Part shown: one piece after another, positions 1 through 64,000 of the stretch
How the letters are laid out: every line of letters begins with the position of its first letter
Numbering within the stretch: the first letter of the stretch is position 1
Source: Planctomycetota bacterium
GTDB lineage: Bacteria; Planctomycetota; B15-G4; JADJEK01
NCBI GenBank assembly: GCA_044225365.1
Contig: JBGAIQ010000013.1
Span: 1-64,000, forward strand
Direction: 5' to 3'
Length of the DNA: 64,000 nucleotides
Notes under the pieces: model-generated
What the model saw: only the letters and a program-made list of their open reading frames with translations
What the model was told of the DNA's origin: nothing
Databases searched by the model: none
Translations under genes and position numbers: made by a program

Positions 1-2
1 CG

Positions 3-194
3 GCGGCGGGCACGTCGCTCCACGCCGCGATCAAGACCACCGTGTACCTCGCCGACATGGGCGACTTTCCCGCGATGAACGAGGTCTACGCCACGTACTT
101 CAAGGATCCACCGCCCGCTCGCTCCACCGTCGAAGTCCGCCGCCTGCCGCGCGATGCCAAGGTCGAGATCGACGTCATCGCGCTTAGCGCCTAG
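3..194 (+). CDS. ridA: RidA/YjgF/YER057c family protein, 3' part (5' truncated by window edge)
   Basis: Frame 3 reads [50 protein letters not shown], stop TAG at 192-194. The PARS..V..LP...VEI motif is the RidA signature. Confidence 0.9.
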
Positions 195-215
195 TCCGCC
201 CGTGGGGATACCCCG

Positions 216-3200
216 ATGTCGATGAGTTCGTTCGCATTCCTCGTCGCGTGCTTCCTCGGCCCGGCGACCGTCCCTGACGACACCGCCCGGATCGAAGCGC
301 CGCGCTCGATCGAAGCCTTGCAGCGCAATGGCCTGCGGATCGTGGTGTGCCCGCGCGCGGGCGAGCCGGCCGTCGCATTGCGACTCTGTCTGCGCGCCGG
401 CTTCGGCTTCGAGAATGGCCAAGATCAGAAGGGTGCCGCAGCACTCGTGGCGTGGACATTGCGCTCGGCGCTCGCCGGACTGGAAGCCGAGGGCGGCAAG
501 GTCTCGGTCGCGGTCGATCTCGAGCATGCCGACCTCGCGCTGCTCGTCCCCAAGGCGTCGTTCGAGAAAACGGCGAAGCAGCTCGCCGACGCGGTGATCG
601 GATGCGCGTTCAAGGACGAGGACATCGCGCGGGGCAAGAAGGCGCTCGCGGAGGATCGAGCAAACGTCGCGGGCGGTGATGCGGTCGCGGTCGCGACGGC
701 GCTCGCCGAGGAACTCGCGTTCTCGCGCGTCGTGGCGATGCGCGCTCCGACGCGCCAGGCCGCGAGTGCGGTCTCGAACGATGCCGTGCGTGCGTTCGCG
801 AAGTCGTTCGTTCGGCCCTCGAACGCCGTGCTGGTCGTGGCGGGGGACGTCGATCCGGGCGATGCACAGAATCGACTGCGTGAGGTGTTTGCAGCCTGGC
901 CGCGCCAGCCCCAGCCCGCCGTCGATTTGCCCCTCGAGCCCGACGCGACCGCGACGCGCCGCGGAACCGCCGAGGTCGAGCACGGTGCTGGACTCGCCTA
1001 TCTCTTCCGTACGCCGGACAAGGATCACGCCGACGCCGCCGCGGTCGCCGTGTTCGCCGAGATGCTCGCACGCCGGATGGGCGCGCGATCCGGCGACTCC
1101 GCCGTCGTGACGCGCACTTCGACGATCGGCGGAGCGTACACGCTTGCGACGCAGAAGACGGAATTCGACGCGGTGGCGTCCCGCAAGGAATTCGAGGATG
1201 GGCTCACGAACTTCGTCGCCTCGCTCGGGGGCGAGGGCGCGAGCCTCCCCGCGGAACTTTCGGCCGCACGCGAATCGGCACGGAGCGTCGTCCTCGGGCG
1301 CATCGCGGCCGATCTCTCCACCGTCGATCGCCTCGCGGCTCGCTTCGCGCACGACTTGTCGGACCTCGACGATTGGCGCGGCGTGGAGCGCGAATTCGCG
1401 GCGATCTCGAAGGTGAGCGACCTCGATCTCCGACGCGTCGCGAAGCGCTACTTCGATCCCTCGCGCGCCGCGATCGGCGCGACCGGCCCGGTGCAGCGCG
1501 GCGCGTTCGCCACGATCTCCGGCGTCGAGCAGAAGGACTTGCCGCGAGGCGTGACGATTCTCGTCGACCCCGATCCGGGTACCAACTTCGTTTCGGTTGC
1601 CCTGCGAGCCGATGTCTCGGCGGCGAGGGCGAGTGAACCGCGAGTTGCGAACACCCTCGTCGCGGAAGTGTTGAGGCGCTCGGCGCTGCTCGCGGGAGCG
1701 ATCGAGGCGACCGCGACCCATCACGAAGTCTCACGCGTCGAGATCGAGTTCAGCGCTCTCGCGACGAACATCGACCGAATCCTCGATCGCACACTCGGCG
1801 TCCTTCGCGGCGAGGCCGTGGACCCGAAGGTGATCGAGGAAGCCGATGGCGCCGCCGCGGAGTTGCGTCGCGGGCGATTCGACGAGAACGCCCGTATCGT
1901 TCTCACCGCGATGGGGATGACGGAAGAAGCGGTCGTCGTTCCGGCCGCCGTCGGTCTCGATCGCGCGCGTGCCCTCCTAGAGCGACTGAAGGATCGAGGC
2001 GACTCCTCGCTTCGAATCGCCGCGCGGGGCGACATCACGCTCGCGGCCATCGAGAAGCACTTCGGATCGGCGGTTTCCGAGTCGTCGCAACCGCTCGTGG
2101 GGTCCGCCGGGGGCGCTGCGAGCGGTTCGCCCCAGCCGTCGAGGCGACGTGGCGACTCCAAGACCGACAAGGCGATCCTGGCTCGGGTGTTTCCGATCGA
2201 TGGCGAATCGCTGCTTGCGCGCTCGTTACGTGGGCTGCCCCGGGCCTCGGTGTTCGTCGATCCAGCATCGATCGCCGGCGGGGGCTCGAACCAGGATCTC
2301 TTGAACCATGTCACGATCGACGTGATCGAGACGAAGGCATGGCTCGCGCCGAACAAGACCTATCTCGTCATCGCGCTGCGAGTCGCTCCGAAGGACGTGT
2401 CGGAGGGCGATGCGGTCCTCGATGCGACGCTCGATGCTCTTGCGAAGCGCGGCATCTTGGCAGAGGACATTTCTCGCGGCCGGAAGATCGCACAGAGTGA
2501 GGAGTATGAACTCGCGCTGAGGACGGGTCATCGCACGCTCCAATTGCTCGATCACGGCGGCAGTCCACGGAAGGACGATGCGGCGGACCCGGCACGGTCG
2601 ACGCAGGAACTTCGGGCCCTGGTGAGCGGCGAGGCCATCCGCGTCCTCCTCCTCCCGAAGGACGTGCCGACTCCGGAGTCGTACTCCGCACTCGACGATC
2701 CGCGGCCGAAGCTCGGCATCGTGACGGCCCCGGTCGGGATCGTGGCGCCGGCGCACTCCGACGTGAACCCGTGCGATCTCTCGCTCCCGGAGCTCGAAAC
2801 GAGGTTCGGCAAGAACCTGCTCGAGCCGGATCCGGCGCGTCCGAACGGGCTCGGTCCGCCGAAGGGGACGAAAGAGGTCGCGCGCCTGCGGAGATGGTTC
2901 GGCGGCCCGCCCGGTGGCGGACTCTCCGGGATCATCAATACGGATGCGAACGTCACGGACTCGCTCTGCGAGTACGTCGCGCTCGCCCTCGTCACGCGGC
3001 ACAAGAACGATCCGCAGAAATGGGCGCCCGCGATCATCGACTACGCGTCGTGGAGCGACGACAAGCACACGGTCACGTTTCGGATGAAGCCGGGCGTGCA
3101 TTGGCAATTTCCCGCCGTCGACGCGAAGGACCCGAAGTACCAGTGGATCGTCGACCTGTTCGCCGTTCCGAAGAAGCGGCCCGAACTCACCACCGCGGAC

Positions 3201-4505
3201 CTCGCGTTCACGTTCAAGGTGATGACGCATCCCGACGCGTTCTCGAGCGGGCTGCGCGACGCCTATGCGGGCGCGCATTTCGAAGTGCTCGATCGCTACA
3301 CGGCGCGGATGACGTGGGACGAGCCGACGATCTTCACGTTCGTCTACTCGCTCAACTTCCAGACGATCCTCCCGGAGTTCCTGTTCTCGCGCGACGAGTC
3401 CGGCGCGATCGTCCCCGATGCCCTGCTCGGGAAGGCGATGAACGAGCACTGGTACAACTCGCGATTGTGCGGCTACGGCCCGTACGAGTTCGTGCGCATG
3501 GATCCGGGACAATCGATCGTCCTGCGTCGGATGGACGACTTCCCGATCTTCAAGCCCGCGGTGAAGGAGATCGAGTGGCAGATCTGCGGGGGAGAAGCAG
3601 CGACGCAGCGACTCCTCAAGGGCGACCTCGACTGCTCGACGCTCTCGCCGCTCGAGTACAAGACGCTCTACCGCGACGCGAAGGAGAAGGAGGGCGTGCG
3701 TGCCGAGCGCTTCGCGACGAAGCCGTACACGAAGGCCGAGTACTTCTATGTCGGGTGGAACTGTCGACTGCCGATGTTCGCGGACAAGCGAGTGCGACAC
3801 GCACTCGCGCAGGCGATCGATCGCAAGGCGCTCGTCGACAGCGTCTACTACGGCGCCGCGCCGCTCGTGGAAGGGCCGCTCTACGCCGACCATCCGTTCT
3901 TCGACGCGTCGCTGCCGCCCGTGAAGTTCGACCTCGAGGCCGCGTCGCGTGAACTCGATGCCGCGGGCTGGAAGGACTCCGACAACGACGGAATCCTCGA
4001 CAAGAAGTTCGGCGACACGAAGGTCGACTTCCGATTCACGTTCTCGAGCTTCTCCAATGCGCCAGAAGCCGACGCGTTCTGCGCCCTCCTGAAGGACGAT
4101 CTGAAGAAGATCGGCATCGAGGTGAAGATCGCGGTGATGCCGTTCAAGCAACTCCAGGAATCGACGAGGAATCACACCGCTCAGGCCTGGTACGGCATCT
4201 GGGGAACCTCGTACGAACTCGACTTCGGGAAGTTCGAGTCGCAGAACGCCGAGGAAGGATCGAACTACGGCGGGTACAGCAATCCCGAACTCGACGCGCT
4301 CTCGAAGGCGTACGAACACGCATTCGATCTCTCGCAGCGCAAGGAGATCGCACGGAAGATCCAGGCGATCCTGCGCGACGATCCGCCTTACGCGTTCCTC
4401 ATTCGACGCGAGCGGCTCACGGTGTTCCCGAGCCGACTCGGCGGCGTCGACTACAGCCCGGTTCGTCCGCAGCTCCTCTGCCTGTCCTGGTACGAGAAGA
4501 ACTGA
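216..4505 (+). CDS. Exported fusion: two degenerate M16 (insulinase-like) modules + family 5 ABC substrate-binding domain
   Basis: N-terminal hydrophobic signal. NGLRIVV...AG.GFE...KGAAALVAW and LPRGVTILVD resemble M16 starts but lack HxxEH; PSNAVLVVAGDVD and DLRRVAKRYFDP are M16_C-like. The C-terminal ~600 aa has SBP_bac_5 motifs (TVTFRMKPGVHW, GYGPYEF, FADKRVRHALAQAIDR, NYGGYSNPELD). Confidence 0.85.
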   Translation: MSMSSFAFLVACFLGPATVPDDTARIEAPRSIEALQRNGLRIVVCPRAGEPAVALRLCLRAGFGFENGQDQKGAAALVAWTLRSALAGLEAEGGKVSVAVDLEHADLALLVPKASFEKTAKQLADAVIGCAFKDEDIARGKKALAEDRANVAGGDAVAVATALAEELAFSRVVAMRAPTRQAASAVSNDAVRAFAKSFVRPSNAVLVVAGDVDPGDAQNRLREVFAAWPRQPQPAVDLPLEPDATATRRGTAEVEHGAGLAYLFRTPDKDHADAAAVAVFAEMLARRMGARSGDSAVVTRTSTIGGAYTLATQKTEFDAVASRKEFEDGLTNFVASLGGEGASLPAELSAARESARSVVLGRIAADLSTVDRLAARFAHDLSDLDDWRGVEREFAAISKVSDLDLRRVAKRYFDPSRAAIGATGPVQRGAFATISGVEQKDLPRGVTILVDPDPGTNFVSVALRADVSAARASEPRVANTLVAEVLRRSALLAGAIEATATHHEVSRVEIEFSALATNIDRILDRTLGVLRGEAVDPKVIEEADGAAAELRRGRFDENARIVLTAMGMTEEAVVVPAAVGLDRARALLERLKDRGDSSLRIAARGDITLAAIEKHFGSAVSESSQPLVGSAGGAASGSPQPSRRRGDSKTDKAILARVFPIDGESLLARSLRGLPRASVFVDPASIAGGGSNQDLLNHVTIDVIETKAWLAPNKTYLVIALRVAPKDVSEGDAVLDATLDALAKRGILAEDISRGRKIAQSEEYELALRTGHRTLQLLDHGGSPRKDDAADPARSTQELRALVSGEAIRVLLLPKDVPTPESYSALDDPRPKLGIVTAPVGIVAPAHSDVNPCDLSLPELETRFGKNLLEPDPARPNGLGPPKGTKEVARLRRWFGGPPGGGLSGIINTDANVTDSLCEYVALALVTRHKNDPQKWAPAIIDYASWSDDKHTVTFRMKPGVHWQFPAVDAKDPKYQWIVDLFAVPKKRPELTTADLAFTFKVMTHPDAFSSGLRDAYAGAHFEVLDRYTARMTWDEPTIFTFVYSLNFQTILPEFLFSRDESGAIVPDALLGKAMNEHWYNSRLCGYGPYEFVRMDPGQSIVLRRMDDFPIFKPAVKEIEWQICGGEAATQRLLKGDLDCSTLSPLEYKTLYRDAKEKEGVRAERFATKPYTKAEYFYVGWNCRLPMFADKRVRHALAQAIDRKALVDSVYYGAAPLVEGPLYADHPFFDASLPPVKFDLEAASRELDAAGWKDSDNDGILDKKFGDTKVDFRFTFSSFSNAPEADAFCALLKDDLKKIGIEVKIAVMPFKQLQESTRNHTAQAWYGIWGTSYELDFGKFESQNAEEGSNYGGYSNPELDALSKAYEHAFDLSQRKEIARKIQAILRDDPPYAFLIRRERLTVFPSRLGGVDYSPVRPQLLCLSWYEKN

Positions 4506-4508
4506 CGC

Positions 4509-5909
4509 TTGACGGCGCGAGCGCTCCTGCGGCGGATCCTGCTCGCGGTGCCGACGACCGGCACGATCCTGCTCGTTCTGTTCGTGCTCGTAAACGTCGT
4601 TCCGATCCTGGAGCCCGCGGGGGATCCTGAGAATCCATCGAGCGCCAACTCGCGCCGGGAGGGGCGGCGGGTCTTTCGCGAACAGTACGGACTCGACCTG
4701 CCGCTGCTACTCGACCTGAGATTCCTCGCGACCGCCGACGAGGTGCTCGCAAAGGACGATGACGCCGTTCGCGAATTCGGACTCCACGGCGTGATCCCAT
4801 TGCTCCAGGCCGCGGGGGACACGAAGCGCGACACCTCGCAGCGGGATCGTGCGTTGCGTCTGCTGCCCGCCTGCGCTCGCGAATCGATCCGCGTGCGCGA
4901 CGCAGCACAGGAGCAGGAGAGGAAGCTCGAGCGAAATCGCGAGGTCGCGCGGATCGAAGCGGCGACGACCGCTCTCGACGAGGCGAAGCGCAACGCACTC
5001 GTCGACGATTGGACCCGCTTCGTGGAGAGCGATCGAGAGCGTTTCGATCCGTGCGGATGGAGTCGCGTCGCGGTCGCGCTGAAGTCGACGCGACTCTTCG
5101 TCTATCTCTCCAATCTCGCACACCTCGACTTCGGGCGGTCGATCGAGGACGGTCAGCCGGTGCTCCCCGTGATGCTCCACCGTCTCGCGCGGAGCGCGAC
5201 GCTCGGCGCGATGTACATCGTCTTCAGCTTCGCTGCAGCGATTCCACTCGGCCTGTTCGTCGCGAGCCTGCGGCGCCGCGGCCAACATCGCGGCGCGAAC
5301 TTCGTGCTCTACGCGGTGTACTCCCTGCCCGGATTCTTCGTCGCGATCCTCCTCCAGCAGACCCTCGCGGCAGGGCATCCCTTCGGCTCCTTCCCGCTCG
5401 GCGGATTCCACACCAACGGTCCGATGTACGAGGAGTGGGGCGCCGTCCTGCGCACGTTCGACGTGCTGCACCACATGCTGTTGCCCGTCGTCGCGATCTC
5501 GTTGCCGACGATCGTTGCGCTCACGCGACTCCTCGACGGCGCGCTCGATGACGCCCTGCGCTCCGACTACGTCGCGGCCGCTCGGGCGAAGGGATTGTCG
5601 CCACGTCGCGTGCTGTTCCGGCATGCATTGCGCAATGCGCTGCTCCCGCTCGCAACGGCATTCGGGAACATGGTGCCCGTAATCGTCGGCGGCGCGGCGA
5701 CGATCGAGTTCGTGTTCGACATTCCCGGCGTCGGGTCGTACCTGATCGAGGCCGTGTTCGCGAACGACTTCAACGTCGTGCTGTGCGTCACGCTCTTCTC
5801 CGCGATCGCGACTCAGTTCGGTTATCTGCTTTCGGATCTCCTCTACGCGCGGCTCGATCCGCGGATCGACGGTCTCTCCACGCTCGCGCCCGCTGGGAGT
5901 GCGCGATGA
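4509..5909 (+). CDS. ABC transporter permease, OppB/DppB type
   Basis: LDFGRSI, HHMLLP and the EAA-loop DYVAAARAKGLS...HALRNALLP; ends DLLYARLDPRI. TTG start 4 nt after the SBP stop. Confidence 0.93.
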   Translation: MTARALLRRILLAVPTTGTILLVLFVLVNVVPILEPAGDPENPSSANSRREGRRVFREQYGLDLPLLLDLRFLATADEVLAKDDDAVREFGLHGVIPLLQAAGDTKRDTSQRDRALRLLPACARESIRVRDAAQEQERKLERNREVARIEAATTALDEAKRNALVDDWTRFVESDRERFDPCGWSRVAVALKSTRLFVYLSNLAHLDFGRSIEDGQPVLPVMLHRLARSATLGAMYIVFSFAAAIPLGLFVASLRRRGQHRGANFVLYAVYSLPGFFVAILLQQTLAAGHPFGSFPLGGFHTNGPMYEEWGAVLRTFDVLHHMLLPVVAISLPTIVALTRLLDGALDDALRSDYVAAARAKGLSPRRVLFRHALRNALLPLATAFGNMVPVIVGGAATIEFVFDIPGVGSYLIEAVFANDFNVVLCVTLFSAIATQFGYLLSDLLYARLDPRIDGLSTLAPAGSAR

Positions 5910-7081
5910 GCGTCCTCTCGATCGGCAAGCAGGATCGCGTGGCGAGATTCGCGATGTGGTCCGCGGTGGCGTTTGCGCTGCTCGCACTCGGCGCACCGCT
6001 CATCGCGTCGAGCCGGCCGTTCTGGATGTTCGTGCCGCAAGGCGAGGGCGGAACGGGCTTCCTCGCAATGCAGGAGGGCTGGTCGTTCCCGTGGTTCGCC
6101 GCGCTCTTCGACGCCCGTCTCTACGAGACGCTGCTCGACCGCCAGTTCAATGGACTGCTCGTCGTTCTGCCCATCGTGCTCCTCGCCCGCCTCGTGGCGA
6201 ACTCGCGCGTGCGGAGAAGCGTCACGGTCGGCGGTGTCCTCGTGGGTCTCGCGCTGCCGTTCGTCGTCCATACGTCGTCGCCGCCGCGAGATTACGCGTC
6301 GAGGATCGAAGCGATGCGCGCGCGGGGCGTCGACGTCGTCGCCGCGTTGCCCCTCGTGCCGCATGCGCCCGCGGAGACCGAAGCCGAGACCGGCCTCGCC
6401 GGCCCGTCGCGATCGCATTGGTTCGGAACCGATACGATCGGCCGCGACGTGCTCAGCATGCTGCTCTTCGGCGCTAGGACGGCGCTCAGCGTCGGCCTCC
6501 TGTCGGTTCTGCTGTCGCATGCGATCGGGATCCTCATCGGGATGATCGCGGGAGCGCGGGGCGGGCTCGTCGATCTCGTGCTCGGAAGACTGATCGAGGT
6601 GGTTGCGTGCATTCCGTTCTTCGTGCTCGTCGTCGCGCTCATCGCGATCCTGGGTGAACACTCCCTCTGGCACGTCGTCCTGATCTTCGGACTCTTCGGC
6701 TGGACCGGCTCGGCGCGGCTCGTTCGCGCCGAGATGTTGCGGCTGCGCGAACAGGACAGCACGCTCGCGGCACGCGCGCTCGGGATCCCGGAGTGGCGGA
6801 TCGCCTTCTTCCATCTGCTGCCCGCCGCTCTGACTCCGCTGATCGTGAGTGCGGGTTTCGCCGTGGCGAGTACGATCCTCGTCGAGGCATCGCTGTCGTT
6901 CCTCGGTTTGTCCGATCCGACGTTGCCGTCGTGGGGCCAGGTGCTGCGCGCCGGCCGCGAGACTCACGCGACGCACTTGATTCTCGCTCCCGGCATCCTC
7001 ATCTTCTACATCGTGACGGCGATCAACCTGCTCGCCGACGCCCTTCGCGAATCCATGCAGGTGAAACCGAGCACCGTCTGA
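5906..7081 (+). CDS. ABC transporter permease, OppC/DppC type
   Basis: [47 protein letters not shown] overlap with the upstream stop. Confidence 0.93.
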
Positions 7082-7132
7082 TGCAGGTTCGCACCCCACA
7101 CGACGTGAGACCGACATGAGACGAGCCGCGCC

Positions 7133-8131
7133 ATGACGGGGCCATTGCTCGCGGTCGAGGATCTCTCGATCGATCTGCGATCGAAGGGCCAGGCCAGCGC
7201 GCCGGTCGTCGACGGCCTCTCGTTCACGATCGGTCGCGGCGAGACGCTCGCGCTCGTCGGAGAGTCGGGGTGCGGCAAATCGGTGAGCGCGCTCGCGATC
7301 CTGCGCCTGCTCGATCCGCCCCTGTTCGCCACGCGGGGGAAGATCGTGCTCGAAGGTCGCGATCTCGCGGCGCTGCCCGAGCGCGAGCTGTACACCGTTC
7401 GCGGGCGACGCATCGCGATGATCTTCCAGGAGCCGATGACGGCGCTGAACCCCGTGATGACGGTGGGGGATCAGATCGCGGAGGGGATGATCGTTCACGA
7501 GCGGCTGCCCGAGAAGGAGGCGCGGAGGCGTACGCTCGAACTCATGCGAGAGGTCGGGATCGCCGACGTCGAGCAACGGATCGATCGGTATCCCCACGAG
7601 ATGTCCGGCGGAATGCGACAGCGCGTGATGATCGCGATGGCGCTCGCATGCTCCCCGGATCTGCTCCTCGCAGACGAACCCACGACGGCGCTGGACGTCA
7701 CGGTGCAGGCGCAGATCCTCGCGCTGCTGCGCGGTCTCAAGGAGAAGCGGGGGCTCTCGATCCTGCTCATCACGCACGATCTCGGCGTGGTCGCCGAGAT
7801 GGCCGACCGCGTCGCCGTGATGTACGCCGGTCGCATCGTCGAGGAGGCAACCGTCCTCGAGTTGTTCGATCGGCCTGCGCATCCGTACACGCAGGCGCTC
7901 TTCCGGTCGCGACCGCAGCACACGGCGCCGGGCAGCCGCCTCGTATCGATCGAGGGGACGGTGCCCGCGATCGGACGCTTCCCGTCGGGCTGCCGTTTCC
8001 ATCCGCGGTGCGTAGAGGCCGAATCGCGGTGCACCACGATCTCGCCGGAGTCGAAGGCGCTATCGGATGCTCCCGATCATCACGTCGCCTGCCTCCTGCG
8101 AGAAGCTCGACTTCGCGGGGCGACCGCATGA
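7133..8131 (+). CDS. ABC transporter ATP-binding protein, OppD/DppD type
   Basis: Walker A GESGCGKS, signature [21 protein letters not shown] and a C-terminal [10 protein letters not shown] domain. Confidence 0.96.
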
Positions 8132-9126
8132 CCGGCGCACCCCACGAAAAGTTGCTCGATGTCGTCGATCTCGTGAAGACGTTCGCGGCCGATGGGGGTC
8201 GGCGCGTGCACGCGGTCGACCACGTCTCCTTCTCCCTCGGTGAGGGTGAGACCCTGGGCTGCGTCGGCGAATCGGGATGCGGCAAGACGACGCTCGGCCG
8301 TGCGGTGCTACGCCTCGTCGAACCGGATTCGGGTCGCATCGTCTTCCATGACTCGCGAGGCGAAGCCCGCGATCTCCTGGATCTCTCGGCTGCGGAGATG
8401 CGACCGTTGCGCCGCGAGATGCAGATCGTGTTCCAGGATCCGTTCTCGTCGCTCAATCCTCGCTTCGTCGTGCGCGATCTCGTGGGCGAGGCCGTCCGCA
8501 TTCATCACCTCGCGTCGGGCGAGGCCGTGGAGGAGCGGGTCGTCCAGGCCCTCCAGCGCGTCGGTCTCGATGCTTCGCACCTCGATCGGTACCCCCACGA
8601 ATTCTCGGGCGGTCAACGCCAGCGCATCTGCATTGCCCGCGCGCTCGCGCTGGAGCCGCGGTTCCTCGTCTGCGACGAGCCCGTTTCGGCGCTCGACGTG
8701 TCGGTGCAGGCGCAGGTCGTCAATCTGTTCGCCAAGCTCGAGGCCGAGCTCGGTCTCGCACTCCTCTTCATCTCGCACGATCTCCACATCGTGCGCCATC
8801 TCTGCGATCGCGTGATGGTCATGTACCTCGGGGAGATCGTCGAGGAAGCGCCAACGGCCACGCTGTTCGAGACGCCGCGGCATCCCTACTCCCGCGCACT
8901 CCTCTCGGCGGTTCCGATCGCTCATCCGAAGGACAAGGCGAGCGCGCGCGATCGTTTCGGGCGAGCCGGCCTGCTGAAGGGTGATCCACCCTCGCCCACG
9001 GCGCCTCCGAGCGGTTGTCGCTTTCGCACGCGATGCCCGATGGCGGCCGACCTCTGCGCCGAGAAGGCTCCCCCGTGGCGGATCGGGGCGGAAGGTCAGC
9101 GCTATCGCTGTCACTTCGAGACCTGA
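8128..9126 (+). CDS. ABC transporter ATP-binding protein, OppF/DppF type
   Basis: GESGCGKT, FSGGQRQRI, DEPVSALD, GCRFRTRC. ATG at 8128 overlaps the upstream TGA. Confidence 0.96.
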   Translation: MTGAPHEKLLDVVDLVKTFAADGGRRVHAVDHVSFSLGEGETLGCVGESGCGKTTLGRAVLRLVEPDSGRIVFHDSRGEARDLLDLSAAEMRPLRREMQIVFQDPFSSLNPRFVVRDLVGEAVRIHHLASGEAVEERVVQALQRVGLDASHLDRYPHEFSGGQRQRICIARALALEPRFLVCDEPVSALDVSVQAQVVNLFAKLEAELGLALLFISHDLHIVRHLCDRVMVMYLGEIVEEAPTATLFETPRHPYSRALLSAVPIAHPKDKASARDRFGRAGLLKGDPPSPTAPPSGCRFRTRCPMAADLCAEKAPPWRIGAEGQRYRCHFET

Positions 9127-9276
9127 TTCCCGCGATTTCACCCATCCAAGGGGGCTCTCGTTCCGTATCCGCCTTCGTCGGCCGCCGTTCGAAGCGGTGG
9201 ACCGGGCCGCATCAATCCGTATCATGCGGCCGTTCGCTGTGTGACTCGATGTCCACCCCATGAAGGAGTGAAGAAC

Positions 9277-9672
9277 GTGAAGAACGAGAATGCCCGCTCA
9301 TCCGGTACGAACCGCCGTGACTTCAACCGACTGATCGCGCTCGCGGTCGGCGGCACGATCCTCGGCGCGACGGCCGGCTGCCAGGGTTCGAAGAGCGCTC
9401 CGGCGCAGGCGGAGATGGCGACGGGCAAGCACGCCTGCAAGGGCATGAACACCTGCAAGGGTCAGGGCGGCTGCAAGTCCGACTCGAACTCCTGCAAGGG
9501 CATGAACGACTGCAAGGGTAAGGGTGGCTGCGCCACGGCGGAGAAGCACGGCTGCAAGGGCAGTAACGAGTGCAAGGGCCAGGGCGGCTGCAAGACGGGC
9601 AACAACGGCTGCGCCGGCAAGAACGACTGCAAGGGCAAGGGCGGTTGCGCGGTCCCCGTCGCCAAGCACTGA
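9277..9672 (+). CDS. Cys-rich RiPP precursor, bufferin BufA2-like, with Tat signal and lipobox
   Basis: AAGGAG RBS then GTG at 9277. NRRDFN twin-arginine motif, hydrophobic stretch, TAG-C lipobox, then four C-[KA]-G-x-N-x-C-K-G-x-G-G-C units. Lies directly upstream of DUF692. Confidence 0.85.
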   Translation: MKNENARSSGTNRRDFNRLIALAVGGTILGATAGCQGSKSAPAQAEMATGKHACKGMNTCKGQGGCKSDSNSCKGMNDCKGKGGCATAEKHGCKGSNECKGQGGCKTGNNGCAGKNDCKGKGGCAVPVAKH

Positions 9673-9778
9673 TCCTCGTCGATCGAACCCGATCGTGATC
9701 GACGCGAGCGTGGAGCAGAAGTCCACGCTCGCGTCCGATCGTTTTCCGCGGAAGCGCCCAAGGCAGGCCAACACGAGA

Positions 9779-10633
9779 ATGAAGGCAGCGAAGTCCCGCA
9801 ATCGGTTCGGACTGCAAGACCTCGGCATCGGGGTCGGGCTGCGGACCGTTCACTTCGGGCATGTCGTCGAAGAGCGCCCCGCGGTTGACTGGTTCGAGAT
9901 CATTTCCGAGAACTTCATGGGCACGGGCGGTCGCCCGATTTACTTCCTCGATCGCGTGGCCGAGCGCTATCCCATCGCGATGCACGGCGTCTCGCTCTCG
10001 ATCGGCAGCGCCGATCCGGTCGACTTCGAGTATCTGCGGGGATTGAAGGCACTCGCGAAGCGATGCAACGCTGTCTGGCTCGGGGATCACGTCTGCTGGA
10101 CGGGAGTCGCGGGCCGCAACACGCACGATCTCCTGCCCTTGCCCTACGACGAGGCGACGCTCGATCACGTCGTCGCCAAGGTGAAGCGCGTGCAGGACTT
10201 TCTCGAACGGCCGCTCGTCCTCGAGAACCCGTCGACCTACGCGACCTTTCGCCATTCGACGATGTCGGAGCCCGAGTTCATCGCGCGGCTCGCGACGGAA
10301 GCGGATTGCGGGATCCTGCTCGACGTCAACAACGTCTACGTGACGTGCCGGAACCACGGTCTCGATCCGCTCGCCTATCTCGCAAAGATCCCGTTCGACC
10401 GCGTGGTGCAGATCCACCTCGCGGGTCACACCGACAAGGGCACGCACTGCATCGACACCCACATCGGTCCCGTCATCGATCCCGTGTGGGATCTCTACGC
10501 CAAGGTGATGCAGAAGGCGGGGCCGATCGCGACGCTGCTCGAATGGGATGAAGCGATCCCGGCTTTCGGCGTCGTGCACGACGAGGCGCTGAAGGCGGCG
10601 CGGTATCGCGATGCGATGAGCGTGGTGCGATGA
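9779..10633 (+). CDS. Multinuclear non-heme iron oxidative enzyme (MNIO, DUF692; BufB/MbnB family)
   Basis: GIGVGLR, FEIISENF, HGVSLSIGS, DHVCW, DLLPLP, LENPSTY, LLDVNNVYV, IHLAGH, IDTH, LLEWD. Confidence 0.96.
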   Translation: MKAAKSRNRFGLQDLGIGVGLRTVHFGHVVEERPAVDWFEIISENFMGTGGRPIYFLDRVAERYPIAMHGVSLSIGSADPVDFEYLRGLKALAKRCNAVWLGDHVCWTGVAGRNTHDLLPLPYDEATLDHVVAKVKRVQDFLERPLVLENPSTYATFRHSTMSEPEFIARLATEADCGILLDVNNVYVTCRNHGLDPLAYLAKIPFDRVVQIHLAGHTDKGTHCIDTHIGPVIDPVWDLYAKVMQKAGPIATLLEWDEAIPAFGVVHDEALKAARYRDAMSVVR

Positions 10634-11517
10634 AAGGGCGTCGGAAGCAGGCGGCTTCGAATCCGTCGATCGCCCCGCCGATCGGCCTCTCGCAATTTCA
10701 GAACTGGATGCAGGCGATCATTCAGCATCCCCTCGGCCCCGCGGTGGCCGCGAAGAGCGACGCTATGCGCTGGATCGAGCTTCCTTCGAATGACATCGAA
10801 CGAGTGGTGCTCCCGTCGAAAACGCTCACCGGGCTCGAGCGCATCTCGATCTACGCGGAGATGTACGCCGCACGACTCGTGGATTGCCTGCAGAACGACT
10901 TCCCTGCGCTCGCTCACGCACTCGGCGCCGACGCTCACCCGTTCTTCCATCGCTTCGTCGCCGCGCGACCCTCGACGAGCTGGACGCTGAATCGGCTGGG
11001 TGCCCCGTTGCCGGGCTACCTACGCGAGCATGTTCAGGCCTACGACAACGGCGAGTTCCTCGCCGAACTGGCGACTCTCGAGCGCGCGGTGGAGGAGGCG
11101 TTCGACGCGAGCCGGGCGACGACACTCACGCCGAAGTCACTGCGCTCGATCCCGCCATCGAAGTGGGGGGAGATTCGTTTCGCGTTCTCGCCGGCGTTCT
11201 CCCTTCACGCATTCGCCTACCCGGTGAACCGCTACTACGATTCGTTCCGCAATGCACGTCCGATCGCGATACCCCGCAAGAAATCGACCTGGATCGCGAT
11301 CACACGACCTCAGTATCAAGTCTTCCGCCATCCCCTGTCGCGCCTCCAGCACGCCTTGCTGACGGCGCTGCATGAGGACAGGCTCCACCTCGGCGACGCC
11401 GTCGAACGCCTCGCGAGGAACAAAGACCGCGAAGTCGAGAAAGCGCTCGGATCGATCGGAGACTGGTTCGAGACGTGGACACGCGCGGGGTTCTTCCGGG
11501 CCGCACGCGCATCCTGA
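10630..11517 (+). CDS. MNIO partner protein (DUF2063, BufC/HvfC-like)
   Basis: ERISIYAEMYAARLVDCLQNDFP and LAELATLE motifs. ATGA-coupled to DUF692. Confidence 0.85.
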   Translation: MKGRRKQAASNPSIAPPIGLSQFQNWMQAIIQHPLGPAVAAKSDAMRWIELPSNDIERVVLPSKTLTGLERISIYAEMYAARLVDCLQNDFPALAHALGADAHPFFHRFVAARPSTSWTLNRLGAPLPGYLREHVQAYDNGEFLAELATLERAVEEAFDASRATTLTPKSLRSIPPSKWGEIRFAFSPAFSLHAFAYPVNRYYDSFRNARPIAIPRKKSTWIAITRPQYQVFRHPLSRLQHALLTALHEDRLHLGDAVERLARNKDREVEKALGSIGDWFETWTRAGFFRAARAS

Positions 11518-11563
11518 GCAGGCTCGGATCTCGGAATCGTGCCAACCGCGAGGACAGCACGAT

Positions 11564-11651
11564 CGGACCGCCGGGCTCTGCCCGGCATCTTCTTGAAGCC
11601 GCCCGGCCGGACCGCCGGGCTCTGCCCGGCATCTTCTTGAAGCCGCCCGGC
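11564..11651. repeat. Perfect 44-bp tandem duplication containing REP-like hairpin GGACCGCCGGGCTCTGCCCGGC
   Basis: 11564-11607 and 11608-11651 both read CGGACCGCCGGGCTCTGCCCGGCATCTTCTTGAAGCCGCCCGGC. Confidence 0.92.
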
Positions 11652-12358
11652 ATCGTCGGGAACGTGCCACCGTGGGTCGGACAACACGTCGGGCGCGCCC
11701 GGGGAGCTCCGTTCGACTCCGCGCGCGGAGTACCGCGCATGCTGCGCGAACGGACTCCCCGATGCGCTTATGTCCTTTCGAGGGGAAAGGTCGTGGAGGC
11801 CCACTTTGAAATGGATCGAGGCGCCTTGGCTGGAGTGCCGCGGACGGCACCCCAGCCAAGGCTTTCCCCACGTGTCTTCGCGACGAACCCTATGGGGTAG
11901 GTAGGAACGCGGTCACCTTGCGCGCCCGTAGCACGGACATCTTTGAATTCGGCCCAGTTAGCGGGATCTACCCTTTCGTCGGCGTGCATGGGAACGCGTC
12001 GATATGGGTCGGACCGCCGGGCTCTGCCCGGCATTTTCTTGAGATCGCCCGGGATCTTTAGGAACGTGCCACCGTGGGCAGGACATCGCGTCGGACTCCC
12101 CGATGCGCTTCTGTCCCTTCGAGGGGAAGGGGCAGGGGCCCACTTTGAAATGGATCGAGGCGCATTGGCTGGAGTGCCGCGGACGGCACCCCAGCCAATG
12201 CTCTCACTACCTTTCTTCGCGACGAACCCCCACGAACTGGGAGGGTAGGTAGGAACGCGGTCACCTTTCGCGCCCGTAGCACCGTCATCTTCGAAGGCGG
12301 CCCAGTTCGCGGGGTCTACCCTTTCGTCGGCGTGCATGGGAACGCGTCGATATGGGTC
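11609..12358. repeat. Two tandem multi-hairpin units (402 and 348 bp) delimited by REP-like GGACCGCCGGGC motifs
   Basis: Units 11609-12010 and 12011-12358 share long blocks such as CCCACTTTGAAATGGATCGAGGCGC, GGTAGGTAGGAACGCGGTCACCTT and CTACCCTTTCGTCGGCGTGCATGGGAACGCGTCGATATGGGTC. Confidence 0.92.
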
Positions 12359-12370
12359 GGACCGCCGGGC

Positions 12371-14398
12371 GTGCGCCGGGCAAAGCTCGGGCAAGGAGGA
12401 TCGAGACATGTAATCGTGAAACCTTGCATTGGATCCCCGCGGGTCGCAGCCCGCCCGGCATTAGAGGGTCGCTGGCCGGAACCGAGTGATGCGCGAGACG
12501 GAGGCGACTCCGGCCGCGAAGCGTTCACAGGAAGCATGCAGGCCCAGTATGGAGCTCCGAAATGTCCCTCGCGAGAGCCGACATCGTGCCTAGAACTGGA
12601 AGGCCACTGTCACGCATCGAACGACCAACGCGGTGCGTGGTCTCGCCGGAGTCAGAGACCTGGGCATGTAGGCAGGGGGATCCCCGGGAACCCGGGAGAT
12701 CTGACCATCTCCGATCCACTCGCGGTTGGTGGAAGCCGCGTACCAAAATCCAGGCCGAGCGACGCGCGACCCGCCGTCTCGGAACGAAAACAGGCTCGCA
12801 ATCGGTACCGCCGAACGAAGCATTGCGAAGTGAAGCGGGACGGATGGTCAGAAGTCAGAGTGACGCATATGACCGATGAAGCGGGGGAATCGAACCCGAG
12901 AGACCCCGTGGAGGAAAGGCGGCACCGGGATCAGGCAGCGGCGAACGGCAACACGAACGGAACACCGAGTCCGCAAAGCGTGTCTACGAAACTTCGCCGC
13001 ATCGCGGAGTTGGCGAGGCAAGTGCGTGGGGTGGCGCTCACGACCCTGTCGCACCATATCGACGTGGAGTTTCTGAAGCGTGCAGTGGATCAAACTCGCC
13101 GCGATGGCGCGGTGGGTGTCGACAAGATGACGGCCGACGAATACGAGAAGGACCTTTCGTCCAACTTGGAGTCGTTGCTCGGCCGATTCAAGACCGGCAC
13201 CTACTTCGCACCACCGGTGCGGCGAACACTGATCCCGAAGGGCGATGGCAAGAAGACTCGGCCCATCGGCATCCCGACGTACGAGGACAAAATCCTCCAG
13301 CGTGCCTTGCTGATGTTGCTTCAGGCGGTGTACGAGCAGGAGTTTCACGACTTCAGCTACGGCTTCCGCCCGAGTCGTTCGGCCCATCAAGCCGCTCAGC
13401 ACGTGCGAAGAGCGATCATGGAGATACGGAGCGGCTGGGTCTTGGAAGTCGATATCCGGAGTTTCTTCGACTCTCTGGATCACGGCCATCTGCGCAGTTT
13501 CCTCGACCAACGGGTCCGAGACGGTGTGCTGCGCCGACAGATCGACAAGTGGTTGAAAGCAGGAGTCCTCGACGATGGTCAGGTGAAGTACCCGACCACG
13601 GGATCGCCTCAGGGCGGCGTGATCTCGCCGCTGCTGGCGAACGTCTATCTCCACCACGTGCTGGACGAATGGTTCGTCAAGACGGTGAAGCCGCTCATGC
13701 GCGGCAAGGTGGAGTTGGTGCGATATGCGGACGACTTCGTCTTCGTGTTCGAACATGAGACGGATGCGCGCCGCATCCTGGCCGTGCTGCCGAAGCGATT
13801 CGGCAAGTACGGCCTCGCGCTGCACCCCGACAAGACCCGGTTGCTGCCGTTTCGTCAGCCGCCCTTTGGCGGTTGGCCTGATACCGGCGACCCAGCCTGG
13901 ACGGGTGCGGCTCATCCGCCGCGGACGTTTGATTTCCTGGGATTCACGTTTGCCTGGACACTCACGCGTCGAGGCGGTCACGCGGTGTTTCTCTACACCG
14001 CGAAGGACCGCCTGCGCCGGACAGTGAAGGGCATTCATCGGTGGCTCCGAGATTCACGCCACTTACCGATCGAAGAGCAGCACGCGACGCTGTGTCAGAA
14101 ACTGCGCGGCCACATGGAGTACTTCGGCGTCACCGGCAACATTCGCCGGCTGCAGGTCGTCGTACGCTGGGCCGAGCGATCCTGGCATCAGTGGCTCAAT
14201 CGCCGCTCGCAGCGCAAGACGATGACGTGGGCACGATTCCATCGAGTCCTCCTGCGGTTCCCATTGCCTCGCGCGGAGATTGTCCACTCGGTCTACCGTC
14301 CCGGCGCGAGCTCCTGATCGCGAAGAGCCGGATGCTGGAAATCGGCACGTCCGGATCTGAGGGGGGCCGGGGCGGAACGCCGCCCTGGTCTACCCGAT
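12371..14398 (+). mobile_element. Group II intron (2028 nt), apparently intact, IEP without endonuclease domain
   Basis: 5' GTGCG at 12371. DIII-like ACCGATGAAGCGGGGGAA...GACCCCGTGGAGGAAAGG at ~12871-12920. Domain V GAGCCGGATGCTGGAAATCGGCACGTCCGGATC at 14325-14357 (AGC triad). Domain VI has a bulged A at 14392 and ends ACCCGAT at 14398. Removing the intron restores a perfect inverted repeat. Confidence 0.93.
12980..14317 (+). CDS. ltrA: Group II intron reverse transcriptase/maturase
   Basis: AVGVD, RPIGIPTYEDKILQRA, SYGFRPSRSAHQA, VDIRSFFD, GSPQGGVISPLLANVYLH, RYADD, FDFLGF and maturase X (LRGHMEYFG). No HNH tail. Probable GTG start at 12980 (VSTKLRRIAELA). Confidence 0.95.
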   Translation: MSTKLRRIAELARQVRGVALTTLSHHIDVEFLKRAVDQTRRDGAVGVDKMTADEYEKDLSSNLESLLGRFKTGTYFAPPVRRTLIPKGDGKKTRPIGIPTYEDKILQRALLMLLQAVYEQEFHDFSYGFRPSRSAHQAAQHVRRAIMEIRSGWVLEVDIRSFFDSLDHGHLRSFLDQRVRDGVLRRQIDKWLKAGVLDDGQVKYPTTGSPQGGVISPLLANVYLHHVLDEWFVKTVKPLMRGKVELVRYADDFVFVFEHETDARRILAVLPKRFGKYGLALHPDKTRLLPFRQPPFGGWPDTGDPAWTGAAHPPRTFDFLGFTFAWTLTRRGGHAVFLYTAKDRLRRTVKGIHRWLRDSRHLPIEEQHATLCQKLRGHMEYFGVTGNIRRLQVVVRWAERSWHQWLNRRSQRKTMTWARFHRVLLRFPLPRAEIVHSVYRPGASS

Positions 14399-14455
14399 TC
14401 CAGCCCGGCTCTTCTCCTGCGATACGACCGGAGCCGGGCTGGAGCCCGGCGGTCC
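14399..14455. repeat. 3' part of a REP-doublet inverted repeat split by the intron
   Basis: 12359-12370 joined to 14399-14410 gives GGACCGCCGGGCTCCAGCCCGGCT, the exact reverse complement of 14432-14455 AGCCGGGCTGGAGCCCGGCGGTCC. Spacer is 21 nt. Confidence 0.9.
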
Positions 14456-14577
14456 CCCTCTTTCGAGATCCCTGATTCGTTTCCGCGAACGTCCGGAGCC
14501 TTGCCGGTCGATAATCCGTGGGGCATGCAGGAGCCGCCCCTTCTGCCCGCCGACCGGATCTCGAAAGCCGACTCGTC

Positions 14578-15324
14578 ATGAACACTCCCTTCCTCACTGC
14601 CGCGTGGAAGAACCTCGTCATGTTCAATTACGAGGTGGATCCCGTCGCGCTGCGCGCGCGACTGCCCCATGGCGTCGAGCTCGACACGTTCGAGGGCCGG
14701 CACTTCATCAGTGTCGTCGGCTTCCAGTTCGTGGGGACGAAAGTCCTCGGGTACGAAGTGCCGCTGCACCGGGATTTCCCTGAGGTGAACCTCCGTTTCT
14801 ACGTTCGTCGCAAGCTGGGCGGCGAATGGCGGCGCGGCGTCGTCTTCATCCGTGAGCTGGTTCCCCGCGCCGCGATCGCCATCGTCGCGCGCGTCGTCTA
14901 CAACGAACCCTATCGATCGCTGCCGATGACGAGCGACGTCGTCCTGCCCGTGAACGGCGGCAGGGGCCACGCCGATTACCGATGGCGCGCGGCGGGCGTC
15001 GAGCATGGCGTGCGCATCGAATTCGAGGGCGAGCCGCAGCCGATTGCGACGGGCTCCGAGATCGAGTTCATCACCGAGCATTATTATGGCTACGGCTCCA
15101 CGCACGACGATGCCACGCTCGAATACCGCGTCGAGCACCCGACCTGGCGCGCGTGGGCCGCGAAGAAGTTCGAAGCGATCGGCGATCTCGGCGCGTTCTA
15201 CAACGGCGTGTTCACGGACGTTCTGCGCGGAAAGCCGCACTCCACGTTCGTCGCCGAAGGCTCGCCGGTGAGCGTCTACAAACCGACGCGACTGGAAGAG
15301 TCCGTGGTGCCCGCGGCGAGGTGA
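14578..15324 (+). CDS. DUF2071/YqjF family protein
   Basis: FLTAAWKNLVMFNYEVDP, FPEVNLRFYV, GVVFIRELVP, FITEHYYGY, YRVEHPTW, FVAEGS. Confidence 0.88.
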   Translation: MNTPFLTAAWKNLVMFNYEVDPVALRARLPHGVELDTFEGRHFISVVGFQFVGTKVLGYEVPLHRDFPEVNLRFYVRRKLGGEWRRGVVFIRELVPRAAIAIVARVVYNEPYRSLPMTSDVVLPVNGGRGHADYRWRAAGVEHGVRIEFEGEPQPIATGSEIEFITEHYYGYGSTHDDATLEYRVEHPTWRAWAAKKFEAIGDLGAFYNGVFTDVLRGKPHSTFVAEGSPVSVYKPTRLEESVVPAAR

Positions 15325-15613
15325 ACAGGGGGAAGCGTCTCATTAGCGCTCATGCTGATCGGCATCCGGCGCTTGATTCGCAGTAGGGAATCGCACGCGG
15401 TGGGGATGGAATGAGAAGCGGCTGGGCTCGAGCGCAGTACGGCGAGGCTCTGCATGATGACGAGCCTCCCGGCCGAGTCTGAACTTGGTTGTCTCCATGT
15501 TCGTTGGCACGAACCAGAAGATCAACCGAGCCTCCTAGGCGGGGTGCCCGTCAGAGCTCGCGGAGGGGCGAAGGCCGGATTCGCGATTCACATTACGAAG
15601 TGAGACTACCTCC

Positions 15614-15958
15614 GTGCGATCGAAGCCACGCTCGAAATGGAATCTGGGCCTTGTCGTGGGACTGCTGATCCTGGCCTGCGGGCAGAATGATGAGAACCCT
15701 CCCCCCGCGACTCCGCCCGCCACGATCGAGGAATTCAGCGAGGGGCCGGAAGGGTGCGGGGACTTCGTCGTGGTTCGCGCGAACCGCACCGCCGACCGCC
15801 ACATCTCCGCGAACGTCGGTCTCGAGGCGATCAAGGACGCCGTCGGTCCCTGGGACTTTGTCAGCGAAACAGTCCATCCCGCCACCGGTCCGGGGAAAGC
15901 CATCGGACCTGGGAATCCTCGGCCGCATCCACCGCGCCAAGCGACACCCGAGACTTGA
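15614..15958 (+). CDS. Putative small lipoprotein, possibly truncated
   Basis: Basic N-terminus, hydrophobic stretch and LILA-C lipobox. The 3' end overlaps a convergent gene by ~98 nt and becomes low-complexity. Confidence 0.35.
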   Translation: MRSKPRSKWNLGLVVGLLILACGQNDENPPPATPPATIEEFSEGPEGCGDFVVVRANRTADRHISANVGLEAIKDAVGPWDFVSETVHPATGPGKAIGPGNPRPHPPRQATPET

Positions 15959-16340
15959 CGTTCGCGTCGATCTCGGAAAAGGAATGCGCCTCGATGCCGA
16001 TTTCAGCACCGATCCGATTGTTGTGACGATCCATGAGGTCCGAGTCCTTCTCGCCCCGTTCCAAGATCCAGGTCGCCAAATCCACGGCGCGGGGACCGAG
16101 TGTGTAGCTCACGACCGCGCTTGCGAGCGTATGGCGATACGCATCCAACGGTCCGTTGCGGCCACCGGGCAGACTCGAGCGCGCCACTTGGATCCACGTG
16201 AACGCGAGCACGAACGCGGGATACGCCGCCGCAAGGGCGATCACGAGGATCCATGCCTTGCGCCGGCGTCGACTACCCAAACGCGTGCTTCTTGGTTTGG
16301 AATCCTGGAGCGTGTCGAGATCCAAGCGAGACGCCAGCAT
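15861..16340 (-). CDS. Membrane-anchored DUF6973-like protein
   Basis: N-terminal TM helix followed by DAYRH...MDRHNNRIG. Start uncertain (ATG 16340 or TTG 16280). Confidence 0.65.
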   Translation of the reverse strand: MLASRLDLDTLQDSKPRSTRLGSRRRRKAWILVIALAAAYPAFVLAFTWIQVARSSLPGGRNGPLDAYRHTLASAVVSYTLGPRAVDLATWILERGEKDSDLMDRHNNRIGAEIGIEAHSFSEIDANVKSRVSLGAVDAAEDSQVRWLSPDRWRDGLFR

Positions 16341-16488
16341 GCTGACGGAAGAAGGTGGAAGGATCAAAAGTAACCGAGCGCAGCGGCCAGTGGGGAAACA
16401 CATTCCCGTTCGACGGCGCGAAGCCGAAAGATCCATCACCGCGACGGGAGCGGCGTATCACGGGCGCCGCGCGTTCGTGGGACTCGTC

Positions 16489-18003
16489 GTGATTCAACAA
16501 CTTCGGAAGGCTCGCGACCGCGCGTCGCGGCGCTCTTCGGTGCGGTCGTTCCTCGTCGTCATCGTGTCGGCGCCCCTGACGATGGCCATGGCGCAGTCAG
16601 AAGCGGCGCCGCGCGCGTGGCTCGGGCATTGGAAGGGAGTCGCCACCAGCGAGGTGGATTCCATCGAGGCCTTCGTCGATTTCGTCGCCGACGAGAAGGA
16701 CCCGAGTGCGGTCGATGCCGTCTTCCACCTTCCCGTGACGCACATCCGAGACCTCGCGCTCGGGAAGATCTCGCTCGATGCGAAGACGCACGACTTCGTC
16801 GCGTCGGGTTTTCGCTTCACACCGCTCGGTAGCGATGCGATCGATGCGACGTTCCACTTCGGGGATCGCGATCTCGCGATGCACTTCGTCCGCGCGGACG
16901 GCGCTCCGCCCGAGGAGGCGCCCCACGGAACGTCGCGCGAGGTTGCGCCGCGCTGGACGTTCGAGGCGAAATCAACCATCTTCGCGACCTGCGCGATCGG
17001 CAATGGACTCGTCGTCGTGGGAGACACCGACGGCGTCGTCCACGCACTCTCGATCGAGAAGGGTGAGGAGCGCTGGAAGTACGATACCGGCGACGCGATC
17101 TACGCACGCGCCGCCGTGACGACCGATCGCGTGTTCGTGCCCGACGACGACGGCACCCTCTTCGCGCTCGACGCGAAGAACGGCGCGCTCGTGTGGAAGA
17201 CGGAGATCGGCTCGACCGTCATCCGCCGCGAGCCGCCCGGACCCACTTCGAAACGGTTCGACACCTTCGGGTCCGGCCCGGTCGTCGTCGACGGGACTCT
17301 ATACGTCGGGGGCAGCGACGGCACGCTGCGCGCGCTGACCGTCGCCGACGGTCACGAGATCTGGTCGTTCAAGGCCAAGGACGCCGTGCATTCGAGCCCG
17401 GCCTTCGCCGACGGCCGCGTCTTCTTCGGAAGCTACGACGGCGCGATCTACGCGGTGAATGCGAAGGATGGCTCGCTGGCGTGGAAGGTCGAGTCGACGC
17501 TGCCGATCACGAGTTCGCCCACGGTGACGGACGGCACCGTCTACATCGGCGGCCGCGACGCCAATTTCTCCGCGCTCGATGCAGCGACCGGCGCGTTGCG
17601 GTGGCGTCGATACTGCTGGCTCTCCTGGGTCGAGTCCTCGGCGACGATCGAGGGCGACACCGTGTACATCGGCTCGTCCGACAATCAACGACTGCTCGCG
17701 CTCGACACCTCGACCGGCGTCACGAAGTGGTCGTTCCTCGCGCACGGCTGGGCGTGGACCACGCCCGCCATCCACGGCGATCGCGTGTTCCTCGGCACGG
17801 AGGGCTCTGGTCCGCCGGTCCTGCACCTCGGCGCGTTCTTCGCGCTCGATCGCGTGACGGGCAAGGAACTGTGGCATGCGTCCTGCGCGCCAATCGACGG
17901 CGCCTATCTCTACGGATACGTGTCGTCGCCCGTCGTCGCGGGCGACCGCGTCGTCATCGCGGGCCTCGACGGAATCGTCCGCTGCTTCGCCGCCGACGAT
18001 TGA
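16489..18003 (+). CDS. Exported PQQ-like (BamB-type) beta-propeller repeat protein
   Basis: Signal-like AMA-Q and repeated A[LV]D..[TN]G...W units with SSP/V.DG.VY.GS.DG. Start uncertain (GTG 16489 or 16540). Confidence 0.88.
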   Translation: MIQQLRKARDRASRRSSVRSFLVVIVSAPLTMAMAQSEAAPRAWLGHWKGVATSEVDSIEAFVDFVADEKDPSAVDAVFHLPVTHIRDLALGKISLDAKTHDFVASGFRFTPLGSDAIDATFHFGDRDLAMHFVRADGAPPEEAPHGTSREVAPRWTFEAKSTIFATCAIGNGLVVVGDTDGVVHALSIEKGEERWKYDTGDAIYARAAVTTDRVFVPDDDGTLFALDAKNGALVWKTEIGSTVIRREPPGPTSKRFDTFGSGPVVVDGTLYVGGSDGTLRALTVADGHEIWSFKAKDAVHSSPAFADGRVFFGSYDGAIYAVNAKDGSLAWKVESTLPITSSPTVTDGTVYIGGRDANFSALDAATGALRWRRYCWLSWVESSATIEGDTVYIGSSDNQRLLALDTSTGVTKWSFLAHGWAWTTPAIHGDRVFLGTEGSGPPVLHLGAFFALDRVTGKELWHASCAPIDGAYLYGYVSSPVVAGDRVVIAGLDGIVRCFAADD

Positions 18004-18017
18004 CTCGGCGTGCAAGC

Positions 18018-18063
18018 GACGGACCCGGATCGCGAAACTCTCGGTTCGCGATCCGGGTCCGTC
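18018..18063. terminator. 19-bp perfect inverted repeat between convergent genes (likely bidirectional terminator)
   Basis: GACGGACCCGGATCGCGAA-8 nt-TTCGCGATCCGGGTCCGTC. No U-tract. Confidence 0.6.
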
Positions 18064-18091
18064 CGATGACGCTCCGTTCAGCGGCCCTGGC

Positions 18092-20449
18092 TCACTGGAA
18101 CGTGAGCTGGACGCCCTGCGTCGCACTGAAGCCCCAGAACACGCCGGGGTCGATGCAGAACGCCTGCAGGGTCGTGGTGAATCCCGACGGAACGGTCGGG
18201 ATCGTCGCCGGGAAACTGATCGAGCCGCCGCCCGGAGTCGCGCTGCCGAACAGCGGCAGCGTGAACGAGATCGGGAGGAGCGGAGTCACGAGCAGATGGC
18301 AGGCGCCGGGGATCGCGACCGAACCCGGCACGAGGCCGAGGAACACGATCGCCGACTGGCCGCCGATGCCGCCGCTGATCGTGAAGTCGATGGTGCAGTT
18401 GCTCTTCGCGAGCCCGGTGATCGAGAGCGAGGGAACGACGCCCGCGGAACCGCCGCAGCCCACGCCGTAGTTCTGGATGCCCGTCGAGCCGTTTGCGCCG
18501 ATGTAGAGCAGGACGCGATACTGCTCGTCCTGGCTCACGGTCGGGTTCAGCGGATCGCAGGCCTGGAAAAGGCCGTTGTTGTCGGTGTCGTAGGTGATAC
18601 CGGCGTTGATCACGAGACCGCCCGTCGAGCGCGGATCGGAAGGATCGAAGCACGCGCCGTCGATCCCCATGAACCCGTTCTCCGTGATGTTGTTCGACCA
18701 CGCCGTCGCGGAGTCGATCGAGTTGGAGTCCGAGAGGCGCAGGTCGGTGAGCGCGAAGTTCGTACCGGAGTTGATGCCCGTGAAGACGTGGCCGAGTTCG
18801 GCGACCATCTCGAGCTCGTACTTGAAGTTCGCGGGGTCGTAGACGGAGCGCAGGAGCGCGAACAGCGGCGCGGTGCCATTGAACATCTCCACCGCGGAGA
18901 TGAACCACACGTTGCCGGCGCCGTCGATCATCGGGCTCGACATCGAAGGACCCTTCACGGTCGTGAGCTTCGTCGTCGGGACCATCTGACCGATCACATT
19001 GCCGCCGGGGCCGTCGAGGATCGGCTTGCCGCTGCCCGACAGCGAGCTGTCGCAGTAACCCGCCATCGTCCACGACACGACGCCCGTGGGTGACACCTTG
19101 GCGACCGCGATGTAGTTCAGCGGATTGCTGCTGCTGATGAACGTCGGCTGCGACACTTCCGCCGCGGCGAGCAGGTTGCCCTGCGCGTCGAGGTTGAGCG
19201 CGATCTGACCGTTGCCGCCGTCGAACGCGACCTGGCTGTGATAGTTGTCGAACTGGTTCGGACCCGGCGTCTGGTTGACGTAACCGGTCTGGTTGTCCGT
19301 GATCGTCGCGGGGAGCTGCAGGCCGATCTTGCCCGAGACGTTGAGCGCCGCGTCGAGTCCGAACACGATCATGTTGTCGGTGACCGTCGTCTGACCGAGC
19401 ACGGCCGCGAGGCCGTTCGTGCTGCCGAGGAACGCGAAGTTCTTCGAGAGGTAGGAGACGCCGCCGCGATGGTCGCCGACGCCCGTAGGCAGTTGCGACA
19501 GGTCCGCCGTCACGAGCCCAAAGTCCGTGCCGCGGACGAACTGCTTGCTGAAGTTCGAGCCGAGGATCGCGGACTGGCCGAACACCTCGCTCGGCATCAG
19601 GCTCGGCGTGTTGTGCGTCACCGTGCTGTTGCGGACGACCCACTTCGTCGAAGCCGCGTCGAAACCACCGAGCGGGAAGTCGTTGGAGAGCACGTTGGCG
19701 TTCGCGGTGTTGCGGCCGAGCGCGTCGATGAGGAAGTAGTTGTTCCCGTTCATCACGGTCTGGCCGGGGAACGGCTGCGTCATCGCGTTGCCGTCCGCTC
19801 GCACGGACGTGTTTCCGTTGGCGTCGACTCCGCCGACGTAGGCGGTCGAGTTGCCGTGGAGTTCGTCGGGCGAATTGATCGCCGACTGGACGCGCGTCAC
19901 GTAGAGGCGACGCGGATCCTGCGGATCGATGTTGACGACGGACGTCACGATGCCGCCGTAGATGGATCCAGTCGGCACCTGGTCCGTCGAATCGAATTCG
20001 GCGAACGTTGCGCCGAATTGGATGCCCTTCTTGCCCGCGGTGTTGACCGTGGCGACCGGCGCGTCGTTGATCGACGGATCGTTGTTGACGCCCGTTCCCG
20101 GCTGGCCGGTCCATACCGGGTAGCTCGAGCGCACGAACGATTTGTTCGTCAGGAACCGCCGACTGATCCCCTGCGACCACATGAGCGCGGAGAAGTAGGT
20201 CGAGTTCAGATGGCTCGACTTCGCAATCGGAGCCACGACGAAGTTGTTGCCCCACGACGTGAACAGGTCCGTGGCGTCGACCACGTAGTCGTTCTGCTGC
20301 TCACTGCCGAGCGGGCTCGCCGACGTCGAGTACGGACTGATTCCGTCGCCGGGCAAACAGTGGACCTTGGAGACGCTGTCTTGGGCCTGCGCGGTCGCGA
20401 ACGACGTGATCGCAAACAGGCCGGTGCCGAACCGGGCGAGTTTCTTCAT
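18092..20449 (-). CDS. Large exported protein of unknown function with shared C-terminal YGxGC domain
   Basis: GGAGGA RBS, Sec signal (AQA-Q), strong GC3 bias, and C-terminus YGVGCGG...TLQAF...ATQGVQLTFQ. Confidence 0.85.
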   Translation of the reverse strand: MKKLARFGTGLFAITSFATAQAQDSVSKVHCLPGDGISPYSTSASPLGSEQQNDYVVDATDLFTSWGNNFVVAPIAKSSHLNSTYFSALMWSQGISRRFLTNKSFVRSSYPVWTGQPGTGVNNDPSINDAPVATVNTAGKKGIQFGATFAEFDSTDQVPTGSIYGGIVTSVVNIDPQDPRRLYVTRVQSAINSPDELHGNSTAYVGGVDANGNTSVRADGNAMTQPFPGQTVMNGNNYFLIDALGRNTANANVLSNDFPLGGFDAASTKWVVRNSTVTHNTPSLMPSEVFGQSAILGSNFSKQFVRGTDFGLVTADLSQLPTGVGDHRGGVSYLSKNFAFLGSTNGLAAVLGQTTVTDNMIVFGLDAALNVSGKIGLQLPATITDNQTGYVNQTPGPNQFDNYHSQVAFDGGNGQIALNLDAQGNLLAAAEVSQPTFISSSNPLNYIAVAKVSPTGVVSWTMAGYCDSSLSGSGKPILDGPGGNVIGQMVPTTKLTTVKGPSMSSPMIDGAGNVWFISAVEMFNGTAPLFALLRSVYDPANFKYELEMVAELGHVFTGINSGTNFALTDLRLSDSNSIDSATAWSNNITENGFMGIDGACFDPSDPRSTGGLVINAGITYDTDNNGLFQACDPLNPTVSQDEQYRVLLYIGANGSTGIQNYGVGCGGSAGVVPSLSITGLAKSNCTIDFTISGGIGGQSAIVFLGLVPGSVAIPGACHLLVTPLLPISFTLPLFGSATPGGGSISFPATIPTVPSGFTTTLQAFCIDPGVFWGFSATQGVQLTFQ

Positions 20450-20596
20450 GGTGTCCTCCAGTGGATGGGCGTCGCATGCGTTGGCCGAACGACGCAGCGA
20501 AACGAGATTGCGGCGAGGAATCTACCGAGGTCGGGGCAATGTGGGGTGAGCTCGTCGTGAAGAAATGATCAAGGACACCGAACTCGCAAAACGCCA

Positions 20597-20628
20597 CAGG
20601 GCGAGGCGGTCTTCACCGCCTCGCCCTG
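20597..20628 (-). terminator. Intrinsic terminator-like hairpin downstream of 20652-21842
   Basis: CAGGGCGAGGCGGT-CTTC-ACCGCCTCGCCCTG (14-bp stem), followed on the minus strand by TGGCGTTTT. Confidence 0.65.
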
Positions 20629-20651
20629 CGATCTCGTCTCACTCGACTCCG

Positions 20652-21842
20652 TCACGGCATGCCGATGCTGAACTCCAAGGCGTTCGTCGTCTCGACTCCG
20701 CCCGCGAACTTCAGGTTCACGAACTGGGTGTAGATCGAGAGCGGGCAGGGCATTCCGGGCGGGAGCGGGGCCGGGAACGTGAAGTTCGGGGCGACGTGCG
20801 GATACGGGCCGAAGACGAGACTGATCGGGTTGACGAGGATCGAGCAGCCCATGAACGGGATCCCGGGGCACGCCGCGTTGGTGCCGACGAGGAGGTAGGC
20901 GTTGCCGGGATCGGAATTGCTCATGAGGAGCGTGAAGGCAGGGTTCGGAGAGACCGCTTCGCCGACCGAGGAGTGGACGGGGATCGTGAAGGCGGTCGAA
21001 TCGCAGCCATTGCCGTAGCGGATCGGGGAGCAGTCATGGGCGAGGCCGGTGATCGGCGCCGCGCCGGCCCACGAGAAGCACGGATTCGGCGTGTAGAAGG
21101 TCGGGGGATAGAGGCCGCCGCCGAAGTTGATGTGCGCCACGGTCTGGCCGTTCGTCACGTAGAGGGCCTTGCAGCCGGGAGTGTCGACGCAGATGCCCAT
21201 CAGGCCGCCGCCGAAGCAGCCGCCGGGGGCGAAGACGCCGTACGGACCCGGCGCGCCACCGATGAATTGATTCGAAACCAGGCCGTTGCTGTTCGACATG
21301 AAGAGAGTGCCGGTGCGCGGATCGTAGTCGATGTCGGTCGCCATGCCGGGGAACGTGACGGGGGTCGGCGGGACGACGAAGATCGGCACCGCGCCGCAAC
21401 CGATCGGCGGTGGCGGCTGGATCGCGGCGAACATGAATCCATCGGTGATCCAGAGGACGTTGGCAGCACCGAGCTGACCCCAGCCGAGGCCCGTGATCAT
21501 CGTCGGGATTGGCGAGATGAAGGACTCGAGCGGCACGCCGGCCTTCGTGTAGTTGGTCGTCCAGAGGCCGTCCGTGACCCACACCGTGTCGTTCACACGG
21601 TCGATCGTGATGTCGCCGCCGGCGGCGGTGGTGTACGGACCCGCGGTCGGGCAGGGGAAGGCCACGTTGTAGTTGAACGAGTTGAGGAGGCCGCCCGATG
21701 GGTAGGCGCACGGGCCCGCAGCGGGCCCGGTCATTTGTTGAGCGAGCGCATTGAAGCCGTTGACGCCCCAGACGCTCTGCGCGAAGGCGGGAGCGGAGAA
21801 CGCGGCGGCGGCAACAGCGAGGGCGAGGATCGAGGAACGCAT
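20652..21842 (-). CDS. Exported Gly/Pro/Cys-rich protein with shared C-terminal YGxGC domain
   Basis: GGAG RBS, Sec signal AFA-Q, propeller-like repeats (ITGLGW, ATDIDYD, MGICVD, ITGLAHD) and C-terminus YGNGC...IYTQF...TTNALEFSIG. Confidence 0.88.
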   Translation of the reverse strand: MRSSILALAVAAAAFSAPAFAQSVWGVNGFNALAQQMTGPAAGPCAYPSGGLLNSFNYNVAFPCPTAGPYTTAAGGDITIDRVNDTVWVTDGLWTTNYTKAGVPLESFISPIPTMITGLGWGQLGAANVLWITDGFMFAAIQPPPPIGCGAVPIFVVPPTPVTFPGMATDIDYDPRTGTLFMSNSNGLVSNQFIGGAPGPYGVFAPGGCFGGGLMGICVDTPGCKALYVTNGQTVAHINFGGGLYPPTFYTPNPCFSWAGAAPITGLAHDCSPIRYGNGCDSTAFTIPVHSSVGEAVSPNPAFTLLMSNSDPGNAYLLVGTNAACPGIPFMGCSILVNPISLVFGPYPHVAPNFTFPAPLPPGMPCPLSIYTQFVNLKFAGGVETTNALEFSIGMP

Positions 21843-21897
21843 GATCGACTCCGAGGAGTTGGGGTGTTATTTCCGAACGAACTCGAAGGAGCCGTAA

Positions 21898-21914
21898 GGC
21901 AACGCCCTTGCCAA
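21898..21914 (-). promoter_or_regulatory. Putative sigma54 (-24/-12) promoter
   Basis: Minus strand TTGGCAAGGGCGTTGCC = TGGCA-N6-TTGC with exact GG-N10-GC spacing, ~55 nt upstream of the ATG at 21842. Confidence 0.55.
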
Positions 21915-22143
21915 ACGAGTCGAAAACGGGGGAACGCGTGCGGAGCACGACTTGCGGCGACCGCCCTCGATCCACCTGCTGCGGATCGAACGCTCACCTC
22001 GCGGATCGCTGCCGCGAAACGCAGCAATCGAACCGCGGGGCACGAAGGGGCTTTCAACGAGAAGCTTCGGAGAAGTAGACTCGACCGTCGCGCCGATCGC
22101 CGACCGCTCGGCGCCTTTCCCCTTCCATCCGGAGATCTCGTCC

Positions 22144-23349
22144 GTGCCTCCATTTTCCAAGCGCTCCGAATCGCTCGGTACCGAGAACGCGTTCGTCGTC
22201 CTCGCCGAGGTCAACAAGCTCGTCCGCGAAGGCAAGGACATCATCTCGTTCTGCATCGGGCAGCCCGACTTCGATCCACCGGACCATGCGCGGGTGGCGG
22301 CGATCGCGGCGATCACGGCGAAGGGGAAGACGGGCTACACGCCGTCGGCGGGCATCCAGGAACTGCGCGAGGCCGTCGCCAAGTGGTTCACGGCGACTCG
22401 CGGCGTGAAGGTGGACGTCGAGGACGTGGTCGCGGGATGCGGCGCGAAGCCGTTCATCGGTCACACGATCCACACCGTGACGGACTACGGCGCGGGACAC
22501 GAGGTCATCTATCCGTGCCCGGGCTTTCCGATCTACGACTCGATGATCAAGGCCGCTGGGGCGACGGGTGTGCAACTCGAGTTGAAGGAGAAGAACGACT
22601 TCGCCTTCGATCTCAACGACCTCGAAGCGAAGTTGAACGACAAGACGCGCCTCCTGATCCTCTGCTCGCCGCACAACCCGACGGGCGGAGTGCTGCCGAA
22701 ATCGATCATGGAAGGCATCGCGAAGATCCTGCAGAAGTGGCCGAATGTTTGGGTGTACTCCGACGAGCCGTACGCGATGCTGACGTACGACGGCCCGCTC
22801 GCGACGATCGAGGCCGAGCCCGGGATGTACGAGCGCACGTTGATCGTCGACTGCGCATCGAAGACCTACGCGATGCCGGGATGGCGCCTCGGCTACGCCG
22901 CGAACAAGGCGCTCGCACCGCATCTCACGCGTTGGAACACGAACACCGATTCGTGCCCGCCGGCGCCGTCGCAGTACGCCGCTCTCGCCGCGCTCACCGC
23001 GTCGCAGGATTGCGTCGCCGCGATGCGCAAGAGCTTCCACGAGCGTCGCGACCTCATCGTGAAGTTGTTGAACGATCTCCCCGGCGTGACGTGCAGGACG
23101 CCCGGCGGTGCCTTCTACGTCTGGCCGAACGTCACCGAGGCGTGCCAGATGATCGGCGCGAAGGACAGCGAAGAGTTCCGCCGTCGCTTGCTCCACGAGG
23201 CGCACGTCGCGGTGCTCGCCGACATCCACTTCGGGCCGCGCGTGAAGGGCGAGGGCCAGCACGTGCGCTTCTCGTACGCGACCGCACGCGAGGGCATCGA
23301 GAAGGGCGTCGCCCGCGTCGCCGACTTCATCAAGAAGAACACGCGCTGA
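22144..23349 (+). CDS. PLP-dependent aminotransferase class I/II
   Basis: IGQPDF, YTPSAGI.ELREA, SPHNPTG, SDEPY, SKTYAMPGWRLGY, GAFY, VRFSYA. GGAG RBS before GTG 22144. Confidence 0.93.
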   Translation: MPPFSKRSESLGTENAFVVLAEVNKLVREGKDIISFCIGQPDFDPPDHARVAAIAAITAKGKTGYTPSAGIQELREAVAKWFTATRGVKVDVEDVVAGCGAKPFIGHTIHTVTDYGAGHEVIYPCPGFPIYDSMIKAAGATGVQLELKEKNDFAFDLNDLEAKLNDKTRLLILCSPHNPTGGVLPKSIMEGIAKILQKWPNVWVYSDEPYAMLTYDGPLATIEAEPGMYERTLIVDCASKTYAMPGWRLGYAANKALAPHLTRWNTNTDSCPPAPSQYAALAALTASQDCVAAMRKSFHERRDLIVKLLNDLPGVTCRTPGGAFYVWPNVTEACQMIGAKDSEEFRRRLLHEAHVAVLADIHFGPRVKGEGQHVRFSYATAREGIEKGVARVADFIKKNTR

Positions 23350-23374
23350 GCGCGCGGCGATCGGATCGAACGCG

Positions 23375-24613
23375 ATGAGCGTCTTCCATCGAGTCGACGG
23401 CCGGCTGCACTGCGAGTCCGTCGATCTCGACGCGCTTGCTTCCCTGCACGGCACCCCGCTTTACGTCTACAGCCAGGCGGAGATCGTGCAGCGATATCGC
23501 GAGGTGCGCGACGCCTTCGCGGAATTCGATCCGCTCGTCTGTTTCTCGGTGAAGTCGAACTCCAACCTCGCGATCCTCGACCTACTGAAGCGGGAAGGCT
23601 CCGGCTTCGACGTGGTGTCGCACGGCGAACTCGCACGGGCGCTGCGGGTCGGTGCGAGCCCCGAGACGATCGTGTTCGCGGGAGTGGGCAAGACCGATGC
23701 CGAGATCGAGGCCGGACTCGAAGCGCGCATTGCGCACTTCGATGTCGAGTCGGAGCCCGAGCTGCGTGCGATCGATGCAATCGCCCGCAACAGAAACATG
23801 CGAGCGCACGTGCTGCTGCGGGTGAATCCGGACGTCGACGCCGCGACGCATCACCACATCACGACGGGCAAGAAGGAGAACAAGTTCGGCATCGATTTCG
23901 ACACCGCGGCGCGCCTCGTACGCGAGCGCGAGCGGTTCGAAGGCGTCGAGATCGAGGGCTTTCACTCGCACATCGGGTCGCAGATCACGACGGTGGCTCC
24001 GTTCGTCCAGGCGCTCGATCGCATCGGAACACTCATCGAGGAACTGCGCGCGACCGGCGCCCGGCTCCCGTGGCTCAACTTCGGCGGAGGGATCGGGATC
24101 GCCTACCAGGAGAGCGCACCCAAGGTCGCGGAGATCGCGAATGCGATCGCCCCGCGCATGCGATCGCTGCGCGTGAAACTGATCCTCGAGCCCGGGCGCT
24201 ACATCGTCGGCGGCTCGGGGGCGTTGATCGGAAGCGTCGTCTTCATGAAGCGCGGCATCGAGCGGACCTTCGCGATCCTGGATACCGGAATGTCGGAACT
24301 GCTCCGGCCCGCGCTCTACGACGCGTGGCACGACATCCAGCCTCTGCTCCTGCGACCTGGAGTCGAGGAGCCCGTCGAGGTCGTGGGCCCGATCTGCGAG
24401 AGCAGCGACGTGATCGGTCGCGCTCGCGAACTGCCTCCGCTCGTGCGGGGCGATCGCGTCGCGATCCTCCAGGCCGGCGCCTACGGTTTCTCGATGGCGT
24501 CGAACTACAACTCGCGTCCGCGGCCGGCGGAGATCCTGGTCGATGGGACCGATGCGCGGGTCGTTCGCGTCCGCGAATCGCTCGGTGAACTGATGGAGGG
24601 CGAGCGCTTCTGA
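23375..24613 (+). CDS. lysA: Diaminopimelate decarboxylase
   Basis: GTPLYVYS, SVKSN (PLP Lys), NKFGI, HIGSQI, GGGIGI, EPGRYIV, RPALY, GPICESSD, GAYG..MASNYN.RPR. Confidence 0.96.
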   Translation: MSVFHRVDGRLHCESVDLDALASLHGTPLYVYSQAEIVQRYREVRDAFAEFDPLVCFSVKSNSNLAILDLLKREGSGFDVVSHGELARALRVGASPETIVFAGVGKTDAEIEAGLEARIAHFDVESEPELRAIDAIARNRNMRAHVLLRVNPDVDAATHHHITTGKKENKFGIDFDTAARLVRERERFEGVEIEGFHSHIGSQITTVAPFVQALDRIGTLIEELRATGARLPWLNFGGGIGIAYQESAPKVAEIANAIAPRMRSLRVKLILEPGRYIVGGSGALIGSVVFMKRGIERTFAILDTGMSELLRPALYDAWHDIQPLLLRPGVEEPVEVVGPICESSDVIGRARELPPLVRGDRVAILQAGAYGFSMASNYNSRPRPAEILVDGTDARVVRVRESLGELMEGERF

Positions 24614-24652
24614 CGCCCATCGATACCCCAATCTTCGATCCTCGAAACTCGC

Positions 24653-25021
24653 ATGCCGCTCTCCGTCGCTCTTCTCGATCACTTCAAGAACCCTCGAAAC
24701 GTCGGGCGCGTCGCTGCGCCGACGGGGCGCGGCGTCGCCGAGAATCCCTTGTGTGGCGATCACATCGAGATCGAGGTGCGACTCGACCAGGAGCAGATCG
24801 TGGCCATCGCGTTCATGGCTCAGGGCTGTTCCGCGACCCTCGCGTGCGGATCGTTCTTGACCGACCGGGCGATGGGCGCGTCGCGCGACGTCGCGCTCGC
24901 GCTCGATGCCGATCGACTCCTCGAAGAGACGCTCGAGTCGAGCGCGGTGCGGCGCCACGGGATGCAGCTCGCCCTCACCGCGCTGAAGGCCGCGCTCACT
25001 TCGTCGGCTCCTCTCGCTTGA
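24653..25021 (+). CDS. IscU/NifU-N/SufU-like scaffold protein
   Basis: LLDHFKNPRNVG, NPLCGD and F.A.GC. The third canonical Cys is absent (RRHG). Confidence 0.85.
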   Translation: MPLSVALLDHFKNPRNVGRVAAPTGRGVAENPLCGDHIEIEVRLDQEQIVAIAFMAQGCSATLACGSFLTDRAMGASRDVALALDADRLLEETLESSAVRRHGMQLALTALKAALTSSAPLA

Positions 25022-25027
25022 CGACGA

Positions 25028-27067
25028 TCAGGAGCGCGGGGGGTCGAGGACGGCTTCGAGCTTCGCGGCGAGCGATTTGAACGTGAAGGGCTTCTGAATG
25101 AACCCAGCGAGGCCCTTGCCCGTGAACCGATTGACGGCCTCTTGTTCGTTGAAGCCGCTCATCAGGATCACTTTCAGGTCCGGCTGGATCTTTCGAAGCT
25201 CGAGGAAGACTTGTTCGCCGTCGAGGTACGGCATCGTGAGATCGAGCACCGCGACGCAGTAGCGACTCGGCGCGGCGGCGAGCGTGGCGATGCCTTCTCG
25301 CCCATCTTCGCATGGGGTGACTTCGAATCCGAGGCGGGTCAACATGCCGGAGAGCACGGATCGGACCATCTCCTCGTCGTCGATCACGAGGGCGGCGCCC
25401 GCGCCACGAAACGACTGCGTGGGAACGGGGTGATTCCGTGCTTCTCGTGCGTCCTTGGAACTCGCGGGTAACAGGATCTTGAAGACGGTCCCTCGGCCCA
25501 CCTCGCTATAGACGCGCAGTGCCCCTCGATGCCCCCGCACGATGCCCAGGGTCGCCGCGAGTCCGAGTCCTCGTCCGGTGAACTTGGTCGTGAAGAACGG
25601 CTCGAAGATCCGCTTCATCGTCTCGGCGTCCATCCCGCAGCCGGTGTCGGAGACTTCGACGAAGACGTAATCGCCCTCGGGGAGCGTTGCGCCGTTGATC
25701 GCATCATCGAGGTACTCGCGGGTCGCGCGCTCGAGTCCGGTGATGCAACGGATGATCCCGTTCTTCTCTCCGATCGCCTCCGCGGCGTTGATGACGAGAT
25801 TCATCATGATCTGTCGGAGTTGCGTCGCGTCGACGCGGACGGAGGGCAGGTCGGGGGAGAGTTCGAGATTCAGTTTGACCTTCTTCGGGATCGACGACTC
25901 GAGGAGAACCGAGATCTCGTTCAGAAGTTCGGAGACGTTGATCTCCTCGAGCACGAATCGACCACGACCCGAGTACGCGAGCATCTGACGGCAGAGATCC
26001 GCGGCGCGAAGGGCCGATCGCTCGATCTGCGCGAGATGATGATCGGCTTCGCTCGCGACGATCGACGCGCTGCTGCGCACCAGCGAGACACCGCCCAGGA
26101 TGCCGGTGAGAAGGTTGTTGAAGTCGTGGGCGATCCCGCCGGCGAGGATGCCGAGGCTTTCGAGTTTCTGCGTCTCGAGCATCTTGCGCTCGACCTCGAG
26201 TCTCTCCTGCTGCGCGTGCTTGCGGGCCGTGATGTCCATGAACGCCCCGATTGCGCCGCGCACGGCGCCGGCATGATCGTGGAGCGGTACTGCGGACGAC
26301 AAGAGCGTGACGCGACTCCCGTCCTCGAACACCACGTCTTCTTCGAAATCGCGAAGCGCGACATTCTCGCTCGCAGCGCGCTGGAGCGGCAATTCGTGTG
26401 TGCCGAGTTCGCGACCGTCCTTCCAGACTCGGAAATGGGTCGGCGCCTCGGTGGGTGCCCCGAGCGAGGCGTTCTGTTCGGGTCCGAGTCGTAGCAATCG
26501 CGCGAACGCGGGATTCGTCGAGATCTGCTTGCACTCCTTGTCGTGAGCGATCCCGATCGCGACCGGCGCCACGTCGAGCAGCGTCTGGAGTTCCGCCACC
26601 TTGTTCTTGAGATCTGCATTGAGGCGCCGCACCTCTTCCTCGGCTTTGCGTCGCTCGCCCGCCTCCAACCGCAACTGTTCGTTCAACTCCGCGATTCGCG
26701 GCAGGTCGAGAGCTCGCGGCAGGAAACGCACGAGCGCGATCACGGTCGCCCACGATGCGATCGCCGTCACGACCTTGACGAAGGCCGACAAGCGATACCA
26801 CGGGTGCCAGAAGATCGTGGCCTCGATGAGATGGCCGAATCCGCAGGAGAGGATGAACGCTCCGAAGAGCCAGTACAGCGGCGGAAACGCGACGTCGCGG
26901 CGCTGCCGGACGAAGTACACGATCGAAATCGGGATGGCCGCATACGCGAGGAAGATCGCGCTGTCGGCGAGGATGTGGGTCCAGCCGTGGACGTCCGACC
27001 ACGACCCGCAATGCCAGCGCGCGGGGAAGCCATCCGTATCGAACAGCGTTCGAACGAAGTCGAACAT
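25028..27067 (-). CDS. Hybrid histidine kinase: ETR1-like ethylene-binding TM domain, PAS, HisKA, HATPase, REC
   Basis: ADSAIFLAYAAIP...FGAFILSCGFGH; [11 protein letters not shown]; NLVINAAEA; [20 protein letters not shown]; receiver IDDE...LDLTMP...FIQKPF. Confidence 0.92.
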   Translation of the reverse strand: MFDFVRTLFDTDGFPARWHCGSWSDVHGWTHILADSAIFLAYAAIPISIVYFVRQRRDVAFPPLYWLFGAFILSCGFGHLIEATIFWHPWYRLSAFVKVVTAIASWATVIALVRFLPRALDLPRIAELNEQLRLEAGERRKAEEEVRRLNADLKNKVAELQTLLDVAPVAIGIAHDKECKQISTNPAFARLLRLGPEQNASLGAPTEAPTHFRVWKDGRELGTHELPLQRAASENVALRDFEEDVVFEDGSRVTLLSSAVPLHDHAGAVRGAIGAFMDITARKHAQQERLEVERKMLETQKLESLGILAGGIAHDFNNLLTGILGGVSLVRSSASIVASEADHHLAQIERSALRAADLCRQMLAYSGRGRFVLEEINVSELLNEISVLLESSIPKKVKLNLELSPDLPSVRVDATQLRQIMMNLVINAAEAIGEKNGIIRCITGLERATREYLDDAINGATLPEGDYVFVEVSDTGCGMDAETMKRIFEPFFTTKFTGRGLGLAATLGIVRGHRGALRVYSEVGRGTVFKILLPASSKDAREARNHPVPTQSFRGAGAALVIDDEEMVRSVLSGMLTRLGFEVTPCEDGREGIATLAAAPSRYCVAVLDLTMPYLDGEQVFLELRKIQPDLKVILMSGFNEQEAVNRFTGKGLAGFIQKPFTFKSLAAKLEAVLDPPRS

Positions 27068-27218
27068 CGTCTCTCTCCCAGTCGGGCCATCCCAATCACA
27101 CGCCGACGAATCGCGAAACCGATTCGACCCTGGTAGTTAGCACCGTTCGTGCGAAGGTGAAGGGGGCAGTTGTCGCGGGCTTGCCCTCGGGCGACGCCCC
27201 GTAGAATCCGTTGGATTC

Positions 27219-28619
27219 ATGGGTTCCCAAGAACGGCGTTTCGGAGTCGAGGCAATGGCCGGCAAGCGAATGACGAAACGAAAGCCCGCGAGCGTCGATT
27301 CGCTGCTGCGTCGCCATCCGTTCGTGTCGCGAGTCGTGAAGGAGGGGTTTCGTCGCGGCGCGGTCGAACTCGCCGACTCGGCGGGTCTCGACCATCCCGA
27401 GGAGATCGCTCTCGGCGCGAAGAAACAGCTCGAATGGCTCGCTTCGAGATCGTCCCCGATCACGCTGGGCGAGCAGCCCTATCGAATCCTCGATGTCGAC
27501 GCCGGCGTTGGTCGCGTGGGTCTGTCGATCGCTTGCGGGTTCCCGCCGCGCGCGGTTCGCGTCGCGCTGTCGTCGCGCGATCGGATTGCGGCGGCCTTGC
27601 TCGGCTGGACCAGCGCGATCACGGGTCTCGCGCCGTCGGTCGAGGTCCTCGAGGCGGGACCGGGCTACGGCCCCGCGCGTTCCGCTCGCAGCGAAGCCTT
27701 CGACCTCGTTCTCGTCCGCCTGCGAGATGGGCTCATGCGCCGCGCGATCCGCGAACTCCTGCTCGGGGCGGGCACGCTCCTGAAGGACGATGGACTCGTC
27801 GCGTTCACGCATTCGAAGGCCATGCGCGAGGACGTCGCAGCGGTCTTCGCGCGCAACGACGAACAGAAGGGTTGGGTCGAGGTCGTGCGCGAGGTGAAGG
27901 GTCCGGCGATCGACTTGCGCGTCTGGAAGATCCGTCACGCGCTGCCCGATCCTCGCCTCGAGCACGACCCGTTGTTCCCGTGGCGCGTCGACGGACCGTC
28001 GCACGTGACGATCGGAGCGCGGCCCAACGCGCCCTTCGTGACGGTGATGTCCGTCGCGGAAGGCGACGCGGTCGCGCGGTACGCCGAGTTGCTCCTCGAG
28101 CGGCTCGAGGCCGAATCACCGCGCGAAGCGCTCGCGACGCGCGAGCGGGTCCTGGTGCTCGAGCCCGCGCACGGAAGACTCGCACTCCACCTGATCGATC
28201 GCCGCGAACCGCGGGAGATCGCGATGCTCTCGCGCGACACCTTGTCGATCGCGGTTTCGATTCGCAACGTCGACCTCGCGAGGGAGCGCTGGCGGGTCGA
28301 TCGCAGGGTCGGTCTCGTCATGCCCGCCGTTCGGCAGGATCTTCCGTTCCTGCCGGCCGCGAATTCCGGATACGACGTCATCGTCGGCGCCTTGGCGACC
28401 GATCAAGGCGCGCCCGCGCTCGCCGCGACCCTGGATTCGCTGCGCGACGCGCTCGCGCCCGAAGCCCTCGCGCTCGTCGCGATCGCCAAGAAGGCTTTGC
28501 CCGTGGTGAAGAAGGCGGCCTCGCAGGCGAAGCTGCGCGTCGATCACGTCGCCGCGGCGGGCTCCGACGCGGTCCTCACGTTGCGTGCCTTCGCCCGCAA
28601 TCGCCCGCGCGTCCGATGA
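27219..28619 (+). CDS. Hypothetical protein with two degenerate class I SAM-methyltransferase-like folds
   Basis: RILDVDAGVGRVG...FDLVL and RVLVLEPAHGRL...YDVIV. Start uncertain (27219 or 27254). Confidence 0.55.
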   Translation: MGSQERRFGVEAMAGKRMTKRKPASVDSLLRRHPFVSRVVKEGFRRGAVELADSAGLDHPEEIALGAKKQLEWLASRSSPITLGEQPYRILDVDAGVGRVGLSIACGFPPRAVRVALSSRDRIAAALLGWTSAITGLAPSVEVLEAGPGYGPARSARSEAFDLVLVRLRDGLMRRAIRELLLGAGTLLKDDGLVAFTHSKAMREDVAAVFARNDEQKGWVEVVREVKGPAIDLRVWKIRHALPDPRLEHDPLFPWRVDGPSHVTIGARPNAPFVTVMSVAEGDAVARYAELLLERLEAESPREALATRERVLVLEPAHGRLALHLIDRREPREIAMLSRDTLSIAVSIRNVDLARERWRVDRRVGLVMPAVRQDLPFLPAANSGYDVIVGALATDQGAPALAATLDSLRDALAPEALALVAIAKKALPVVKKAASQAKLRVDHVAAAGSDAVLTLRAFARNRPRVR

Positions 28620-28738
28620 ATCCGCAGTTCGGTTCCCGGCATTTCCGAGGGGGATGCATCCGGGCAATGAGCCTTTCGCCTCCCGCTTGCGCGCAATAGA
28701 ATCGACGCACGAGGAATCACGAGCGGAGGATCCGGGAA

Positions 28739-31264
28739 ATGCTCTGTCGCCCCACACTCTTGCCCACACTCTTGCCCATACTCTTGGTCGTTCTCGCGAC
28801 GGGCGCCATGGGGCCCCGTGCAGTGGGTCAGTCGTGTCCCCTCTTTCCCAACCCGCAATACGCGGTGCCGAAAGCTCCGTCCGCCGTCGCCATCGGTGAT
28901 CTCAACGGTGACGGACGAGCGGACCTTGCTGTCGTTTCCAAAGACTTGAACTCGCTTTCACTGCTCTACGGGGACGGCCACGGGGGCATTGCGGCCGAGC
29001 AACTCGGTATTCCCGTCGGTGCCAATCCCGTCGCGGTCGCGCTCGGTGACATGAACGGCGATGGCACGCGGGACGTCGTGGTGGCGAACAACATTTCCAA
29101 CGACGCCGCGATCCTGTTCGTCGCGGCCGGAGGTGGGATTACCGGGAAGGTATCGTTGCCCGTCAGCGCTCGTCCGACCGGAATCGCGATCGGCGATCTG
29201 AACGGCGACGGCAAGTCGGACCTCGCGGTCTCGGTCGATTCGAAACACAGCGTCGCCGTGATACTCGGCACGGTGGGCGGATTCACCGCGCCGGTGTACG
29301 TCGGCGGTCCGCACGATGCGTCTTCGGTCGCGATCGGTGATTTGAACGGCGACGGCACCGCGGACCTCGCGGTCGCGAACTCGGACGCGGGAACGGTCGC
29401 GGTCCTCGCCGGCAACGGGTTCGGCGGCTTTGCTCCTCAGGCGGCATTCCATGTCGGCCTCAGCCCTACCGCCGTCGCCGTCGGCGACCTGAATGGGGAC
29501 GGGCATCTCGACCTCGCCGTCGCGACGGGGCAAGCGACTGTTTCTATCCTGCTCGGCAACGGGCCGGCAGGATTCTCCGCTCCGGTCAGCTATCCAACGG
29601 CGACTCAACCCCTGTCCGTTGCGATCGGCGACCTGAATGGCGACGGGGCGCCCGATCTCGCGCTCGCCTGCTTCAACCTGGATGGAGTGGTTTCGATGCT
29701 CGCTGGCGACGGCCTCGGGAGCTTCGGGGCGGCGCAGAGTCTCTCCGTTGGAGCGTCGTCGAAGGGCCTCGCACTCGGTGATCTGAACGGAGACGCACAG
29801 CTCGACATCGCGGTCACCAGCCTCTCGGCGAACTACCTGTCCCTGTTCGTTTCGAACGGGCCGCTCGGTTTCGACGTCTCGCCCAACGTTCCCGTCGGTC
29901 CCCATCCGAACGCCGTCGCAGCGGGAGATCTGAACTCGGATGGCGAACCGGATCTCGTCGTTGCGCCCGGAGGTCCGGCGTCCGTTGCGATCGCGCTCTC
30001 GAACGGGAGCGGCGGGTTCGGTGCAGCGTCGTTCCTGACGACGGGCCAGAATCCGTCGGGCGTCGCCATCGCGGATCTGAACGGCGACGGAGCCCAGGAT
30101 CTCGCTGTCGCGAATCATGACTCCGACGACGTGAGAGTCTACTTCGGAACGGGCCACGGTACTTTCGGTCCGCCCACGATCTTGACGGCGGGCACTCATC
30201 CGCAAGCAATCGTCGCACGAGACCTGAATGGCGACGCCCGGCCCGATCTCGTTATCGCCAACGAGAGCTCGAACAATGTCTCGATCCTGCTCGCGGCGCC
30301 TGGCGGCGTCTTCACCGGACCCAAGAACTTCGCTGTCGGCGTGCAGCCAATCGCCCTGGCGGTCGGCGACTTGAACGGGGATGGAAAACCGGACCTCGCG
30401 GTCGCGAACTTGGTATCGGGCGACGTTTCGATCCTCATCGCGAAGGGCGGAGGCGACTTCAAGTTCGCGGTGAGCAACCCGGGTGGGGGAAGGTCGATGG
30501 CCATCGGCGACTTGAACGGAGACGGCAAGCCGGACTTCGTTGTCGCGATTGATGCATCGGAGAAGATTGCCATTCGATTCGGGAACGGGAACGGCGCGTT
30601 CGGCCCTGCGACCGTGTACTCGGTCGGGTATTACGCGACGGGCGTCGCCGTGGCCGATTTCAACGGGGACGGCAAGCAGGACATCGCCGTTTCGCACCTG
30701 GTGTCGAACAGCCTCCTCGTCCTCGCCGGAAACGGAACGGGCGGATTCACCACGCAGAGCTACGCGGCGGGCACGGCCCCAGTCGGGCTCGCGGTCGCGG
30801 ACTTCGATTCCAACGGCACCCCGGACGTCGCGGTCGCCAACTCCGATTCGAACTATCTGACGATCCTGCTGAATCGGATGCCGTGCTCGTCGTTCACGTC
30901 GTACGGCGATGGCTGTCCCGGACCGGCCGGTACGCCGACGCTGGGGGGCTTCGGTTATCCAGCGCCCGGGCATCCGGTCGCTCTCATCGTCACCGGCCCT
31001 CCGCTCACGCCGAGCCTCCTCCTGTTCGGTCTCGGCACCAATTCGATTCCTTTGAGTTCGGCATGCACGCTCGACATCGTGCCGCTCCTCCCGTCGCTCG
31101 CGGTGGCCTTCGCACCATCGTCGAACGGGACCTTCACGTTGGTAGGGACGCTTCCGCCGTCGATGCCGCTGTTCGACCTGTACCTGCAGGCCCTGCTCGC
31201 GGCGCCCGGCGCTCCGGGCGGGATCGCGGCGACCAATGCGCTACAACTTCACGTCGGCTCCTGA
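28739..31264 (+). CDS. Exported FG-GAP/VCBS repeat protein with shared C-terminal YGxGC domain
   Basis: More than a dozen [GA]DLNGDG..DLAV repeats, GGAG RBS, signal peptide, C-terminus YGDGCPG...LYLQA...ATNALQLHVG. Confidence 0.93.
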   Translation: MLCRPTLLPTLLPILLVVLATGAMGPRAVGQSCPLFPNPQYAVPKAPSAVAIGDLNGDGRADLAVVSKDLNSLSLLYGDGHGGIAAEQLGIPVGANPVAVALGDMNGDGTRDVVVANNISNDAAILFVAAGGGITGKVSLPVSARPTGIAIGDLNGDGKSDLAVSVDSKHSVAVILGTVGGFTAPVYVGGPHDASSVAIGDLNGDGTADLAVANSDAGTVAVLAGNGFGGFAPQAAFHVGLSPTAVAVGDLNGDGHLDLAVATGQATVSILLGNGPAGFSAPVSYPTATQPLSVAIGDLNGDGAPDLALACFNLDGVVSMLAGDGLGSFGAAQSLSVGASSKGLALGDLNGDAQLDIAVTSLSANYLSLFVSNGPLGFDVSPNVPVGPHPNAVAAGDLNSDGEPDLVVAPGGPASVAIALSNGSGGFGAASFLTTGQNPSGVAIADLNGDGAQDLAVANHDSDDVRVYFGTGHGTFGPPTILTAGTHPQAIVARDLNGDARPDLVIANESSNNVSILLAAPGGVFTGPKNFAVGVQPIALAVGDLNGDGKPDLAVANLVSGDVSILIAKGGGDFKFAVSNPGGGRSMAIGDLNGDGKPDFVVAIDASEKIAIRFGNGNGAFGPATVYSVGYYATGVAVADFNGDGKQDIAVSHLVSNSLLVLAGNGTGGFTTQSYAAGTAPVGLAVADFDSNGTPDVAVANSDSNYLTILLNRMPCSSFTSYGDGCPGPAGTPTLGGFGYPAPGHPVALIVTGPPLTPSLLLFGLGTNSIPLSSACTLDIVPLLPSLAVAFAPSSNGTFTLVGTLPPSMPLFDLYLQALLAAPGAPGGIAATNALQLHVGS
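28751..28786 (+). repeat. 3 x 12-bp tandem repeat in signal peptide coding region
   Basis: CCCACACTCTTG CCCACACTCTTG CCCATACTCTTG encodes PTLL PTLL PILL. Confidence 0.85.
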
Positions 31265-31352
31265 GCGTACGCGGATGGGATCGACTCCCGCGGAGCGGTC
31301 GCGAGCCTGACGAAGTCGCCTGCCGGCCGAAGCATCAGGTAGACTTCACCCG

Positions 31353-32990
<1,638 letters not shown>

Positions 32991-32997
32991 CCCACGA

Positions 32998-34731
32998 ATG
33001 AGACGGACTGCATCCTCGGTGATCGGCACGGCGCTTCCGCTCGTGCTCAGCTTCTGCGGGCGCTTCGCCGTCGCGCAGGATCAGGATTTCCCCGGTCTCG
33101 CGTCCGTCGTCTCGCGCGATTCGATGCTCTATGTCTCGATCGAGGACCGCGCCAGTTTCGTGCGACGGGCGGACGACACGCGCATTTGCCAGGCCCTCGC
33201 CGAATACGACGACGATGATGTCGGAAAGCTCTTCACCATGCTCGCCGCCGAGAGCTCGATGTTCCTGGCGCCGCCCGTGGTCGAGCTCGCGCGCTTCATC
33301 GTCCGTCACGGGCATGGAGAGTTCGCATTGTCCGTCGAGGGCATGGTCGTCGATCACGATCAGCTCCAGCCCGACATCCTCGCGATCGCGGCGAAGTCCG
33401 GGCTCGAGGACGCCCTGAAGCTGCTCGATCGCTGCGCAGCGGGCGATTCCGACGCGCCCGACGACCTCGAGGACCTCGACCTCCCGATCGACCTCTCGGA
33501 TCTGAAAGTGAGTAGGGCCAAGCTCGACGATGGGTCGTCCTACCTCGACCTCACGCTTCCAGGCCGAGGCCGGATGGCGATCACGGAGAGCGACAACCGG
33601 GTCTGGATCGCATCCAGCGCGCCAACGCTGAAGCGAGGGCTCGAGCGGTCGCGCAACGCATCATTTGGATCGCTGCGCGACAGCCTGCGTTTTCGGGAGC
33701 TGTGGCGCAACCTCGATCCGAGGCCGGGCTCGCTCGTCGGCTACGCCAATCTGCGACGCATTCGCCAGGACGGTGTGCTCGCGGGCAACGTGGCGCCGTG
33801 GGTGACGAGCTTGCTCGATTCGAAGCTCTCGGGATTCGACGGCATCGCTCTCGCGGTCCGCGGAATGGGCGGCAAGTTCTCGGCTCACGTCGAACTCGAA
33901 CGGGGACACACCAGCGGCGACGAGCCGCTCCTCCGCGACAACGAAGTGCTGACGTATCCTGCGAAGCTCCCGGCGAGCCCGTTCGTCGCCGCCTTGCGGC
34001 TCGACGCTCCGGAGATCGCGGTATCGCTACGAAACCTGCTCTTCCTCGGCGGCAATATCCACGCGAGTGAGAGGGTCGAGGAATTCGTGGAGGAATGCGG
34101 AGGGGCGCGGGCGTTCGAACCCCTCGGTCGCGCCATTGGAGGCGAGTTCGACGCGTTCGTCATCGGTGCCGACGAGATCGTGGACCAGCTTCCTCGCCTC
34201 GGCGCGCGCATCGAGTTGCGCGATCGCAAGCTCCTCGAGCACGTCCTCGACGAATTGTCGAAGATCGCGCCGAAGCGCATCCAGAAGGGCGTTCTCGTCG
34301 GCGAAACCGCCTACACCCTCGCGATCACCGGCCCGGCGATCGCAACCGACCCGGTGCTCGTCGTGCGTGACGACGAAGTGATCGTCGCGACCAGCGGCTC
34401 CCACTTGCGAGAGGTGCTCGAAGCCGAGAAGCGGAGCGAGACGACGGGAGCCGCGAAGCGCTTTCTGCGGGCCTTCGACGACCTGGACACCGATTCATCG
34501 GCCCGGTCGGTCGCGCATCTCTTCGTGGATTCGGTCGCGCTGTCGTCGGCGTTCTCCGTGTGGCTGCCTGCTTTCTTCCGTTTCGCGCCGAAGCCCTCGC
34601 GGGCGAACCAGCTGCTGCCCGCGTTGTTCCACCTCCTTGGCGATCCCGACATCCAGGAAGCGATGGATCACATCGTGGTCCGCGCTCAATCGAGACCATC
34701 GGGCGCGCGCATCGATCTCATCGGGCCGTGA
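32998..34731 (+). CDS. Exported hypothetical protein (possibly DUF3352-like)
   Basis: ATG 8 nt after the upstream stop, signal AVA-Q, GC3-biased long ORF. The family guess is weak. Confidence 0.7.
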   Translation: MRRTASSVIGTALPLVLSFCGRFAVAQDQDFPGLASVVSRDSMLYVSIEDRASFVRRADDTRICQALAEYDDDDVGKLFTMLAAESSMFLAPPVVELARFIVRHGHGEFALSVEGMVVDHDQLQPDILAIAAKSGLEDALKLLDRCAAGDSDAPDDLEDLDLPIDLSDLKVSRAKLDDGSSYLDLTLPGRGRMAITESDNRVWIASSAPTLKRGLERSRNASFGSLRDSLRFRELWRNLDPRPGSLVGYANLRRIRQDGVLAGNVAPWVTSLLDSKLSGFDGIALAVRGMGGKFSAHVELERGHTSGDEPLLRDNEVLTYPAKLPASPFVAALRLDAPEIAVSLRNLLFLGGNIHASERVEEFVEECGGARAFEPLGRAIGGEFDAFVIGADEIVDQLPRLGARIELRDRKLLEHVLDELSKIAPKRIQKGVLVGETAYTLAITGPAIATDPVLVVRDDEVIVATSGSHLREVLEAEKRSETTGAAKRFLRAFDDLDTDSSARSVAHLFVDSVALSSAFSVWLPAFFRFAPKPSRANQLLPALFHLLGDPDIQEAMDHIVVRAQSRPSGARIDLIGP

Positions 34732-34904
34732 GCGGGCGCATCGGGACCGACGGCCCGCGCGACAAAAAACACCATCGCACGGAATTTGCGGCGACTGCGA
34801 CGCTATTCTTTCGCGCCATCGAGAGGCAGCGGTCGGGGCGTCCTGGATCTTGGTCGATCCGATCCGATCGCACAGTTCATCGTTCCTGAAGGAACGCATT
34901 TCCC

Positions 34905-36254
34905 ATGGTCACGCGAGGAAGCGGCCCTACGGCCGCGATACCGACCGCCGGCAACACCGACGAGGTGGGGGAGCCGCGCGGAGAAGATCCGGACCCGTCA
35001 TCTACGAACCGCATCGCGCAGCTGAAGCCGGTCGTCCCGGCTGCGCGGGCGGGCCACAAGAAATCGAACGGTTCGACGTCGCTAGCGCTCCCCCGCGCAC
35101 GAGCCCAAGTCTCGTCCGCGGGGTTCGTCGTAGGCGACGCGACCCGCGCCTGGCGCGACCGCTTGTTCCCCGATGTCTCGGATGATGATTGGAACGATTG
35201 GAAGTGGCAGCTTCGCAATCGCACCCGCGGGATGAAGGAACTGCTCCGCCAGATGAACCTGACGGACGACGAGAAGGCCACTGTCGAGCAGCTCGGTGAT
35301 CGCTTGCCGGTCGGCATCACCCCGTACTACATGTCGCGCATGGATCCCTTGGATCCGTCCGACCCGCTGCGGCGAACGATGGTCCCGATCTCCGGCGAGT
35401 TCAAGAACTCGCCCGGCGAACTCGAGGACCCGCTCGGCGAAGATCACGACATGCCGGTCCCGGGTCTCGTCCATCGTTATCCCGATCGCGTGCTCTTCCT
35501 GATCACGAGTTTCTGCGCCACGTACTGTCGCTACTGCACGCGGTCGCGTCTCGTCGGCAAGACAGGCGAGTACCACTTCGGCAACGATCAGTACGAGAAG
35601 GCGATCGACTACATCGCGAGGACACCCGCGATCCGCGACGTCCTGATCTCCGGCGGCGACCCCCTCACGATGCCCGACGAGCGCATCGAGTGGCTCCTGA
35701 AGCGGCTGCGCGCGATCCCGCATGTCGAATTCCTGCGGATCGGCACCAAGGTGCCCGCGGTATTGCCGCAGCGCATTACGCCGGCGCTCACGCGAATGCT
35801 GAAGCGGTATCACCCGCTGTGGATGAGCATCCACGTCATGCATCCGAACGAGCTCACTCCCGAGGTCGGTCAGGCCTGTGCGCGACTCGCCGATGCGGGC
35901 ATCCCGCTCGGCAGTCAGACCGTGCTCGTGAAGGACGTCAACGACGACGTCGACACGATGAAGCGGCTGATGCACGGGCTCCTGCGCTTCCGGGTGCGCC
36001 CGTACTACATCTATCAGGCCGATCCCATCCCGGGATCGAGCCACTTCAAGGTGCCGGTGGAGAAGGGCCTCGAGATCATCGAGGGCCTCCGCGGTCACAC
36101 GACGGGCTACGCGGTGCCGACCTACGTCATCGATGCTCCGGGCGGAGGCGGCAAGATCCCGCTGATGCCGAACTACGTGGTCGGTCGCGACGAAGCGGGA
36201 AACGTGATCTTGCGCAACTACGCGCAGAAGCAGTACACGTACCCCGACGCCTGA
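34905..36254 (+). CDS. kamA: KamA-family radical SAM enzyme (lysine 2,3-aminomutase-like)
   Basis: WNDWKWQL, HRYPDRVL, CATYCRYC, SGGDPL, RIGTK, YIYQAD and DAPGGGGK (PLP Lys). Confidence 0.93.
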   Translation: MVTRGSGPTAAIPTAGNTDEVGEPRGEDPDPSSTNRIAQLKPVVPAARAGHKKSNGSTSLALPRARAQVSSAGFVVGDATRAWRDRLFPDVSDDDWNDWKWQLRNRTRGMKELLRQMNLTDDEKATVEQLGDRLPVGITPYYMSRMDPLDPSDPLRRTMVPISGEFKNSPGELEDPLGEDHDMPVPGLVHRYPDRVLFLITSFCATYCRYCTRSRLVGKTGEYHFGNDQYEKAIDYIARTPAIRDVLISGGDPLTMPDERIEWLLKRLRAIPHVEFLRIGTKVPAVLPQRITPALTRMLKRYHPLWMSIHVMHPNELTPEVGQACARLADAGIPLGSQTVLVKDVNDDVDTMKRLMHGLLRFRVRPYYIYQADPIPGSSHFKVPVEKGLEIIEGLRGHTTGYAVPTYVIDAPGGGGKIPLMPNYVVGRDEAGNVILRNYAQKQYTYPDA

Positions 36255-36306
36255 TCCTCGTTCGAGCCCTGCTTCGCGACGCGGGCGCAGCCTCGTTGGA
36301 AACACC

Positions 36307-37296
36307 ATGCGCGTTGGACTCACCTACGACCTTCGAGATGACTACCTCGCGCTCGGCTTCGACGAGGAGATGGTGGCCGAATGCGATCGACGCGACACGA
36401 TCGATGCCCTCGCGGGCGCGATCGAAGCCGCGGACCACGAAGTCGATCGCATCGGCAACGTCTACGCACTCGTGAAGCGCCTCGCGGCGGGCGATCGTTG
36501 GGATCTCGTCTTCAACATCGCGGAAGGCCTCTACGGATTCGGCCGCGAGTCCGCGATTCCCGCGTTGCTCGACGCCTACCAGATCCCGCAGGTCTTCTCC
36601 GACGCGCTCGTCTGCGCCGTCACATTGCACAAGGCGACCGCGAAGCAGATCCTGCGCGATTCGGGTTTGCCCACTCCCGAGTTCTTCCTCGTGCAGACGA
36701 AAGCGGACATCGCGAGGGTCGATCTCCCGGGCGTGCTCTTCGCCAAACCGGTCGCGGAAGGTACGAGCAAGGGCATCGACGCCAAGGCGCGGATCTCGAA
36801 TCGGCGCGAGCTCGAGGACGTTTGTGAACGGCTCCTCGAGCGCTTCAAGCAACCCGTGCTCGTGGAACGCTTCCTTCCGGGGCGCGAGGTCACGGTCGGC
36901 GTGCTCGGTACCGGCAATGAAGCGCGCGCCGTCGCCACGCTCGAGGTGCTCCTCAAGGCCACCGCCGAACCGATGGTCTACACCTACAAGAACAAGGAAG
37001 AGTGCGAGAAGTACGTCGAGTACCGCATCATCCACGACGAGTTCGCGAAGCGCTGCGAGGACCTCGCGGTGAAGGCGTGGCGCACGCTGAATTGCCGCGA
37101 TGGCGGTCGCGTCGATCTGCGCGCCAACGAAGCGGGCGAGCCGGAGATCCTCGAGCTGAATCCGCTACCGGGAATGCACCCCGAGCATTCGGACCTGCCG
37201 ATCCTGTCGGGCCTTGCCGGGATGAGCTACCCAAAGCTCGTGCGCGAGATCGTCCAGTCCGCGCTCGCACGCGTGAAGCGCCCGCAACCAAGATGA
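36307..37296 (+). CDS. D-Ala-D-Ala-ligase-like ATP-grasp protein 1
   Basis: VFNIAEG, KPVAEGTSKGI, VLVERFLPGRE.TVG, GRVDLR, ELNPLPG. Confidence 0.9.
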   Translation: MRVGLTYDLRDDYLALGFDEEMVAECDRRDTIDALAGAIEAADHEVDRIGNVYALVKRLAAGDRWDLVFNIAEGLYGFGRESAIPALLDAYQIPQVFSDALVCAVTLHKATAKQILRDSGLPTPEFFLVQTKADIARVDLPGVLFAKPVAEGTSKGIDAKARISNRRELEDVCERLLERFKQPVLVERFLPGREVTVGVLGTGNEARAVATLEVLLKATAEPMVYTYKNKEECEKYVEYRIIHDEFAKRCEDLAVKAWRTLNCRDGGRVDLRANEAGEPEILELNPLPGMHPEHSDLPILSGLAGMSYPKLVREIVQSALARVKRPQPR

Positions 37297-38327
37297 CGGC
37301 GGCGAACGCCAAGGGTCTCGTCGTCGTCCTCCTCGAGCGTCTGCCGCCGAACGCGCGCACCGACGAGTCCGATTCGCTCGCGCAGGCGAGCCTCGTCGAG
37401 TCGGCGCTGCGAACGCTCGGCTACGAGACCGCGCGCGTCCACATCGATCTCGATCTCGGCGCGGCGGCGAGTTCGATCACGAGCCTCGCGCCCGACTGCG
37501 TCTTCAATCTCGCCGAGTCCGTCGGACGGACCGGGCGATTCGCGCATCTCCCGACGGGGTTGCTCGAGTCGCTCGGAATCCCCTTCACGGGTAGCCACGA
37601 CGCGGCGATGTACGTGACTTCGAACAAGCCGTTGTTCAAGAAGATGGCGGACCTCCTCGGATTTCCGACTCCGCTCGCGTATTCGATCGAAGAGCTGCGA
37701 GGAGGCGTGGAGGTCGAGGCGGGCGATTACATCGTGAAGTCCGCGTTCGAGGAGGGATCGGTCGGTCTCGACGAAGACTCCGTCGTCACCGTGAAGGACA
37801 CGAAAGAACTCGAGAACGCAATCACGAGTCGCTTGTCTCGGATCGGCGGAGCAGGCTTCGCCGAGCGCTACATCGATGGCCGGGAGTTCAACCTCGGGCT
37901 GCTCTCGAAGCACGGGGGCGTGGTCGCGCTGCCGCCAGCGGAGATCGTTTTCCAGGACTACCCGACCTCGAAGCGAAAGGTCGTCGGATACACGGCGAAG
38001 TGGGATGAATCCTCCTTCGAGTACAAGAACACTCCGCGCACATTCGAATTCGCCAAAGCCGACGAGCGATTGCTGCAGGACATGAAACGGATGGCGACCG
38101 CTTGCTGGGCCGCGTTCGACCTGCGGGGCTACGCTCGCGTCGATTTCCGCGTCGACGCGGCGGGCAGTCCATGGATCCTCGAGATCAATGCGAACCCGTG
38201 TCTCTCCGAGGACGCCGGCTTCATGGCCGCATGCGTGCACATGGGTCTCTCCGTGCGTGATGTCGTCGAACGAATCGTCGATGCCGCGCTCGAACGAGCC
38301 CCGATGCAACGCGAGGTGAGACCGTGA
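37293..38327 (+). CDS. D-Ala-D-Ala-ligase-like ATP-grasp protein 2
   Basis: VFNLAES, PFTGS, IVKSAFEEGSVG, ERYIDGREFN, AKW, YARVDFR, EINANPCLS. ATGA-coupled. Confidence 0.9.
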   Translation: MTAANAKGLVVVLLERLPPNARTDESDSLAQASLVESALRTLGYETARVHIDLDLGAAASSITSLAPDCVFNLAESVGRTGRFAHLPTGLLESLGIPFTGSHDAAMYVTSNKPLFKKMADLLGFPTPLAYSIEELRGGVEVEAGDYIVKSAFEEGSVGLDEDSVVTVKDTKELENAITSRLSRIGGAGFAERYIDGREFNLGLLSKHGGVVALPPAEIVFQDYPTSKRKVVGYTAKWDESSFEYKNTPRTFEFAKADERLLQDMKRMATACWAAFDLRGYARVDFRVDAAGSPWILEINANPCLSEDAGFMAACVHMGLSVRDVVERIVDAALERAPMQREVRP

Positions 38328-38821
38328 CGGGCGAGTCGTGCGACCGCTTCCGAACCGAGCCGCGTCGCAGCGACGCCGTCGCGGTCCACGCGCTCATCGC
38401 CCGCACCGGGTTCTTCAATCCCGAAGAAGTCCGCATCGCGCAGGAACTCGTCGACGAACGACTGGAGCGCGGCGTAGCGAGCGGGTACGAGTTCCTCTTC
38501 GCCGATGACGAGAGCGGGAATCCGATCGGCTACACGTGCTACGGGAAGATCGATGGCACGGCGAGCAGCTACGACCTGTACTGGATCGCGGTGGCCCCGA
38601 GCAGCCAGCGCACGGGCCTGGGGCGCCGACTCCTCGCTGAGAGCGAACGCCTCATCGCACTCCGCGGTGGGCGACGCATCTACGTCGAGACGTCGAGTCG
38701 CGATCAATATCATCCGACTCGCGCGTTCTACGAGCGCTGCGGGTACCGGATGGAAGCCGTGCTGCCCGACTTCTACGCCGATGGCGATGGCAAGGTGATC
38801 TACTGCCGCGAAGTGTTCTGA
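38324..38821 (+). CDS. GNAT family N-acetyltransferase
   Basis: YDLYWIAV.P..QRTGLGRRLL, YVETS, FYERCGY. GTGA-coupled. Confidence 0.92.
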   Translation: MTGESCDRFRTEPRRSDAVAVHALIARTGFFNPEEVRIAQELVDERLERGVASGYEFLFADDESGNPIGYTCYGKIDGTASSYDLYWIAVAPSSQRTGLGRRLLAESERLIALRGGRRIYVETSSRDQYHPTRAFYERCGYRMEAVLPDFYADGDGKVIYCREVF

Positions 38822-38834
38822 GCGATCGTCCGGG

Positions 38835-40532
38835 TCAGTTCGCGACGCCGTGGATGCCGTTCGTCAGCGCCATGTGGTTTCGTGACAAAGGTGTCCCGAT
38901 GGTCGCTGCTTGCATGTAGAAATCGGTGAGCGCCGGAATGCCGGCGGGCCACGTGCTCGTGATCGTTGCCTTGCCCGTAGCGTCGAGTGGAATCGTGAAC
39001 GCGGTTCCGGGGGAATTGAGATCGGGGATGAACCACGTGCCGGCGGCGGGCAGGCTCTGGTGACCCGCGTTGACGAACCACATCGAGAGTGCGCCGGGCA
39101 ATCCGCCCTTCATCGTCACCGTGACGGTCGACCCGGCCGTCAGCGGGCCGCTTGCCGCGAGGCGCGGTGGATCGATGACGGTCGAAGTCGGATTGCCGGT
39201 CTGGCTCCACCGCGACGTGGCGAGAGATGCGAGGTAGATCGCACCAACCTCGGATCCGCCGTCGTCATCGTGATCGGCGCCGACGGCGAGTTCGGGAATC
39301 CCGTCGCCATCGATGTCGCCGAGGAAGCACGTCGCCTGCCCGAATCGATCGTCGTTGTCGAGAGGACCGAAGCCGCCCAGGTTGTTCCCGATCTTGCAGT
39401 GACCGTTCACCGTGCCGTCGTGCTGCAGGAAGAGGATGTAGACCGCGCCGCGATTGGACCCTCCGGTGTCGTCCGCGATCGTCCCCACGGCAAGGTCCTG
39501 GATGCCGTCGCCGTTCATGTCGGGGAGCGCGGCGACCGACGAACCGAAGCTGTCGTCCGTCGAGATCGGTCCCTGGAAGTTCGCCGAGACGTCCGTGATC
39601 TTGGTGTACGACTTGACGTAGCCGTCGGTCTGCATGAAGAGGATCCACACGCAGCCGTTGCCTTGTCCGCCGTCGTTGTCGAGGAACGAACTCACGGCGA
39701 CATCGGTGACGCCGTCGCCGTCGAGGTCGCCGATATTCGTCGACGCGTATCCGAAGCGGTCCTGATGATCGAGGATCGTGAAGAACCCGCCCTGACCCAT
39801 CGTGATCTTCTGGCTCGCCTTCACCGTGCCGTCGGACTTCATGAACAGCGTGAAGCAGGATCCGGCGAGATACGCCGCGTCGTTGTCGTAGATCGCGCCC
39901 GCGAGCAGGTCGTTGACGCCGTCGCCATCGAGATCGCCGAGGTTCGTGAGCGAAGTGCCGAACCGGTTCTCGTTCTGCAGGACGTCGGGGAGTCCGCCCT
40001 GACCCATCGTGATCTTCTGATTCGCCTTCACGGTGCCGTCCTTCTTCATGAACAGGACGTAGATCGCACCGTTGTCGAAGAGGCCTCCAGAATCGTCGAG
40101 CCATGAACCGACGGCGAGGTCGATGACGCCATCGCCATCGAGATCGCCCATGTTGCACACCGACCAGCCAAACATGTCGAGCGGGTTCAGCGTGACGTTG
40201 AAGCCGGCGTGATTGCTGCCGATCTTCGAGTACGACTTCACGCTGCCGTCGTGCTTCAGGAACAAGATGTAGAGAGCGCCGGAGTAGGGTACGAATTCGC
40301 TGTCGACGTAGGAGCCGACCGCGATGTCCTGATTCCCGTCTCCATCGAGGTCGCCGAGCTTCGCGACCGAGACTCCGAAGAGGCCGGGCGACGACAAGGT
40401 GGCGGTGAGCCCGCCTTGCGTGGCGCTGATCTTGCGCTGAGATAGAACGGTCCCGGCGAGATTCTGCGCAAGCGCCGACGAGGCGAACGCGGTCATCACG
40501 GCGACCGCGAGCAAGTTCTTTACGATCGACAC
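38835..40532 (-). CDS. Exported integrin-alpha/FG-GAP beta-propeller protein with divergent shared C-terminal domain
   Basis: Signal ALA-Q; six FG...LGDLDGDG..DLAVG...DD...GA[IV]Y repeats; C-terminus PRL...GGLPG...FYMQAA...LTNGI. Confidence 0.93.
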   Translation of the reverse strand: MSIVKNLLAVAVMTAFASSALAQNLAGTVLSQRKISATQGGLTATLSSPGLFGVSVAKLGDLDGDGNQDIAVGSYVDSEFVPYSGALYILFLKHDGSVKSYSKIGSNHAGFNVTLNPLDMFGWSVCNMGDLDGDGVIDLAVGSWLDDSGGLFDNGAIYVLFMKKDGTVKANQKITMGQGGLPDVLQNENRFGTSLTNLGDLDGDGVNDLLAGAIYDNDAAYLAGSCFTLFMKSDGTVKASQKITMGQGGFFTILDHQDRFGYASTNIGDLDGDGVTDVAVSSFLDNDGGQGNGCVWILFMQTDGYVKSYTKITDVSANFQGPISTDDSFGSSVAALPDMNGDGIQDLAVGTIADDTGGSNRGAVYILFLQHDGTVNGHCKIGNNLGGFGPLDNDDRFGQATCFLGDIDGDGIPELAVGADHDDDGGSEVGAIYLASLATSRWSQTGNPTSTVIDPPRLAASGPLTAGSTVTVTMKGGLPGALSMWFVNAGHQSLPAAGTWFIPDLNSPGTAFTIPLDATGKATITSTWPAGIPALTDFYMQAATIGTPLSRNHMALTNGIHGVAN

Positions 40533-40886
40533 GATTCACTCCAGACGGTCGGGGGATCAGGACGTGAGGCGAGAGAAGAGAACTCGCCCATCCCTGTTCC
40601 GAGTTCGGGCCCGGAACACTCTCTTCGCAACCTATTCTGCCCGAAAGAACGTAGACGTGTGAACCACGCTCGCAAAAAGACCGCCAATCCTCGGTGAATC
40701 GTCGGTGAATCGGCGCGGGGTCGCTCGGGTCTCGTTACCGGACAGGGCCGTGGTGAATAACGAGCACCCAGCGGATCGATTGTAGAAAGCGGCGAAGTCC
40801 CGCCGGACGAAGCGAACCTCCTTCGCTCGACTTGCGTCGAATCCGTCACCCACCCGCCTGTGATTGCCTGCCCGGGAGCCGTTGCC

Positions 40887-42254
40887 ATGGCTGTCGTCTG
40901 GAACGCGGAGAACGCAGCTCACCTGCTGCGTCGCGCGACGTTTGGTGCTCGCCCCAAGGATGTCGACAAAGCGCTGAAGAAGGGATTCGACGCCACGATC
41001 GAAGGACTGTTCAAGAAGGCCGAACCGGACACGTTCGGCAAGTTCAGCGACGTCTACCTCGATGGCATCCAGGCCTGGTGGCTGCGTCGGATGCTGAAAA
41101 CGAAGGCGCCGCTCACCGAGAAGCTGACGCTCCTGTGGCACAACCACTTCGCGACCGGCTTCCACAAGATCGAGAACGCGCGCTTCATGCACCTCCAGAA
41201 CCAGGTGCTGCGCAAGAACGCTCTCGGCAACTTCCAGAAACTCGTTCTCGAGGTCAGCAAGTCCGCGGCGATGCTGATCTGGCTCGACGGCGAGACCAAC
41301 ATCGCGTCCGATCCGAACGAGAACTTCGCGCGCGAGCTGCAGGAGCTGTTCACCACGGGCGTGCTGAACAAGAGCGGGGCGCCGAACTACACCGAGAACG
41401 ACGTCGTCGAGGCCGCGCGCGCGTTCACGGGGTGGGGGTACACCTACCCGAAGGGCAAGTTCGAGTACCACGACTACGACCACGACTTCGATCCGAAGAC
41501 GTTCAAGGGCCAGACCTCGAACTTCGCGGGTGAGGACATCGTCGCCCTGCTCGCCGTCGATCCCGCGACCGCGCGACGAGTCGCGTGGCGACTATGGAAC
41601 GAGTTCGCGTATCCCGTCGCGCTCGACGATGCGGTGCTCGACCCGCTCGAGCAGGCCTATCTCGCGAACGGGACGGAGCTGCGGCCCGTCGTGGAGCTGA
41701 TGTTCCGCAGCGACGCGTTCTATTCGTCGACGGCGAAGTATGCCCACGTGAAGAGTCCGTGCGAGTGGCTCGTCGGCACCATGCGGCTCCTCGGCGGGAA
41801 GTTCAGCGACAAGCACGATTGGATGGACTACGACCTCGCCTACGCCGTCGATTTCCTCGGGCAGGCGATCTTCGATCCACCGTCCGTCTTCGGCTGGAAG
41901 GAGAACCTCGCGTGGACTTCGTCCAACGGGGTGTTCTCCCGTCTGCAGTACAGCGACGAGGTCGCGACCTCGCGCAAGCAGGACCAGCCGCTGTTCCTAT
42001 GGCAGCCGACGAAGGTGCTACCGCCGAAGTCGCAGTGGTCGACGCTCTCCGCAGTCGACACCGTGAATTGGTTCCTCACGTTGCTCGGTCCCGTGAACGC
42101 GGCGCAATCGACGATCGATGCCCTCGTCACCTATCTCGAGACCGATTCGACGGGATCGCCGACCACGTTCGCGCTCGACGACGAGAGCGTCGATTCGAAG
42201 ATCCGCGGACTCGTCGCGCTCATTCTGTCGTCGCCCGAGTATCAGCTCGCCTGA
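40887..42254 (+). CDS. DUF1800 family protein
   Basis: AAHLLRRATFG, EKLTLLWHNHFA, ML.WLD, PNENFARELQELFT.G, AARAFTGW, SPEYQL. Confidence 0.94.
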   Translation: MAVVWNAENAAHLLRRATFGARPKDVDKALKKGFDATIEGLFKKAEPDTFGKFSDVYLDGIQAWWLRRMLKTKAPLTEKLTLLWHNHFATGFHKIENARFMHLQNQVLRKNALGNFQKLVLEVSKSAAMLIWLDGETNIASDPNENFARELQELFTTGVLNKSGAPNYTENDVVEAARAFTGWGYTYPKGKFEYHDYDHDFDPKTFKGQTSNFAGEDIVALLAVDPATARRVAWRLWNEFAYPVALDDAVLDPLEQAYLANGTELRPVVELMFRSDAFYSSTAKYAHVKSPCEWLVGTMRLLGGKFSDKHDWMDYDLAYAVDFLGQAIFDPPSVFGWKENLAWTSSNGVFSRLQYSDEVATSRKQDQPLFLWQPTKVLPPKSQWSTLSAVDTVNWFLTLLGPVNAAQSTIDALVTYLETDSTGSPTTFALDDESVDSKIRGLVALILSSPEYQLA

Positions 42255-42285
42255 TTGGCACCGAGAAACAGCAAGGATTCCATCG

Positions 42286-43533
42286 ATGAACTTCTCACGT
42301 CGTGATTTCCTGCGTCGCGGTGCGCTCGCCGTTCCGGCTTCGCTCCTCGCTCCGGGCGCTTTCATCAAGTCGGTTCTCGCCGCGCCCGCGGGCGTCACGA
42401 AGAACCTCATCCTCGTCGAGATGTTCGGCGGCAACGATGGCCTGAACACCATCGTTCCGTGGAACTTCCCGGCCTACTACTCCGAGTTCCGGCCGACGAT
42501 CGGCGTGCCCGACGCGTCGGTCCTGAAAGTGCTGAATCAGCCGGTCGGCTTCAATCCAGGGCTCGCGTCGTTGAAGTCGCACTTCGATCAGGGGCGCGTC
42601 GCGGTCGTCCAGGGCGTCTCCTACCCGAATCCGTCGTTCTCGCACGAATACGCCCAGAGGATCTGGCACACGGGCTCGGTGACGACTTCCACCGATGGTT
42701 GGCTCGCGCGCTACCTCAATCTGTTTCCGACGCCGACATCGCCGGTCGCCGGGGAAGTGCTCGACAACCTCACCGCGCTCACCAGCGGGACCACCGGGTT
42801 CGTTCCCGCTTTCACTTCGATCGACGATCTCGCCTTCCCGTACGACGACTACAACCCCGACGACGCGACGAACCGCAAGACCGCCTTCAACGCGATCGTG
42901 AACGCGCTCGCTGCGGGCAGCGGATCGGTCAACAAGATCGCCGAGAACTCGCGCGGCCTGTCGCAGCTCATCGACACGTTCCAGCAGATCCCGGACGTGA
43001 ACTTTGTCGGGCAATACCCCGACGACTACTTCTCCGATCTCCTGAAGTCGATCGTGCGCGTGATGAACGCGAACATCGGCATGCGCTTCTTCCACGTCGG
43101 GCTCGACGGCTTCGACACGCACAGCGAGCAGAACACCGACGATTATCACAGCGACCGCTTGAAGACGATGGCGGACGGACTGTCCGCCTTGTACGACGAC
43201 CTGAATGCGCTCGGCATGATGCAAGACACGCTCGTCGTCGTGTTCTCCGAGTTCGGCCGCACGGTGTACGAGAACGGCTCGGTGGGCACGGATCACGGAA
43301 CGGTGCTGCCGGTCCTCGTGTTCGGCGGTTCGGGTGTGAACGGCGGCTTCGTCAATTCGCATCCTCCGGTCGATCCGTCGCAACTCGACCCCGTGTGGAA
43401 CGAACTCCAGATGCAGGCCGACTTCCGCGACGTCTTCGGCACGGTGCTGAAGCGCTGGCTCGGCCTCACGCCGGCCGAGGTGCAGACGCTCTTCCTCGGC
43501 TACAACGCGACCGATCTCGGTTTCCTCGTCTGA
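42286..43533 (+). CDS. DUF1501 family protein, Tat signal
   Basis: SRRDFL, GGNDGLNT, GFDTH, SEFGRT, GTDHG, DFRDV. Confidence 0.94.
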   Translation: MNFSRRDFLRRGALAVPASLLAPGAFIKSVLAAPAGVTKNLILVEMFGGNDGLNTIVPWNFPAYYSEFRPTIGVPDASVLKVLNQPVGFNPGLASLKSHFDQGRVAVVQGVSYPNPSFSHEYAQRIWHTGSVTTSTDGWLARYLNLFPTPTSPVAGEVLDNLTALTSGTTGFVPAFTSIDDLAFPYDDYNPDDATNRKTAFNAIVNALAAGSGSVNKIAENSRGLSQLIDTFQQIPDVNFVGQYPDDYFSDLLKSIVRVMNANIGMRFFHVGLDGFDTHSEQNTDDYHSDRLKTMADGLSALYDDLNALGMMQDTLVVVFSEFGRTVYENGSVGTDHGTVLPVLVFGGSGVNGGFVNSHPPVDPSQLDPVWNELQMQADFRDVFGTVLKRWLGLTPAEVQTLFLGYNATDLGFLV

Positions 43534-43608
43534 CCGGCCGCTCCGCCGGAACTCGAGCGCGGTAGGCTGGTCCTACCGCGTTTTCGTTGCACGGACAGGC
43601 CCACGCCG

Positions 43609-45555
43609 ATGCGCACGTTGCGGATCCTCGCCTTGCTTGCCATCGCCGCCCTGGCGGCCCTGTGGCTGTTCGGTTCGCACGACCCCGTCGCGGACACGCC
43701 GAGCGTCGCGCGACGCAACGATTCGAACTCGACCGAGGCGATGCCCGTCGCACCGAACGTCGCGCCCGTCGTCGCAACGGGTCCCGAAGCGCCGCCGAAT
43801 CGCGTCGCGGTCGAGCCCCGCCCCGATCCATCGCCCGGCGGCAAGACGGGGCATCTTCGCGTTCGAGTCGTGCGCAAGGGTGCGGTCGAGGACGTCGCGT
43901 TCGAGGCCGCGCTCGAAGTGGGTCGCGAGGCGCCACGCATGGTCGCGGGACGACATGGGCTCGCCGAGATCGATTCCGTCCCGGTCGGAGTTCCGTTGCG
44001 AGTCGTCGCGGTGGTGAAGGGATCGGAGTACGCGCCGAAGGGCGAAGTCGCCGGACCCCCGAGCGAGGGAGCGACGAGCGAAGTCACGATCGGGCTCGAC
44101 GATGCACCGACGCTCCGACTGCGTCTCCTTCGCCCCGACCGCACTCCCGTCGCGAACACGAAGGTCCGCGTCTCTCGCGACGACTCGAACGGGTCCACGC
44201 TCACGTCGATCCGCTTCGAGGTGGAGACCGACGAGCTCGGATACGTCGACTTCAACGGGGCGGCGTTCCCCCGCGGCTCGACTCGCTCGTTCCAGTTCGA
44301 AGCGCCGAGCACGCACAAGAAGATGATCGGCGAGATCGCACTCTCGCGAGCGTTGTGCGAAGGCGAGAACGACCTCGGGGACCTCGTGCTCACCGCGCTG
44401 CCTTTCATCGCGAGCGGTCGCGTCGTCGACTCGTCGGGAAGTCCCGTCGCCGGCGCTCAGGTCGAACTCGTCGTGCATGGAGATGGTCCCGGTCGATTCG
44501 GCGCCACCTCGGATTGGGACGGTACCGATCTGTCGGCGGCTACGGCGATCGACGGCGCGTTCGAGCTCGATGGCGTCGTTTCAGGTCGTCTCGCGCTCGT
44601 TGCGAAGTCCGAGTCCGGGCAAAGCGCACGTGTCGAGTTCGAGAGCGGAGCGAAGGGCATCGAGTTGATGTTGATCGAGAAGGGCGCGATCGAAGGCTCC
44701 TTGCGAATGCCCGCGGGATTCCCGACCGATCTGCTGCGACCGGAGTTGCTCGACGCGGAGGTGCCGGCGTCGTCGATGATCGGCGCGACGGCGGAGACGA
44801 GGATTTCAGAAGACGGCAGCTTCGTCTTTCGAGCGCTGGCGGCCAAGCGCTACGACTTCGCGATCCGCGGCAGTCATCCCGATCCCATCGTCGTCGTGAA
44901 GGGAGTCGACGTCGCACCGGGTCGCACGACGCACGATCCGCGGATGCAGGAGATGCAGCTCGAAGCGCAGATCGGCATCCTTCAGGTCGAGGTCGTCGAC
45001 GCAGCGAATGCCCCGCTCGACGCGAGTGTGATGGTGAAGGCGCGCACGCGCCTCGAATCGTCGGGGGCCGCCCAGAGAGGTCGCGGCGTCTTCGTCGTCG
45101 TGACGCAGGGGCAAGGCCAGGATCTGATCGTCAGCGCGTCGGGATACGTCCCTCAGCAGATCGTCGACGCCAAGGCATCACCCCTGCCCCTTCGCGTCGT
45201 GCTCGCGCGCGCGATGAGCGTCGAATTCACGGTGGCGGGCGAGTTCTCGCTCGACTCCGGCAAGTCGCGGCTCGCGGTACGACTCGAACCGACCGCGAAG
45301 ACCATCGAGTCCATTCCCGATACGCTCGAATCGATGACGGACGAAGCCGTGCCGTTCGATTCGGAGCGCAAGGCGCGGATCGGCGTTGCGTTTCCTGGCG
45401 AGTATCGAGTCGTTCTCGGGCTTCGCGAGCCCTTCGGATCGATGTCGATCCTGCGCACGATCGGTGAAGCGAAGGCGGTGCGAGTCGACTCGTCGGGCGA
45501 GCAGCACTTCACTCTCGAGGTGCCTCCCGAGGTCCGCGCCACGCTCGATGCGTAG
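43609..45555 (+). CDS. Membrane-anchored carboxypeptidase-regulatory-like (transthyretin-fold) repeat protein
   Basis: N-terminal TM helix, Pro-rich linker and SGRVVD..G.PVAGA.V repeats. Confidence 0.8.
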   Translation: MRTLRILALLAIAALAALWLFGSHDPVADTPSVARRNDSNSTEAMPVAPNVAPVVATGPEAPPNRVAVEPRPDPSPGGKTGHLRVRVVRKGAVEDVAFEAALEVGREAPRMVAGRHGLAEIDSVPVGVPLRVVAVVKGSEYAPKGEVAGPPSEGATSEVTIGLDDAPTLRLRLLRPDRTPVANTKVRVSRDDSNGSTLTSIRFEVETDELGYVDFNGAAFPRGSTRSFQFEAPSTHKKMIGEIALSRALCEGENDLGDLVLTALPFIASGRVVDSSGSPVAGAQVELVVHGDGPGRFGATSDWDGTDLSAATAIDGAFELDGVVSGRLALVAKSESGQSARVEFESGAKGIELMLIEKGAIEGSLRMPAGFPTDLLRPELLDAEVPASSMIGATAETRISEDGSFVFRALAAKRYDFAIRGSHPDPIVVVKGVDVAPGRTTHDPRMQEMQLEAQIGILQVEVVDAANAPLDASVMVKARTRLESSGAAQRGRGVFVVVTQGQGQDLIVSASGYVPQQIVDAKASPLPLRVVLARAMSVEFTVAGEFSLDSGKSRLAVRLEPTAKTIESIPDTLESMTDEAVPFDSERKARIGVAFPGEYRVVLGLREPFGSMSILRTIGEAKAVRVDSSGEQHFTLEVPPEVRATLDA

Positions 45556-45557
45556 CG

Positions 45558-47048
45558 TCAGCGGTTGTACGGAAACGGGCTGATCCAATTGAACCCGCGC
45601 TTGGTCAGCTCGAAGTCCTCGGGCGTTCTTCGCCGAGCGCGGATCGAATAGGTGTGCCCGTCGAGCTGTCCATCGAACTGGAAGACCTTGGGCTCGACCT
45701 CGCGATACGTCCAGGTGTAACGAGCTTTCGGAGGGGCCGGCTCCGCCGGAGCGGTCGTCGTGCCCGCCGTGGCTTGGGGCGTGGGTCGGCCGCGCGGTGA
45801 CGAAGAGCGCGGATCGGTGAGCGTAATCGTCTGCGCCTTGGGATCGATCTCGGACGAGAACGCGCGCAGCGAACCATTCATGAGGTAGACGTGCAGGAAT
45901 TGGGGATAGTCCGAAACGAACCGGTTCCAGCGCAAAGGATCCGTCGTGAGAGGCGGCAACTCGGCGCCATCGCGCGAGAATCGTTCGACGTCGTAGACGC
46001 CGAGCAAGGGCGACTTCTCTCGGCCTTCGCCGAACGGCCCGTTGTAGCGATCGAGACCGGAGTCGATTCCAGAGTACGCGACGGAGGCGATCCAGAACAA
46101 CGTGAGAACGGTCACGACGTGGTTCGCGGCGGGCGACGAGAAGGGTCCCGTGAGATCGCGCGGCGGTGCCGGGCGATTGAACACGAGAACGGCGAGCAGG
46201 CGCGAAGCATCGGGGATCGTGATCGCGATGGCGAGGACGAGGTAGTACGTGGCGTAGAGCTTCACGGGCACGTCGTACGCGTAGTTCAACATGCATACGT
46301 TCGTCATCACGCCGACGACGACGAGAGCGCCGAGCGTGGCCGTGCGTCGGAAGCAGAGCAGGATCCCGCCGACCACTTCTCCGAGTCCGGCGAAAACCGT
46401 GTACGCGGTCGAGAAGCCCATGAATCGCCAGACGAGGCCCATGGGCGATTGATCGCCGATGGGCAGCAGAAGTTCCGCGAGCCCCGGCGACACGAACTGA
46501 TTCTTGATCACTTTCGCGTAGCCGTAGCCGAACATCGTCGACGCCAGGAAGAATCGGGCTCCGACCCACAGGAGCCTGGAGGTTCGTGGGAAGGAGCGGG
46601 AGGGCCAGGTGAGCGCGGTCCACAGGATCGTGGGCACGATCGAGATCAATGCGATGAGCACGACCTGGGCGTAGTCGTAGTTCTTGTCGCCGCTGCCGGA
46701 GGGTGCCGGATCGTACGTCTTCGCGAAGCCAAGCACGTGGTTTCCGAACCAATCGACCGCCTCCTGCCACCGCGAGAACACCCAACCGAGGGCGTGATCC
46801 CCGTAGACCGCGCCCCAGAATGCGTTCACGTGTTCGGTGATCCCGAGCTTCTCGTAGAGCGCCGCCGGAACCGCCTGCAGCAGCGAGAGGGGAAAGCCTC
46901 GGAAGAACGAGGTGATGCAGAAGAACACGAACGCGTAACGAAAGACGATCAGCGTCGCCTTGGAGACCTGGCGCGGAGGTGCGGTCTCGCTTCCCGCAAA
47001 TCGCACTCTCGTGGTCGGAACAGAGTTCGCCGCCTCCGTTGCAATCAT
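45558..47048 (-). CDS. DoxX-like multi-pass membrane protein
   Basis: GSGD..YDY, YG.AK...QF, PMGL.W.FMG.S..Y..FAG..E..GG.LL.FRRT..LGAL, N..YDVPVK. Confidence 0.82.
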   Translation of the reverse strand: MIATEAANSVPTTRVRFAGSETAPPRQVSKATLIVFRYAFVFFCITSFFRGFPLSLLQAVPAALYEKLGITEHVNAFWGAVYGDHALGWVFSRWQEAVDWFGNHVLGFAKTYDPAPSGSGDKNYDYAQVVLIALISIVPTILWTALTWPSRSFPRTSRLLWVGARFFLASTMFGYGYAKVIKNQFVSPGLAELLLPIGDQSPMGLVWRFMGFSTAYTVFAGLGEVVGGILLCFRRTATLGALVVVGVMTNVCMLNYAYDVPVKLYATYYLVLAIAITIPDASRLLAVLVFNRPAPPRDLTGPFSSPAANHVVTVLTLFWIASVAYSGIDSGLDRYNGPFGEGREKSPLLGVYDVERFSRDGAELPPLTTDPLRWNRFVSDYPQFLHVYLMNGSLRAFSSEIDPKAQTITLTDPRSSSPRGRPTPQATAGTTTAPAEPAPPKARYTWTYREVEPKVFQFDGQLDGHTYSIRARRRTPEDFELTKRGFNWISPFPYNR

Positions 47049-47235
47049 GGGGCATTCCTCGAGATCAAGAGTCGCCGATCCACCGAATACGCGCGGATCC
47101 TACCGTCGTTGGAACGGGAAGTGGGGGCGACGGAGGGTCGTGGGAAGGGTTGCCGCACTCAAGGCATCGCCAACAGATCGCGATGCGCGCCGTAGGGTGC
47201 GAAAGGACCTCGCTGCGAAAGGCAAGCCGTGTCGA

Positions 47236-47931
47236 ATGGACCACCGCCCCTGCTTCGTCGCCCTGACCTTTCTCGCCCTTCTGAGTATGCGGGGCTTGCG
47301 GGGCGCGTGGCCCGATCCACTCGATCCCGCCCATCTCGATCGAAAGGGCGTCGTCGTCGAGCGGGTACGCTTCCAGGACCGTGATGCGTCGAGAGTGATG
47401 AGTGCCGACGGCCCACTCGGCGACGGCGGGATCGCGATCGTGAAGGACACGGACTTCGCGAACGGGTCGATCTTGGTCGACCTTGCCGGTCAGGTGCGCG
47501 AGGGAGCGAATCCGACGGCGCGCGGATTCATAGGAGTCGCGTTCCGTGTGCAGGACGATGGCGGCAAGTACGAGTGCTTCTATTTGCGGCCGACGAACGG
47601 CCGCGCCGAGGAGCAACTGCGCCGCAATCACTCGACGCAGTACATCTCGCATCCCGAGTATCCGTGGGAACGACTGCGAAGCGAGCATCCCGGCGAGTAC
47701 GAGTCCTACGTCGACCTCGTTCCCGGCGCGTGGATGTCGCTGCGCATCGACGTCGACGGAACCGACGCGCGGTTGTTCGTGAACACTTCCGAACAGCCGT
47801 GTCTCGTCGTTCACGACTTGAAGCTCGGGACGGTCCACGGTCCGGTCGCGCTATGGATCGGCTCCGGGACCGAGGCGTACTTCGCCAATCTGCGGATCGT
47901 TCCAGCGGACGTGCCGAGTTCGGGCAAGTAG
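47236..47931 (+). CDS. Exported concanavalin-fold protein (DUF1080-like)
   Basis: Signal-like N-terminus; DF.NG.I.VD, RGFIGVAFR, FYLRPTNGR and W..LRI.V motifs. Confidence 0.7.
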   Translation: MDHRPCFVALTFLALLSMRGLRGAWPDPLDPAHLDRKGVVVERVRFQDRDASRVMSADGPLGDGGIAIVKDTDFANGSILVDLAGQVREGANPTARGFIGVAFRVQDDGGKYECFYLRPTNGRAEEQLRRNHSTQYISHPEYPWERLRSEHPGEYESYVDLVPGAWMSLRIDVDGTDARLFVNTSEQPCLVVHDLKLGTVHGPVALWIGSGTEAYFANLRIVPADVPSSGK

Positions 47932-47938
47932 GCGGCGG

Positions 47939-49045
47939 TCAACGGAACGAGTTCACGGCGTCGATCGCCGCGTCGATCGTGCCGCTCGGCGCCTGCGGAT
48001 AGATGGGCAAGGAGAGGATCGTGGCGACCGCGGCTTCGGCGTTCTTGCACGGTCTCGACGCTGCGGCGTGCGGGCGCAGCGCGGTCATCTGAGTCAATGC
48101 GCGCGGGTAGTGGATCAATGTCTCCACGCCCTTCTTCGCAAGATGGGCGCGCAACGCGTCGCGCCGATCCGAGCGCACGACGAATTGGTGGTACACGTGA
48201 TGACGTCGCGGCGACTCGATGGGCAGCGAAACCGCGGGATTTTGAATCTCGCGGCGATAGCGGTCCGCCGTCGCGCGTCGAGTGGCATTGCCTGCTTCCA
48301 GCGCCTTCGAGCGCACGCGAAGGATCGCGGCATGGATCTCGTCGAGTCGCGAATTCTGACCGGTCTCGACGCAGTCGTAGCCGTCGACCTGGCCGTAGAA
48401 GCGCAGTCGCTTCACTCGCTCCATGAGGGCGTCGTCGTTCGTGACGATCGCACCGCCGTCGCCGAACGTGCCGAGATTCTTCGTCGGATAGAAACTGAAG
48501 CACGCGAGACGACCGAACGTGCCGGCCTGCTGGCCGTCGAACTTCGCGCCGTGCGCTTGGGCCGCGTCCTCGATCACGGGAATGCCGTGCTTCCCCCCGA
48601 TCGCGAGGATTTCGTCGATCGCGGCGAACTGGCCGTAGAGGTGGACCGGCACGATGGCTTTCACGTTCTTTCCGATGGAGGCTTCGAGTTCGTTCGGATC
48701 CATCGTGAACGATCGAGGATCGATGTCGACGAGGACGGGATTCGCGCCGAGCGCCTTCACGGCCATCGCGGTGGGAATCGCCGTGAGCGCCGGGATCGCG
48801 ACGCCATCGCCCGCCTTCACGTCGAGCGCGCGCAGAGCGAGCGTGAGCGCGTCCGTCGCATTCGCGACGCCGATCGCGTGCTTCACGCCGATCGATCGGG
48901 CGTATTCGTGCTCGAACGCCTTCACCTCGTTGCCGAGGACGTACCAACCCGAATCGAGGGCGCGCTCGATGGCGGCGAGGATCTCCGCCTTCTGCTCGAG
49001 ATAACCGGCGCGCAGATCGTGGAACGGATGCGAGCCGCCGCTCAT
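47939..49045 (-). CDS. DegT/DnrJ/EryC1/StrS sugar aminotransferase
   Basis: SGWYVLG..V..FE, VPVHLYGQ, EDAAQAHGA, SFYPTKNLG..GDGG, NSRLDE, SLPIYP. Confidence 0.95.
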   Translation of the reverse strand: MSGGSHPFHDLRAGYLEQKAEILAAIERALDSGWYVLGNEVKAFEHEYARSIGVKHAIGVANATDALTLALRALDVKAGDGVAIPALTAIPTAMAVKALGANPVLVDIDPRSFTMDPNELEASIGKNVKAIVPVHLYGQFAAIDEILAIGGKHGIPVIEDAAQAHGAKFDGQQAGTFGRLACFSFYPTKNLGTFGDGGAIVTNDDALMERVKRLRFYGQVDGYDCVETGQNSRLDEIHAAILRVRSKALEAGNATRRATADRYRREIQNPAVSLPIESPRRHHVYHQFVVRSDRRDALRAHLAKKGVETLIHYPRALTQMTALRPHAAASRPCKNAEAAVATILSLPIYPQAPSGTIDAAIDAVNSFR

Positions 49046-50061
49046 CGATAATGCTCCAGGTTCGTCGCGTAGAACTCGAGCGTACGGCGAAGACCTTCGT
49101 CGAGCGAGATGCGCGGCAGCCAACCGAGCGAGCGACGGATCGATTCGCTCGTGCCATAGTAGCTGCCGATGTCGATGCGCTTCTTCTCGGGCGGGAACGG
49201 CACGAGGCGAATCGAGCCCTTCTTGGCGATCTCGATCAACTTCTCCGCGAGGGCCTTGAGACTGATCGGCGGATCGCCGGAGAGGTTGTAGACCTGTCCA
49301 TTCGCATCGTCGCTCGCAGCGGCCATCAGGAATGCGTCTACAACGTCGTCGACGTAGTTGAGATCGCGCACTTGGAGGCCGTCGCCGTAGAGTTGGATCT
49401 CGCGGCCTTCGACGATCGTCCGCACGAACGTTGCGATGAAGCCCTGGCGGTCGTGCTTCACGAGCTGCCGCGGGCCGAAGGTATTCGTGAGGCGGAGCGA
49501 TGTCGCCTTGATGCCGTAGACGTCGTGATAGAGCAGATGGTACTGCTCGCCCGCAACCTTGTTCACGCCGTTGACGTCGACGGGATGAACGGGGTGACGC
49601 TCGTCGACCGGCAGGTACTGTGGCTTGCCGTAGACCTGTCGCGAGCAGGCGAAGACGATCTTCACGCCGCGATTGTTGAGCCGGCAGGATTCGAGGATCG
49701 AGAGCTGTGAGCGGCAGTTGATGTCGAGATCCACGAACGGATCGCGCATGCTGTCGATGTGGCTCACCTGGCCCGCGAGATTGAACAGGTAGTCGCGACC
49801 CTGGATCAGGTGGTCCATCGACGAGCGATCGCGAACGTCGGCGATGTTGACCGTGACAGCGTTCTCGATGCCCCGGATGTTGTGGAGCGATCCGCCGTAC
49901 TCCGGGATCATCGAGTCCATGAGCGTGACGCGCGCGCCGAGCTTCACGAGTTTGTGCGCGAGATTGCTGCCGATGAAGCCGAGCCCGCCCGTGACGAGGC
50001 AGTTCTTGCCGCGGAAGGCTCGATACGCCGTTTCGAGCTGTGGCGACGTGGTCTCCGGCAT
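49042..50061 (-). CDS. NAD-dependent epimerase/dehydratase (extended SDR)
   Basis: VTGGLGFIGSN, FNLAG, N...K, LRLTNTFGPRQ, RDLNYVDD. Confidence 0.94.
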   Translation of the reverse strand: MPETTSPQLETAYRAFRGKNCLVTGGLGFIGSNLAHKLVKLGARVTLMDSMIPEYGGSLHNIRGIENAVTVNIADVRDRSSMDHLIQGRDYLFNLAGQVSHIDSMRDPFVDLDINCRSQLSILESCRLNNRGVKIVFACSRQVYGKPQYLPVDERHPVHPVDVNGVNKVAGEQYHLLYHDVYGIKATSLRLTNTFGPRQLVKHDRQGFIATFVRTIVEGREIQLYGDGLQVRDLNYVDDVVDAFLMAAASDDANGQVYNLSGDPPISLKALAEKLIEIAKKGSIRLVPFPPEKKRIDIGSYYGTSESIRRSLGWLPRISLDEGLRRTLEFYATNLEHYR

Positions 50062-50816
50062 CAGCGTTTGCCGATCTTCTTGTTCACGATCAGCTCCCAC
50101 CACAGGCGGAACATCCCGAGCAACGTACGCGCGACGCGCGGGAAGTTGAAGAACTGCGACTTGCCGTGCAGTCGATGGTAGTGATGGACGCCGACCTGGT
50201 TCACGGCGAAGCCGTTCTTCTCGATCTTCGTCACGAGTTCCACGCAGATGAGACCGGTATCGCGGGTGAGATCGAACTTCTCGAACACGGAGCGCTTGAT
50301 CAGGCGGAAGTCGCAGTCGACGTCCTTGATGCGCAAGCCGAACGCGATCTTCACGAACGTGTGATAGAGCTTGCCGACGATCTTGCGATGCAGAGGATCC
50401 GATCGCGAGATCTTGAATCCATTGACGAGGTCGGCCCCCTCGCGCGCTTCCCAGAGTTGCTTCAATTCGCGCACGTCGTACTGCGCATCGCCGTCGGTGT
50501 AGAACACCCATTCCTTGGTCGCGGCCGCGAAGCCGCTGCGGAGCGCGCCGCCGTAGCCTCGATTCCTCTCGTGCGTCACGACCTTGAGGTGCGGTTCGAC
50601 GCGCTGGAGTTCTGCGAGGATGAGGCCCGTGTGGTCCGGACTCGCATCGTTGACGACGATGATCTCGTAGTCGTTCGTGAGCTCACGAAGCACTGCGGCC
50701 GACAACACGACGAGGCTGCCGATGGTGCCCCAATCGTTGTAAGCGGGGAAGAAGACGGAGATTCCCGACTTCTCGAGAGAGGCCGGGAGATGGGAGTTCG
50801 CGGGGTCCGCGATCAT
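50061..50816 (-). CDS. Glycosyltransferase family 2 (DPM1/ArnC-like polyprenol-phosphate GT)
   Basis: SVFFPAYND, IVVNDAS.D.T, N.GYGGAL..GF, YTDGDAQY, DVDCDFRL. Start uncertain. Confidence 0.92.
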   Translation of the reverse strand: MIADPANSHLPASLEKSGISVFFPAYNDWGTIGSLVVLSAAVLRELTNDYEIIVVNDASPDHTGLILAELQRVEPHLKVVTHERNRGYGGALRSGFAAATKEWVFYTDGDAQYDVRELKQLWEAREGADLVNGFKISRSDPLHRKIVGKLYHTFVKIAFGLRIKDVDCDFRLIKRSVFEKFDLTRDTGLICVELVTKIEKNGFAVNQVGVHHYHRLHGKSQFFNFPRVARTLLGMFRLWWELIVNKKIGKR

Positions 50817-50886
50817 GAGGTCCAGCAAGCTGTCGTCGGTCGTTACGGGAGGCAAAAGGTACGCCAGGCCGGGCGTGAAAGCAAAC

Positions 50887-51627
50887 TCAGCCGGGACGCT
50901 TCAGCACCGCGAACAGCGACAGGCCGGGAGGGAGCGGAACGTGCGGAAACAGGAACGCTTCGACGCGCAGGAGAGTGGCGAGCAGCGAGTTCACGACCGG
51001 GGGCGGCGAAGAAACGTCCGAGCTCGCCGGCGAATTGCGGTTCAGCAGACGCCACGCGGCAAGGACGGGGAAGAGCGTGGAGTTCCAGTAGCCGAGGCGG
51101 GTCACCTCGAGCCTCGCGATCTTCGCCATCTCGCGAATGCGGCGCTTCGTGTAGCGGCGCGCTCCATGGATCGTCTTGTCGTGCGCACTCGCGAGGAACG
51201 GATGCGCGGGGAGGTTGAGGAGGACGGAGCCTCCGGGCTTCACGACGCGTGCCATCTCGGAGAGGGCGGAGGCGTCGTTCTCCACTGCGCGGTGATACAG
51301 CACGTCGAGGCTGATGACGGCGTCGACCGACTCATCGGCGAGCGGGATCCGATCGACGCTGGCACGGACGAGATTCTTCGCTCCGCGCAATCGCGCATGA
51401 TCGAGCGCGATCGAACTCGCATCGATTCCCACCGCTTCGCATCCCATCGCGGTGAGCGCCGTGAGGACGCCGCCCGTTCCGCAACCCGCATCGAGGACGC
51501 GGGGTTTGGTCGCCGTGCACGTTGCGAGCGCGCGACGCATTTCGGCTAAAGCCAGAGCGTGCAGGCCGCGATACCAGAAATGACTCGTCTCGTGTTCGAA
51601 GACGCGCGCGTATTCTTGCGGATCCAC
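50887..51627 (-). CDS. Class I SAM-dependent methyltransferase
   Basis: HFWY, VLDAGCGTG, LDVLYH, PGG.LLNLPA, H..RRY. Confidence 0.9.
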   Translation of the reverse strand: MDPQEYARVFEHETSHFWYRGLHALALAEMRRALATCTATKPRVLDAGCGTGGVLTALTAMGCEAVGIDASSIALDHARLRGAKNLVRASVDRIPLADESVDAVISLDVLYHRAVENDASALSEMARVVKPGGSVLLNLPAHPFLASAHDKTIHGARRYTKRRIREMAKIARLEVTRLGYWNSTLFPVLAAWRLLNRNSPASSDVSSPPPVVNSLLATLLRVEAFLFPHVPLPPGLSLFAVLKRPG

Positions 51628-51689
51628 GCCTTCGTCATACACTTTTGCGTGCGACTCCGAATCCGACTCGAGGAGCCGCTTCAGCCCGA

Positions 51690-54668
51690 GTGAGGACCTT
51701 CTTGACTGACCCGTCGCCGGCTCGGCCCGGGCGGACGCTGCTGCTCGCGTTGCTCTTCGCAGCGCTCGGTTGCGTGCTGCTGCGCGGCACGTTCGTGAAT
51801 CTCGAGAATCTCGGTGCCAAGGACTGGAACGCCTTCATGGGCCAGTGCGAGGCGGAGATCACGAGCATTCTGCGGAACGGTCAGTTCCCTTTGTGGAATC
51901 CGTGGCGACGCGGTGGACAGGTCTCGTTCGCACAGCCCGAGTCGATGTTCCTGTCGCCGGTGACGCCTCTCGCGTTCTTGGTCGGAACGATCCTGGCGTT
52001 CAAACTCCTCATCGTTCCCGTCTTCGTCTTCGGCTGCTTCGGGCTGTGGAAACTCGCGGGCAGCTTCGGCCTCACCGGCGCCGCGCGACTTGCGCCTCCA
52101 CTGATGTTCTTCTCGTCGGCCGGCATCCCGTACTACGTGGCGGGAGGGCTTCCGAACTGGCTGTTCGGGATCGCCATCCTGCCGTGGCTGCTCTACCTGC
52201 GGCGGCGCGCGGCCGAACATCATGGCTACGTTGCTCTCGGCGGATTGGCTTACGCGTTCGTGCTGTATTGCGGCTCGGTCTATCACTTCGTGTTCTTCCC
52301 GGTCATCGTCGGACTCGACGCGCTCATCGATTCGATCCGTTCGCGGAGTTGGCGACCGCTTCTCCTGTCGATCGCGATGATCGTCGTGGGCGCGGCCTGC
52401 GCGTTGGTGCGCGTCCTGCCGATGTTCGACGTGTATCGCGTCTACCCCCGCGAACTGCCGGCCTCGCAGCGATATCTCACCTTCGACTTGATCGTGCGCG
52501 CGTTGCTCGATCCCAAGCACCCCGATCTCGTCAACCTCGCGGGAACCGTTCTGAGAGACGGTAGCAACTGGGTGTCGTGGGTGACGGTCGGCAGCTACGT
52601 CGGTCCGGTGTTCGTATGTCTCTCCATCCTTGGCTTCGTCGCGAGTCCGTGGCGGTCGCTTTGCGCCTCGATCGTCGCGATCTTTCTCGGCTGGATGTCG
52701 CTGGGATCGGGCACCGCGTACAGCATTTGGGACCTCCTCCACCATCTGCCCCTGTTGCGGTCGATGCAGGCTCCGGAGCGACTCCTCGTTCCCGGTCTCC
52801 TCGTGGCTTCGATCGGAGCGGGCTACGGCGTCGAACTGTTGTCGAAGGTCATGCTCCGCTCGGACGACTTCCGGGGCAAGCCGTTCCTGGTGAACCTGCT
52901 CATCCTGCTCGCTGCGACGCTGCCGCCCGTCCTATGCAACGATGACATCGCGGATGCTGCGTTCATCGAAGCGCCAAGCATCGACCTGCCGGCGCCGGGA
53001 GCGTTCCAGCAGGTCACGCAGAGCAAGCGCGTGACGCAATGGGGTGGAGAGCTGTACGAAGCGGTTCGCACCAACCGCGGCAATCCGTTCGCGCAGGCGG
53101 ACGTTCCGTCGCCGCACGCTGTCCGGGCGACGCACGAGCCGAGCTACGCCGGAGAGGTCTGGCTCGCGAAGGGCCGGGGCACGGTTCTCTACGACATCAC
53201 GCCGAATCGGATAGAAGTCCACGCCGATGTGACGGACGAAGACACGCTCCTCGTCAACCAGAACTACTTCCCGGGCTGGATGGTGAGAGGAACCCTCGAG
53301 CAGCCGATGACGGCGCGCCAGGGTCTGCTCGCGGTGCGCCTGCCCAAGGGAAAACACGACCTCGAACTCGTCTTCACGCAGCGAAGCGTCCTCGTCGGAT
53401 GCGTCCTCTCGCTCGTCGCGATGTTGCTGCTCGTCGTTTCGCTTGGAGTGCGACGTTCCCTAGGTGGTCCTTCAAACGTTCTCGGAGTTCCCGAGTGGAT
53501 CGCGATGGCCGGGTGCGGACTCTTGCTGTTCGCTGTGCCCATCACGGCGATCACCACGCCGGTACAAACGGTCGTGAAGCGTGGTGCGCTGATCGTCGAT
53601 GCCGAGATCCGCGAGAGCGGGCAATTCGCGGACATTCAGGCGGGGATCGACGCCGCCGTTCCCGGGGATGTCGTCCTGGTCCGTCCCGGCCACTATTCGG
53701 GATTCACGATCTCGTCCGGAATCACCGTGATGGCGGAGCAGATCGGCGAGACGTTCGTGAAGAGCGGCGACATCGAGGTGAAGGACATTGCGGCCGGATA
53801 TCCCGCGCAGATCATCGGGCTCACGATGGAGGACGCCGCCTCCTCGATCTTCGTGCGTGGGTGCACCGGGCATGTCATCCTCCAGGAGGTCAACCTCTCG
53901 GCGAGCGGATCGGCGGATGGCGTCGCGCTCCATCTCGAGCAGAGCGGTCCGGTGCATGTCTTCCGATCGAACGTCGGAGCGGTCCGAGTCCGTGGCGGTT
54001 TCCTGCTTGCCTCGGGCAGCCGCATCCAGGCGAGTCCGGCTGGGCGCGCTCTCGCAGCGCTCGATGTCATCAACAGCGTCGCTCTGCTCCACGACACCAC
54101 CGTGATCGGTAACGGGGCTCCCGCCGTGGTGGCGATCAAGGGCCGCATCGAGGCGCAGTCGAAGAGCGCCGATCCCTTCACCCGCAGCGGGGACGGACCG
54201 ATCCTGAGCCTCTCGAAGGAGAGCTGGTTCCGTTATTCGGGATTCCTGATGAACGAAGCGCGCGTCGAGCGCGGCACGGATTGCGTCTTCGAGCGATACT
54301 CCCCCGAGTTGCCGAGCGTCGCGTTCGCCACGGCTCCGACCGAGGGAACCGAACTCGAAGTCGAGCTGCGCGGCCCGCCGGGCGGTCGCGGTCGCTTGAT
54401 CATCAGTCCCGTCGCGTCCCTCGTCGAGATGCCGCACACCCGCCAGTGGGTGCAGGCGAATTGGGAGACCAGCGGCAACCTGCTCGTCCCGATCCGCCTT
54501 CCGGAGTCGGGGACTCTGAATCTGAAGACCGATGTGAAGGGCGTTCAGCTCAATGTCGGCTGGCCGATCTTCATGCAGTTCGTTCTCGAGGTCGATGCAT
54601 CGAAGGACGGCGGCACGGCGCGGGCGGTTCGGGCGTCGCTGCTCGATGGGGCGATCGTGCAGCCGTAG
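51690..54668 (+). CDS. YfhO-like multi-pass membrane protein (putative GT-C) fused to beta-helix-like and C-terminal domains
   Basis: GQFPLWNPW..GG N-terminus, many TM helices, N.NYFPGW...LP.G.H...L.F, then IQAGIDAA.PGDVVLVRPG.Y and a terminal IFMQF domain. Start uncertain. Confidence 0.8.
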   Translation: MRTFLTDPSPARPGRTLLLALLFAALGCVLLRGTFVNLENLGAKDWNAFMGQCEAEITSILRNGQFPLWNPWRRGGQVSFAQPESMFLSPVTPLAFLVGTILAFKLLIVPVFVFGCFGLWKLAGSFGLTGAARLAPPLMFFSSAGIPYYVAGGLPNWLFGIAILPWLLYLRRRAAEHHGYVALGGLAYAFVLYCGSVYHFVFFPVIVGLDALIDSIRSRSWRPLLLSIAMIVVGAACALVRVLPMFDVYRVYPRELPASQRYLTFDLIVRALLDPKHPDLVNLAGTVLRDGSNWVSWVTVGSYVGPVFVCLSILGFVASPWRSLCASIVAIFLGWMSLGSGTAYSIWDLLHHLPLLRSMQAPERLLVPGLLVASIGAGYGVELLSKVMLRSDDFRGKPFLVNLLILLAATLPPVLCNDDIADAAFIEAPSIDLPAPGAFQQVTQSKRVTQWGGELYEAVRTNRGNPFAQADVPSPHAVRATHEPSYAGEVWLAKGRGTVLYDITPNRIEVHADVTDEDTLLVNQNYFPGWMVRGTLEQPMTARQGLLAVRLPKGKHDLELVFTQRSVLVGCVLSLVAMLLLVVSLGVRRSLGGPSNVLGVPEWIAMAGCGLLLFAVPITAITTPVQTVVKRGALIVDAEIRESGQFADIQAGIDAAVPGDVVLVRPGHYSGFTISSGITVMAEQIGETFVKSGDIEVKDIAAGYPAQIIGLTMEDAASSIFVRGCTGHVILQEVNLSASGSADGVALHLEQSGPVHVFRSNVGAVRVRGGFLLASGSRIQASPAGRALAALDVINSVALLHDTTVIGNGAPAVVAIKGRIEAQSKSADPFTRSGDGPILSLSKESWFRYSGFLMNEARVERGTDCVFERYSPELPSVAFATAPTEGTELEVELRGPPGGRGRLIISPVASLVEMPHTRQWVQANWETSGNLLVPIRLPESGTLNLKTDVKGVQLNVGWPIFMQFVLEVDASKDGGTARAVRASLLDGAIVQP

Positions 54669-54670
54669 GA

Positions 54671-54808
54671 GTCGACGGCTGTCGACCCGTCTCGGAACGG
54701 AGCCGCGCTGGAGCGCGGCGGTCCGGGGGATTCGTGGGGGTCGACGGCTGTCGACCCGTCTCGGAGCGGAGCCGCGCTGGAGCGCGGCGGTCCGGGGAAT
54801 TCGCGGGG
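54671..54808. repeat. 2 x 69-bp tandem repeat carrying REP-like hairpins
   Basis: Copies at 54671 and 54740. Each has a GTCGAC-GGCT-GTCGAC palindrome and GCCGCGCTGGAGCGCGGCGGTCC (54702-54724, 54771-54793). Confidence 0.9.
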
Positions 54809-54921
54809 CCGAACGGAGCGACCGAGCGAGCGTCGAGGACCTGAAACCCCGCCCTTGCCGAAGAGGGGCGCAGATCCGCCCGCCACTACGGAGTCGCACG
54901 GATTTTGCCGATAAGAACGGC

Positions 54922-55785
54922 ATGACTACCGCCGTCGATCCCGTCGCCTCGACCCTTCCGGAGCCGTTGCGCGCGTCGCTCGTCGAGAAGATCGCGAGTG
55001 GCAAGCTCGAACTGCCCGTTCTTCCCGAAGTTGCTTCGCGAGTCATCTCTCTCACGATGGACGAGAACTGCGAAATGATGCAGCTCTCGTCGCTGATCCA
55101 GCGTGATCCTTCGCTCACGAGCCACGTGTTGCGATTGTCCAACTCCGCGCTCTATGCGCCGCCGACTCCGATCGTCTCGCTCCAGCAGGCGCTCAATCGG
55201 CTCGGCATGAAGAAGATCCGCGAGATCGCGCTCTTGATCTCGTGCGAGAACCGCGTGTTTCGGGTCGACGGGTTCGATCTCACCGTCCGAGCGTTGTTCA
55301 AACATTCGATCGGCACCGCGACCTATGCGCAGGAGATCGCGCGGCTACGGCGGTGGAACGTCGAGGAGGCCTTCTTGTGTGGCCTGCTCGCCGACGTCGG
55401 CAGGCCGGTCGTGCTCCAGGCGCTCGTCGACATCAAGAAGGATCTCGACATCGAAGCGCCGCGCGAGTCGCTCGAGGCCGCTTCGGCCGAGTTCCACTGC
55501 GAAGTCGGCAGTCAGCTCGTCAAGTCGTGGAAGCTGCCCGCGCGCCTCTCGGAGACGCTGCTCTTCCATCATGATCCCGAGAACGCGCCGACGACGGGCC
55601 AGACCGCGATGTTGACCCGCCTCGCTTCGGACTTCGCGCACTGGCTCGTCGGGCCGAAGAAGTGGGGCGAGCAGGATCTTCGCGAGCATCGGCTCTGCGT
55701 GCCGCTCAACATCTATCCCGACGAAATGGACAAGCTCCTCGCGATGAGCGAGAAGGTGAAGAAGGCCGTGGAGTCCGTGGCATGA
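54922..55785 (+). CDS. Stand-alone HDOD domain protein
   Basis: LPVLPEVA, I.RDPSL...VLRLSNS..Y, A..RLG, AFLCGLL.DVG, H..VG..L...WKLP. Confidence 0.92.
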   Translation: MTTAVDPVASTLPEPLRASLVEKIASGKLELPVLPEVASRVISLTMDENCEMMQLSSLIQRDPSLTSHVLRLSNSALYAPPTPIVSLQQALNRLGMKKIREIALLISCENRVFRVDGFDLTVRALFKHSIGTATYAQEIARLRRWNVEEAFLCGLLADVGRPVVLQALVDIKKDLDIEAPRESLEAASAEFHCEVGSQLVKSWKLPARLSETLLFHHDPENAPTTGQTAMLTRLASDFAHWLVGPKKWGEQDLREHRLCVPLNIYPDEMDKLLAMSEKVKKAVESVA

Positions 55786-57218
55786 GCGGCGAAACCCCTT
55801 CCATCGAGTCGTTCGACGTCATCGTGATCGGCAGCGGTCCCGCCGGTCTTCACGCCGCGCTGCACGCTTCCAACTCCGGTCGCAGCGTGCTGATGGTGGA
55901 GCAGGAAGTCAGCGTCGGCGGCGCTTGCGTTCATCGCGGCACGATCCCGAGCAAGACCCTGCGCGAGACCGCCCTCTCGCTGTCGAGCTTCCAGCAGCGC
56001 AGCGGCAAGGTGTTCAAGGTCCAGGTCAGCGAAGAGCTGCAAGTCTCGAGCCTCATGACCCGCATGGAGCAGGTCGTGAAGGCGCACGAACACTACATGT
56101 CGGAGCAGCTGCGGAACTCGAAGGTGGTCTGCTGGCACGGCCGGGCGACGTTCGTCGATTCGATCACGATCGACGTCCTCGGCGTCGATCGCAAGCTCCG
56201 CCGCGCGCGGGGCCGCTTCCTGTGCATCGCAACGGGCAGCAAGCCGCGATCGCCGGAGAACGTCGAGATCGATCATCAGAACATCCTCGATTCCGATTCG
56301 ATCCTCTCGATGATCTACCTGCCGCGTTCGCTCACGGTGCTCGGTGGCGGGGTGATCGCGTCCGAATATGCGTCGATCTTCGCGGCGCTCGGCGTCGAGG
56401 TCACGCTCATCGACAGCCGCGATCGCCCGCTCGCGTTCCTCGACAACGAACTCACCGATCGCTTCCTCGCTTCGTTCCAGAAGTCCGGCGGCAAGTTCAT
56501 CGCGAAGCGCAAGGTGAAGCGGTCGTACTGGGATCACGTCACGAGCTGCGTGACGGTACTCGACGATGGAACCGAGATTCGCTCCGAGAAGCTCCTGTGC
56601 TGCCTCGGACGCGTCGCGAACCTCGACGGGCTCCTGCCCGAGAAGGCGGGCGTGGTCGTCACCGAGCAAGGACTCATTCGCGTCGACGACAAGATGCGCA
56701 CGAGTCAGCCGAACATCTACGGCATCGGCGACGTCATCGGACCGCCGTCGCTCGCGTCCACGTCGATGGAGCAGGGGCGACGCGCGATCTGCCATGCGTT
56801 CGATCTCCCCGAAGGCATGAAGAGCGAACTCATCCCGATGGGCATCTACACGATCCCGGAGATCTCGTCGGTCGGTCTCGGCGAATCCGAGGCCAAGGCG
56901 AAGTGGGGCTCATGCATCGTCGGAAGAGCGCGCTTCGATCAGGTCGCGCGCGGCCAGATCGCGGCGATCACCGATGGCCTGCTCAAACTCATCACGTGTC
57001 CCGCGGGCAAGAAGGTGCTCGGCGTGCAGGTCGTCGGCGAAGGCGCTTCGGATCTCGTCCACATCGGGCAGATGGCGCTCGTCGGCAACTTCGACGTCGA
57101 CGTCTTCGTGCAGAACACGTTCAACTTCCCGACGCTCGCCGAGGCGTATCGCATCGCCGCCGTCGACGTCATCGAGCAGCGCGTCGCGATGGAGCGGGCC
57201 GCGACTCCGAAGAGCGAA

Positions 57219-57236
<18 letters not shown>
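55782..57236 (+). CDS. sthA: Soluble pyridine nucleotide transhydrogenase
   Basis: GSGPAG; GGACVHRGTIPSKTLRE (CxxxxT rather than CxxxxC); GGGVIASEYAS; GDVIG.P.LAS..MEQGR; FNFPTLAEAY. Confidence 0.92.
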
Positions 57237-59573
<2,337 letters not shown>

Positions 59574-59687
59574 GCGTTCCCAGAAGATGCCGATGCCGAC
59601 GAACCCGGATACGCCGCTGGCGTCTCGGGGAGTCGCAAGAAATCACGCGGATAGCATAAGGCAAACCCGGCCCGAGTCGCAGCGCGA

Positions 59688-60524
59688 TCAACGATTGCCC
59701 GCGGCCTCACGGATCTTCAGCAAGGTGACGAGCAGACCTTCGAGATCCTGGATCTTCAACATGTTGGGTCCGTCGGAGAGCGCGGAGTCCGGATCGTCGT
59801 GGACTTCCATGAAGAAGCCGTCGCAACCCGCGGCCATCGCAGCCTTGGCAAGGTAGGGAATCATCGTGCGATCCCCGCCCGTCTTGTTGCCGAGCCCACC
59901 GGGCTCCTGCACCGAGTGAGTCGCGTCGAAGATCACGGGCACACCCAGCGATTGCATGCGGGGAATCGACCGCATGTCGTTCACGAGTTGGTTGTAGCCG
60001 AAGAAGGTTCCCCGCTCGGTCAGCACGAGATCTTTCGCGCCGCCCTCCCGGCACTTCTTCACCACGTTGCCCATCTCGTGCGGGGCGAGGAATTGGGCTT
60101 TCTTCACGTTCAGAGCACGGCCGGTCTTCGCGGCCGCCAGCAGCAGATCGGTCTGACGGCACAAGAAAGCCGGGATCTGCAGCACGTCGACCACTTCGGC
60201 GACGGGCGCGCATTGCCAGGATTCGTGGACGTCGGTGACGAGAGGCAGGCCGGTCGCCTGCTTCACCCCCGCGAGGACCTTCAGTCCCGCTTCCATCCCG
60301 AGGCCGCGGAACGAATCGATCGCCGAGCGATTGGCTTTGTCGAACGAGGCCTTGAACACGATGCGCACACCCGTGTTCGTCGCGATCTTCCCGAGCCAGC
60401 GCGCGAGGCGATGCACGAGATCCTCGGACTCGATGACGCAGGGACCCGCGAGCAGAACGAGCGGCTCGTTCGGACCCGTGGGAAACCCTCCGAGAACCGC
60501 GCGGCGATGGGTTGGATCGACCAT
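59688..60524 (-). CDS. kdsA: KDO 8-phosphate synthase
   Basis: [56 protein letters not shown]. Confidence 0.97.
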
Positions 60525-60735
60525 GGCGCGAGCATAGCAATCGCGGCGCGATCTACGCCGATCCCCCGACACCGGACGCAGTTCTGGACGAAATCATCCG
60601 ATTGTTCCGCAAGCCCAGTGAATAGGATTGGAGGGGCGGAGTCGTCGTCTCGTGAGCGTGCGGCGATTCGTTCGCACTCCAGTTCCACTCTCGTGTGCTG
60701 CCCACGGTGTGGAGCCGAGGGAGACGAGGTCGTGA

Positions 60736-61728
60736 ATGAGCGAAAAGCCCAATCGAAGGCAGTGGCTGCGCGCAGCGGCCGGTGCCCTTTGTCTTCCGGG
60801 GATCGCGGCGTGCAAGCGTTCGTCCGCCGCGGTGTCGAAGGTCCGGCCGTTGCGGGTCGGCCTCGACCTATGGCCCGGTTTCGATCCGATCTTGCTCGCG
60901 AAAGCGCGCGGAAAACTCGCGGAGCGAGCCCTGAACGTGGAGTTCGCGCCGATTCCGCCATGGGGAGTACTCAACACGGAGTTCGTCGCGAGGAATCTCG
61001 AGGTCATCGGAGTGGCCCTCGGGGACGTGATCAACATCGCGCAGCGGGACGCCGACGTCCAGATCATCCTGGTCACGGACCAGTCGAACGGGGGCGACAT
61101 CATCGTCGGCCAGGTGCCGTTCCAAGGCCCTGAGAGCGTTCGCGGCAAGAAGATTGCCGTCAACGTCGGCTACTTCGGCGAGGTCTTCATCAAGGAGTTC
61201 CTCGATCGCCATCAGGTGAAGCTCTCCGAAGTTCGGCTCGTGAACTGCGAAGCGAATCGCATCACCGATGGACTCACGACGAAGCTCTTCGCGGCGGGGC
61301 ACACCTGGGAACCTTTTGCCACGCAAGCCATGCATGCGGGCTTCCACTCGTGGTTCACGAGCAAAGAGGTGTTTGGTCTGATTCCCTCCTGCATCGCAGT
61401 GCACGCCCGCGTGCTGGCAGAACGCCGCCGCGAGGTCCAAGGTCTCGTCGACGCCTGGTTCGAGTCGATCGAGTGGATGAAGGACCACGAGGACGAAGCG
61501 CGAAATCTCCTCGCGAAGGTCAAGGGAGTCCTGCCCGCGGCGGTCCGCTACGACGGGCTGGCATTGCAGGATCGCGCTGCGAATCGAAAGCTCTTCGCGC
61601 CGGGAGGCGGAGCCGATACCGTTGCGGGCGTGATCGAGATCTACAGCCGATACTTCGTCGAACGGGGGACGATCGACAGCGCGTCGCTTCGTCTCGTCGA
61701 CCCGTCGATCGTGATGGCGGCCACATGA
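60736..61728 (+). CDS. NMT1/SsuA-like substrate-binding lipoprotein with Tat signal
   Basis: NRRQWL...IAA-C; WPGF; D.SNGGD.I; GKKIAV; TWEPF. Confidence 0.85.
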   Translation: MSEKPNRRQWLRAAAGALCLPGIAACKRSSAAVSKVRPLRVGLDLWPGFDPILLAKARGKLAERALNVEFAPIPPWGVLNTEFVARNLEVIGVALGDVINIAQRDADVQIILVTDQSNGGDIIVGQVPFQGPESVRGKKIAVNVGYFGEVFIKEFLDRHQVKLSEVRLVNCEANRITDGLTTKLFAAGHTWEPFATQAMHAGFHSWFTSKEVFGLIPSCIAVHARVLAERRREVQGLVDAWFESIEWMKDHEDEARNLLAKVKGVLPAAVRYDGLALQDRAANRKLFAPGGGADTVAGVIEIYSRYFVERGTIDSASLRLVDPSIVMAAT

Positions 61729-64000
61729 GGATTCGTGGTCGTACCCTCTTCATCGCCATCGCGCTGATTCCCGTCGCGTTCTCGGTCGCCGCCGCGTTTC
61801 TCGGGCTCTTGCCGATGATCGTGGCCGAGACCGCTGTCGAGGTCTCTCTCGTCCTCTTCGCGATCCTCTTGTTGCTCATCCTGCGGCATGGAATCGTGCC
61901 ACGAGTCATCGGTCTCGCGATCGCCTTTGCCGTGCTCCCGATCGCGTTGCTGGGATCGCTCAACGATCGGCTCGCGCGAGCCTCGCTCGAAGCGCACGGG
62001 CAACAGATCCTGCAGAGTGCCGCGGACAGCACGGCCCATCACATCGAGGACTTCATCGGTTCAGCGTTGGATTCGGTGAGGACGGACGCGAAGACGCCCG
62101 ACTACGGAGCCATCCTCGACGAGGACCCTGCGACTCGCAGCACGAGCCGGTTTTTCGCCGACGTCGCGGATTCGCTCCACGCGCAGCATTCGCGCGATCT
62201 CGTGTTCATCAAGTCGTGCGCCCTCATCGATCTCTCGGGCAACGTCGTTTACGACACGCTGACCTCCGAAGCCGGATTGTCCGAAGCGAAATCCGCATAC
62301 TTCGAGCCTGCGTTGAAGGCGGCGTCCGCGCTGCTCCAGGAGGAAGCCGCGGGTAACGACCAGCGATTCGGAATCGTCCTCACGGCGCCCGTCCGCAATC
62401 GCGCGGGAGAGGCGAGAGGATTGCTCCGCGTTCGCTACGACGCCGCGGTCGTCCAATGGTTGCTTCGCACGGACGTCGACCTTCTCGGGCCCGGCTCGTA
62501 TTCGTTCGTCATCGACGGATCCGGGCGAATCCTGGCCCACGCGACCGAACCCACCTGGGTCGGCCTGTCGCTCGCCGAATGTCCCGAGATGCTGGGATCG
62601 GCGAACGAATCGAGCGCCGAGAATCGAGCCCCGCGGTGGTCGAACAAGTCGACCGTTCGAACGGCGACGTACTCCATGCGCCGCCCTGCTTGGCGAGTCG
62701 TCTTCGCACAGCCGCCGGAAGTCTTCCTCGCGCCGATCGATGAACAATCCCGCGACCGCCTCGTCATCGTGCTCATCGTGAGCATGGGCGTACCGCTGAT
62801 CGCCTTCGTACTCGCGCGCCGGGCGCTCAATCCATTGCGACGAATGCGCGATGCGGCGCAACGGATCTCACGCGGAGATCTCGCGACTCGCGTCGTGATC
62901 GAGAGCGACGACGAAGTCGGCGAGACGAGCGAGGCGTTCAACGAGATGGCCGCGAAGCTCGAGGCCACGCTGCAGGGTTTGCGTGCCGAGATCCGGGAAC
63001 GCGAGCGGATCGCATTGCAGCTCGCGAGCAGCGAGGAGCAGTTGCGCCAGGCCCAGAAGATGGAGAGCATCGGAATGCTCGCGGGGGGCATCGCCCACGA
63101 CTTCAACAATCTCCTCGTTCCGATCTTCGGCCACGCAGAGCTCGCTCTCGACGCGCTTCCGGCCAATTCGAAGGTGCGCGGCGATCTCGCGAACATCCTG
63201 CTCGCCGCGGAGAGCGCGAAGCACCTCGTTCAGCAGTTGCTCGCGTTCGGCCGCAAGCAGATGTTGAGGATGCAATCGATCGACCTACGCGAGATCGGAA
63301 AGGCGACCGAACAGCTCATTCGGCGAACGTTGCGCGAGGACATCGCGCTCGAAGTGAAGGTCGCGAAGGAGCCGGTCGCGATCCTCGGCGACATCACGCA
63401 GATCCGGCAAGTGTTGATGAACCTCGTCATCAACGCCGAGTCGGCGATGTCGCATGGCGGTAGACTCACGATAGCGGTCCGAGTCGCGACCGCGGACGAA
63501 TGTCGATTCGGTCGCGGCGACGAGGTGCTCCCCGGAGATCATGCCTTGCTCGAGGTGAGCGATACCGGCGGCGGTATGGACTCCGTCACGCAATCGCACG
63601 TGTTCGAGCCCTTCTTCACGACGAAGAGCGGCGGGCGCGGGACGGGACTGGGACTCGCCACGGTGCATGGCATCGTTCGACAACATCAAGGGTTCATTCG
63701 ATTCGAGAGCGCAGTCGATCGAGGATCGACCTTTCGCGTGTTCCTCCCGCTCCACTCCGATCGCGCGAAGGTCGATATCGCGGCGGACAGCGGCAGTTCG
63801 CTTCCCGAGGCCGATTCGTCGACGCACCGCGGAAAGACGATTCTCCTCGTCGAGGACGACGAGCGCGTGCGCGATCTCGTTGCTCGCGTGCTCGAAGGTC
63901 GGGGGTACAAGGTACTCGCGTGCGCGCGTGCGGACGAAGCGATCACCCTCGTCGAACCGCTTTCGAAGGCGATCGATCTCCTGCTCACCGATGTCATCAT
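61725..64000 (+). CDS. Hybrid histidine kinase (TM, dCache-like, HAMP, HisKA, HATPase, REC), 3' truncated by window edge
   Basis: Missing from the ORF track because no stop falls in the window. ATG 61725 overlaps the SBP stop. In frame: [17 protein letters not shown]...DEVG...[43 protein letters not shown]...LLLTDVI. Confidence 0.93.

Follow-up and report, generated by a model that had tools for sequence, protein, structure and literature searches.

A tandem array behind a DUF2063-family gene

The window is a 64,000-nt stretch of contig C77 of a Planctomycetota-like MAG. Its interval 11564-12370 is non-coding and, as the initial annotation had proposed, contains tandem units of ~350-400 nt. 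The array starts 48 nt past the stop codon of a DUF2063-family gene and has the same orientation as that gene (Table 1). Its two units, a and b, lie head-to-tail, measure 402 and 348 nt from start to start, and are 88% identical to each other. Each unit is opened by the hairpin repeat GGACCGCCGGGC-TCT-GCCCGGC, a REP. The 22-mer GGACCGCCGGGCTCTGCCCGGC is found at the start of both units (11609 and 12011), which bears out the earlier observation that the same REP-like hairpin heads each of them; this REP 22-mer has three matches in the window, compared with 0.01 expected. Direct-repeat blocks of 40-128 nt recur between units a and b at a spacing of 339-402 nt. Tandem Repeats Finder reports only the 44-nt REP-plus-linker repeat (2.0 copies, 100% match); the two large units differ by indels. 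A third REP copy is interrupted by a group II intron at 12370|12371. Its first 12 nt, GGACCGCCGGGC, stand directly before the GTGCG of the intron, so that the identity between the start of the REP and the 5' exon end, also noted earlier, is exact.

Table 1. Coordinates of the array, its modules and the adjoining features in the window
Feature	Position	Strand	Basis
Upstream gene, DUF2063 family	10630..11517	+	Pfam PF09836, 49.4 bits; ORF list
44-nt REP+linker x2, exact; REP hairpins 11565-11586 and 11609-11630	11564..11651	+	TRF, pattern matches
Unit a: REP1 (TCT loop), leader, stem module A, hairpin B, 3' segment; full-length, 402 nt	11609..12010	+	
Stem module A (GGGGAGCTCCGTTCG...CGAACGGACTCCCC), separable hairpin	11701..11760	+	fold z -5.0
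Hairpin B of unit a, 18-nt arms, 4-nt loop	11823..11862	+	inverted repeat; fold z -5.35
Unit b, without stem module A (61-nt deletion near 12096), with 9-nt insertion variant	12011..12358	+	
Hairpin B of unit b	12162..12201	+	inverted repeat
Third REP, 5' half (tag + 5' arm, GGACCGCCGGGC) = intron 5' exon end	12359..12370	+	
Group II intron with reverse transcriptase/maturase ORF	12371..14398	+	Rfam, TIGR04416, junctions
Split REP, 3' half (loop TCCA + 3' arm GCCCGGC)	14399..14409	+	
Inverted REP, TCCA-loop subtype, partner of split REP in REPIN-like doublet	14433..14455	-	sequence reading

Two hairpins had been put forward as examples of compensated change between the units, and both are present letter for letter. 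CCTTTC-GAGGG-GAAAGG at 11774-11790 corresponds to CCCTTC-GAGGG-GAAGGG at 12115-12131, and GCCTTGG...CCAAGGC of hairpin B in unit a corresponds to GCATTGG...CCAATGC in unit b, each exactly at the position given in Table 1 and with arms that are 94% complementary. The annotation had also described an extra ~55-60 nt in the first unit as a stem in its own right. This part stands: the extra segment is 61 nt long, and a 73-nt stretch with it folds at -45.2 kcal/mol (z -5.0). Its reading as an insertion into the first unit does not. In an alignment of 18 genomic copies, unit b (C77b) alone is without the stem module, so the module was deleted from unit b and not inserted into unit a. A truncated copy that lies outside this alignment, C70b, likewise is without it.

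A high-copy REP and its cognate RAYT gene

The REP consists of a GGACC tag, a 7-bp GC stem, a TCT loop and a T-rich tail; in the + orientation, with its ATCTTCTT tail, the hairpin is terminator-like. There are about 240-290 copies in the genome in all. The 22-mer has 240 matches at <=2 mismatches, distributed over 57 of the 103 contigs, and at <=1 mismatch it has 221 matches here versus 0-1 in each of 40 relatives from the same family and order. The reversed pattern, used as a control, gave 0-1 matches. A second REP type, GGACCGCCACGC-TCCA-GCGTGGC, is present in 99 exact copies. Rough gene calls place 19 REPs inside a gene, out of 222 that have called genes to either side, and REPs are enriched between convergent genes, where 84 of 203 sites are located, compared with 19% of all spacers. 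In co-directional spacers the REPs are overall unbiased in orientation (52 vs 48). Inverted doublets are also present, as 24 '+-' pairs at ~30-nt spacing, and -> <- is the preferred arrangement of bare doublets.

The genome contains a single RAYT gene, at C76:107885-108550. It scores 27.5 bits against Pfam Y1_Tnp (PF01797; curated cut-off 23) and 85 bits against the NCBIfam model for the REP-associated tyrosine transposase (REP_Tyr_transpos, NF047646; cut-off 80), and its translation shows the HUH (HVH) and Y motifs. REP1 is found on both sides of the gene, twice upstream (107676, 107713) and five times downstream (108556-108802), with REP2 hairpins interleaved in the opposite orientation. A RAYT/IS200 TnpA gene flanked by the REP of the units, for which the annotation had suggested looking, is indeed encoded in the genome.

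The closest public relatives of this enzyme come from MAGs of Planctomycetota (59% identity), Hydrogenedentes (51%) and Acidobacteriota (49%). Hairpins in their flanks have the same GGAGC/GAGC tag and TCCA loop, with stems that are changed on both sides and compensated. Thus, the REP hairpin itself covaries across species, together with its enzyme. A close RAYT homologue was not found in the 40 relatives, where the best matches, in two genomes, are 29-33% identical. The REP of the units is therefore the cognate repeat of the genome's single RAYT (HUH-type) gene, and, as in a REP-RAYT system, it is high-copy, extragenic and specific to the RAYT-bearing lineage. Its tag, GGACC/GGAGC, is neither of the two described tags.

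Units dispersed within one genome

The ~370-nt cargo occurs in about 23 copies at 11 loci of the genome. BLAST of the ~280-nt core returned 25 pieces at these 11 loci, and a covariance model, R1, returned 23 sense-strand matches. All of these matches sit in REP clusters, and none belongs to a longer element with the cargo sequence. Every core that is uncut by a contig end has a REP of the same orientation ~100-120 nt upstream, and most also have one directly behind, giving the order REP(+), ~100-nt leader, core, REP(+), with direct bounding REPs 350-400 nt apart. Arrays contain 1-3 units, adjacent units have REPs in common, and some loci carry two inverted arrays. The summed contig depth over the units was about 22-33x that of single-copy flank in run X1. 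Contigs of four DNA runs confirmed the multi-copy depth and included no array-bridging contig and no clean presence/absence joint; the joints in these contigs, whose sides are short (21-46 nt), resemble joins between REPs of other loci. Neither a transposition event nor a circle junction or an empty site was seen.

Exact REPs of the GGACC/TCT subtype account for 32 of 37 at unit loci and 52 of 202 elsewhere, counts in which the copies are not independent. This excess indicates that the unit brings a REP subtype of its own. In the window, the array ends in a REP with a TCCA loop, and that REP's inverted partner at 14433-14455 has the same loop, which fits a doublet that was resident at the site before the units were added. 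Together, the split REP at 12359 and the REP(-) at 14433 would form a REPIN doublet, distinct from the unit. Within the 18-copy alignment, the 22 columns of the first REP are invariant or at least 90% conserved, and cargo columns are off consensus in 1.8 of 18 copies on average; the REP is far better kept.

Unit a shares 93-94% identity with copies from four further contigs (C40a/b, C70a, C73a/b/c and C13c), and is thus closer to these distant copies than to unit b, indicating that the array did not arise from recent local duplication. Some 10 copies group together at identities of 90-95%, and unit b is an older, more diverged copy than unit a. The cargo is modular: besides a leader and a 3' segment, it has stem A (60 nt) and hairpin B (40 nt). 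Stem A also occurs outside full units, accompanied only by the leader between REPs at C93:49320 and C70:138476, and alone in a different repeat family at C24:8546 and C2:128; both of its variant classes fold as long hairpins (z -5.0 and -3.2). Among the copies, stem A is deleted in two, hairpin B is deleted in one and truncated in one, and a 26-nt 3' piece is absent in seven. The 9 nt particular to unit b form one arm of a 14-bp helix and are absent from all younger copies.

Outside this genome, BLAST of the unit in the 40 relatives gave nothing beyond a 41-nt match (E 8.6e-4) in one of them, and R1 gave only two marginal matches there (E 0.004 and 0.006) and empty or marginal results at 15 loci around RAYT homologues. 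A 24-nt pattern of the unit had no exact match in the genome contigs of 185,579 species genomes, and a 22-nt pattern had none in JGI metagenome contigs. A spurious 213-aa ORF across the units, compared with 5.8 billion proteins, had three matches, all from this genome, two of them to other ORFs. The BLAST and covariance-model checks that the annotation had proposed turned up further copies in this genome and, apart from the marginal matches above, none in the 40 relatives. Run X6, from a second study, contains a related strain in which the units reach high depth, so the family is real in nature, but narrow.

Several other identities were considered for the unit. Across the whole window only the intron matched Rfam at gathering thresholds; over 11400-12500 at E <=10, the best match reached 24.3 bits against a 90-bit threshold, and there was no match to HEARO, intron domains or ribozymes. 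No Rfam family, the other identity that had been suggested for checking, therefore matches the units. A coding reading was rejected: the copies have no open frame in common, their indels are not multiples of three, and variable sites per codon position (179/188/237 and 102/132/93) show no periodicity. Pfam searches with four unit ORFs at E <=1 returned nothing other than noise. The unit is not a REPIN either, its bounding REPs being direct and 350-400 nt apart, not inverted and short-spaced. A BIME in the strict sense was likewise set aside for the array, with its direct REPs and ~370-nt 'linker'; the alternating pattern is seen at the RAYT locus. As a separate observation on the gene content, this genome has 18 PSD1-domain genes and 14 control genomes have none, in keeping with a Planctomycetota label; a transporter query returned mixed phyla.

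With terminal hairpins in direct instead of inverted orientation, the unit is reminiscent of IS200/IS605 element ends, and a gene-less (MITE/PATE-like) derivative might have such an arrangement, whether it came from an IS200/IS605 element with a TnpB guide-RNA scaffold, from an IS110 element with a bridge RNA, or from a piece of the adjoining group II intron. A precedent for such movement in trans is ssr9 of ISPpu9 in Pseudomonas putida KT2440, which the available text of PMC12288879 describes as an sRNA that is expressed and is moved by an enzyme of the IS110 family with REPs as its insertion sites. Like ssr9 as described there, the unit is a REP-tied non-coding module that would multiply as a piece of its own by means of a transposase encoded elsewhere; unlike it, the candidate enzyme here is a RAYT and the REPs are intact on both sides. 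However, the TnpB domain PF07282 was not found in the assembly, which disposes of the guide-RNA reading, and the RAYT locus shares REPs with the units but not cargo, as an IS200/IS605-derived PATE reading would not have it. The genome's one IS110 transposase is without a REP within 2.5 kb, and the bridge-RNA reading was rejected as well. With no longer element sharing the cargo sequence, the empty Rfam result at E <=10, and only one of three intron insertion sites adjoining units, we regard a gene-less derivative of this kind as highly improbable.

Pairing across copies and orientation to genes

From the two copies in the window, it had been claimed that the differences between units preserve pairing and that a structure is under selection. 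We wrote the helices named in the annotation on the alignment of 18 genomic copies and compared them with 500 shuffles. Paired cells amounted to 90.7%, versus 88.9% after partner shuffling, the latter being nearly as high since there is little variation in most columns. The pairs with a change at both positions numbered 6, versus 4.7±1.3, with 137 of the 500 shuffles at least as high, and further pair types numbered 19, versus 20.2 in shuffles. Two of the five measures did lie above all 500 shuffles, namely cells changed on both sides (15 vs 6.6) and the covariation score (0.056 vs 0.039); according to the tool's own warning, related sequences can have this effect without structure.

Helix by helix, columns 186/198, which correspond to the CCTTTC/GAAAGG example, are unpaired in 10 of 18 copies. 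Columns 237/274, the example in hairpin B, are C-G in 12 copies, A-U in 3 and unpaired in 2; in hairpin B as a whole, about three pairs are truly compensated, each of them in 3 sequences, and 9 of 16 copies show a C·C mismatch. Among the 13 pairs of the long-range helices CGACGAA/TTCGTCG and GGGTAG/CTACCC, none has a change on both sides over the 18 copies. CGACGAA/TTCGTCG is paired in only 83.6% of cells, and one of the long-range helices has 17 broken cells. Cells with G·T number 19 and those with A·C 24, showing no asymmetry on either strand. A test for unevenness of conservation along the cargo gave P = 0.029 for the lowest 25-column window (column permutation), which is too weak for a constrained motif. 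Two further outputs were not used: an RNAalifold structure of the full alignment, which paired REP 1 with REP 2 and mishandled the variant stems, and a brute-force list of covarying column pairs, in which G·U noise was dominant.

The compensatory changes that are apparent between two copies thus vanish once 18 copies are compared. The pairing-preserving differences noted earlier are correct as letters but do not exceed chance (6 vs 4.7±1.3 pairs, with the first example unpaired in 10 of 18), and selection on the structure is not supported, given the lack of a covariation excess, the lack of a G·U versus A·C asymmetry and the loss of modules. The annotation had itself named the absence of significant covariation in a larger alignment as evidence against an RNA, and this is what the 18 copies yield. 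With no excess of covarying pairs, modules lost, no Rfam match and no copy found outside the genome, the reading as an unnamed multi-branch ncRNA is not supported, and a candidate new structured RNA is thereby removed. Neither strand looks like selected RNA. A degree of constraint on palindromy, acting on the DNA or on the RNA, may exist; template switching within quasi-palindromes can also yield compensated changes in short DNA palindromes without selection. The copies are decaying, as shown by module deletions and by the lack of a pairing-preserving bias.

The arrays show one regularity in their orientation to genes. All 12 array edges that abut the 3' end of a gene are co-oriented with that gene; the arrays in co-directional spacers are co-oriented in 4 of 4 cases, and those in convergent spacers are arranged -> <- in 3 of 3. 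This strict co-orientation is not predicted by purely inert cargo, and it keeps alive, as the main rival, a role for the unit in 3'-UTRs. The unit would then be a transcribed RNA element acting as a stabiliser, a terminator or a processing platform, or a multi-hairpin RNA produced when transcription of the upstream gene reads through, with the REP hairpin and its T-rich tail as a terminator-like stop. Consistent with this, arrays begin 3-77 nt past stop codons, + orientation REPs with their T-rich, terminator-like tails are the only terminator-like sites in 11300-12700 (3 vs 1.0±1.1 in shuffles), and the complete unit is more stably folded than its shuffles (z -4.45). However, the opposite strand folds equally well (z -4.59), neither strand has more G·U than A·C, and the covarying pairs are without excess. 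In addition, individual copies have lost modules and the unit was not found beyond this genome. The orientation data themselves carry less weight than the counts suggest: since -> <- is also usual for bare REP doublets, only about 4-6 of the orientation choices are independent. We therefore consider a 3'-UTR RNA element unlikely.

Spread of REP and cargo

The units look like selfish intergenic DNA, not conserved structured RNA. Our preferred reading, which we hold to be on balance probable, is that the array is made of a genome-specific, non-coding REP-plus-cargo mosaic repeat that resembles BIMEs and REPINs and is probably copied by the RAYT. A REP-bounded (BIME/REPIN-like) element with an HUH transposase was the other possibility raised in the initial annotation, and it gains support from the high-copy REP, the REP-flanked RAYT gene and the direct REPs at the units. 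That the RAYT acts on this REP we infer from its family membership and from the literature: in the available text of PMC3333891, the E. coli enzyme TnpA-REP cleaves and rejoins its REP in single-stranded DNA.

By analogy, the RAYT could make cuts at the feet of two direct REPs that follow each other in single-stranded DNA and rejoin the strand at another REP. This would resemble the peel-and-paste reaction of IS200/IS605 enzymes and, as far as the available text of PMC3333891 goes, that of E. coli TnpA-REP on BIMEs in vitro. Through such cutting and rejoining, a 'REP plus whatever up to the next REP' would be copied as one piece beside a resident REP, and repeated copying would build head-to-tail arrays with REPs in common. 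The cargo hairpins would be palindromic DNA modules riding along, not an RNA fold kept by selection. A counterargument is that classical REPINs, as inverted doublets with short spacers, do not include a 370-nt cargo bounded by direct REPs among the substrates described. If this reading is true, RAYTs could move sizeable cargo as well as REP doublets and build arrays of it, and the range of what these domesticated transposases move would be wider. A more specific form of this proposal makes the unit a new kind of RAYT substrate, in which any DNA between two direct REPs is moved as REP plus cargo and, in view of the strict co-orientation with upstream genes, the cargo is kept for a 3'-UTR role; we offer it tentatively, as a rather unlikely possibility.

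The units might also have spread without the RAYT, through homologous or illegitimate recombination or gene conversion between REPs, with circles released through REP-REP recombination and re-integrating at other REPs, and with unequal crossing-over building the arrays. Identical 22-35-nt REPs bound every unit and are common to neighbouring units in arrays, many contigs end within units or REP clusters, as expected of recombining repeats, and stem A is used in two different repeat families. However, 22-35 nt is short for RecA-dependent exchange, and neighbours in an array are not each other's closest relatives, which speaks against a main role for unequal crossing-over. The predominance of one REP subtype at the units (32/37 vs 52/202), together with a cognate RAYT, fits enzyme-driven copying better. 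Spread by recombination alone is thus quite improbable in our estimate, and copying by the RAYT remains our preferred reading.

Under this reading the repeat is related to, and distinct from, several known systems. E. coli REPs and BIMEs have short linker motifs and a GTAG tag. As there, the REPs here are short extragenic palindromes, rich in GC and numbering in the hundreds, that cluster behind genes; two subtypes alternate in orientation around the RAYT gene as do the Y and Z types of BIMEs, and REPs and other conserved motifs together form a mosaic. Unlike in E. coli, where BIME linkers are short and BIME REPs inverted, ~370 nt of conserved sequence lie between REPs that are direct; the tag is GGACC/GGAGC instead of GTAG or CGTC, and the host is a Planctomycetota-like MAG. 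In Neisseria, NIMEs are 50-150 bp repeat blocks flanked by 20-bp dRS3 repeats, and dRS3 is a phage and recombinase target. The likeness to NIMEs is in architecture only: a short abundant repeat brackets longer, reshuffled blocks, and blocks are common to different mosaics, but the short repeat, the associated enzyme and the phylum are all different.

At the level of the enzyme, a single Y1/HUH transposase gene flanked by its own REPs parallels the E. coli REPtron in the available text of PMC3333891. REPINs of Pseudomonas fluorescens are described by Bertels and Rainey, in the available parts of PMC3116915 and PMC3337134, as non-autonomous and thought to be copied by a single-copy RAYT. As in that REPIN-RAYT system, so far as those parts describe it, families here are genome-specific and form star-like groups of near-identical copies, and inverted REP doublets are also present in this genome. 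A REPIN consists of two inverted REPs with a short spacer, whereas the unit described here has one REP and a long cargo closed by the next direct REP.

REP/BIME/REPIN-type repeats are little described in this phylum, although tagged REPs in Planctomycetes are mentioned in the available text of PMC3733652. A literature search on RAYTs, REPINs and Planctomycetes yielded no report of a REP/RAYT form with cargo. The present genome offers a clear REP-RAYT system in a Planctomycetota-like host, in which cargo that is long and modular lies between direct REPs.

A group II intron uses the same REP as its homing site. The intron that ends the array in the window matches Rfam RF02005 (108 bits) and RF00029 (47.7 bits), its RT/maturase ORF scores 343.5 bits against TIGR04416 (cut-off 300), and it has the domains (I-IV and V-VI), the RT/maturase and the GUGYG start of group II, with its 5' end, GTGCG, at 12371. 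It interrupts the REP between 5' arm and loop and is not part of the repeat unit. Three insertion sites were seen directly, and only the one on C77 adjoins units: the site on C85 has REPs only, and the junction on C40 lies ~2 kb from that contig's array.

A group II intron inside a REP

One REP of the window is interrupted by a group II intron: the 5' arm GGACCGCCGGGC precedes the intron, and TCCAGCCCGGC, comprising the loop and the 3' arm, follows it. Two more intron junctions were found at contig ends elsewhere in the assembly (G000), where the 5' exon is identical to that of the window and the 3' exon is TCCGCCCGGC. Thus 3 of 3 junctions seen (window, C85 and C40) fall at one and the same point of a REP. 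Depth (37.8 versus 13.6) suggests an intron copy number of about three, and the motif GCCCGGC could serve as the exon-binding site by pairing with the REP arm. In Pseudomonas putida, two of nine group II introns adjoin REPs according to a 2006 table (PMC1525189).

We compared window positions 10600-14900 with contigs of run X6, a DNA run from another study; these are metagenome contigs, which may mix organisms. Of 2033 positions on the intron contig, 12 depart from the window sequence, versus 17 of 240 and 38 of 350 on contigs with flanking genes. Likeness between strains is thus far greater for the intron than for the genes.

Location of the features discussed (Cnn, contigs of G000; L123-L125, public loci around RAYT relatives)
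Feature	Location
Group II intron	window 12371-14398
REP split by the intron	window 12359-14409
Candidate exon-binding site	window 12453-12459
Further intron junctions	G000:C85:119809-119887; G000:C40:238566-238712
Two REP types alternating around the RAYT gene	G000:C76:107640-108830
Hairpins flanking RAYT relatives	L123:7-44 and 2216-2253; L124:891, 2718, 3600; L125:2816, 3600
Second Y1_Tnp match	G000:C75:63978-65684
Repeat containing stem module A	G000:C24:8400-8720 and G000:C2:1-330 (minus strand)
Unit at contig start, old unit fragment and the ORFs between them	G000:C14:1-3040
MbnB/TglH/ChrH-family and DUF2063 genes	window 9524-11517

REP hairpins at RAYT genes

Around the RAYT (REP-associated tyrosine transposase) gene, the first REP type alternates with a second, oppositely oriented type that has a GGACC tag, the stem GCCACGC/GCGTGGC and a TCCA loop, and is present in 99 exact copies genome-wide. 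The BIMEs of E. coli are similar in having two PU types. RAYT relatives from three phyla (59-49% identity) are flanked by hairpins that share the GGAGC/GAGC tag, distinct from both GTAG and CGTC, and the TCCA loop. Their stems differ (GCCGGGC, GCCAGGC and GCCAATC), the opposite arm matching in each; the REP covaries with its enzyme across species.

No REP lies within 1-2 kb of another Y1_Tnp match, which is weaker (30.4 bits); the open frame upstream of this match includes a stretch of VVTDRSRRRRGGHGSQPPPP-like peptide repeated in tandem.

Shared modules and neighboring genes

The 60-nt stem module A, a separable hairpin piece of the unit's cargo, also lies within another repeated sequence, with about 150 nt of common flank followed by a GGAGC-tagged REP; repeat families therefore have modules in common. 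On C14, the unit at the contig start passes into AT-richer sequence without a REP, and 2.7 kb beyond there is an old 3' unit fragment whose REP is degenerate; neither of the two long ORFs that separate them matches a Pfam family.

Directly upstream of the array in the window is an MbnB/TglH/ChrH-family gene (PF05114, 354 bits), then a DUF2063 gene, a pair typical of peptide-modification (RiPP) loci.

What the first reader, a model, noticed from the sequence alone, without database searches (positions are those of the whole stretch)
12359..14455. Group II intron inserted exactly at the stem-loop junction of a REP-like hairpin
Seen: excising 12371-14398 rejoins GGACC-GCCGGGC|TCCA-GCCCGGC-T, a hairpin that is also the left arm of a perfect 24-bp inverted-repeat doublet. 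A candidate EBS1 (GCCUAG, 12588-12593, in the GCCGAC...GAAGGC loop) can pair with the exon end CCGGGC at 5 of 6 positions, one of them G-U. The same 12-nt 5' exon sequence occurs unoccupied at 11565, 11609 and 12011 and on the minus strand at 14444-14455. Known: En-minus introns favour ssDNA targets, and class C introns use terminator or attC hairpins. Inference: this non-class-C-looking intron uses an abundant intergenic REP family as a multi-copy safe harbour.
Basis: partly seen in the sequence, partly recalled or inferred. Interest (0 to 1): 0.75.

Follow-up and report, generated by a model that had tools for sequence, protein, structure and literature searches.

The report
Group II intron homing into REP repeats
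A complete mobile group II intron sits inside a short palindromic repeat that occurs about 260 times in this genome, and its RNA guide sequences match that repeat, so the repeat family looks like a many-copy, harmless landing site.

Summary
Window 12371-14398 (+) is a full-length group II intron (Rfam D1-D4 108 bits, D5-D6 47.7 bits; 482-aa RT/maturase, no endonuclease). Cutting it out restores a hairpin whose exact 23-mer occurs 28 times uninterrupted in the genome.

The hairpin belongs to a true REP family. It has 262 copies, and a REP-associated tyrosine transposase gene is flanked by them.

A second intron copy, split over two contig ends, sits at the same position of another REP. Contigs from other studies show further REP contexts.

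Covariation over 33 related insertion sites places EBS1, EBS2 and EBS3. In this intron they pair with GGAC (4 of 4), CCGGGC (5 of 6) and T. These 11 bases lie within 13 bases of the conserved asymmetric half of the REP.

The intron is therefore IIB-like and homes by sequence, not in the class C manner. Its position relative to hairpins varies among relatives, so a role for the hairpin structure is not supported.

In 3 of 6 relatives tested, from three other phyla, the target is likewise a host-specific multi-copy palindromic repeat. I rate this a new variant of a known kind. The IEP class (D, E, F or other) was not resolved.

The parts
12359..12370 (+). 5' exon recognition sequence: IBS2 GGAC (12359-12362), spacer CG, IBS1 CCGGGC (12365-12370). 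Bases 12364-12370 are the 5' arm of the REP stem.
   Evidence: Complementary to EBS2 and EBS1 at positions fixed by covariation in relatives.
12371..14398 (+). Full-length group II intron, 2028 nt, GUGCG...AU
   Evidence: RF02005 108 bits, RF00029 47.7 bits; boundaries agree with relatives; excision restores a sequence present 28 times.
12564..12567 (+). EBS2 (GUCC), directly after the conserved CGAAAU; pairs with GGAC
   Evidence: 17 of 33 sites pair 4 of 4 and 27 of 33 pair at least 3 of 4; 0 of 2000 permutations reach the observed mean.
12588..12593 (+). EBS1 (GCCUAG) in the terminal loop of the GCCGAC...GGAAGGC hairpin
   Evidence: loop in the Rfam consensus; 27 of 33 sites with at least 5 of 6 pairs at this column.
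12654..12654 (+). EBS3 (A), the bulged base after GCCGGAGUC; pairs with T at +1
   Evidence: 29 of 33 sites Watson-Crick with the first 3' exon base, and all four bases covary; single-base bulge in the Rfam structure.
12869..14317 (+). Intron-encoded protein, 482 aa, reverse transcriptase/maturase with YADD and no endonuclease domain
   Evidence: TIGR04416 343.5 bits, cut-off 300; Pfam RVT_1 only; translation.
14323..14398 (+). Domains V and VI. The candidate branch-point A at 14392 is inferred.
14399..14411 (+). 3' exon: IBS3 T, REP loop TCCA, 3' arm GCCCGGC, then TC
14431..14455 (-). Unoccupied inverted REP copy, the right arm of the 25-bp REPIN-like doublet
11565..11586 (+). Unoccupied REP (TCT loop), terminator-like
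11609..11630 (+). Unoccupied REP (TCT loop), terminator-like
12011..12032 (+). Unoccupied REP (TCT loop) ending the first copy of the 280-nt repeat unit
12092..12370 (+). Second copy of a ~280-nt dispersed repeat unit. Its terminal REP is the one split by the intron.

Best explanation
This is a complete and probably still mobile group II intron. Its ribozyme is IIB-like and its protein has reverse transcriptase and maturase domains but no endonuclease.

Its homing site is the host's REP element. The excised intron RNA, bound to its protein, finds the target by three base pairings: EBS2 GUCC with GGAC, EBS1 GCCUAG with CCGGGC, and EBS3 A with T. These 11 bases lie within 13 bases of the conserved, asymmetric half of the REP (the GGACC flank, the 5' stem arm, and the first loop base). 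Reverse splicing therefore lands between the 5' arm and the loop.

Because the protein has no endonuclease, cDNA synthesis is presumably primed by a nascent strand at a replication fork. The REP family offers about 200 near-identical extragenic copies of the site, where an insertion disrupts no gene.

Shown: the anatomy, the boundaries, the EBS/IBS positions by covariation, two or more independent REP insertions, and the REP/RAYT status of the target.

Inferred: splicing, current mobility, the priming route, and that harmlessness is the reason these insertions persist.
For: - Intron and IEP.
- EBS1, EBS2 and EBS3 were placed by covariation over 33 unique related sites. EBS1: 27 of 33 sites with at least 5 of 6 pairs. 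EBS2: 17 of 33 sites with 4 of 4 pairs, and 0 of 2000 permutations as high. EBS3: 29 of 33 Watson-Crick.
- In the window these give 4 of 4, 5 of 6 and 1 of 1 pairs. By my own rough calculation, the chance of that at fixed positions is about 1.5e-4.
- A second copy is split over the ends of contigs C85 and C40, at the same position of a REP with a TCC loop and different outer flanks.
- The uninterrupted junction sequences occur 28 and 47 times in the genome.
- The X1 unitig spans exactly 12359-14401, with 0 differences. X4, from another study, shows the intron followed by TCTGCCCGGCATGGGG. X3 shows a new sequence upstream of the 12-mer.
- The genome holds 262 hairpins and 215 copies of the 12-mer. 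Of 208 12-mers away from contig ends, 193 are followed by T.
- A RAYT gene (NF047646, 85 bits, cut-off 80) is flanked by 2 and 5 REP hairpins.
- In 3 of 6 relatives tested, the rejoined target is multi-copy only in its own genome: 183, 97 and 20 hits, with controls of 0 to 1.
Against: - EBS1 has an AxC mismatch at -5 and a G.U pair, so the REP is not a perfect cognate site.
- Only 2 of about 200 sites are occupied in the assembly. The unitig depth of 37.8 against 14 in the flank hints at 2 to 3 copies, but contig depth is not a copy number.
- IBS1 lies in a 7-bp G+C stem, which would compete with EBS1 pairing on single-stranded DNA.
- No empty-site allele of this very locus was seen in the four runs laid.
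- No RNA data were available, so splicing is untested.
- In 3 of 6 relatives tested (L012, L028, L024) the target is not multi-copy, and many relatives sit in a conserved gene-like target instead. REP homing is therefore not a property of the whole clade.
Confidence: 0.8

Rival explanations
1. The hairpin structure itself is what is recognised, as in class C introns at terminators or attC sites. The intron RNP would bind the extruded REP stem-loop on single-stranded DNA, and sequence pairing would be secondary.
For: - The site lies exactly at the stem-loop junction in both copies.
- 9 of 35 unique rejoined sites of relatives fold at least as stably as 95% or more of local control windows.
- Several relatives (L008, L009, L019-23, L024) lie inside hairpin arms.
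- The IEP lacks an endonuclease, which by established knowledge goes with single-stranded targets.
Against: - EBS2 is present and covaries, unlike class C.
- The 13-base stretch that holds the paired bases contains the whole 5' arm, which must be unpaired for EBS1 to bind.
- The insertion point has no fixed geometry among relatives. It lies 6 nt into a 5' arm in L009, in the 3' arm in L008, deep in a 5' arm in L024, and at the junction here.
- Most relatives sit in non-hairpin, gene-like targets.
- The control windows include coding DNA, so the enrichment may only reflect an intergenic location.
Confidence: 0.12
2. The REP is only a near-cognate, ectopic target. The true homing site of this intron, with a perfect CUAGGC IBS1, lies in another element or another host. 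The few REP insertions are rare retrotransposition events after horizontal transfer.
For: - AxC mismatch and G.U pair in EBS1-IBS1.
- Low occupancy, 2 of about 200 sites.
- No close intron was found in 40 related genomes; the best was 48% identity over part of the protein.
- The nearest IEP in 185,579 species genomes is 57% identical.
Against: - The genome has 0 sites GGAC..CTAGGCT and 2 with wobble allowed, against 207 REP-type sites.
- EBS2 and EBS3 fit the REP perfectly.
- EBS1 showed no listed variant in the intron copies of X3, X4 and X5, which come from other studies. Where flanks are visible, these copies are again next to REP sequence.
Confidence: 0.12
3. There was a single insertion, and the later copies arose by recombination or duplication between REPs rather than by retrohoming.
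For: REPs are clustered. Of 262 hairpins, 103 have a neighbour within 100 nt, and the visible parts of the copies are identical.
Against: The copies share only 12 nt upstream and 3 nt downstream. Their loops differ (TCCA, TCC, TCT) and so do their outer flanks. Precise insertion at the splice boundaries would produce this; segmental duplication would not.
Confidence: 0.04

Closest known systems
Class C (IIC) group II introns at intrinsic terminators and attC sites (Robart 2007 and Quiroga 2008, as cited in the review PMC4424553, passages read)
   Same: An endonuclease-less IEP and an association with G+C-rich hairpins that look like terminators. The P. putida group II intron was reported next to REPs in 2 of 9 copies (PMC1525189, table passage read).
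   Different: - Class C introns insert after the hairpin, use a short IBS1, and have no EBS2.
- This intron inserts inside the hairpin.
- It has a covarying EBS2, a 6-nt EBS1 and an AGC-type domain V.
- That class C has a CGC triad is recalled from memory, not tested.
RmInt1 and other En-minus IIB-like homing introns (classes D, E, F) that target multi-copy insertion sequences (PMC4424553 passages; PMC4075523 and PMC8914252, abstracts in listing only)
   Same: The same recognition logic (EBS2, EBS1, EBS3), no endonuclease, and a multi-copy mobile or repeated DNA as the homing site. Many relatives here also sit in a conserved repeated gene-like target.
   Different: The target is a ~22-nt REP/RAYT palindrome present about 260 times, not an IS gene. 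The class of this IEP was not determined.
Insertion sequences that target REPs (Tobes and Pareja 2006, PMC1525189; abstract and one table passage read)
   Same: REP families serve as landing sites for mobile elements.
   Different: There the elements are DNA transposons. Here the element is a retroelement guided by RNA-DNA base pairing, and related introns appear retargeted to different host repeats.
IIB introns next to attC sites in halophile integrons (PMC7923331, passages read)
   Same: A non-IIC intron associated with a hairpin-forming repeat, and a 5' end UUGCG as in many relatives here.
   Different: That intron lies just downstream of an attC site and shows no exon conservation. Here the site is inside the hairpin and conserved to the base.

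Membership tests
Group II intron (ORF-containing, bacterial) | Domain V/VI and domain I-IV ribozyme structure | tested here: met
   RF00029 47.7 bits (cut-off 40) and RF02005 108 bits (cut-off 49).
Group II intron (ORF-containing, bacterial) | Consensus ends GUGYG...AY | tested here: met
   GUGCG at 12371 and AU at 14397-14398.
Group II intron (ORF-containing, bacterial) | RT/maturase ORF in domain IV | tested here: met
   TIGR04416 343.5 bits (cut-off 300). YADD is present in the translation.
Group II intron (ORF-containing, bacterial) | Self-splicing and retromobility | not testable with these tools
   No RNA runs hold the stretch. Two or more near-identical copies are only indirect evidence.
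Class C / IIC | No EBS2-IBS2 pairing | tested here: not met
   EBS2 covaries with exon positions -12..-9. In the window, GUCC pairs with GGAC.
Class C / IIC | Insertion just downstream of a stem-loop | tested here: not met
   The insertion lies between the 5' arm and the loop. The two copies share no upstream hairpin.
Class C / IIC | IEP groups with class C IEPs | tested here: inconclusive
   The best PDB sequence matches are IIC RTs (158 and 151 bits), but LtrA scores 149, GsI-IIC 121 and T.el4h 111. No labelled reference tree was available.
IIB-like, En-minus introns (classes D, E, F and unclassified) | EBS3 in domain I pairs with the first 3' exon base | tested here: met
   29 of 33 Watson-Crick. 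In the window, A pairs with T.
IIB-like, En-minus introns (classes D, E, F and unclassified) | IEP without D/En domain | tested here: met
   482 aa, Pfam RVT_1 only, no HNH match. The TIGR04416 match ends at residue 446.
IIB-like, En-minus introns (classes D, E, F and unclassified) | Placement in one named IEP clade | not tested
   No class-labelled reference sequences could be fetched. The papers read give no test usable here, and supplements were closed.
REP / RAYT system | Short palindromic repeat in high copy number | tested here: met
   262 hairpins of the form GCCGGGC-N3-5-GCCCGGC, and 215 copies of the oriented 12-mer. This is far more than I estimate by chance for a 12-mer of this composition.
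REP / RAYT system | REP-associated tyrosine transposase gene flanked by the repeats | tested here: met
   NF047646 85 bits (cut-off 80) at G000 C76:107885-108550, with 2 hairpins upstream and 5 downstream.
REP / RAYT system | Extragenic location | tested here: inconclusive
   The five copies in the window lie between genes with Pfam matches. No genome-wide gene calls were made.
REP / RAYT system | Inverted doublets (REPINs) | tested here: met
   14 convergent doublets within 150 nt. Same-orientation arrays are commoner, at 77.

The most novel reading that the evidence does not exclude
Within one clade of endonuclease-less, IIB-like group II introns (the Rfam RF02005 type), several lineages have independently retuned EBS1 and EBS2 to their host's own REP or REPIN-like palindromic repeat family. 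This was seen in four genomes of four phyla, each with a different repeat sequence.

On this reading, REP families are a recurrent and renewable niche for retroelements. RAYT-driven spread of REPs would keep creating fresh homing sites. Splitting a terminator-like REP hairpin would let the intron be transcribed from the upstream gene and then restore the hairpin on splicing.
Probability: 0.3. Interest if true: 0.7.

Novelty: new variant of a known kind. Interest (0 to 1): 0.58.

Why it matters
Three target specificities are described for bacterial group II introns: unique homing sites (often in mobile DNA), terminators, and attC sites (PMC4424553, passages read).

An intron that uses ordinary EBS/IBS homing on a REP/RAYT repeat family has hundreds of equivalent, gene-free sites in one genome. 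This links two kinds of selfish DNA that are usually studied apart.

It also gives a natural system for three questions:
- How does hairpin formation in the target affect reverse splicing?
- Why does occupancy stay near 1% of the sites?
- How are EBS sequences retargeted during horizontal transfer?

Practically, a multi-copy neutral site with a matching natural intron could serve for multi-copy gene delivery in such bacteria.

My two full-text searches for this combination found only the 2 of 9 P. putida association. Subscription journals and supplements were not searched, so prior description cannot be excluded.

Tried and rejected
- Class assignment failed. Papers on En-minus classes, on UUGCG ends and on the Rfam D1D4 models give no test I could apply. 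PDB sequence scores do not discriminate. The plasmid tblastn gave only unlabelled RT/maturases, the best being a Halomonas plasmid at 52%.
- My first pattern for the repeat of the L019 genome was mis-specified and found nothing. It was replaced by the rejoined-site pattern.
- The rejoined targets of L012, L028 and L024 are not multi-copy in their genomes, at 0 to 1 hits each.
- The REP pattern with a 4-nt loop was found in 1 of 20 related genomes, as a single hit. It covers only that sub-family.
- The IEP tree is the quick version only, because the careful search did not finish. One intron (L083) was left out because its longest open frame was only 362 aa. REP-targeting lineages do not form one clade and are not clustered beyond shuffles.
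- The metagenome-contig scans found 0 hits for the first 37 nt of the intron. They found 58 hits for the 19-nt junction, of which 0 of 58 carry the intron 5' profile, so all are chance matches.
- Rfam at E up to 1 on 11500-12400 gave only sub-threshold noise.
- In the four runs laid, no contig joins 12370 to 14399, so no empty site was seen. No RNA run holds the stretch.
- The 80-nt fold of the window's own rejoined site is not unusual against local controls (z -0.42), because the flanks are full of REPs.
- The second Y1_Tnp match (L088) has no REP nearby.
- The twintron loci L037-L039 and L070 were dropped before the covariation and fold counts.
Full report
**What is there.**
Window 12371-14398 (+) is a complete group II intron.
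- Rfam finds the D1-D4 model RF02005 at 12446-12661 (108 bits, cut-off 49).
- It finds the D5-D6 model RF00029 at 14323-14398 (47.7 bits, cut-off 40).
- The intron starts GTGCG and ends AT.
- Domain IV holds an open frame, 12869-14317, of 482 aa. It matches the group II RT/maturase equivalog TIGR04416 (343.5 bits, cut-off 300). In Pfam it matches only RVT_1, with no HNH or endonuclease match. YADD is present.
- The flanking genes are on the same strand. Upstream lie an MbnB/TglH/ChrH-like gene and a DUF2063 gene. Downstream lies a DUF2071 gene. The intron therefore sits in a 3-kb intergenic stretch.

**The target is a REP.**
Cutting out the intron rejoins GGACC-GCCGGGC|TCCA-GCCCGGC-TC. This is a 7-bp G+C hairpin. 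It is also the exact inverse of 14431-14455, which makes a 25-bp inverted doublet with a 19-nt spacer.
- The window's genome (G000: 103 contigs, 6.53 Mb, 65% G+C) has 262 hairpins of the form GCCGGGC-N3-5-GCCCGGC and 215 copies of the oriented 12-mer GGACCGCCGGGC.
- The loops are TCT (108), TCC (79) and TCCA (44).
- The exact rejoined 23-mer occurs 28 times uninterrupted. This independently confirms both splice boundaries.
- A 221-aa open frame at C76:107885-108550 matches the REP-associated tyrosine transposase model NF047646 (85 bits, cut-off 80). It has two of these hairpins upstream and five downstream.
- The TCT-loop copies carry a T-rich tail and are picked up by the terminator scan.
- A 4-nt-loop pattern was found 62 times in G000 and once in 20 related genomes, so the family is lineage-specific among those searched.

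**More than one insertion.**
BLAST of the intron against the genome finds its first 79 nt at the end of contig C85 and its last 137 nt at the end of C40, both 100% identical.
- The flanks read ...GTGTGCGGACCGCCGGGC|intron and intron|TCCGCCCGGCACCG....
- This is the same position in a REP with a TCC loop and unrelated outer sequence. That junction, uninterrupted, occurs 47 times.
- Twenty public runs from 11 studies hold part of the stretch. Four were laid.
- In X1 the intron is one unitig spanning exactly 12359-14401 with no differences. Sequence therefore diverges just outside the 12-nt 5' flank and the TCC. Its depth is 37.8 against 14 for the unique downstream contig. This hints at 2 to 3 copies, though contig depth is not a copy number.
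- X1 also holds the C40 junction.
- X4, from another study, shows the intron followed by TCTGCCCGGCATGGGG..., a TCT-loop REP in a new context.
- X3 shows a new sequence upstream of the 12-mer.
- The intron copies in X3, X4 and X5 differ from the window by 5 to 12 letters per 1.2 to 2.0 kb.
- No contig joins 12370 to 14399.

**How the site is recognised.**
I collected relatives of the IEP from one genome per species. This gave 80 loci, with a best identity of 57%. All 20 loci that I scanned carry RF02005.
- I mapped the 3' ends with a covariance model built from seven D5-D6 sequences.
- I mapped the 5' ends with a profile of nine intron starts.
- This gave 33 unique insertion sites with both flanks. 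The four twintron loci were set aside.

Three intron positions covary with the exons:

| Element | Position in the intron | Pairs with | Support across relatives | Window |
|---|---|---|---|---|
| EBS1 | six bases after a conserved GU, in the loop of the GCCGAC...GGAAGGC hairpin | exon -6..-1 | at least 5 of 6 pairs in 27 of 33 sites | GCCUAG 12588-12593 with CCGGGC, 5 of 6 (one G.U, one AxC) |
| EBS2 | four bases after CGAAAU | exon -12..-9 | 4 of 4 in 17 of 33 sites, at least 3 of 4 in 27 of 33; mean 3.24 against 1.87 +/- 0.16 in 2000 permutations, none as high | GUCC 12564-12567 with GGAC, 4 of 4 |
| EBS3 | the bulged base after CCGGGGUC | first 3' exon base | Watson-Crick in 29 of 33 sites, all four bases represented | A 12654 with T |

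The related sequences are not independent. Even so, the range of complementary pairs (CUGA, CCAC, GCUU, UGAC, AACC, GCGA, CGUU, UGCA, GUCC) is plain.

- Of 208 genomic 12-mers away from contig ends, 193 are followed by T.
- There are 207 sites GGAC..CCGGGCT, but none with a perfect IBS1 (GGAC..CTAGGCT) and 2 if wobble is allowed.

**What kind of intron.**
An EBS2 and a bulged EBS3 make the ribozyme IIB-like. The absence of an endonuclease places the IEP among the En-minus lineages: classes C, D, E and F and unclassified ones, according to PMC4424553 and PMC3552965 (passages and one section read).
- Class C is excluded on two tested features. EBS2 is present, and the insertion lies inside a hairpin, not after one.
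- I could not name the class. No labelled reference sequences could be fetched, and PDB scores do not discriminate.

**Is the hairpin itself used?**
The paired bases include the whole 5' arm, which must be unpaired to meet EBS1.

Among relatives the insertion point lies at different places in local hairpins. It is six bases into a 14-bp 5' arm in L009, in the 3' arm in L008, and deep in a long 5' arm in L024. Many relatives sit in a conserved gene-like target (...GTAGACCACCC|A) with no hairpin.

Nine of 35 rejoined sites fold at least as stably as 95% or more of local control windows. Those controls include coding DNA, so this may only reflect an intergenic location. I therefore read the hairpin as a property of the habitat, not as a recognition signal. 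I give the structural rival 0.12.

**A wider pattern.**
I searched the rejoined targets of six relatives in their own genomes.

| Relative's genome | Rejoined target | Hits in own genome | Controls |
|---|---|---|---|
| L019-23, alphaproteobacterial MAG | TTATGGATTCCGG\|GC | 183, often as inverted pairs about 75 nt apart | reversed-pattern control 0 |
| L009, Thermoanaerobaculia | CACCTTCT\|CCCCCAGC | 97, often as inverted pairs | control 1; 1 to 2 hits in each of the other three genomes |
| L008, Eisenbacteria | GTCTCAGCGCTGAGA\|C | 20 palindromic sites | control 0 |
| L012, L028, L024 | their rejoined targets | 0 to 1 | - |

Each multi-copy pattern was searched in the same four genomes. The first and third were found only in their own genome.

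With the window, four of seven genomes, from four phyla, have this type of intron in a host-specific multi-copy palindromic repeat that its EBS1 matches.

In a quick IEP tree the window, L008 and L009 are separate long basal branches and L019-23 lie in the crown. The trait is not one clade.

Ascertainment favours multi-copy introns, so this is a lead and not yet a rule.

**Comparison with what is known.**
- REPs as targets of insertion sequences are known. A group II intron was reported next to REPs in 2 of 9 copies in P. putida (PMC1525189, table passage).
- The review PMC4424553 lists homing sites, terminators and attC sites as the three target specificities of bacterial group II introns.
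- PMC7923331 reports IIB introns beside attC sites and speculates on a role for structure.
- My two full-text searches found no account of a IIB-like intron whose EBS/IBS homing site is a REP/RAYT repeat. Subscription journals and supplements were not covered.

**Verdict.**
I rate it a new variant of a known kind and of moderate interest.

Noticed in passing
window 11751-12022 and 12092-12370; also G000 contigs C13, C18, C40, C70, C73, C84, C85: A ~280-nt dispersed and often tandem repeat unit has 19 copies of at least 200 nt. It is highly conserved and has a long hairpin that shows compensatory changes between copies. Fifteen of 19 copies end in the REP hairpin plus a T-rich tail; one more is degenerate and one is cut by a contig end. 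No Rfam family matches it. It may be a multi-copy small RNA or a MITE. The intron sits in the terminal REP of one copy.
   Followed up: partly
L037, L038, L039, L070 (Bryobacterales MAG), e.g. L038 572-4479: One RF02005-type intron (GUGCG start) lies 39 nt inside another (UUGCG start), making a twintron. In L038 and L037 the twintrons abut head to tail, with the 3' end ...CTACTCGGC directly followed by TTGCGCC.
   Followed up: partly
window 14325-14357 and alignment A1: In domain V the second base of the catalytic triad faces a purine, not the usual U. It is G opposite A in the window, L008 and L009, and A opposite G in L013, L015, L029 and L034. The two sides change together.
   Followed up: no
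L013-L055 and other relatives: Many relatives begin UUGCG or UAGCG and end GGC, not GUGYG...AY. A large sub-group from several phyla shares one gene-like target, ...GTAGACCACCC|A.
   Followed up: no
G000 C76:107885-108550 (locus L089 1192-1857): A REP-associated tyrosine transposase gene (NF047646, 85 bits) is flanked by 2 and 5 copies of the REP hairpin. A second, weaker Y1_Tnp match on C75 (L088) has no REP nearby.
   Followed up: yes
window 12375-12381: Intron positions 5-11 read GCCGGGC, identical to the REP 5' arm four bases upstream. Relatives have GCCAGGC or similar there. Whether this matters, for example by pairing with the REP 3' arm in the precursor RNA, is unknown.
   Followed up: no
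window 9524-11517: The genes upstream of the intergenic region are an MbnB/TglH/ChrH-family gene (354 bits) and a DUF2063 gene, a pair typical of RiPP modification loci.
   Followed up: no
L083 2412-4390: A related intron sits in a run of GTGTGCAC-type tandem palindromic repeats. Its rejoined site is by far the most stable fold of the set (z -6).
   Followed up: no
window 12594, 12596: The intron copies in runs X3 and X4 differ from the window just 3' of EBS1 (A>T at 12594 and C>A at 12596; X5 shows only the 12594 change). No variant is listed within EBS1 itself.
   Followed up: no

Follow-up and report, generated by a model that had tools for sequence, protein, structure and literature searches.

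A conserved operon of lysine-type KamA, two Ddl-fold ATP-grasp ligases and a GNAT acetyltransferase as a possible route to beta-lysyl amides

Organization of the locus

The window, that is the whole 64,000-nucleotide stretch of the Planctomycetota contig that was analysed, contains four genes at 34905..38821, the reading of which was checked on the sequence (Table 1). The KamA gene is separated from the ligase 1 gene by a gap of 52 nt. An ATGA overlap then joins ligase 1 to ligase 2 and a GTGA overlap joins ligase 2 to the GNAT, which agrees with an earlier sequence-only reading of this DNA as four co-oriented genes with the last three coupled. That reading had also found no efp, epmA or lysine-fermentation genes nearby, and the 44 genes called across the window include none.

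Table 1. Genes and leader features of the operon
Feature	Position	Strand	Description
KamA	34905-36254	+	449 aa, KamA-family radical SAM/PLP aminomutase, lysine-type, short C-terminus
Ligase 1	36307-37296	+	329 aa, ATP-grasp, Ddl fold
Ligase 2	37293-38327	+	344 aa, ATP-grasp, Ddl fold
GNAT N-acetyltransferase	38324-38821	+	165 aa, Pfam Acetyltransf_1
KamA N-terminal leader, variable, in frame	34905..35144	+	~80 codons, outside 2a5h alignment
Acidic/proline motif D19-P31, ending EDPDP	34959..34997	+	Clade variant of acidic-Pro-Pro motif

KamA is of the lysine type

KamA aligns to the lysine 2,3-aminomutase (LAM) of C. subterminale (pdb 2a5h) with an E-value of 8e-140. Residues C125/C129/C132, R134, D293, D330 and K337 of LAM correspond to C204/C208/C211, R213, D373, D410 and K417 of the window protein, all of which are invariant (66/66 sequences); R134, D293 and D330 are presumably the substrate residues of LAM. 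The assignment of KamA as lysine-type on the basis of two retained aspartates is upheld by the invariance of D373 and D410, and lysine-type motifs are present in 119/119 homologues. The protein passes the KamA family model TIGR00238 (368 against a cut-off of 199 bits) and falls short of the AblA equivalog TIGR03820 (473 against 525 bits, covering model positions 3-358 of 417), of the glutamate/arginine 2,3-aminomutase models (TIGR04368, 418 against 650; TIGR04468, 383 against 600) and of the EpmB model (264 against 369 bits).

The match to 2a5h stops at LAM residue 365, upstream of the C-terminal Cys cluster, and a CxCxxC motif is found after the PLP motif in 0/119 homologues. The C-terminal Zn Cys cluster is therefore missing as previously reported, yet CxCxxC is missing as well from three annotated AblA references, so that by this sequence comparison the loss is not distinctive. 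A quick tree places the 63 operon KamAs together in a single clade (SH-aLRT 92) far from EpmB, and KamA clades mostly track phylum. Engelhardtia mirabilis also carries a KamA relative (P0227).

Two ATP-grasp ligases with altered pockets

Ligase 1 matches Pfam PF07478, and both ligases, which share 29% identity, match Dala_Dala_lig_C. Neither comes near the Ddl/Van cut-offs (the highest scores are 152 and 100 bits, the cut-off 243). The ligase 1 model (pLDDT 92.9) and the ligase 2 model (pLDDT 95.0) have Ddl as best match, with TM 0.76 at 21% identity and TM 0.72, respectively; across Ddl structures the ligases give 21-27% identity and TM 0.72-0.79. The catalytic residues K97, K144, E180, E187, K215, R255, D257, E270 and N272 of Ddl are kept in both proteins: K109, K147, E187, E194, K230, R268, D270, E283 and N285 of ligase 1 are conserved in 81/81 sequences and the catalytic residues of ligase 2 in 65-68/68.

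The substrate pockets were assigned by sequence alignment to E. coli DdlB and the roles of its pocket residues. Ligase 1 also keeps S295 (Ddl S281), with D296 at the position of Ddl L282, and in this alignment its donor and acceptor pockets are strongly acidic compared with those of Ddl. In ligase 2, G276/S281/L282 of Ddl are replaced by C303/A308/G309, and W237, R249 and D307 are conserved. The view that these are ligases other than Ddl is thus sustained by the sub-threshold scores against every Ddl/Van model and by the rebuilt pockets. The Ddl motifs GGxSxE and HGxxGEDG are, as had been noted, literally absent from both; however, the counterpart of Ddl Glu15, E25, is invariant in ligase 1 (81/81) and kept in 39/68 ligase 2 sequences, so the absence of GGxSxE says less than it seems to. 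Ligase 1 is likely to be a beta-lysine-activating enzyme. At JGI, where 7979/8000 candidates scored as relatives, the label for these proteins is D-alanine-D-alanine ligase.

The acetyltransferase and an optional deacetylase partner

The GNAT is the orthologue of a structural-genomics entry, PDB 2r7h (E 1.5e-46; next match 1.6e-06), titled putative D-alanine N-acetyltransferase, and its acidic residues E35, E41 and D84 are conserved. Identity with AblB was considered and ruled out: two annotated AblB references give BLAST E-values of at least 0.16, and the AblB model gives no match either.

Among the best 80 of at least 590 loci, 22 carry a fifth gene in which a GNAT is fused to an acetylpolyamine-amidohydrolase (APAH)-type deacetylase; this gene is absent from the window. 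The top five PDB matches of the partner are all acetylpolyamine amidohydrolases (E 3e-75 to 2e-65), and Zn-deacetylase catalytic motifs are present in 19-22/22 of the proteins. Polyamine-synthesis genes directly abut the operon at three of the same 80 loci (L015, L069 and L059), which probably represent two independent events. The sequence-only reading had mentioned neither the deacetylase partner nor the link to polyamines, nor the conserved leader motif described below.

Linkage, fusions and distribution

Loci were taken as the best 80 of at least 590 in GTDB, chosen by closeness to ligase 1. KamA is present in 68 of them, ligase 2 in 69, the GNAT in 57 and all four genes in 51; among the 50 fully sampled loci the complete set occurs in 37. 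The four-gene linkage, for which a neighbourhood analysis had been proposed, therefore holds. It extends over at least six phyla (Desulfobacterota, Planctomycetota, Bacteroidota, Pseudomonadota, Spirochaetota and Acidobacteriota), with hosts that, from record titles, often come from sediment or water, marine samples included; Desulfosarcina variabilis (L071) provides the complete genome of a named strain. Incomplete sets among fully sampled loci comprise four ligase1-ligase2-GNAT loci with no KamA within 10 kb, five with KamA and both ligases but no GNAT, and three with ligase 1 alone.

KamA is fused to a ligase in 8 of 30 long representatives scanned (150 listed), and in P0244 that ligase is ligase 1. 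Ligase 1 is fused to ligase 2 in 53 of 75 long relatives and to ligase 2 and the GNAT in a further two (55/75 together), and ligase 2 to the GNAT in 4/80 of the best loci. Tree distances correlate for KamA and ligase 1 (rho 0.62) and for ligase 2 and the GNAT (0.64), and less for the two ligases (0.35). The suggestion of a heterodimeric ligase gains from the fusions, but the low rho between the ligases and the 4/50 well-sampled loci with ligase 1 and no ligase 2 mean that an obligate heterodimer stays a candidate.

A conserved acidic-Pro-Pro motif in the KamA leader

The window KamA carries ~80 additional N-terminal residues not covered by the 2a5h alignment. Leaders vary among homologues; the closest homologue (P0124) begins similarly, which supports the start call. 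The extension had been described as low-complexity: it is present, but it is not mere filler, since a conserved motif lies inside it. [ED]PP occurs in 55/66 KamA leaders against a shuffle mean of 7, and in a second protein set in 63/110 against 12; [ED]P[DE]P occurs in 25/110 close homologues against 1.5. The [ED]PP motif lies 3-32 codons from the nearest in-frame ATG (53/55 measured). It is also seen in two KamAs outside the operon clade, and in 0/11 reference KamAs, the leaders of which are short.

The first Pro codon of [ED]PP is CCT in 41/55 leaders, where 7.5 are expected, and in 25/32 once close relatives are thinned, a bias that spans genomes of 40-69% GC. Pro-Pro pairs taken as controls from these operons use CCT in 8/90 and 11/81 cases, and other genes of the same loci contain [ED]PP in 7/633, none with CCT. 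The window leader has the variant EDPDP with a CCG rather than the rare CCT codon. No conserved RNA pairing or alternative reading frame was found at the KamA leader.

EPP, PPG, PPD and PPN are strong stall tripeptides in bacteria (PMC5499558), and CC(C/U)-C is slow, prone to frameshift and usually avoided (PMC8129111). N-terminal DE/P motifs such as EPDP of MgtL abort translation, an effect that fades by ~30 residues (10.1101/2021.02.02.429294). In the leaders these features come together: a strong XPPX or DE/P motif lies no more than about 30 codons from the start and is accompanied by a slow-codon bias. The motif is thus conserved and codon-biased, and we propose it as a candidate ribosome pause or abort sensor with a putative regulatory role. 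The EDPDP of the window resembles the ribosome-destabilizing EPDP with which MgtL starts.

The operon leader can be compared with MgtL and its intrinsic ribosome destabilization, with the rare-codon polyproline of CadC and with the polyamine-sensing AZIN1 uORF, the points of resemblance being acidic and proline residues close to the start and a rare CCT codon. The operon motif differs in lying in frame inside the first enzyme, whereas MgtL-type control uses a separate leader ORF. No description of such a translational control of KamA was found in a literature search.

Discussion

Several known systems resemble parts of the operon. AblA/AblB, which makes N-epsilon-acetyl-beta-lysine as an osmolyte, similarly combines lysine 2,3-aminomutase and a GNAT in one operon, but the KamA described here falls in another clade, its GNAT is unrelated to AblB, and two ligases, often with a deacetylase, come in addition. 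In blasticidin S (BlsG with an ATP-grasp enzyme) and negamycin (KamA) biosynthesis a radical-SAM amino-acid mutase likewise feeds an ATP-dependent amide ligase, and PylB/PylC of pyrrolysine synthesis is presumably a mutase-to-ligase pathway of the same type. The operon differs from this group in its lysine-type instead of arginine-type residues, its two paralogous Ddl-fold ligases, the lack of nucleoside, N-N or tRNA genes and its broad, largely phylum-structured spread. With Ddl/Van the ligases share fold, ATP/Mg and oxyanion residues, but not substrate pockets, N-terminal motif or location in cell-wall clusters. In the optional fifth gene the APAH-type domain, unlike APAH, is fused to an N-terminal GNAT and set in a biosynthetic operon. 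EpmB is a KamA-family enzyme that also lacks the C-terminal domain (PMC2821294), and the leader provides a further link to proline stalling; the operon KamA nevertheless lies outside the EpmB clade, has no efp/epmA linkage and is paired with ATP-grasp enzymes in place of a LysRS paralogue.

The reading that we favour, tentatively and at somewhat less than an even chance, is a cytoplasmic non-ribosomal route, controlled at translation, that yields a small basic beta-lysyl amide; a literature search found no description of such a product or pathway. KamA would convert L-lysine to beta-lysine, in keeping with its family and active-site residues, activity and stereochemistry being predicted from these. 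Ligase 1 would activate beta-lysine as the acyl-phosphate and couple it with another basic amino acid, for instance beta-Lys, Lys, Orn or Arg; this step is suggested by the fusions and co-divergence of KamA and ligase 1, by the retained Ser that binds carboxylate and by the acidic pockets. Ligase 2, the weakest step, may attach one more amine, in the simplest case a di- or polyamine or other non-standard acceptor, because the acceptor Ser/Leu of Ddl are lost; its conserved Arg249 could instead bind an acceptor carboxylate, which counts against an amine. The GNAT would acetylate a terminal amine and the deacetylase partner, where present, would remove the acetyl again, so that acetylation may serve to switch the charge of a polyamine-like cation or to store it. 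In chemical terms N-epsilon-acetyl-beta-lysine can itself be regarded as a substituted N-acetylputrescine. The acidic-Pro(-Pro) motif may slow or abort KamA translation according to EF-P activity and the cation supply of the ribosome, and the pause would then throttle KamA synthesis and, by way of coupling, that of the operon as a whole, the direction of control being conjectural.

An acetylated beta-lysyl di- or tripeptide had been proposed earlier, or else beta-lysylation of a cell-wall or protein target. An acetylated beta-lysyl amide remains the likeliest class of product; the targets find little support, with cell-wall genes near 1/80 and a recurring candidate target protein near none of the best 80 of at least 590 loci. 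The more specific version of our proposal, in which many environmental bacteria would make a beta-lysine-based polyamine surrogate, either a beta-lysyl peptide or a beta-lysyl-polyamine, with a GNAT/deacetylase charge toggle and feedback from the leader pause on the first enzyme, is possible but doubtful. For the favoured reading, a pause that aborted KamA when cations are scarce would run in the wrong direction for a pathway that supplies cations, except where abundant product inhibits EF-P. The incomplete gene sets, the want of a deacetylase partner in the window, the CCG codon of its motif and the small number of loci with adjacent polyamine genes also speak against that reading.

It is unlikely, though conceivable, that the end product is instead an acetylated, near-neutral beta-lysyl di- or tripeptide serving as compatible solute, which the deacetylase only recycles. 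The logic is that of AblAB and of NAGGN, a GNAT/ATP-grasp osmolyte: KamA with a GNAT mirrors AblA with AblB, the GNAT is fused to and co-diverges with ligase 2 (above), many hosts come by title from marine or sediment samples, and trehalose-phosphate synthase/phosphatase adjoins kamA at L040. However, the GNAT is unrelated to AblB and is missing from five well-sampled KamA-ligase1-ligase2 loci, no conserved solute transporter surrounds the best 80 of at least 590 loci, and a single trehalose neighbour among them is at chance level.

Modification of a protein by the ligases, for example EpmA-independent beta-lysylation of a Lys side chain of EF-P that includes an acetylation/deacetylation step, with the leader reporting EF-P activity, is rather improbable. 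It would account for the missing acceptor-carboxylate Ser of ligase 2 and for the EF-P-type stall, and in basal Planctomycetota EF-P is of a lysine type whose modification is not known (PMC11388002). The operon is nevertheless also present in Bacteroidota, where EF-P is reported to function unmodified (PMC12856214). A regex search of six-frame ORFs of the 80 loci and the window region found neither a credible EF-P gene nor EpmA motifs, and no target recurs. KamA lies far from EpmB in the tree and below its model cut-off, and a stall in its own leader would give positive feedback.

Detoxification or storage of excess polyamines or cations by beta-lysine acylation and acetylation, with translation proceeding when cations are plentiful, is improbable. 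It follows the logic of glutathionylspermidine and spermidine acetyltransferase; the APAH-type partner and adjacent polyamine genes fit, as does the abortion of translation by DE/P motifs at low Mg2+, here of the right sign, and stress from excess cations has been described (PMC12421838). But beta-lysine adds amines instead of removing charge, at the cost of SAM-radical chemistry and two ATP.

It is very improbable that the product is a beta-amino-acid pseudopeptide exported like an antibiotic, which acetylation would keep harmless to its producer and deacetylation would activate. In favour, blsG is located two genes away from an ATP-dependent carboxylate-amine ligase, the beta-lysine of negamycin comes from a KamA, and other plasmid KamAs adjoin ATP-grasp genes. 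Against it, neither exporter nor tailoring genes are conserved around the best 80 of at least 590 loci, the clades of KamA for the most part match phylum like a housekeeping trait, and ligase 1 has no match at E 1e-30 in 72,556 plasmids. A role of the ligases in making D-Ala-D-Ala or some variant murein dipeptide, with D-alanine as the substrate of the GNAT, is scarcely credible: the closest folds, the JGI name, the 2r7h title, Mur-ligase motifs near L021 and the one KamA-LD-carboxypeptidase fusion found are outweighed by scores and identities far from Ddl/Van, by small hydrophobic pockets that have become acidic or remodelled and by the near absence of cell-wall genes from the neighbourhoods.

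The proteins labelled D-Ala-D-Ala ligase, which number thousands to go by the JGI relatives and GTDB loci, include a family that probably lies outside cell-wall synthesis. Where kamA is counted as a marker for lysine fermentation or for the acetyl-beta-lysine osmolyte, this operon clade may likewise be counted in. The solved structure 2r7h is already at hand for the GNAT. A conserved in-frame pause motif with selection on one rare codon is a candidate new translational sensor, and if the surrogate feedback were true, bacteria would have a parallel to the polyamine sensing of eukaryotes via eIF5A-dependent proline stalls. The metabolite of the operon appears to be widespread and not yet described, and would give beta-lysine a third use, next to fermentation/osmolyte and EF-P.

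Organization and conservation of the operon

The window carries KamA, two Ddl-like ATP-grasp ligases (ligase 1 and ligase 2) and a GNAT as four co-oriented genes, as the sequence-only reading had placed them, with four-base overlaps joining ligase 1 to ligase 2 and ligase 2 to the GNAT.

Features of the window discussed in the text
Feature	Position	Strand	Basis or content
KamA	34905-36254	+	window gene call
Ligase 1	36307-37296	+	window gene call
Ligase 2	37293-38327	+	window gene call
GNAT	38324-38821	+	window gene call
Sigma-54 activator	31353-32990	+	co-oriented with operon
Sigma-54-like site	34775-34789		lacks the -24 GG
Group II intron	12446-14398	+	Rfam RF02005 and RF00029
Reverse transcriptase ORF inside the intron	13031-14317	+	Pfam RVT_1
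Genes resembling a RiPP cluster	9268-11517	+	134-aa Cys/Gly/Lys-repeat peptide, then MbnB/TglH/ChrH-family enzyme and DUF2063 partner
1429-aa protein, followed by an oligopeptide ABC transporter	216-4505	+	inactive M16 peptidase domain and peptide-binding ABC solute-binding domain

A single GTDB scan with the ligase 1 alignment matched at least 600 stretches, of which at least 590 were confirmed and the best 80 kept (L004 to L079, below, are among them), a set centred on ligase 1 matches only. Among these best 80 of at least 590 loci, 68 contain KamA, 69 ligase 2 and 57 the GNAT, and 51 have the complete set. Fifty loci count as well sampled, their flanks reaching 3.5 kb or more upstream and 4.5 kb or more downstream. 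Of these, 37 have all the genes; four others lack KamA, five lack the GNAT, one has KamA and ligase 1 only and three have ligase 1 alone. The linkage, for which a neighbourhood check had been proposed, is thus conserved. Gene order is almost invariant, with median gaps of 8-15 nt. In L004 and L010 a non-orthologous replacement of KamA was looked for and none was seen, and ligase 1 had no match among 72,556 plasmids (E 1e-30).

Gene fusions occur at each junction. Ligase 2 is fused to the GNAT in 4 of the best 80 of at least 590 loci, KamA to a Ddl-like ligase in 8 of 30 long proteins scanned from 150 representatives (one such ligase being 54% identical to ligase 1), and ligase 1 to ligase 2 in 53 of 75 long ligase 2 relatives, two more of which carry the GNAT as well. 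Between them, these fusions link KamA with a ligase, the ligases with each other and ligase 2 with the GNAT. Tree distances over 51 loci correlate more strongly for KamA–ligase 1 (rho 0.62) and ligase 2–GNAT (0.64) than for ligase 1–ligase 2 (0.35), the order holding in 100 of 100 subsamples; such distances are mutually dependent, and the pairing is therefore read as a tendency. The operon is best described as two modules, usually joined. A related family of tandem double ATP-grasp proteins (P0449-P0467, 19 of the 75) has a ligase-2-like acceptor loop first and a ligase-1-like one second. Some genes lie in two pieces (KamA in L021 and L023, the GNAT in L004) through frameshifts or assembly errors.

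Flanking the window operon are the sigma-54 activator, an unassigned protein of 614 aa and, on the opposite strand, an FG-GAP protein; the last two were rejected as partners, not being kept beside the operon in the best 80 loci. A co-oriented sigma-54 activator lies within ~2.3 kb upstream here and in L008, L009, L011-L013, L047, L073, L075 and L078, and 11 of 64 loci have a sigma-54-like site ahead of kamA, where 2.7 would be expected (strict version, 3 against 0.2). An Rfam search of the window gave no match in the operon itself, and a scan for sigma-70 promoters and terminators there did no better than chance. A YitT-family membrane protein adjoins the operon in L038, L052, L055, L056, L060 and L067, chiefly in one Desulfobacterota lineage.

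KamA

The window KamA scores above the threshold of the KamA subfamily model and below those for AblA, EpmB and the glutamate and arginine enzymes. Alignment with lysine aminomutase (LAM, pdb 2a5h) shows that the cluster cysteines and the equivalents of R134, D293, D330 and K337 are all kept, and none of these positions varies in any of the 66 operon sequences. The two Asp positions earlier singled out as lysine-binding, those of D293 and D330, are among them. Lysine is therefore the likely substrate. LAM makes (S)-β-lysine and YjeK/EpmB the (R)-form, and YjeK likewise lacks the C-terminal domain (PMC2821294, excerpt); sequence alone cannot decide the stereochemistry of β-lysine here.

In a tree built by a quick method, a single clade (SH-aLRT 92) unites 63 of the operon KamAs, separate from the AblA, BlsG and EpmB references. 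L074, L077 and L079 carry other lineages; the tree flagged long branches for L074, for L077 and for several references. The window KamA belongs to a starred clade of six, the other five all Planctomycetota.

Homologues P0258, P0322, P0263, P0268 and P0271 include an intein/homing endonuclease, an LD-carboxypeptidase (S66) fusion and GNAT fusions. Others (H61-H74) occur in large phages, namely uncultured records of 462-735 kb and ~200 kb Pseudomonas and Vibrio phages. Plasmids pair KamA with an ATP-grasp protein in L088 (Thioflavicoccus, 3956-9047) and L086 (Sinorhizobium, 3962-6421), one of them alongside genes for diaminobutyrate and for diaminopropionate (SbnA/cyclodeaminase). In 6 of the best 80 of at least 590 loci, all Planctomycetota (L006, 9468-10016; L007, L044, L057, L068, L073), ligase 1 is preceded by a gene for a YkgJ-like CxxCxxCC protein, an Fe/Zn chelator that may serve KamA as an Fe-S or electron partner; in P0280 this protein is fused to a KamA.

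The KamA leader

The N-terminal leader of KamA varies in length and sequence, yet 55 of 66 contain [ED]PP (shuffle mean 7, maximum 15), followed chiefly by G, S or D. A second search yielded 119 homologues; once 9 with short extensions were set aside, 63 of the remaining 110 carry [ED]PP (shuffle mean 12). Close relatives of the window KamA often have [ED]P[DE]P (25 of 110 against 1.5) or [ED]P[DG]G (12 against 1.6) in its place, and the window itself has EDPDP. By comparison, other genes of the same loci have [ED]PP within the first 70 residues in 7 of 633 cases and reference KamAs in 0 of 11, though their leaders are short.

CCT encodes the first Pro in 41 of 55 motifs, against 7.5 expected from the usage of each locus, and in 25 of 32 after thinning of relatives; structural Pro-Pro pairs begin with CCT in 8 of 90 cases in ligase 2 and 11 of 81 in the deacetylase. 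EPP, PPG, PPD and PPN stall bacterial ribosomes strongly (PMC5499558, excerpt). CC(C/U)-C is a slow and slippery sequence that genes avoid, and CadC employs such codons for control (PMC8129111, excerpt). As a slow codon appears selected inside a stall motif, the leader points to a regulatory pause, which may act in either direction; the reading calls for caution, as the window copy uses CCG. Alternatively, a frameshift at the motif may serve solely to abort translation. N-terminal DE/P motifs, such as EPDP in MgtL, make translation abort, with a stronger effect at low Mg2+, and protection plateaus at ~30 preceding residues (10.1101/2021.02.02.429294, excerpt). An in-frame ATG is present in 53 of the leader cases, and the closest one is 3-32 codons away from the motif (median 12). 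The leader motif may also be a docking motif, which leaves the CCT bias unexplained. Two other candidates were rejected: RNA structure, with no consistent pairing partner (above 0.5 upstream in 17 of 55, downstream in 12 of 55), and a programmed frameshift into a conserved ORF, the +1 and -1 peptides being unrelated (median 24 and 16 codons).

The ligases

Both ligases fall below every Ddl/Van model threshold, in agreement with the earlier view that they are not ordinary Ddl enzymes. Their predicted structures (pLDDT 92.9 and 95.0) nevertheless match Ddl best, at 16-27% identity, and an ESM Atlas search returned generic Ddl-family names only. Alignment to E. coli DdlB shows the nucleotide, metal and oxyanion residues intact in both; therefore neither is a dead subunit.

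The pocket assignments are alignment-based, and N-terminal registers differ by 1-2 residues between methods. Ligase 1 keeps S295, equivalent to Ddl S281 (the acceptor-carboxylate binder), carries Asp in place of L282, and contains invariant D8, E25, D27, E73 and E81 with almost invariant E231 and E234. These features suggest that the donor and acceptor pockets would both fit basic amino acids. In ligase 2, C303, A308 and G309 replace Ddl G276, S281 and L282, and W237, R249 and D307 are conserved; its acceptor would differ from that of Ddl, possibly lacking an α-carboxylate.

The GNAT and an optional deacetylase partner

The GNAT shows no resemblance to AblB. Its only close solved relative, pdb 2r7h, is titled "putative D-alanine N-acetyltransferase", a name that probably derives from the Ddl label of its neighbours; a search of that organism by locus tag returned only an unrelated phosphatase. 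Clustering of flanking genes gave one strong extra partner, a GNAT-deacetylase fusion of 580-600 aa, in 22 of the best 80 of at least 590 loci. The gene lies mostly within the operon and in three loci is joined to the operon GNAT. Its five best PDB matches are acetylpolyamine amidohydrolases, and 19-22 of the 22 retain each of its catalytic motifs. L015, L069 and L059 have the operon beside arginine decarboxylase, agmatinase and carboxyspermidine or deoxyhypusine-synthase-like genes, about two events because L015 and L069 are related. The window has neither the GNAT-deacetylase nor the CxxCxxCC gene.

A possible pathway and its relation to known systems

Like the pathways of blasticidin, where blsG lies near an ATP-dependent ligase, and negamycin (preprint, excerpt), the operon combines an aminomutase with amide ligation. 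In the tentatively preferred scheme, held at slightly less than even confidence, KamA would make β-lysine, ligase 1 would couple it to a basic amino acid and ligase 2 would attach a further amine. The GNAT and optional deacetylase would then toggle a terminal acetyl group between a polyamine-like cation and a masked form, with the leader pause setting output. Gene content, residues and motif statistics are observations; the product and all substrates are inferred.

An acetylated osmolyte is an unlikely product; the operon resembles AblAB (PMC11337218, excerpt) but falls outside that family, as it does EpmAB and its ligases do Ddl. Modification of a protein or of EF-P is improbable: basal Planctomycetota possess an EF-P of unknown modification (PMC11388002, excerpt), but a regex on six-frame ORFs found no efp linkage in the 80 loci and window region, and the EF-P of Bacteroidota reportedly lacks modification (PMC12856214, excerpt). 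Polyamine detoxification, for which excess-cation stress has been described (PMC12421838, excerpt), is decidedly improbable, a secreted pseudopeptide very much so, and cell-wall chemistry hardly credible.

A full-text search, thin on subscription journals, found no description of the four-gene combination in the text available, and a prior mention is possible; the 2009 amidoligase survey of Iyer and Aravind may include the neighbourhood. The operon is real and widespread, and it bears an unexpected regulatory signature.
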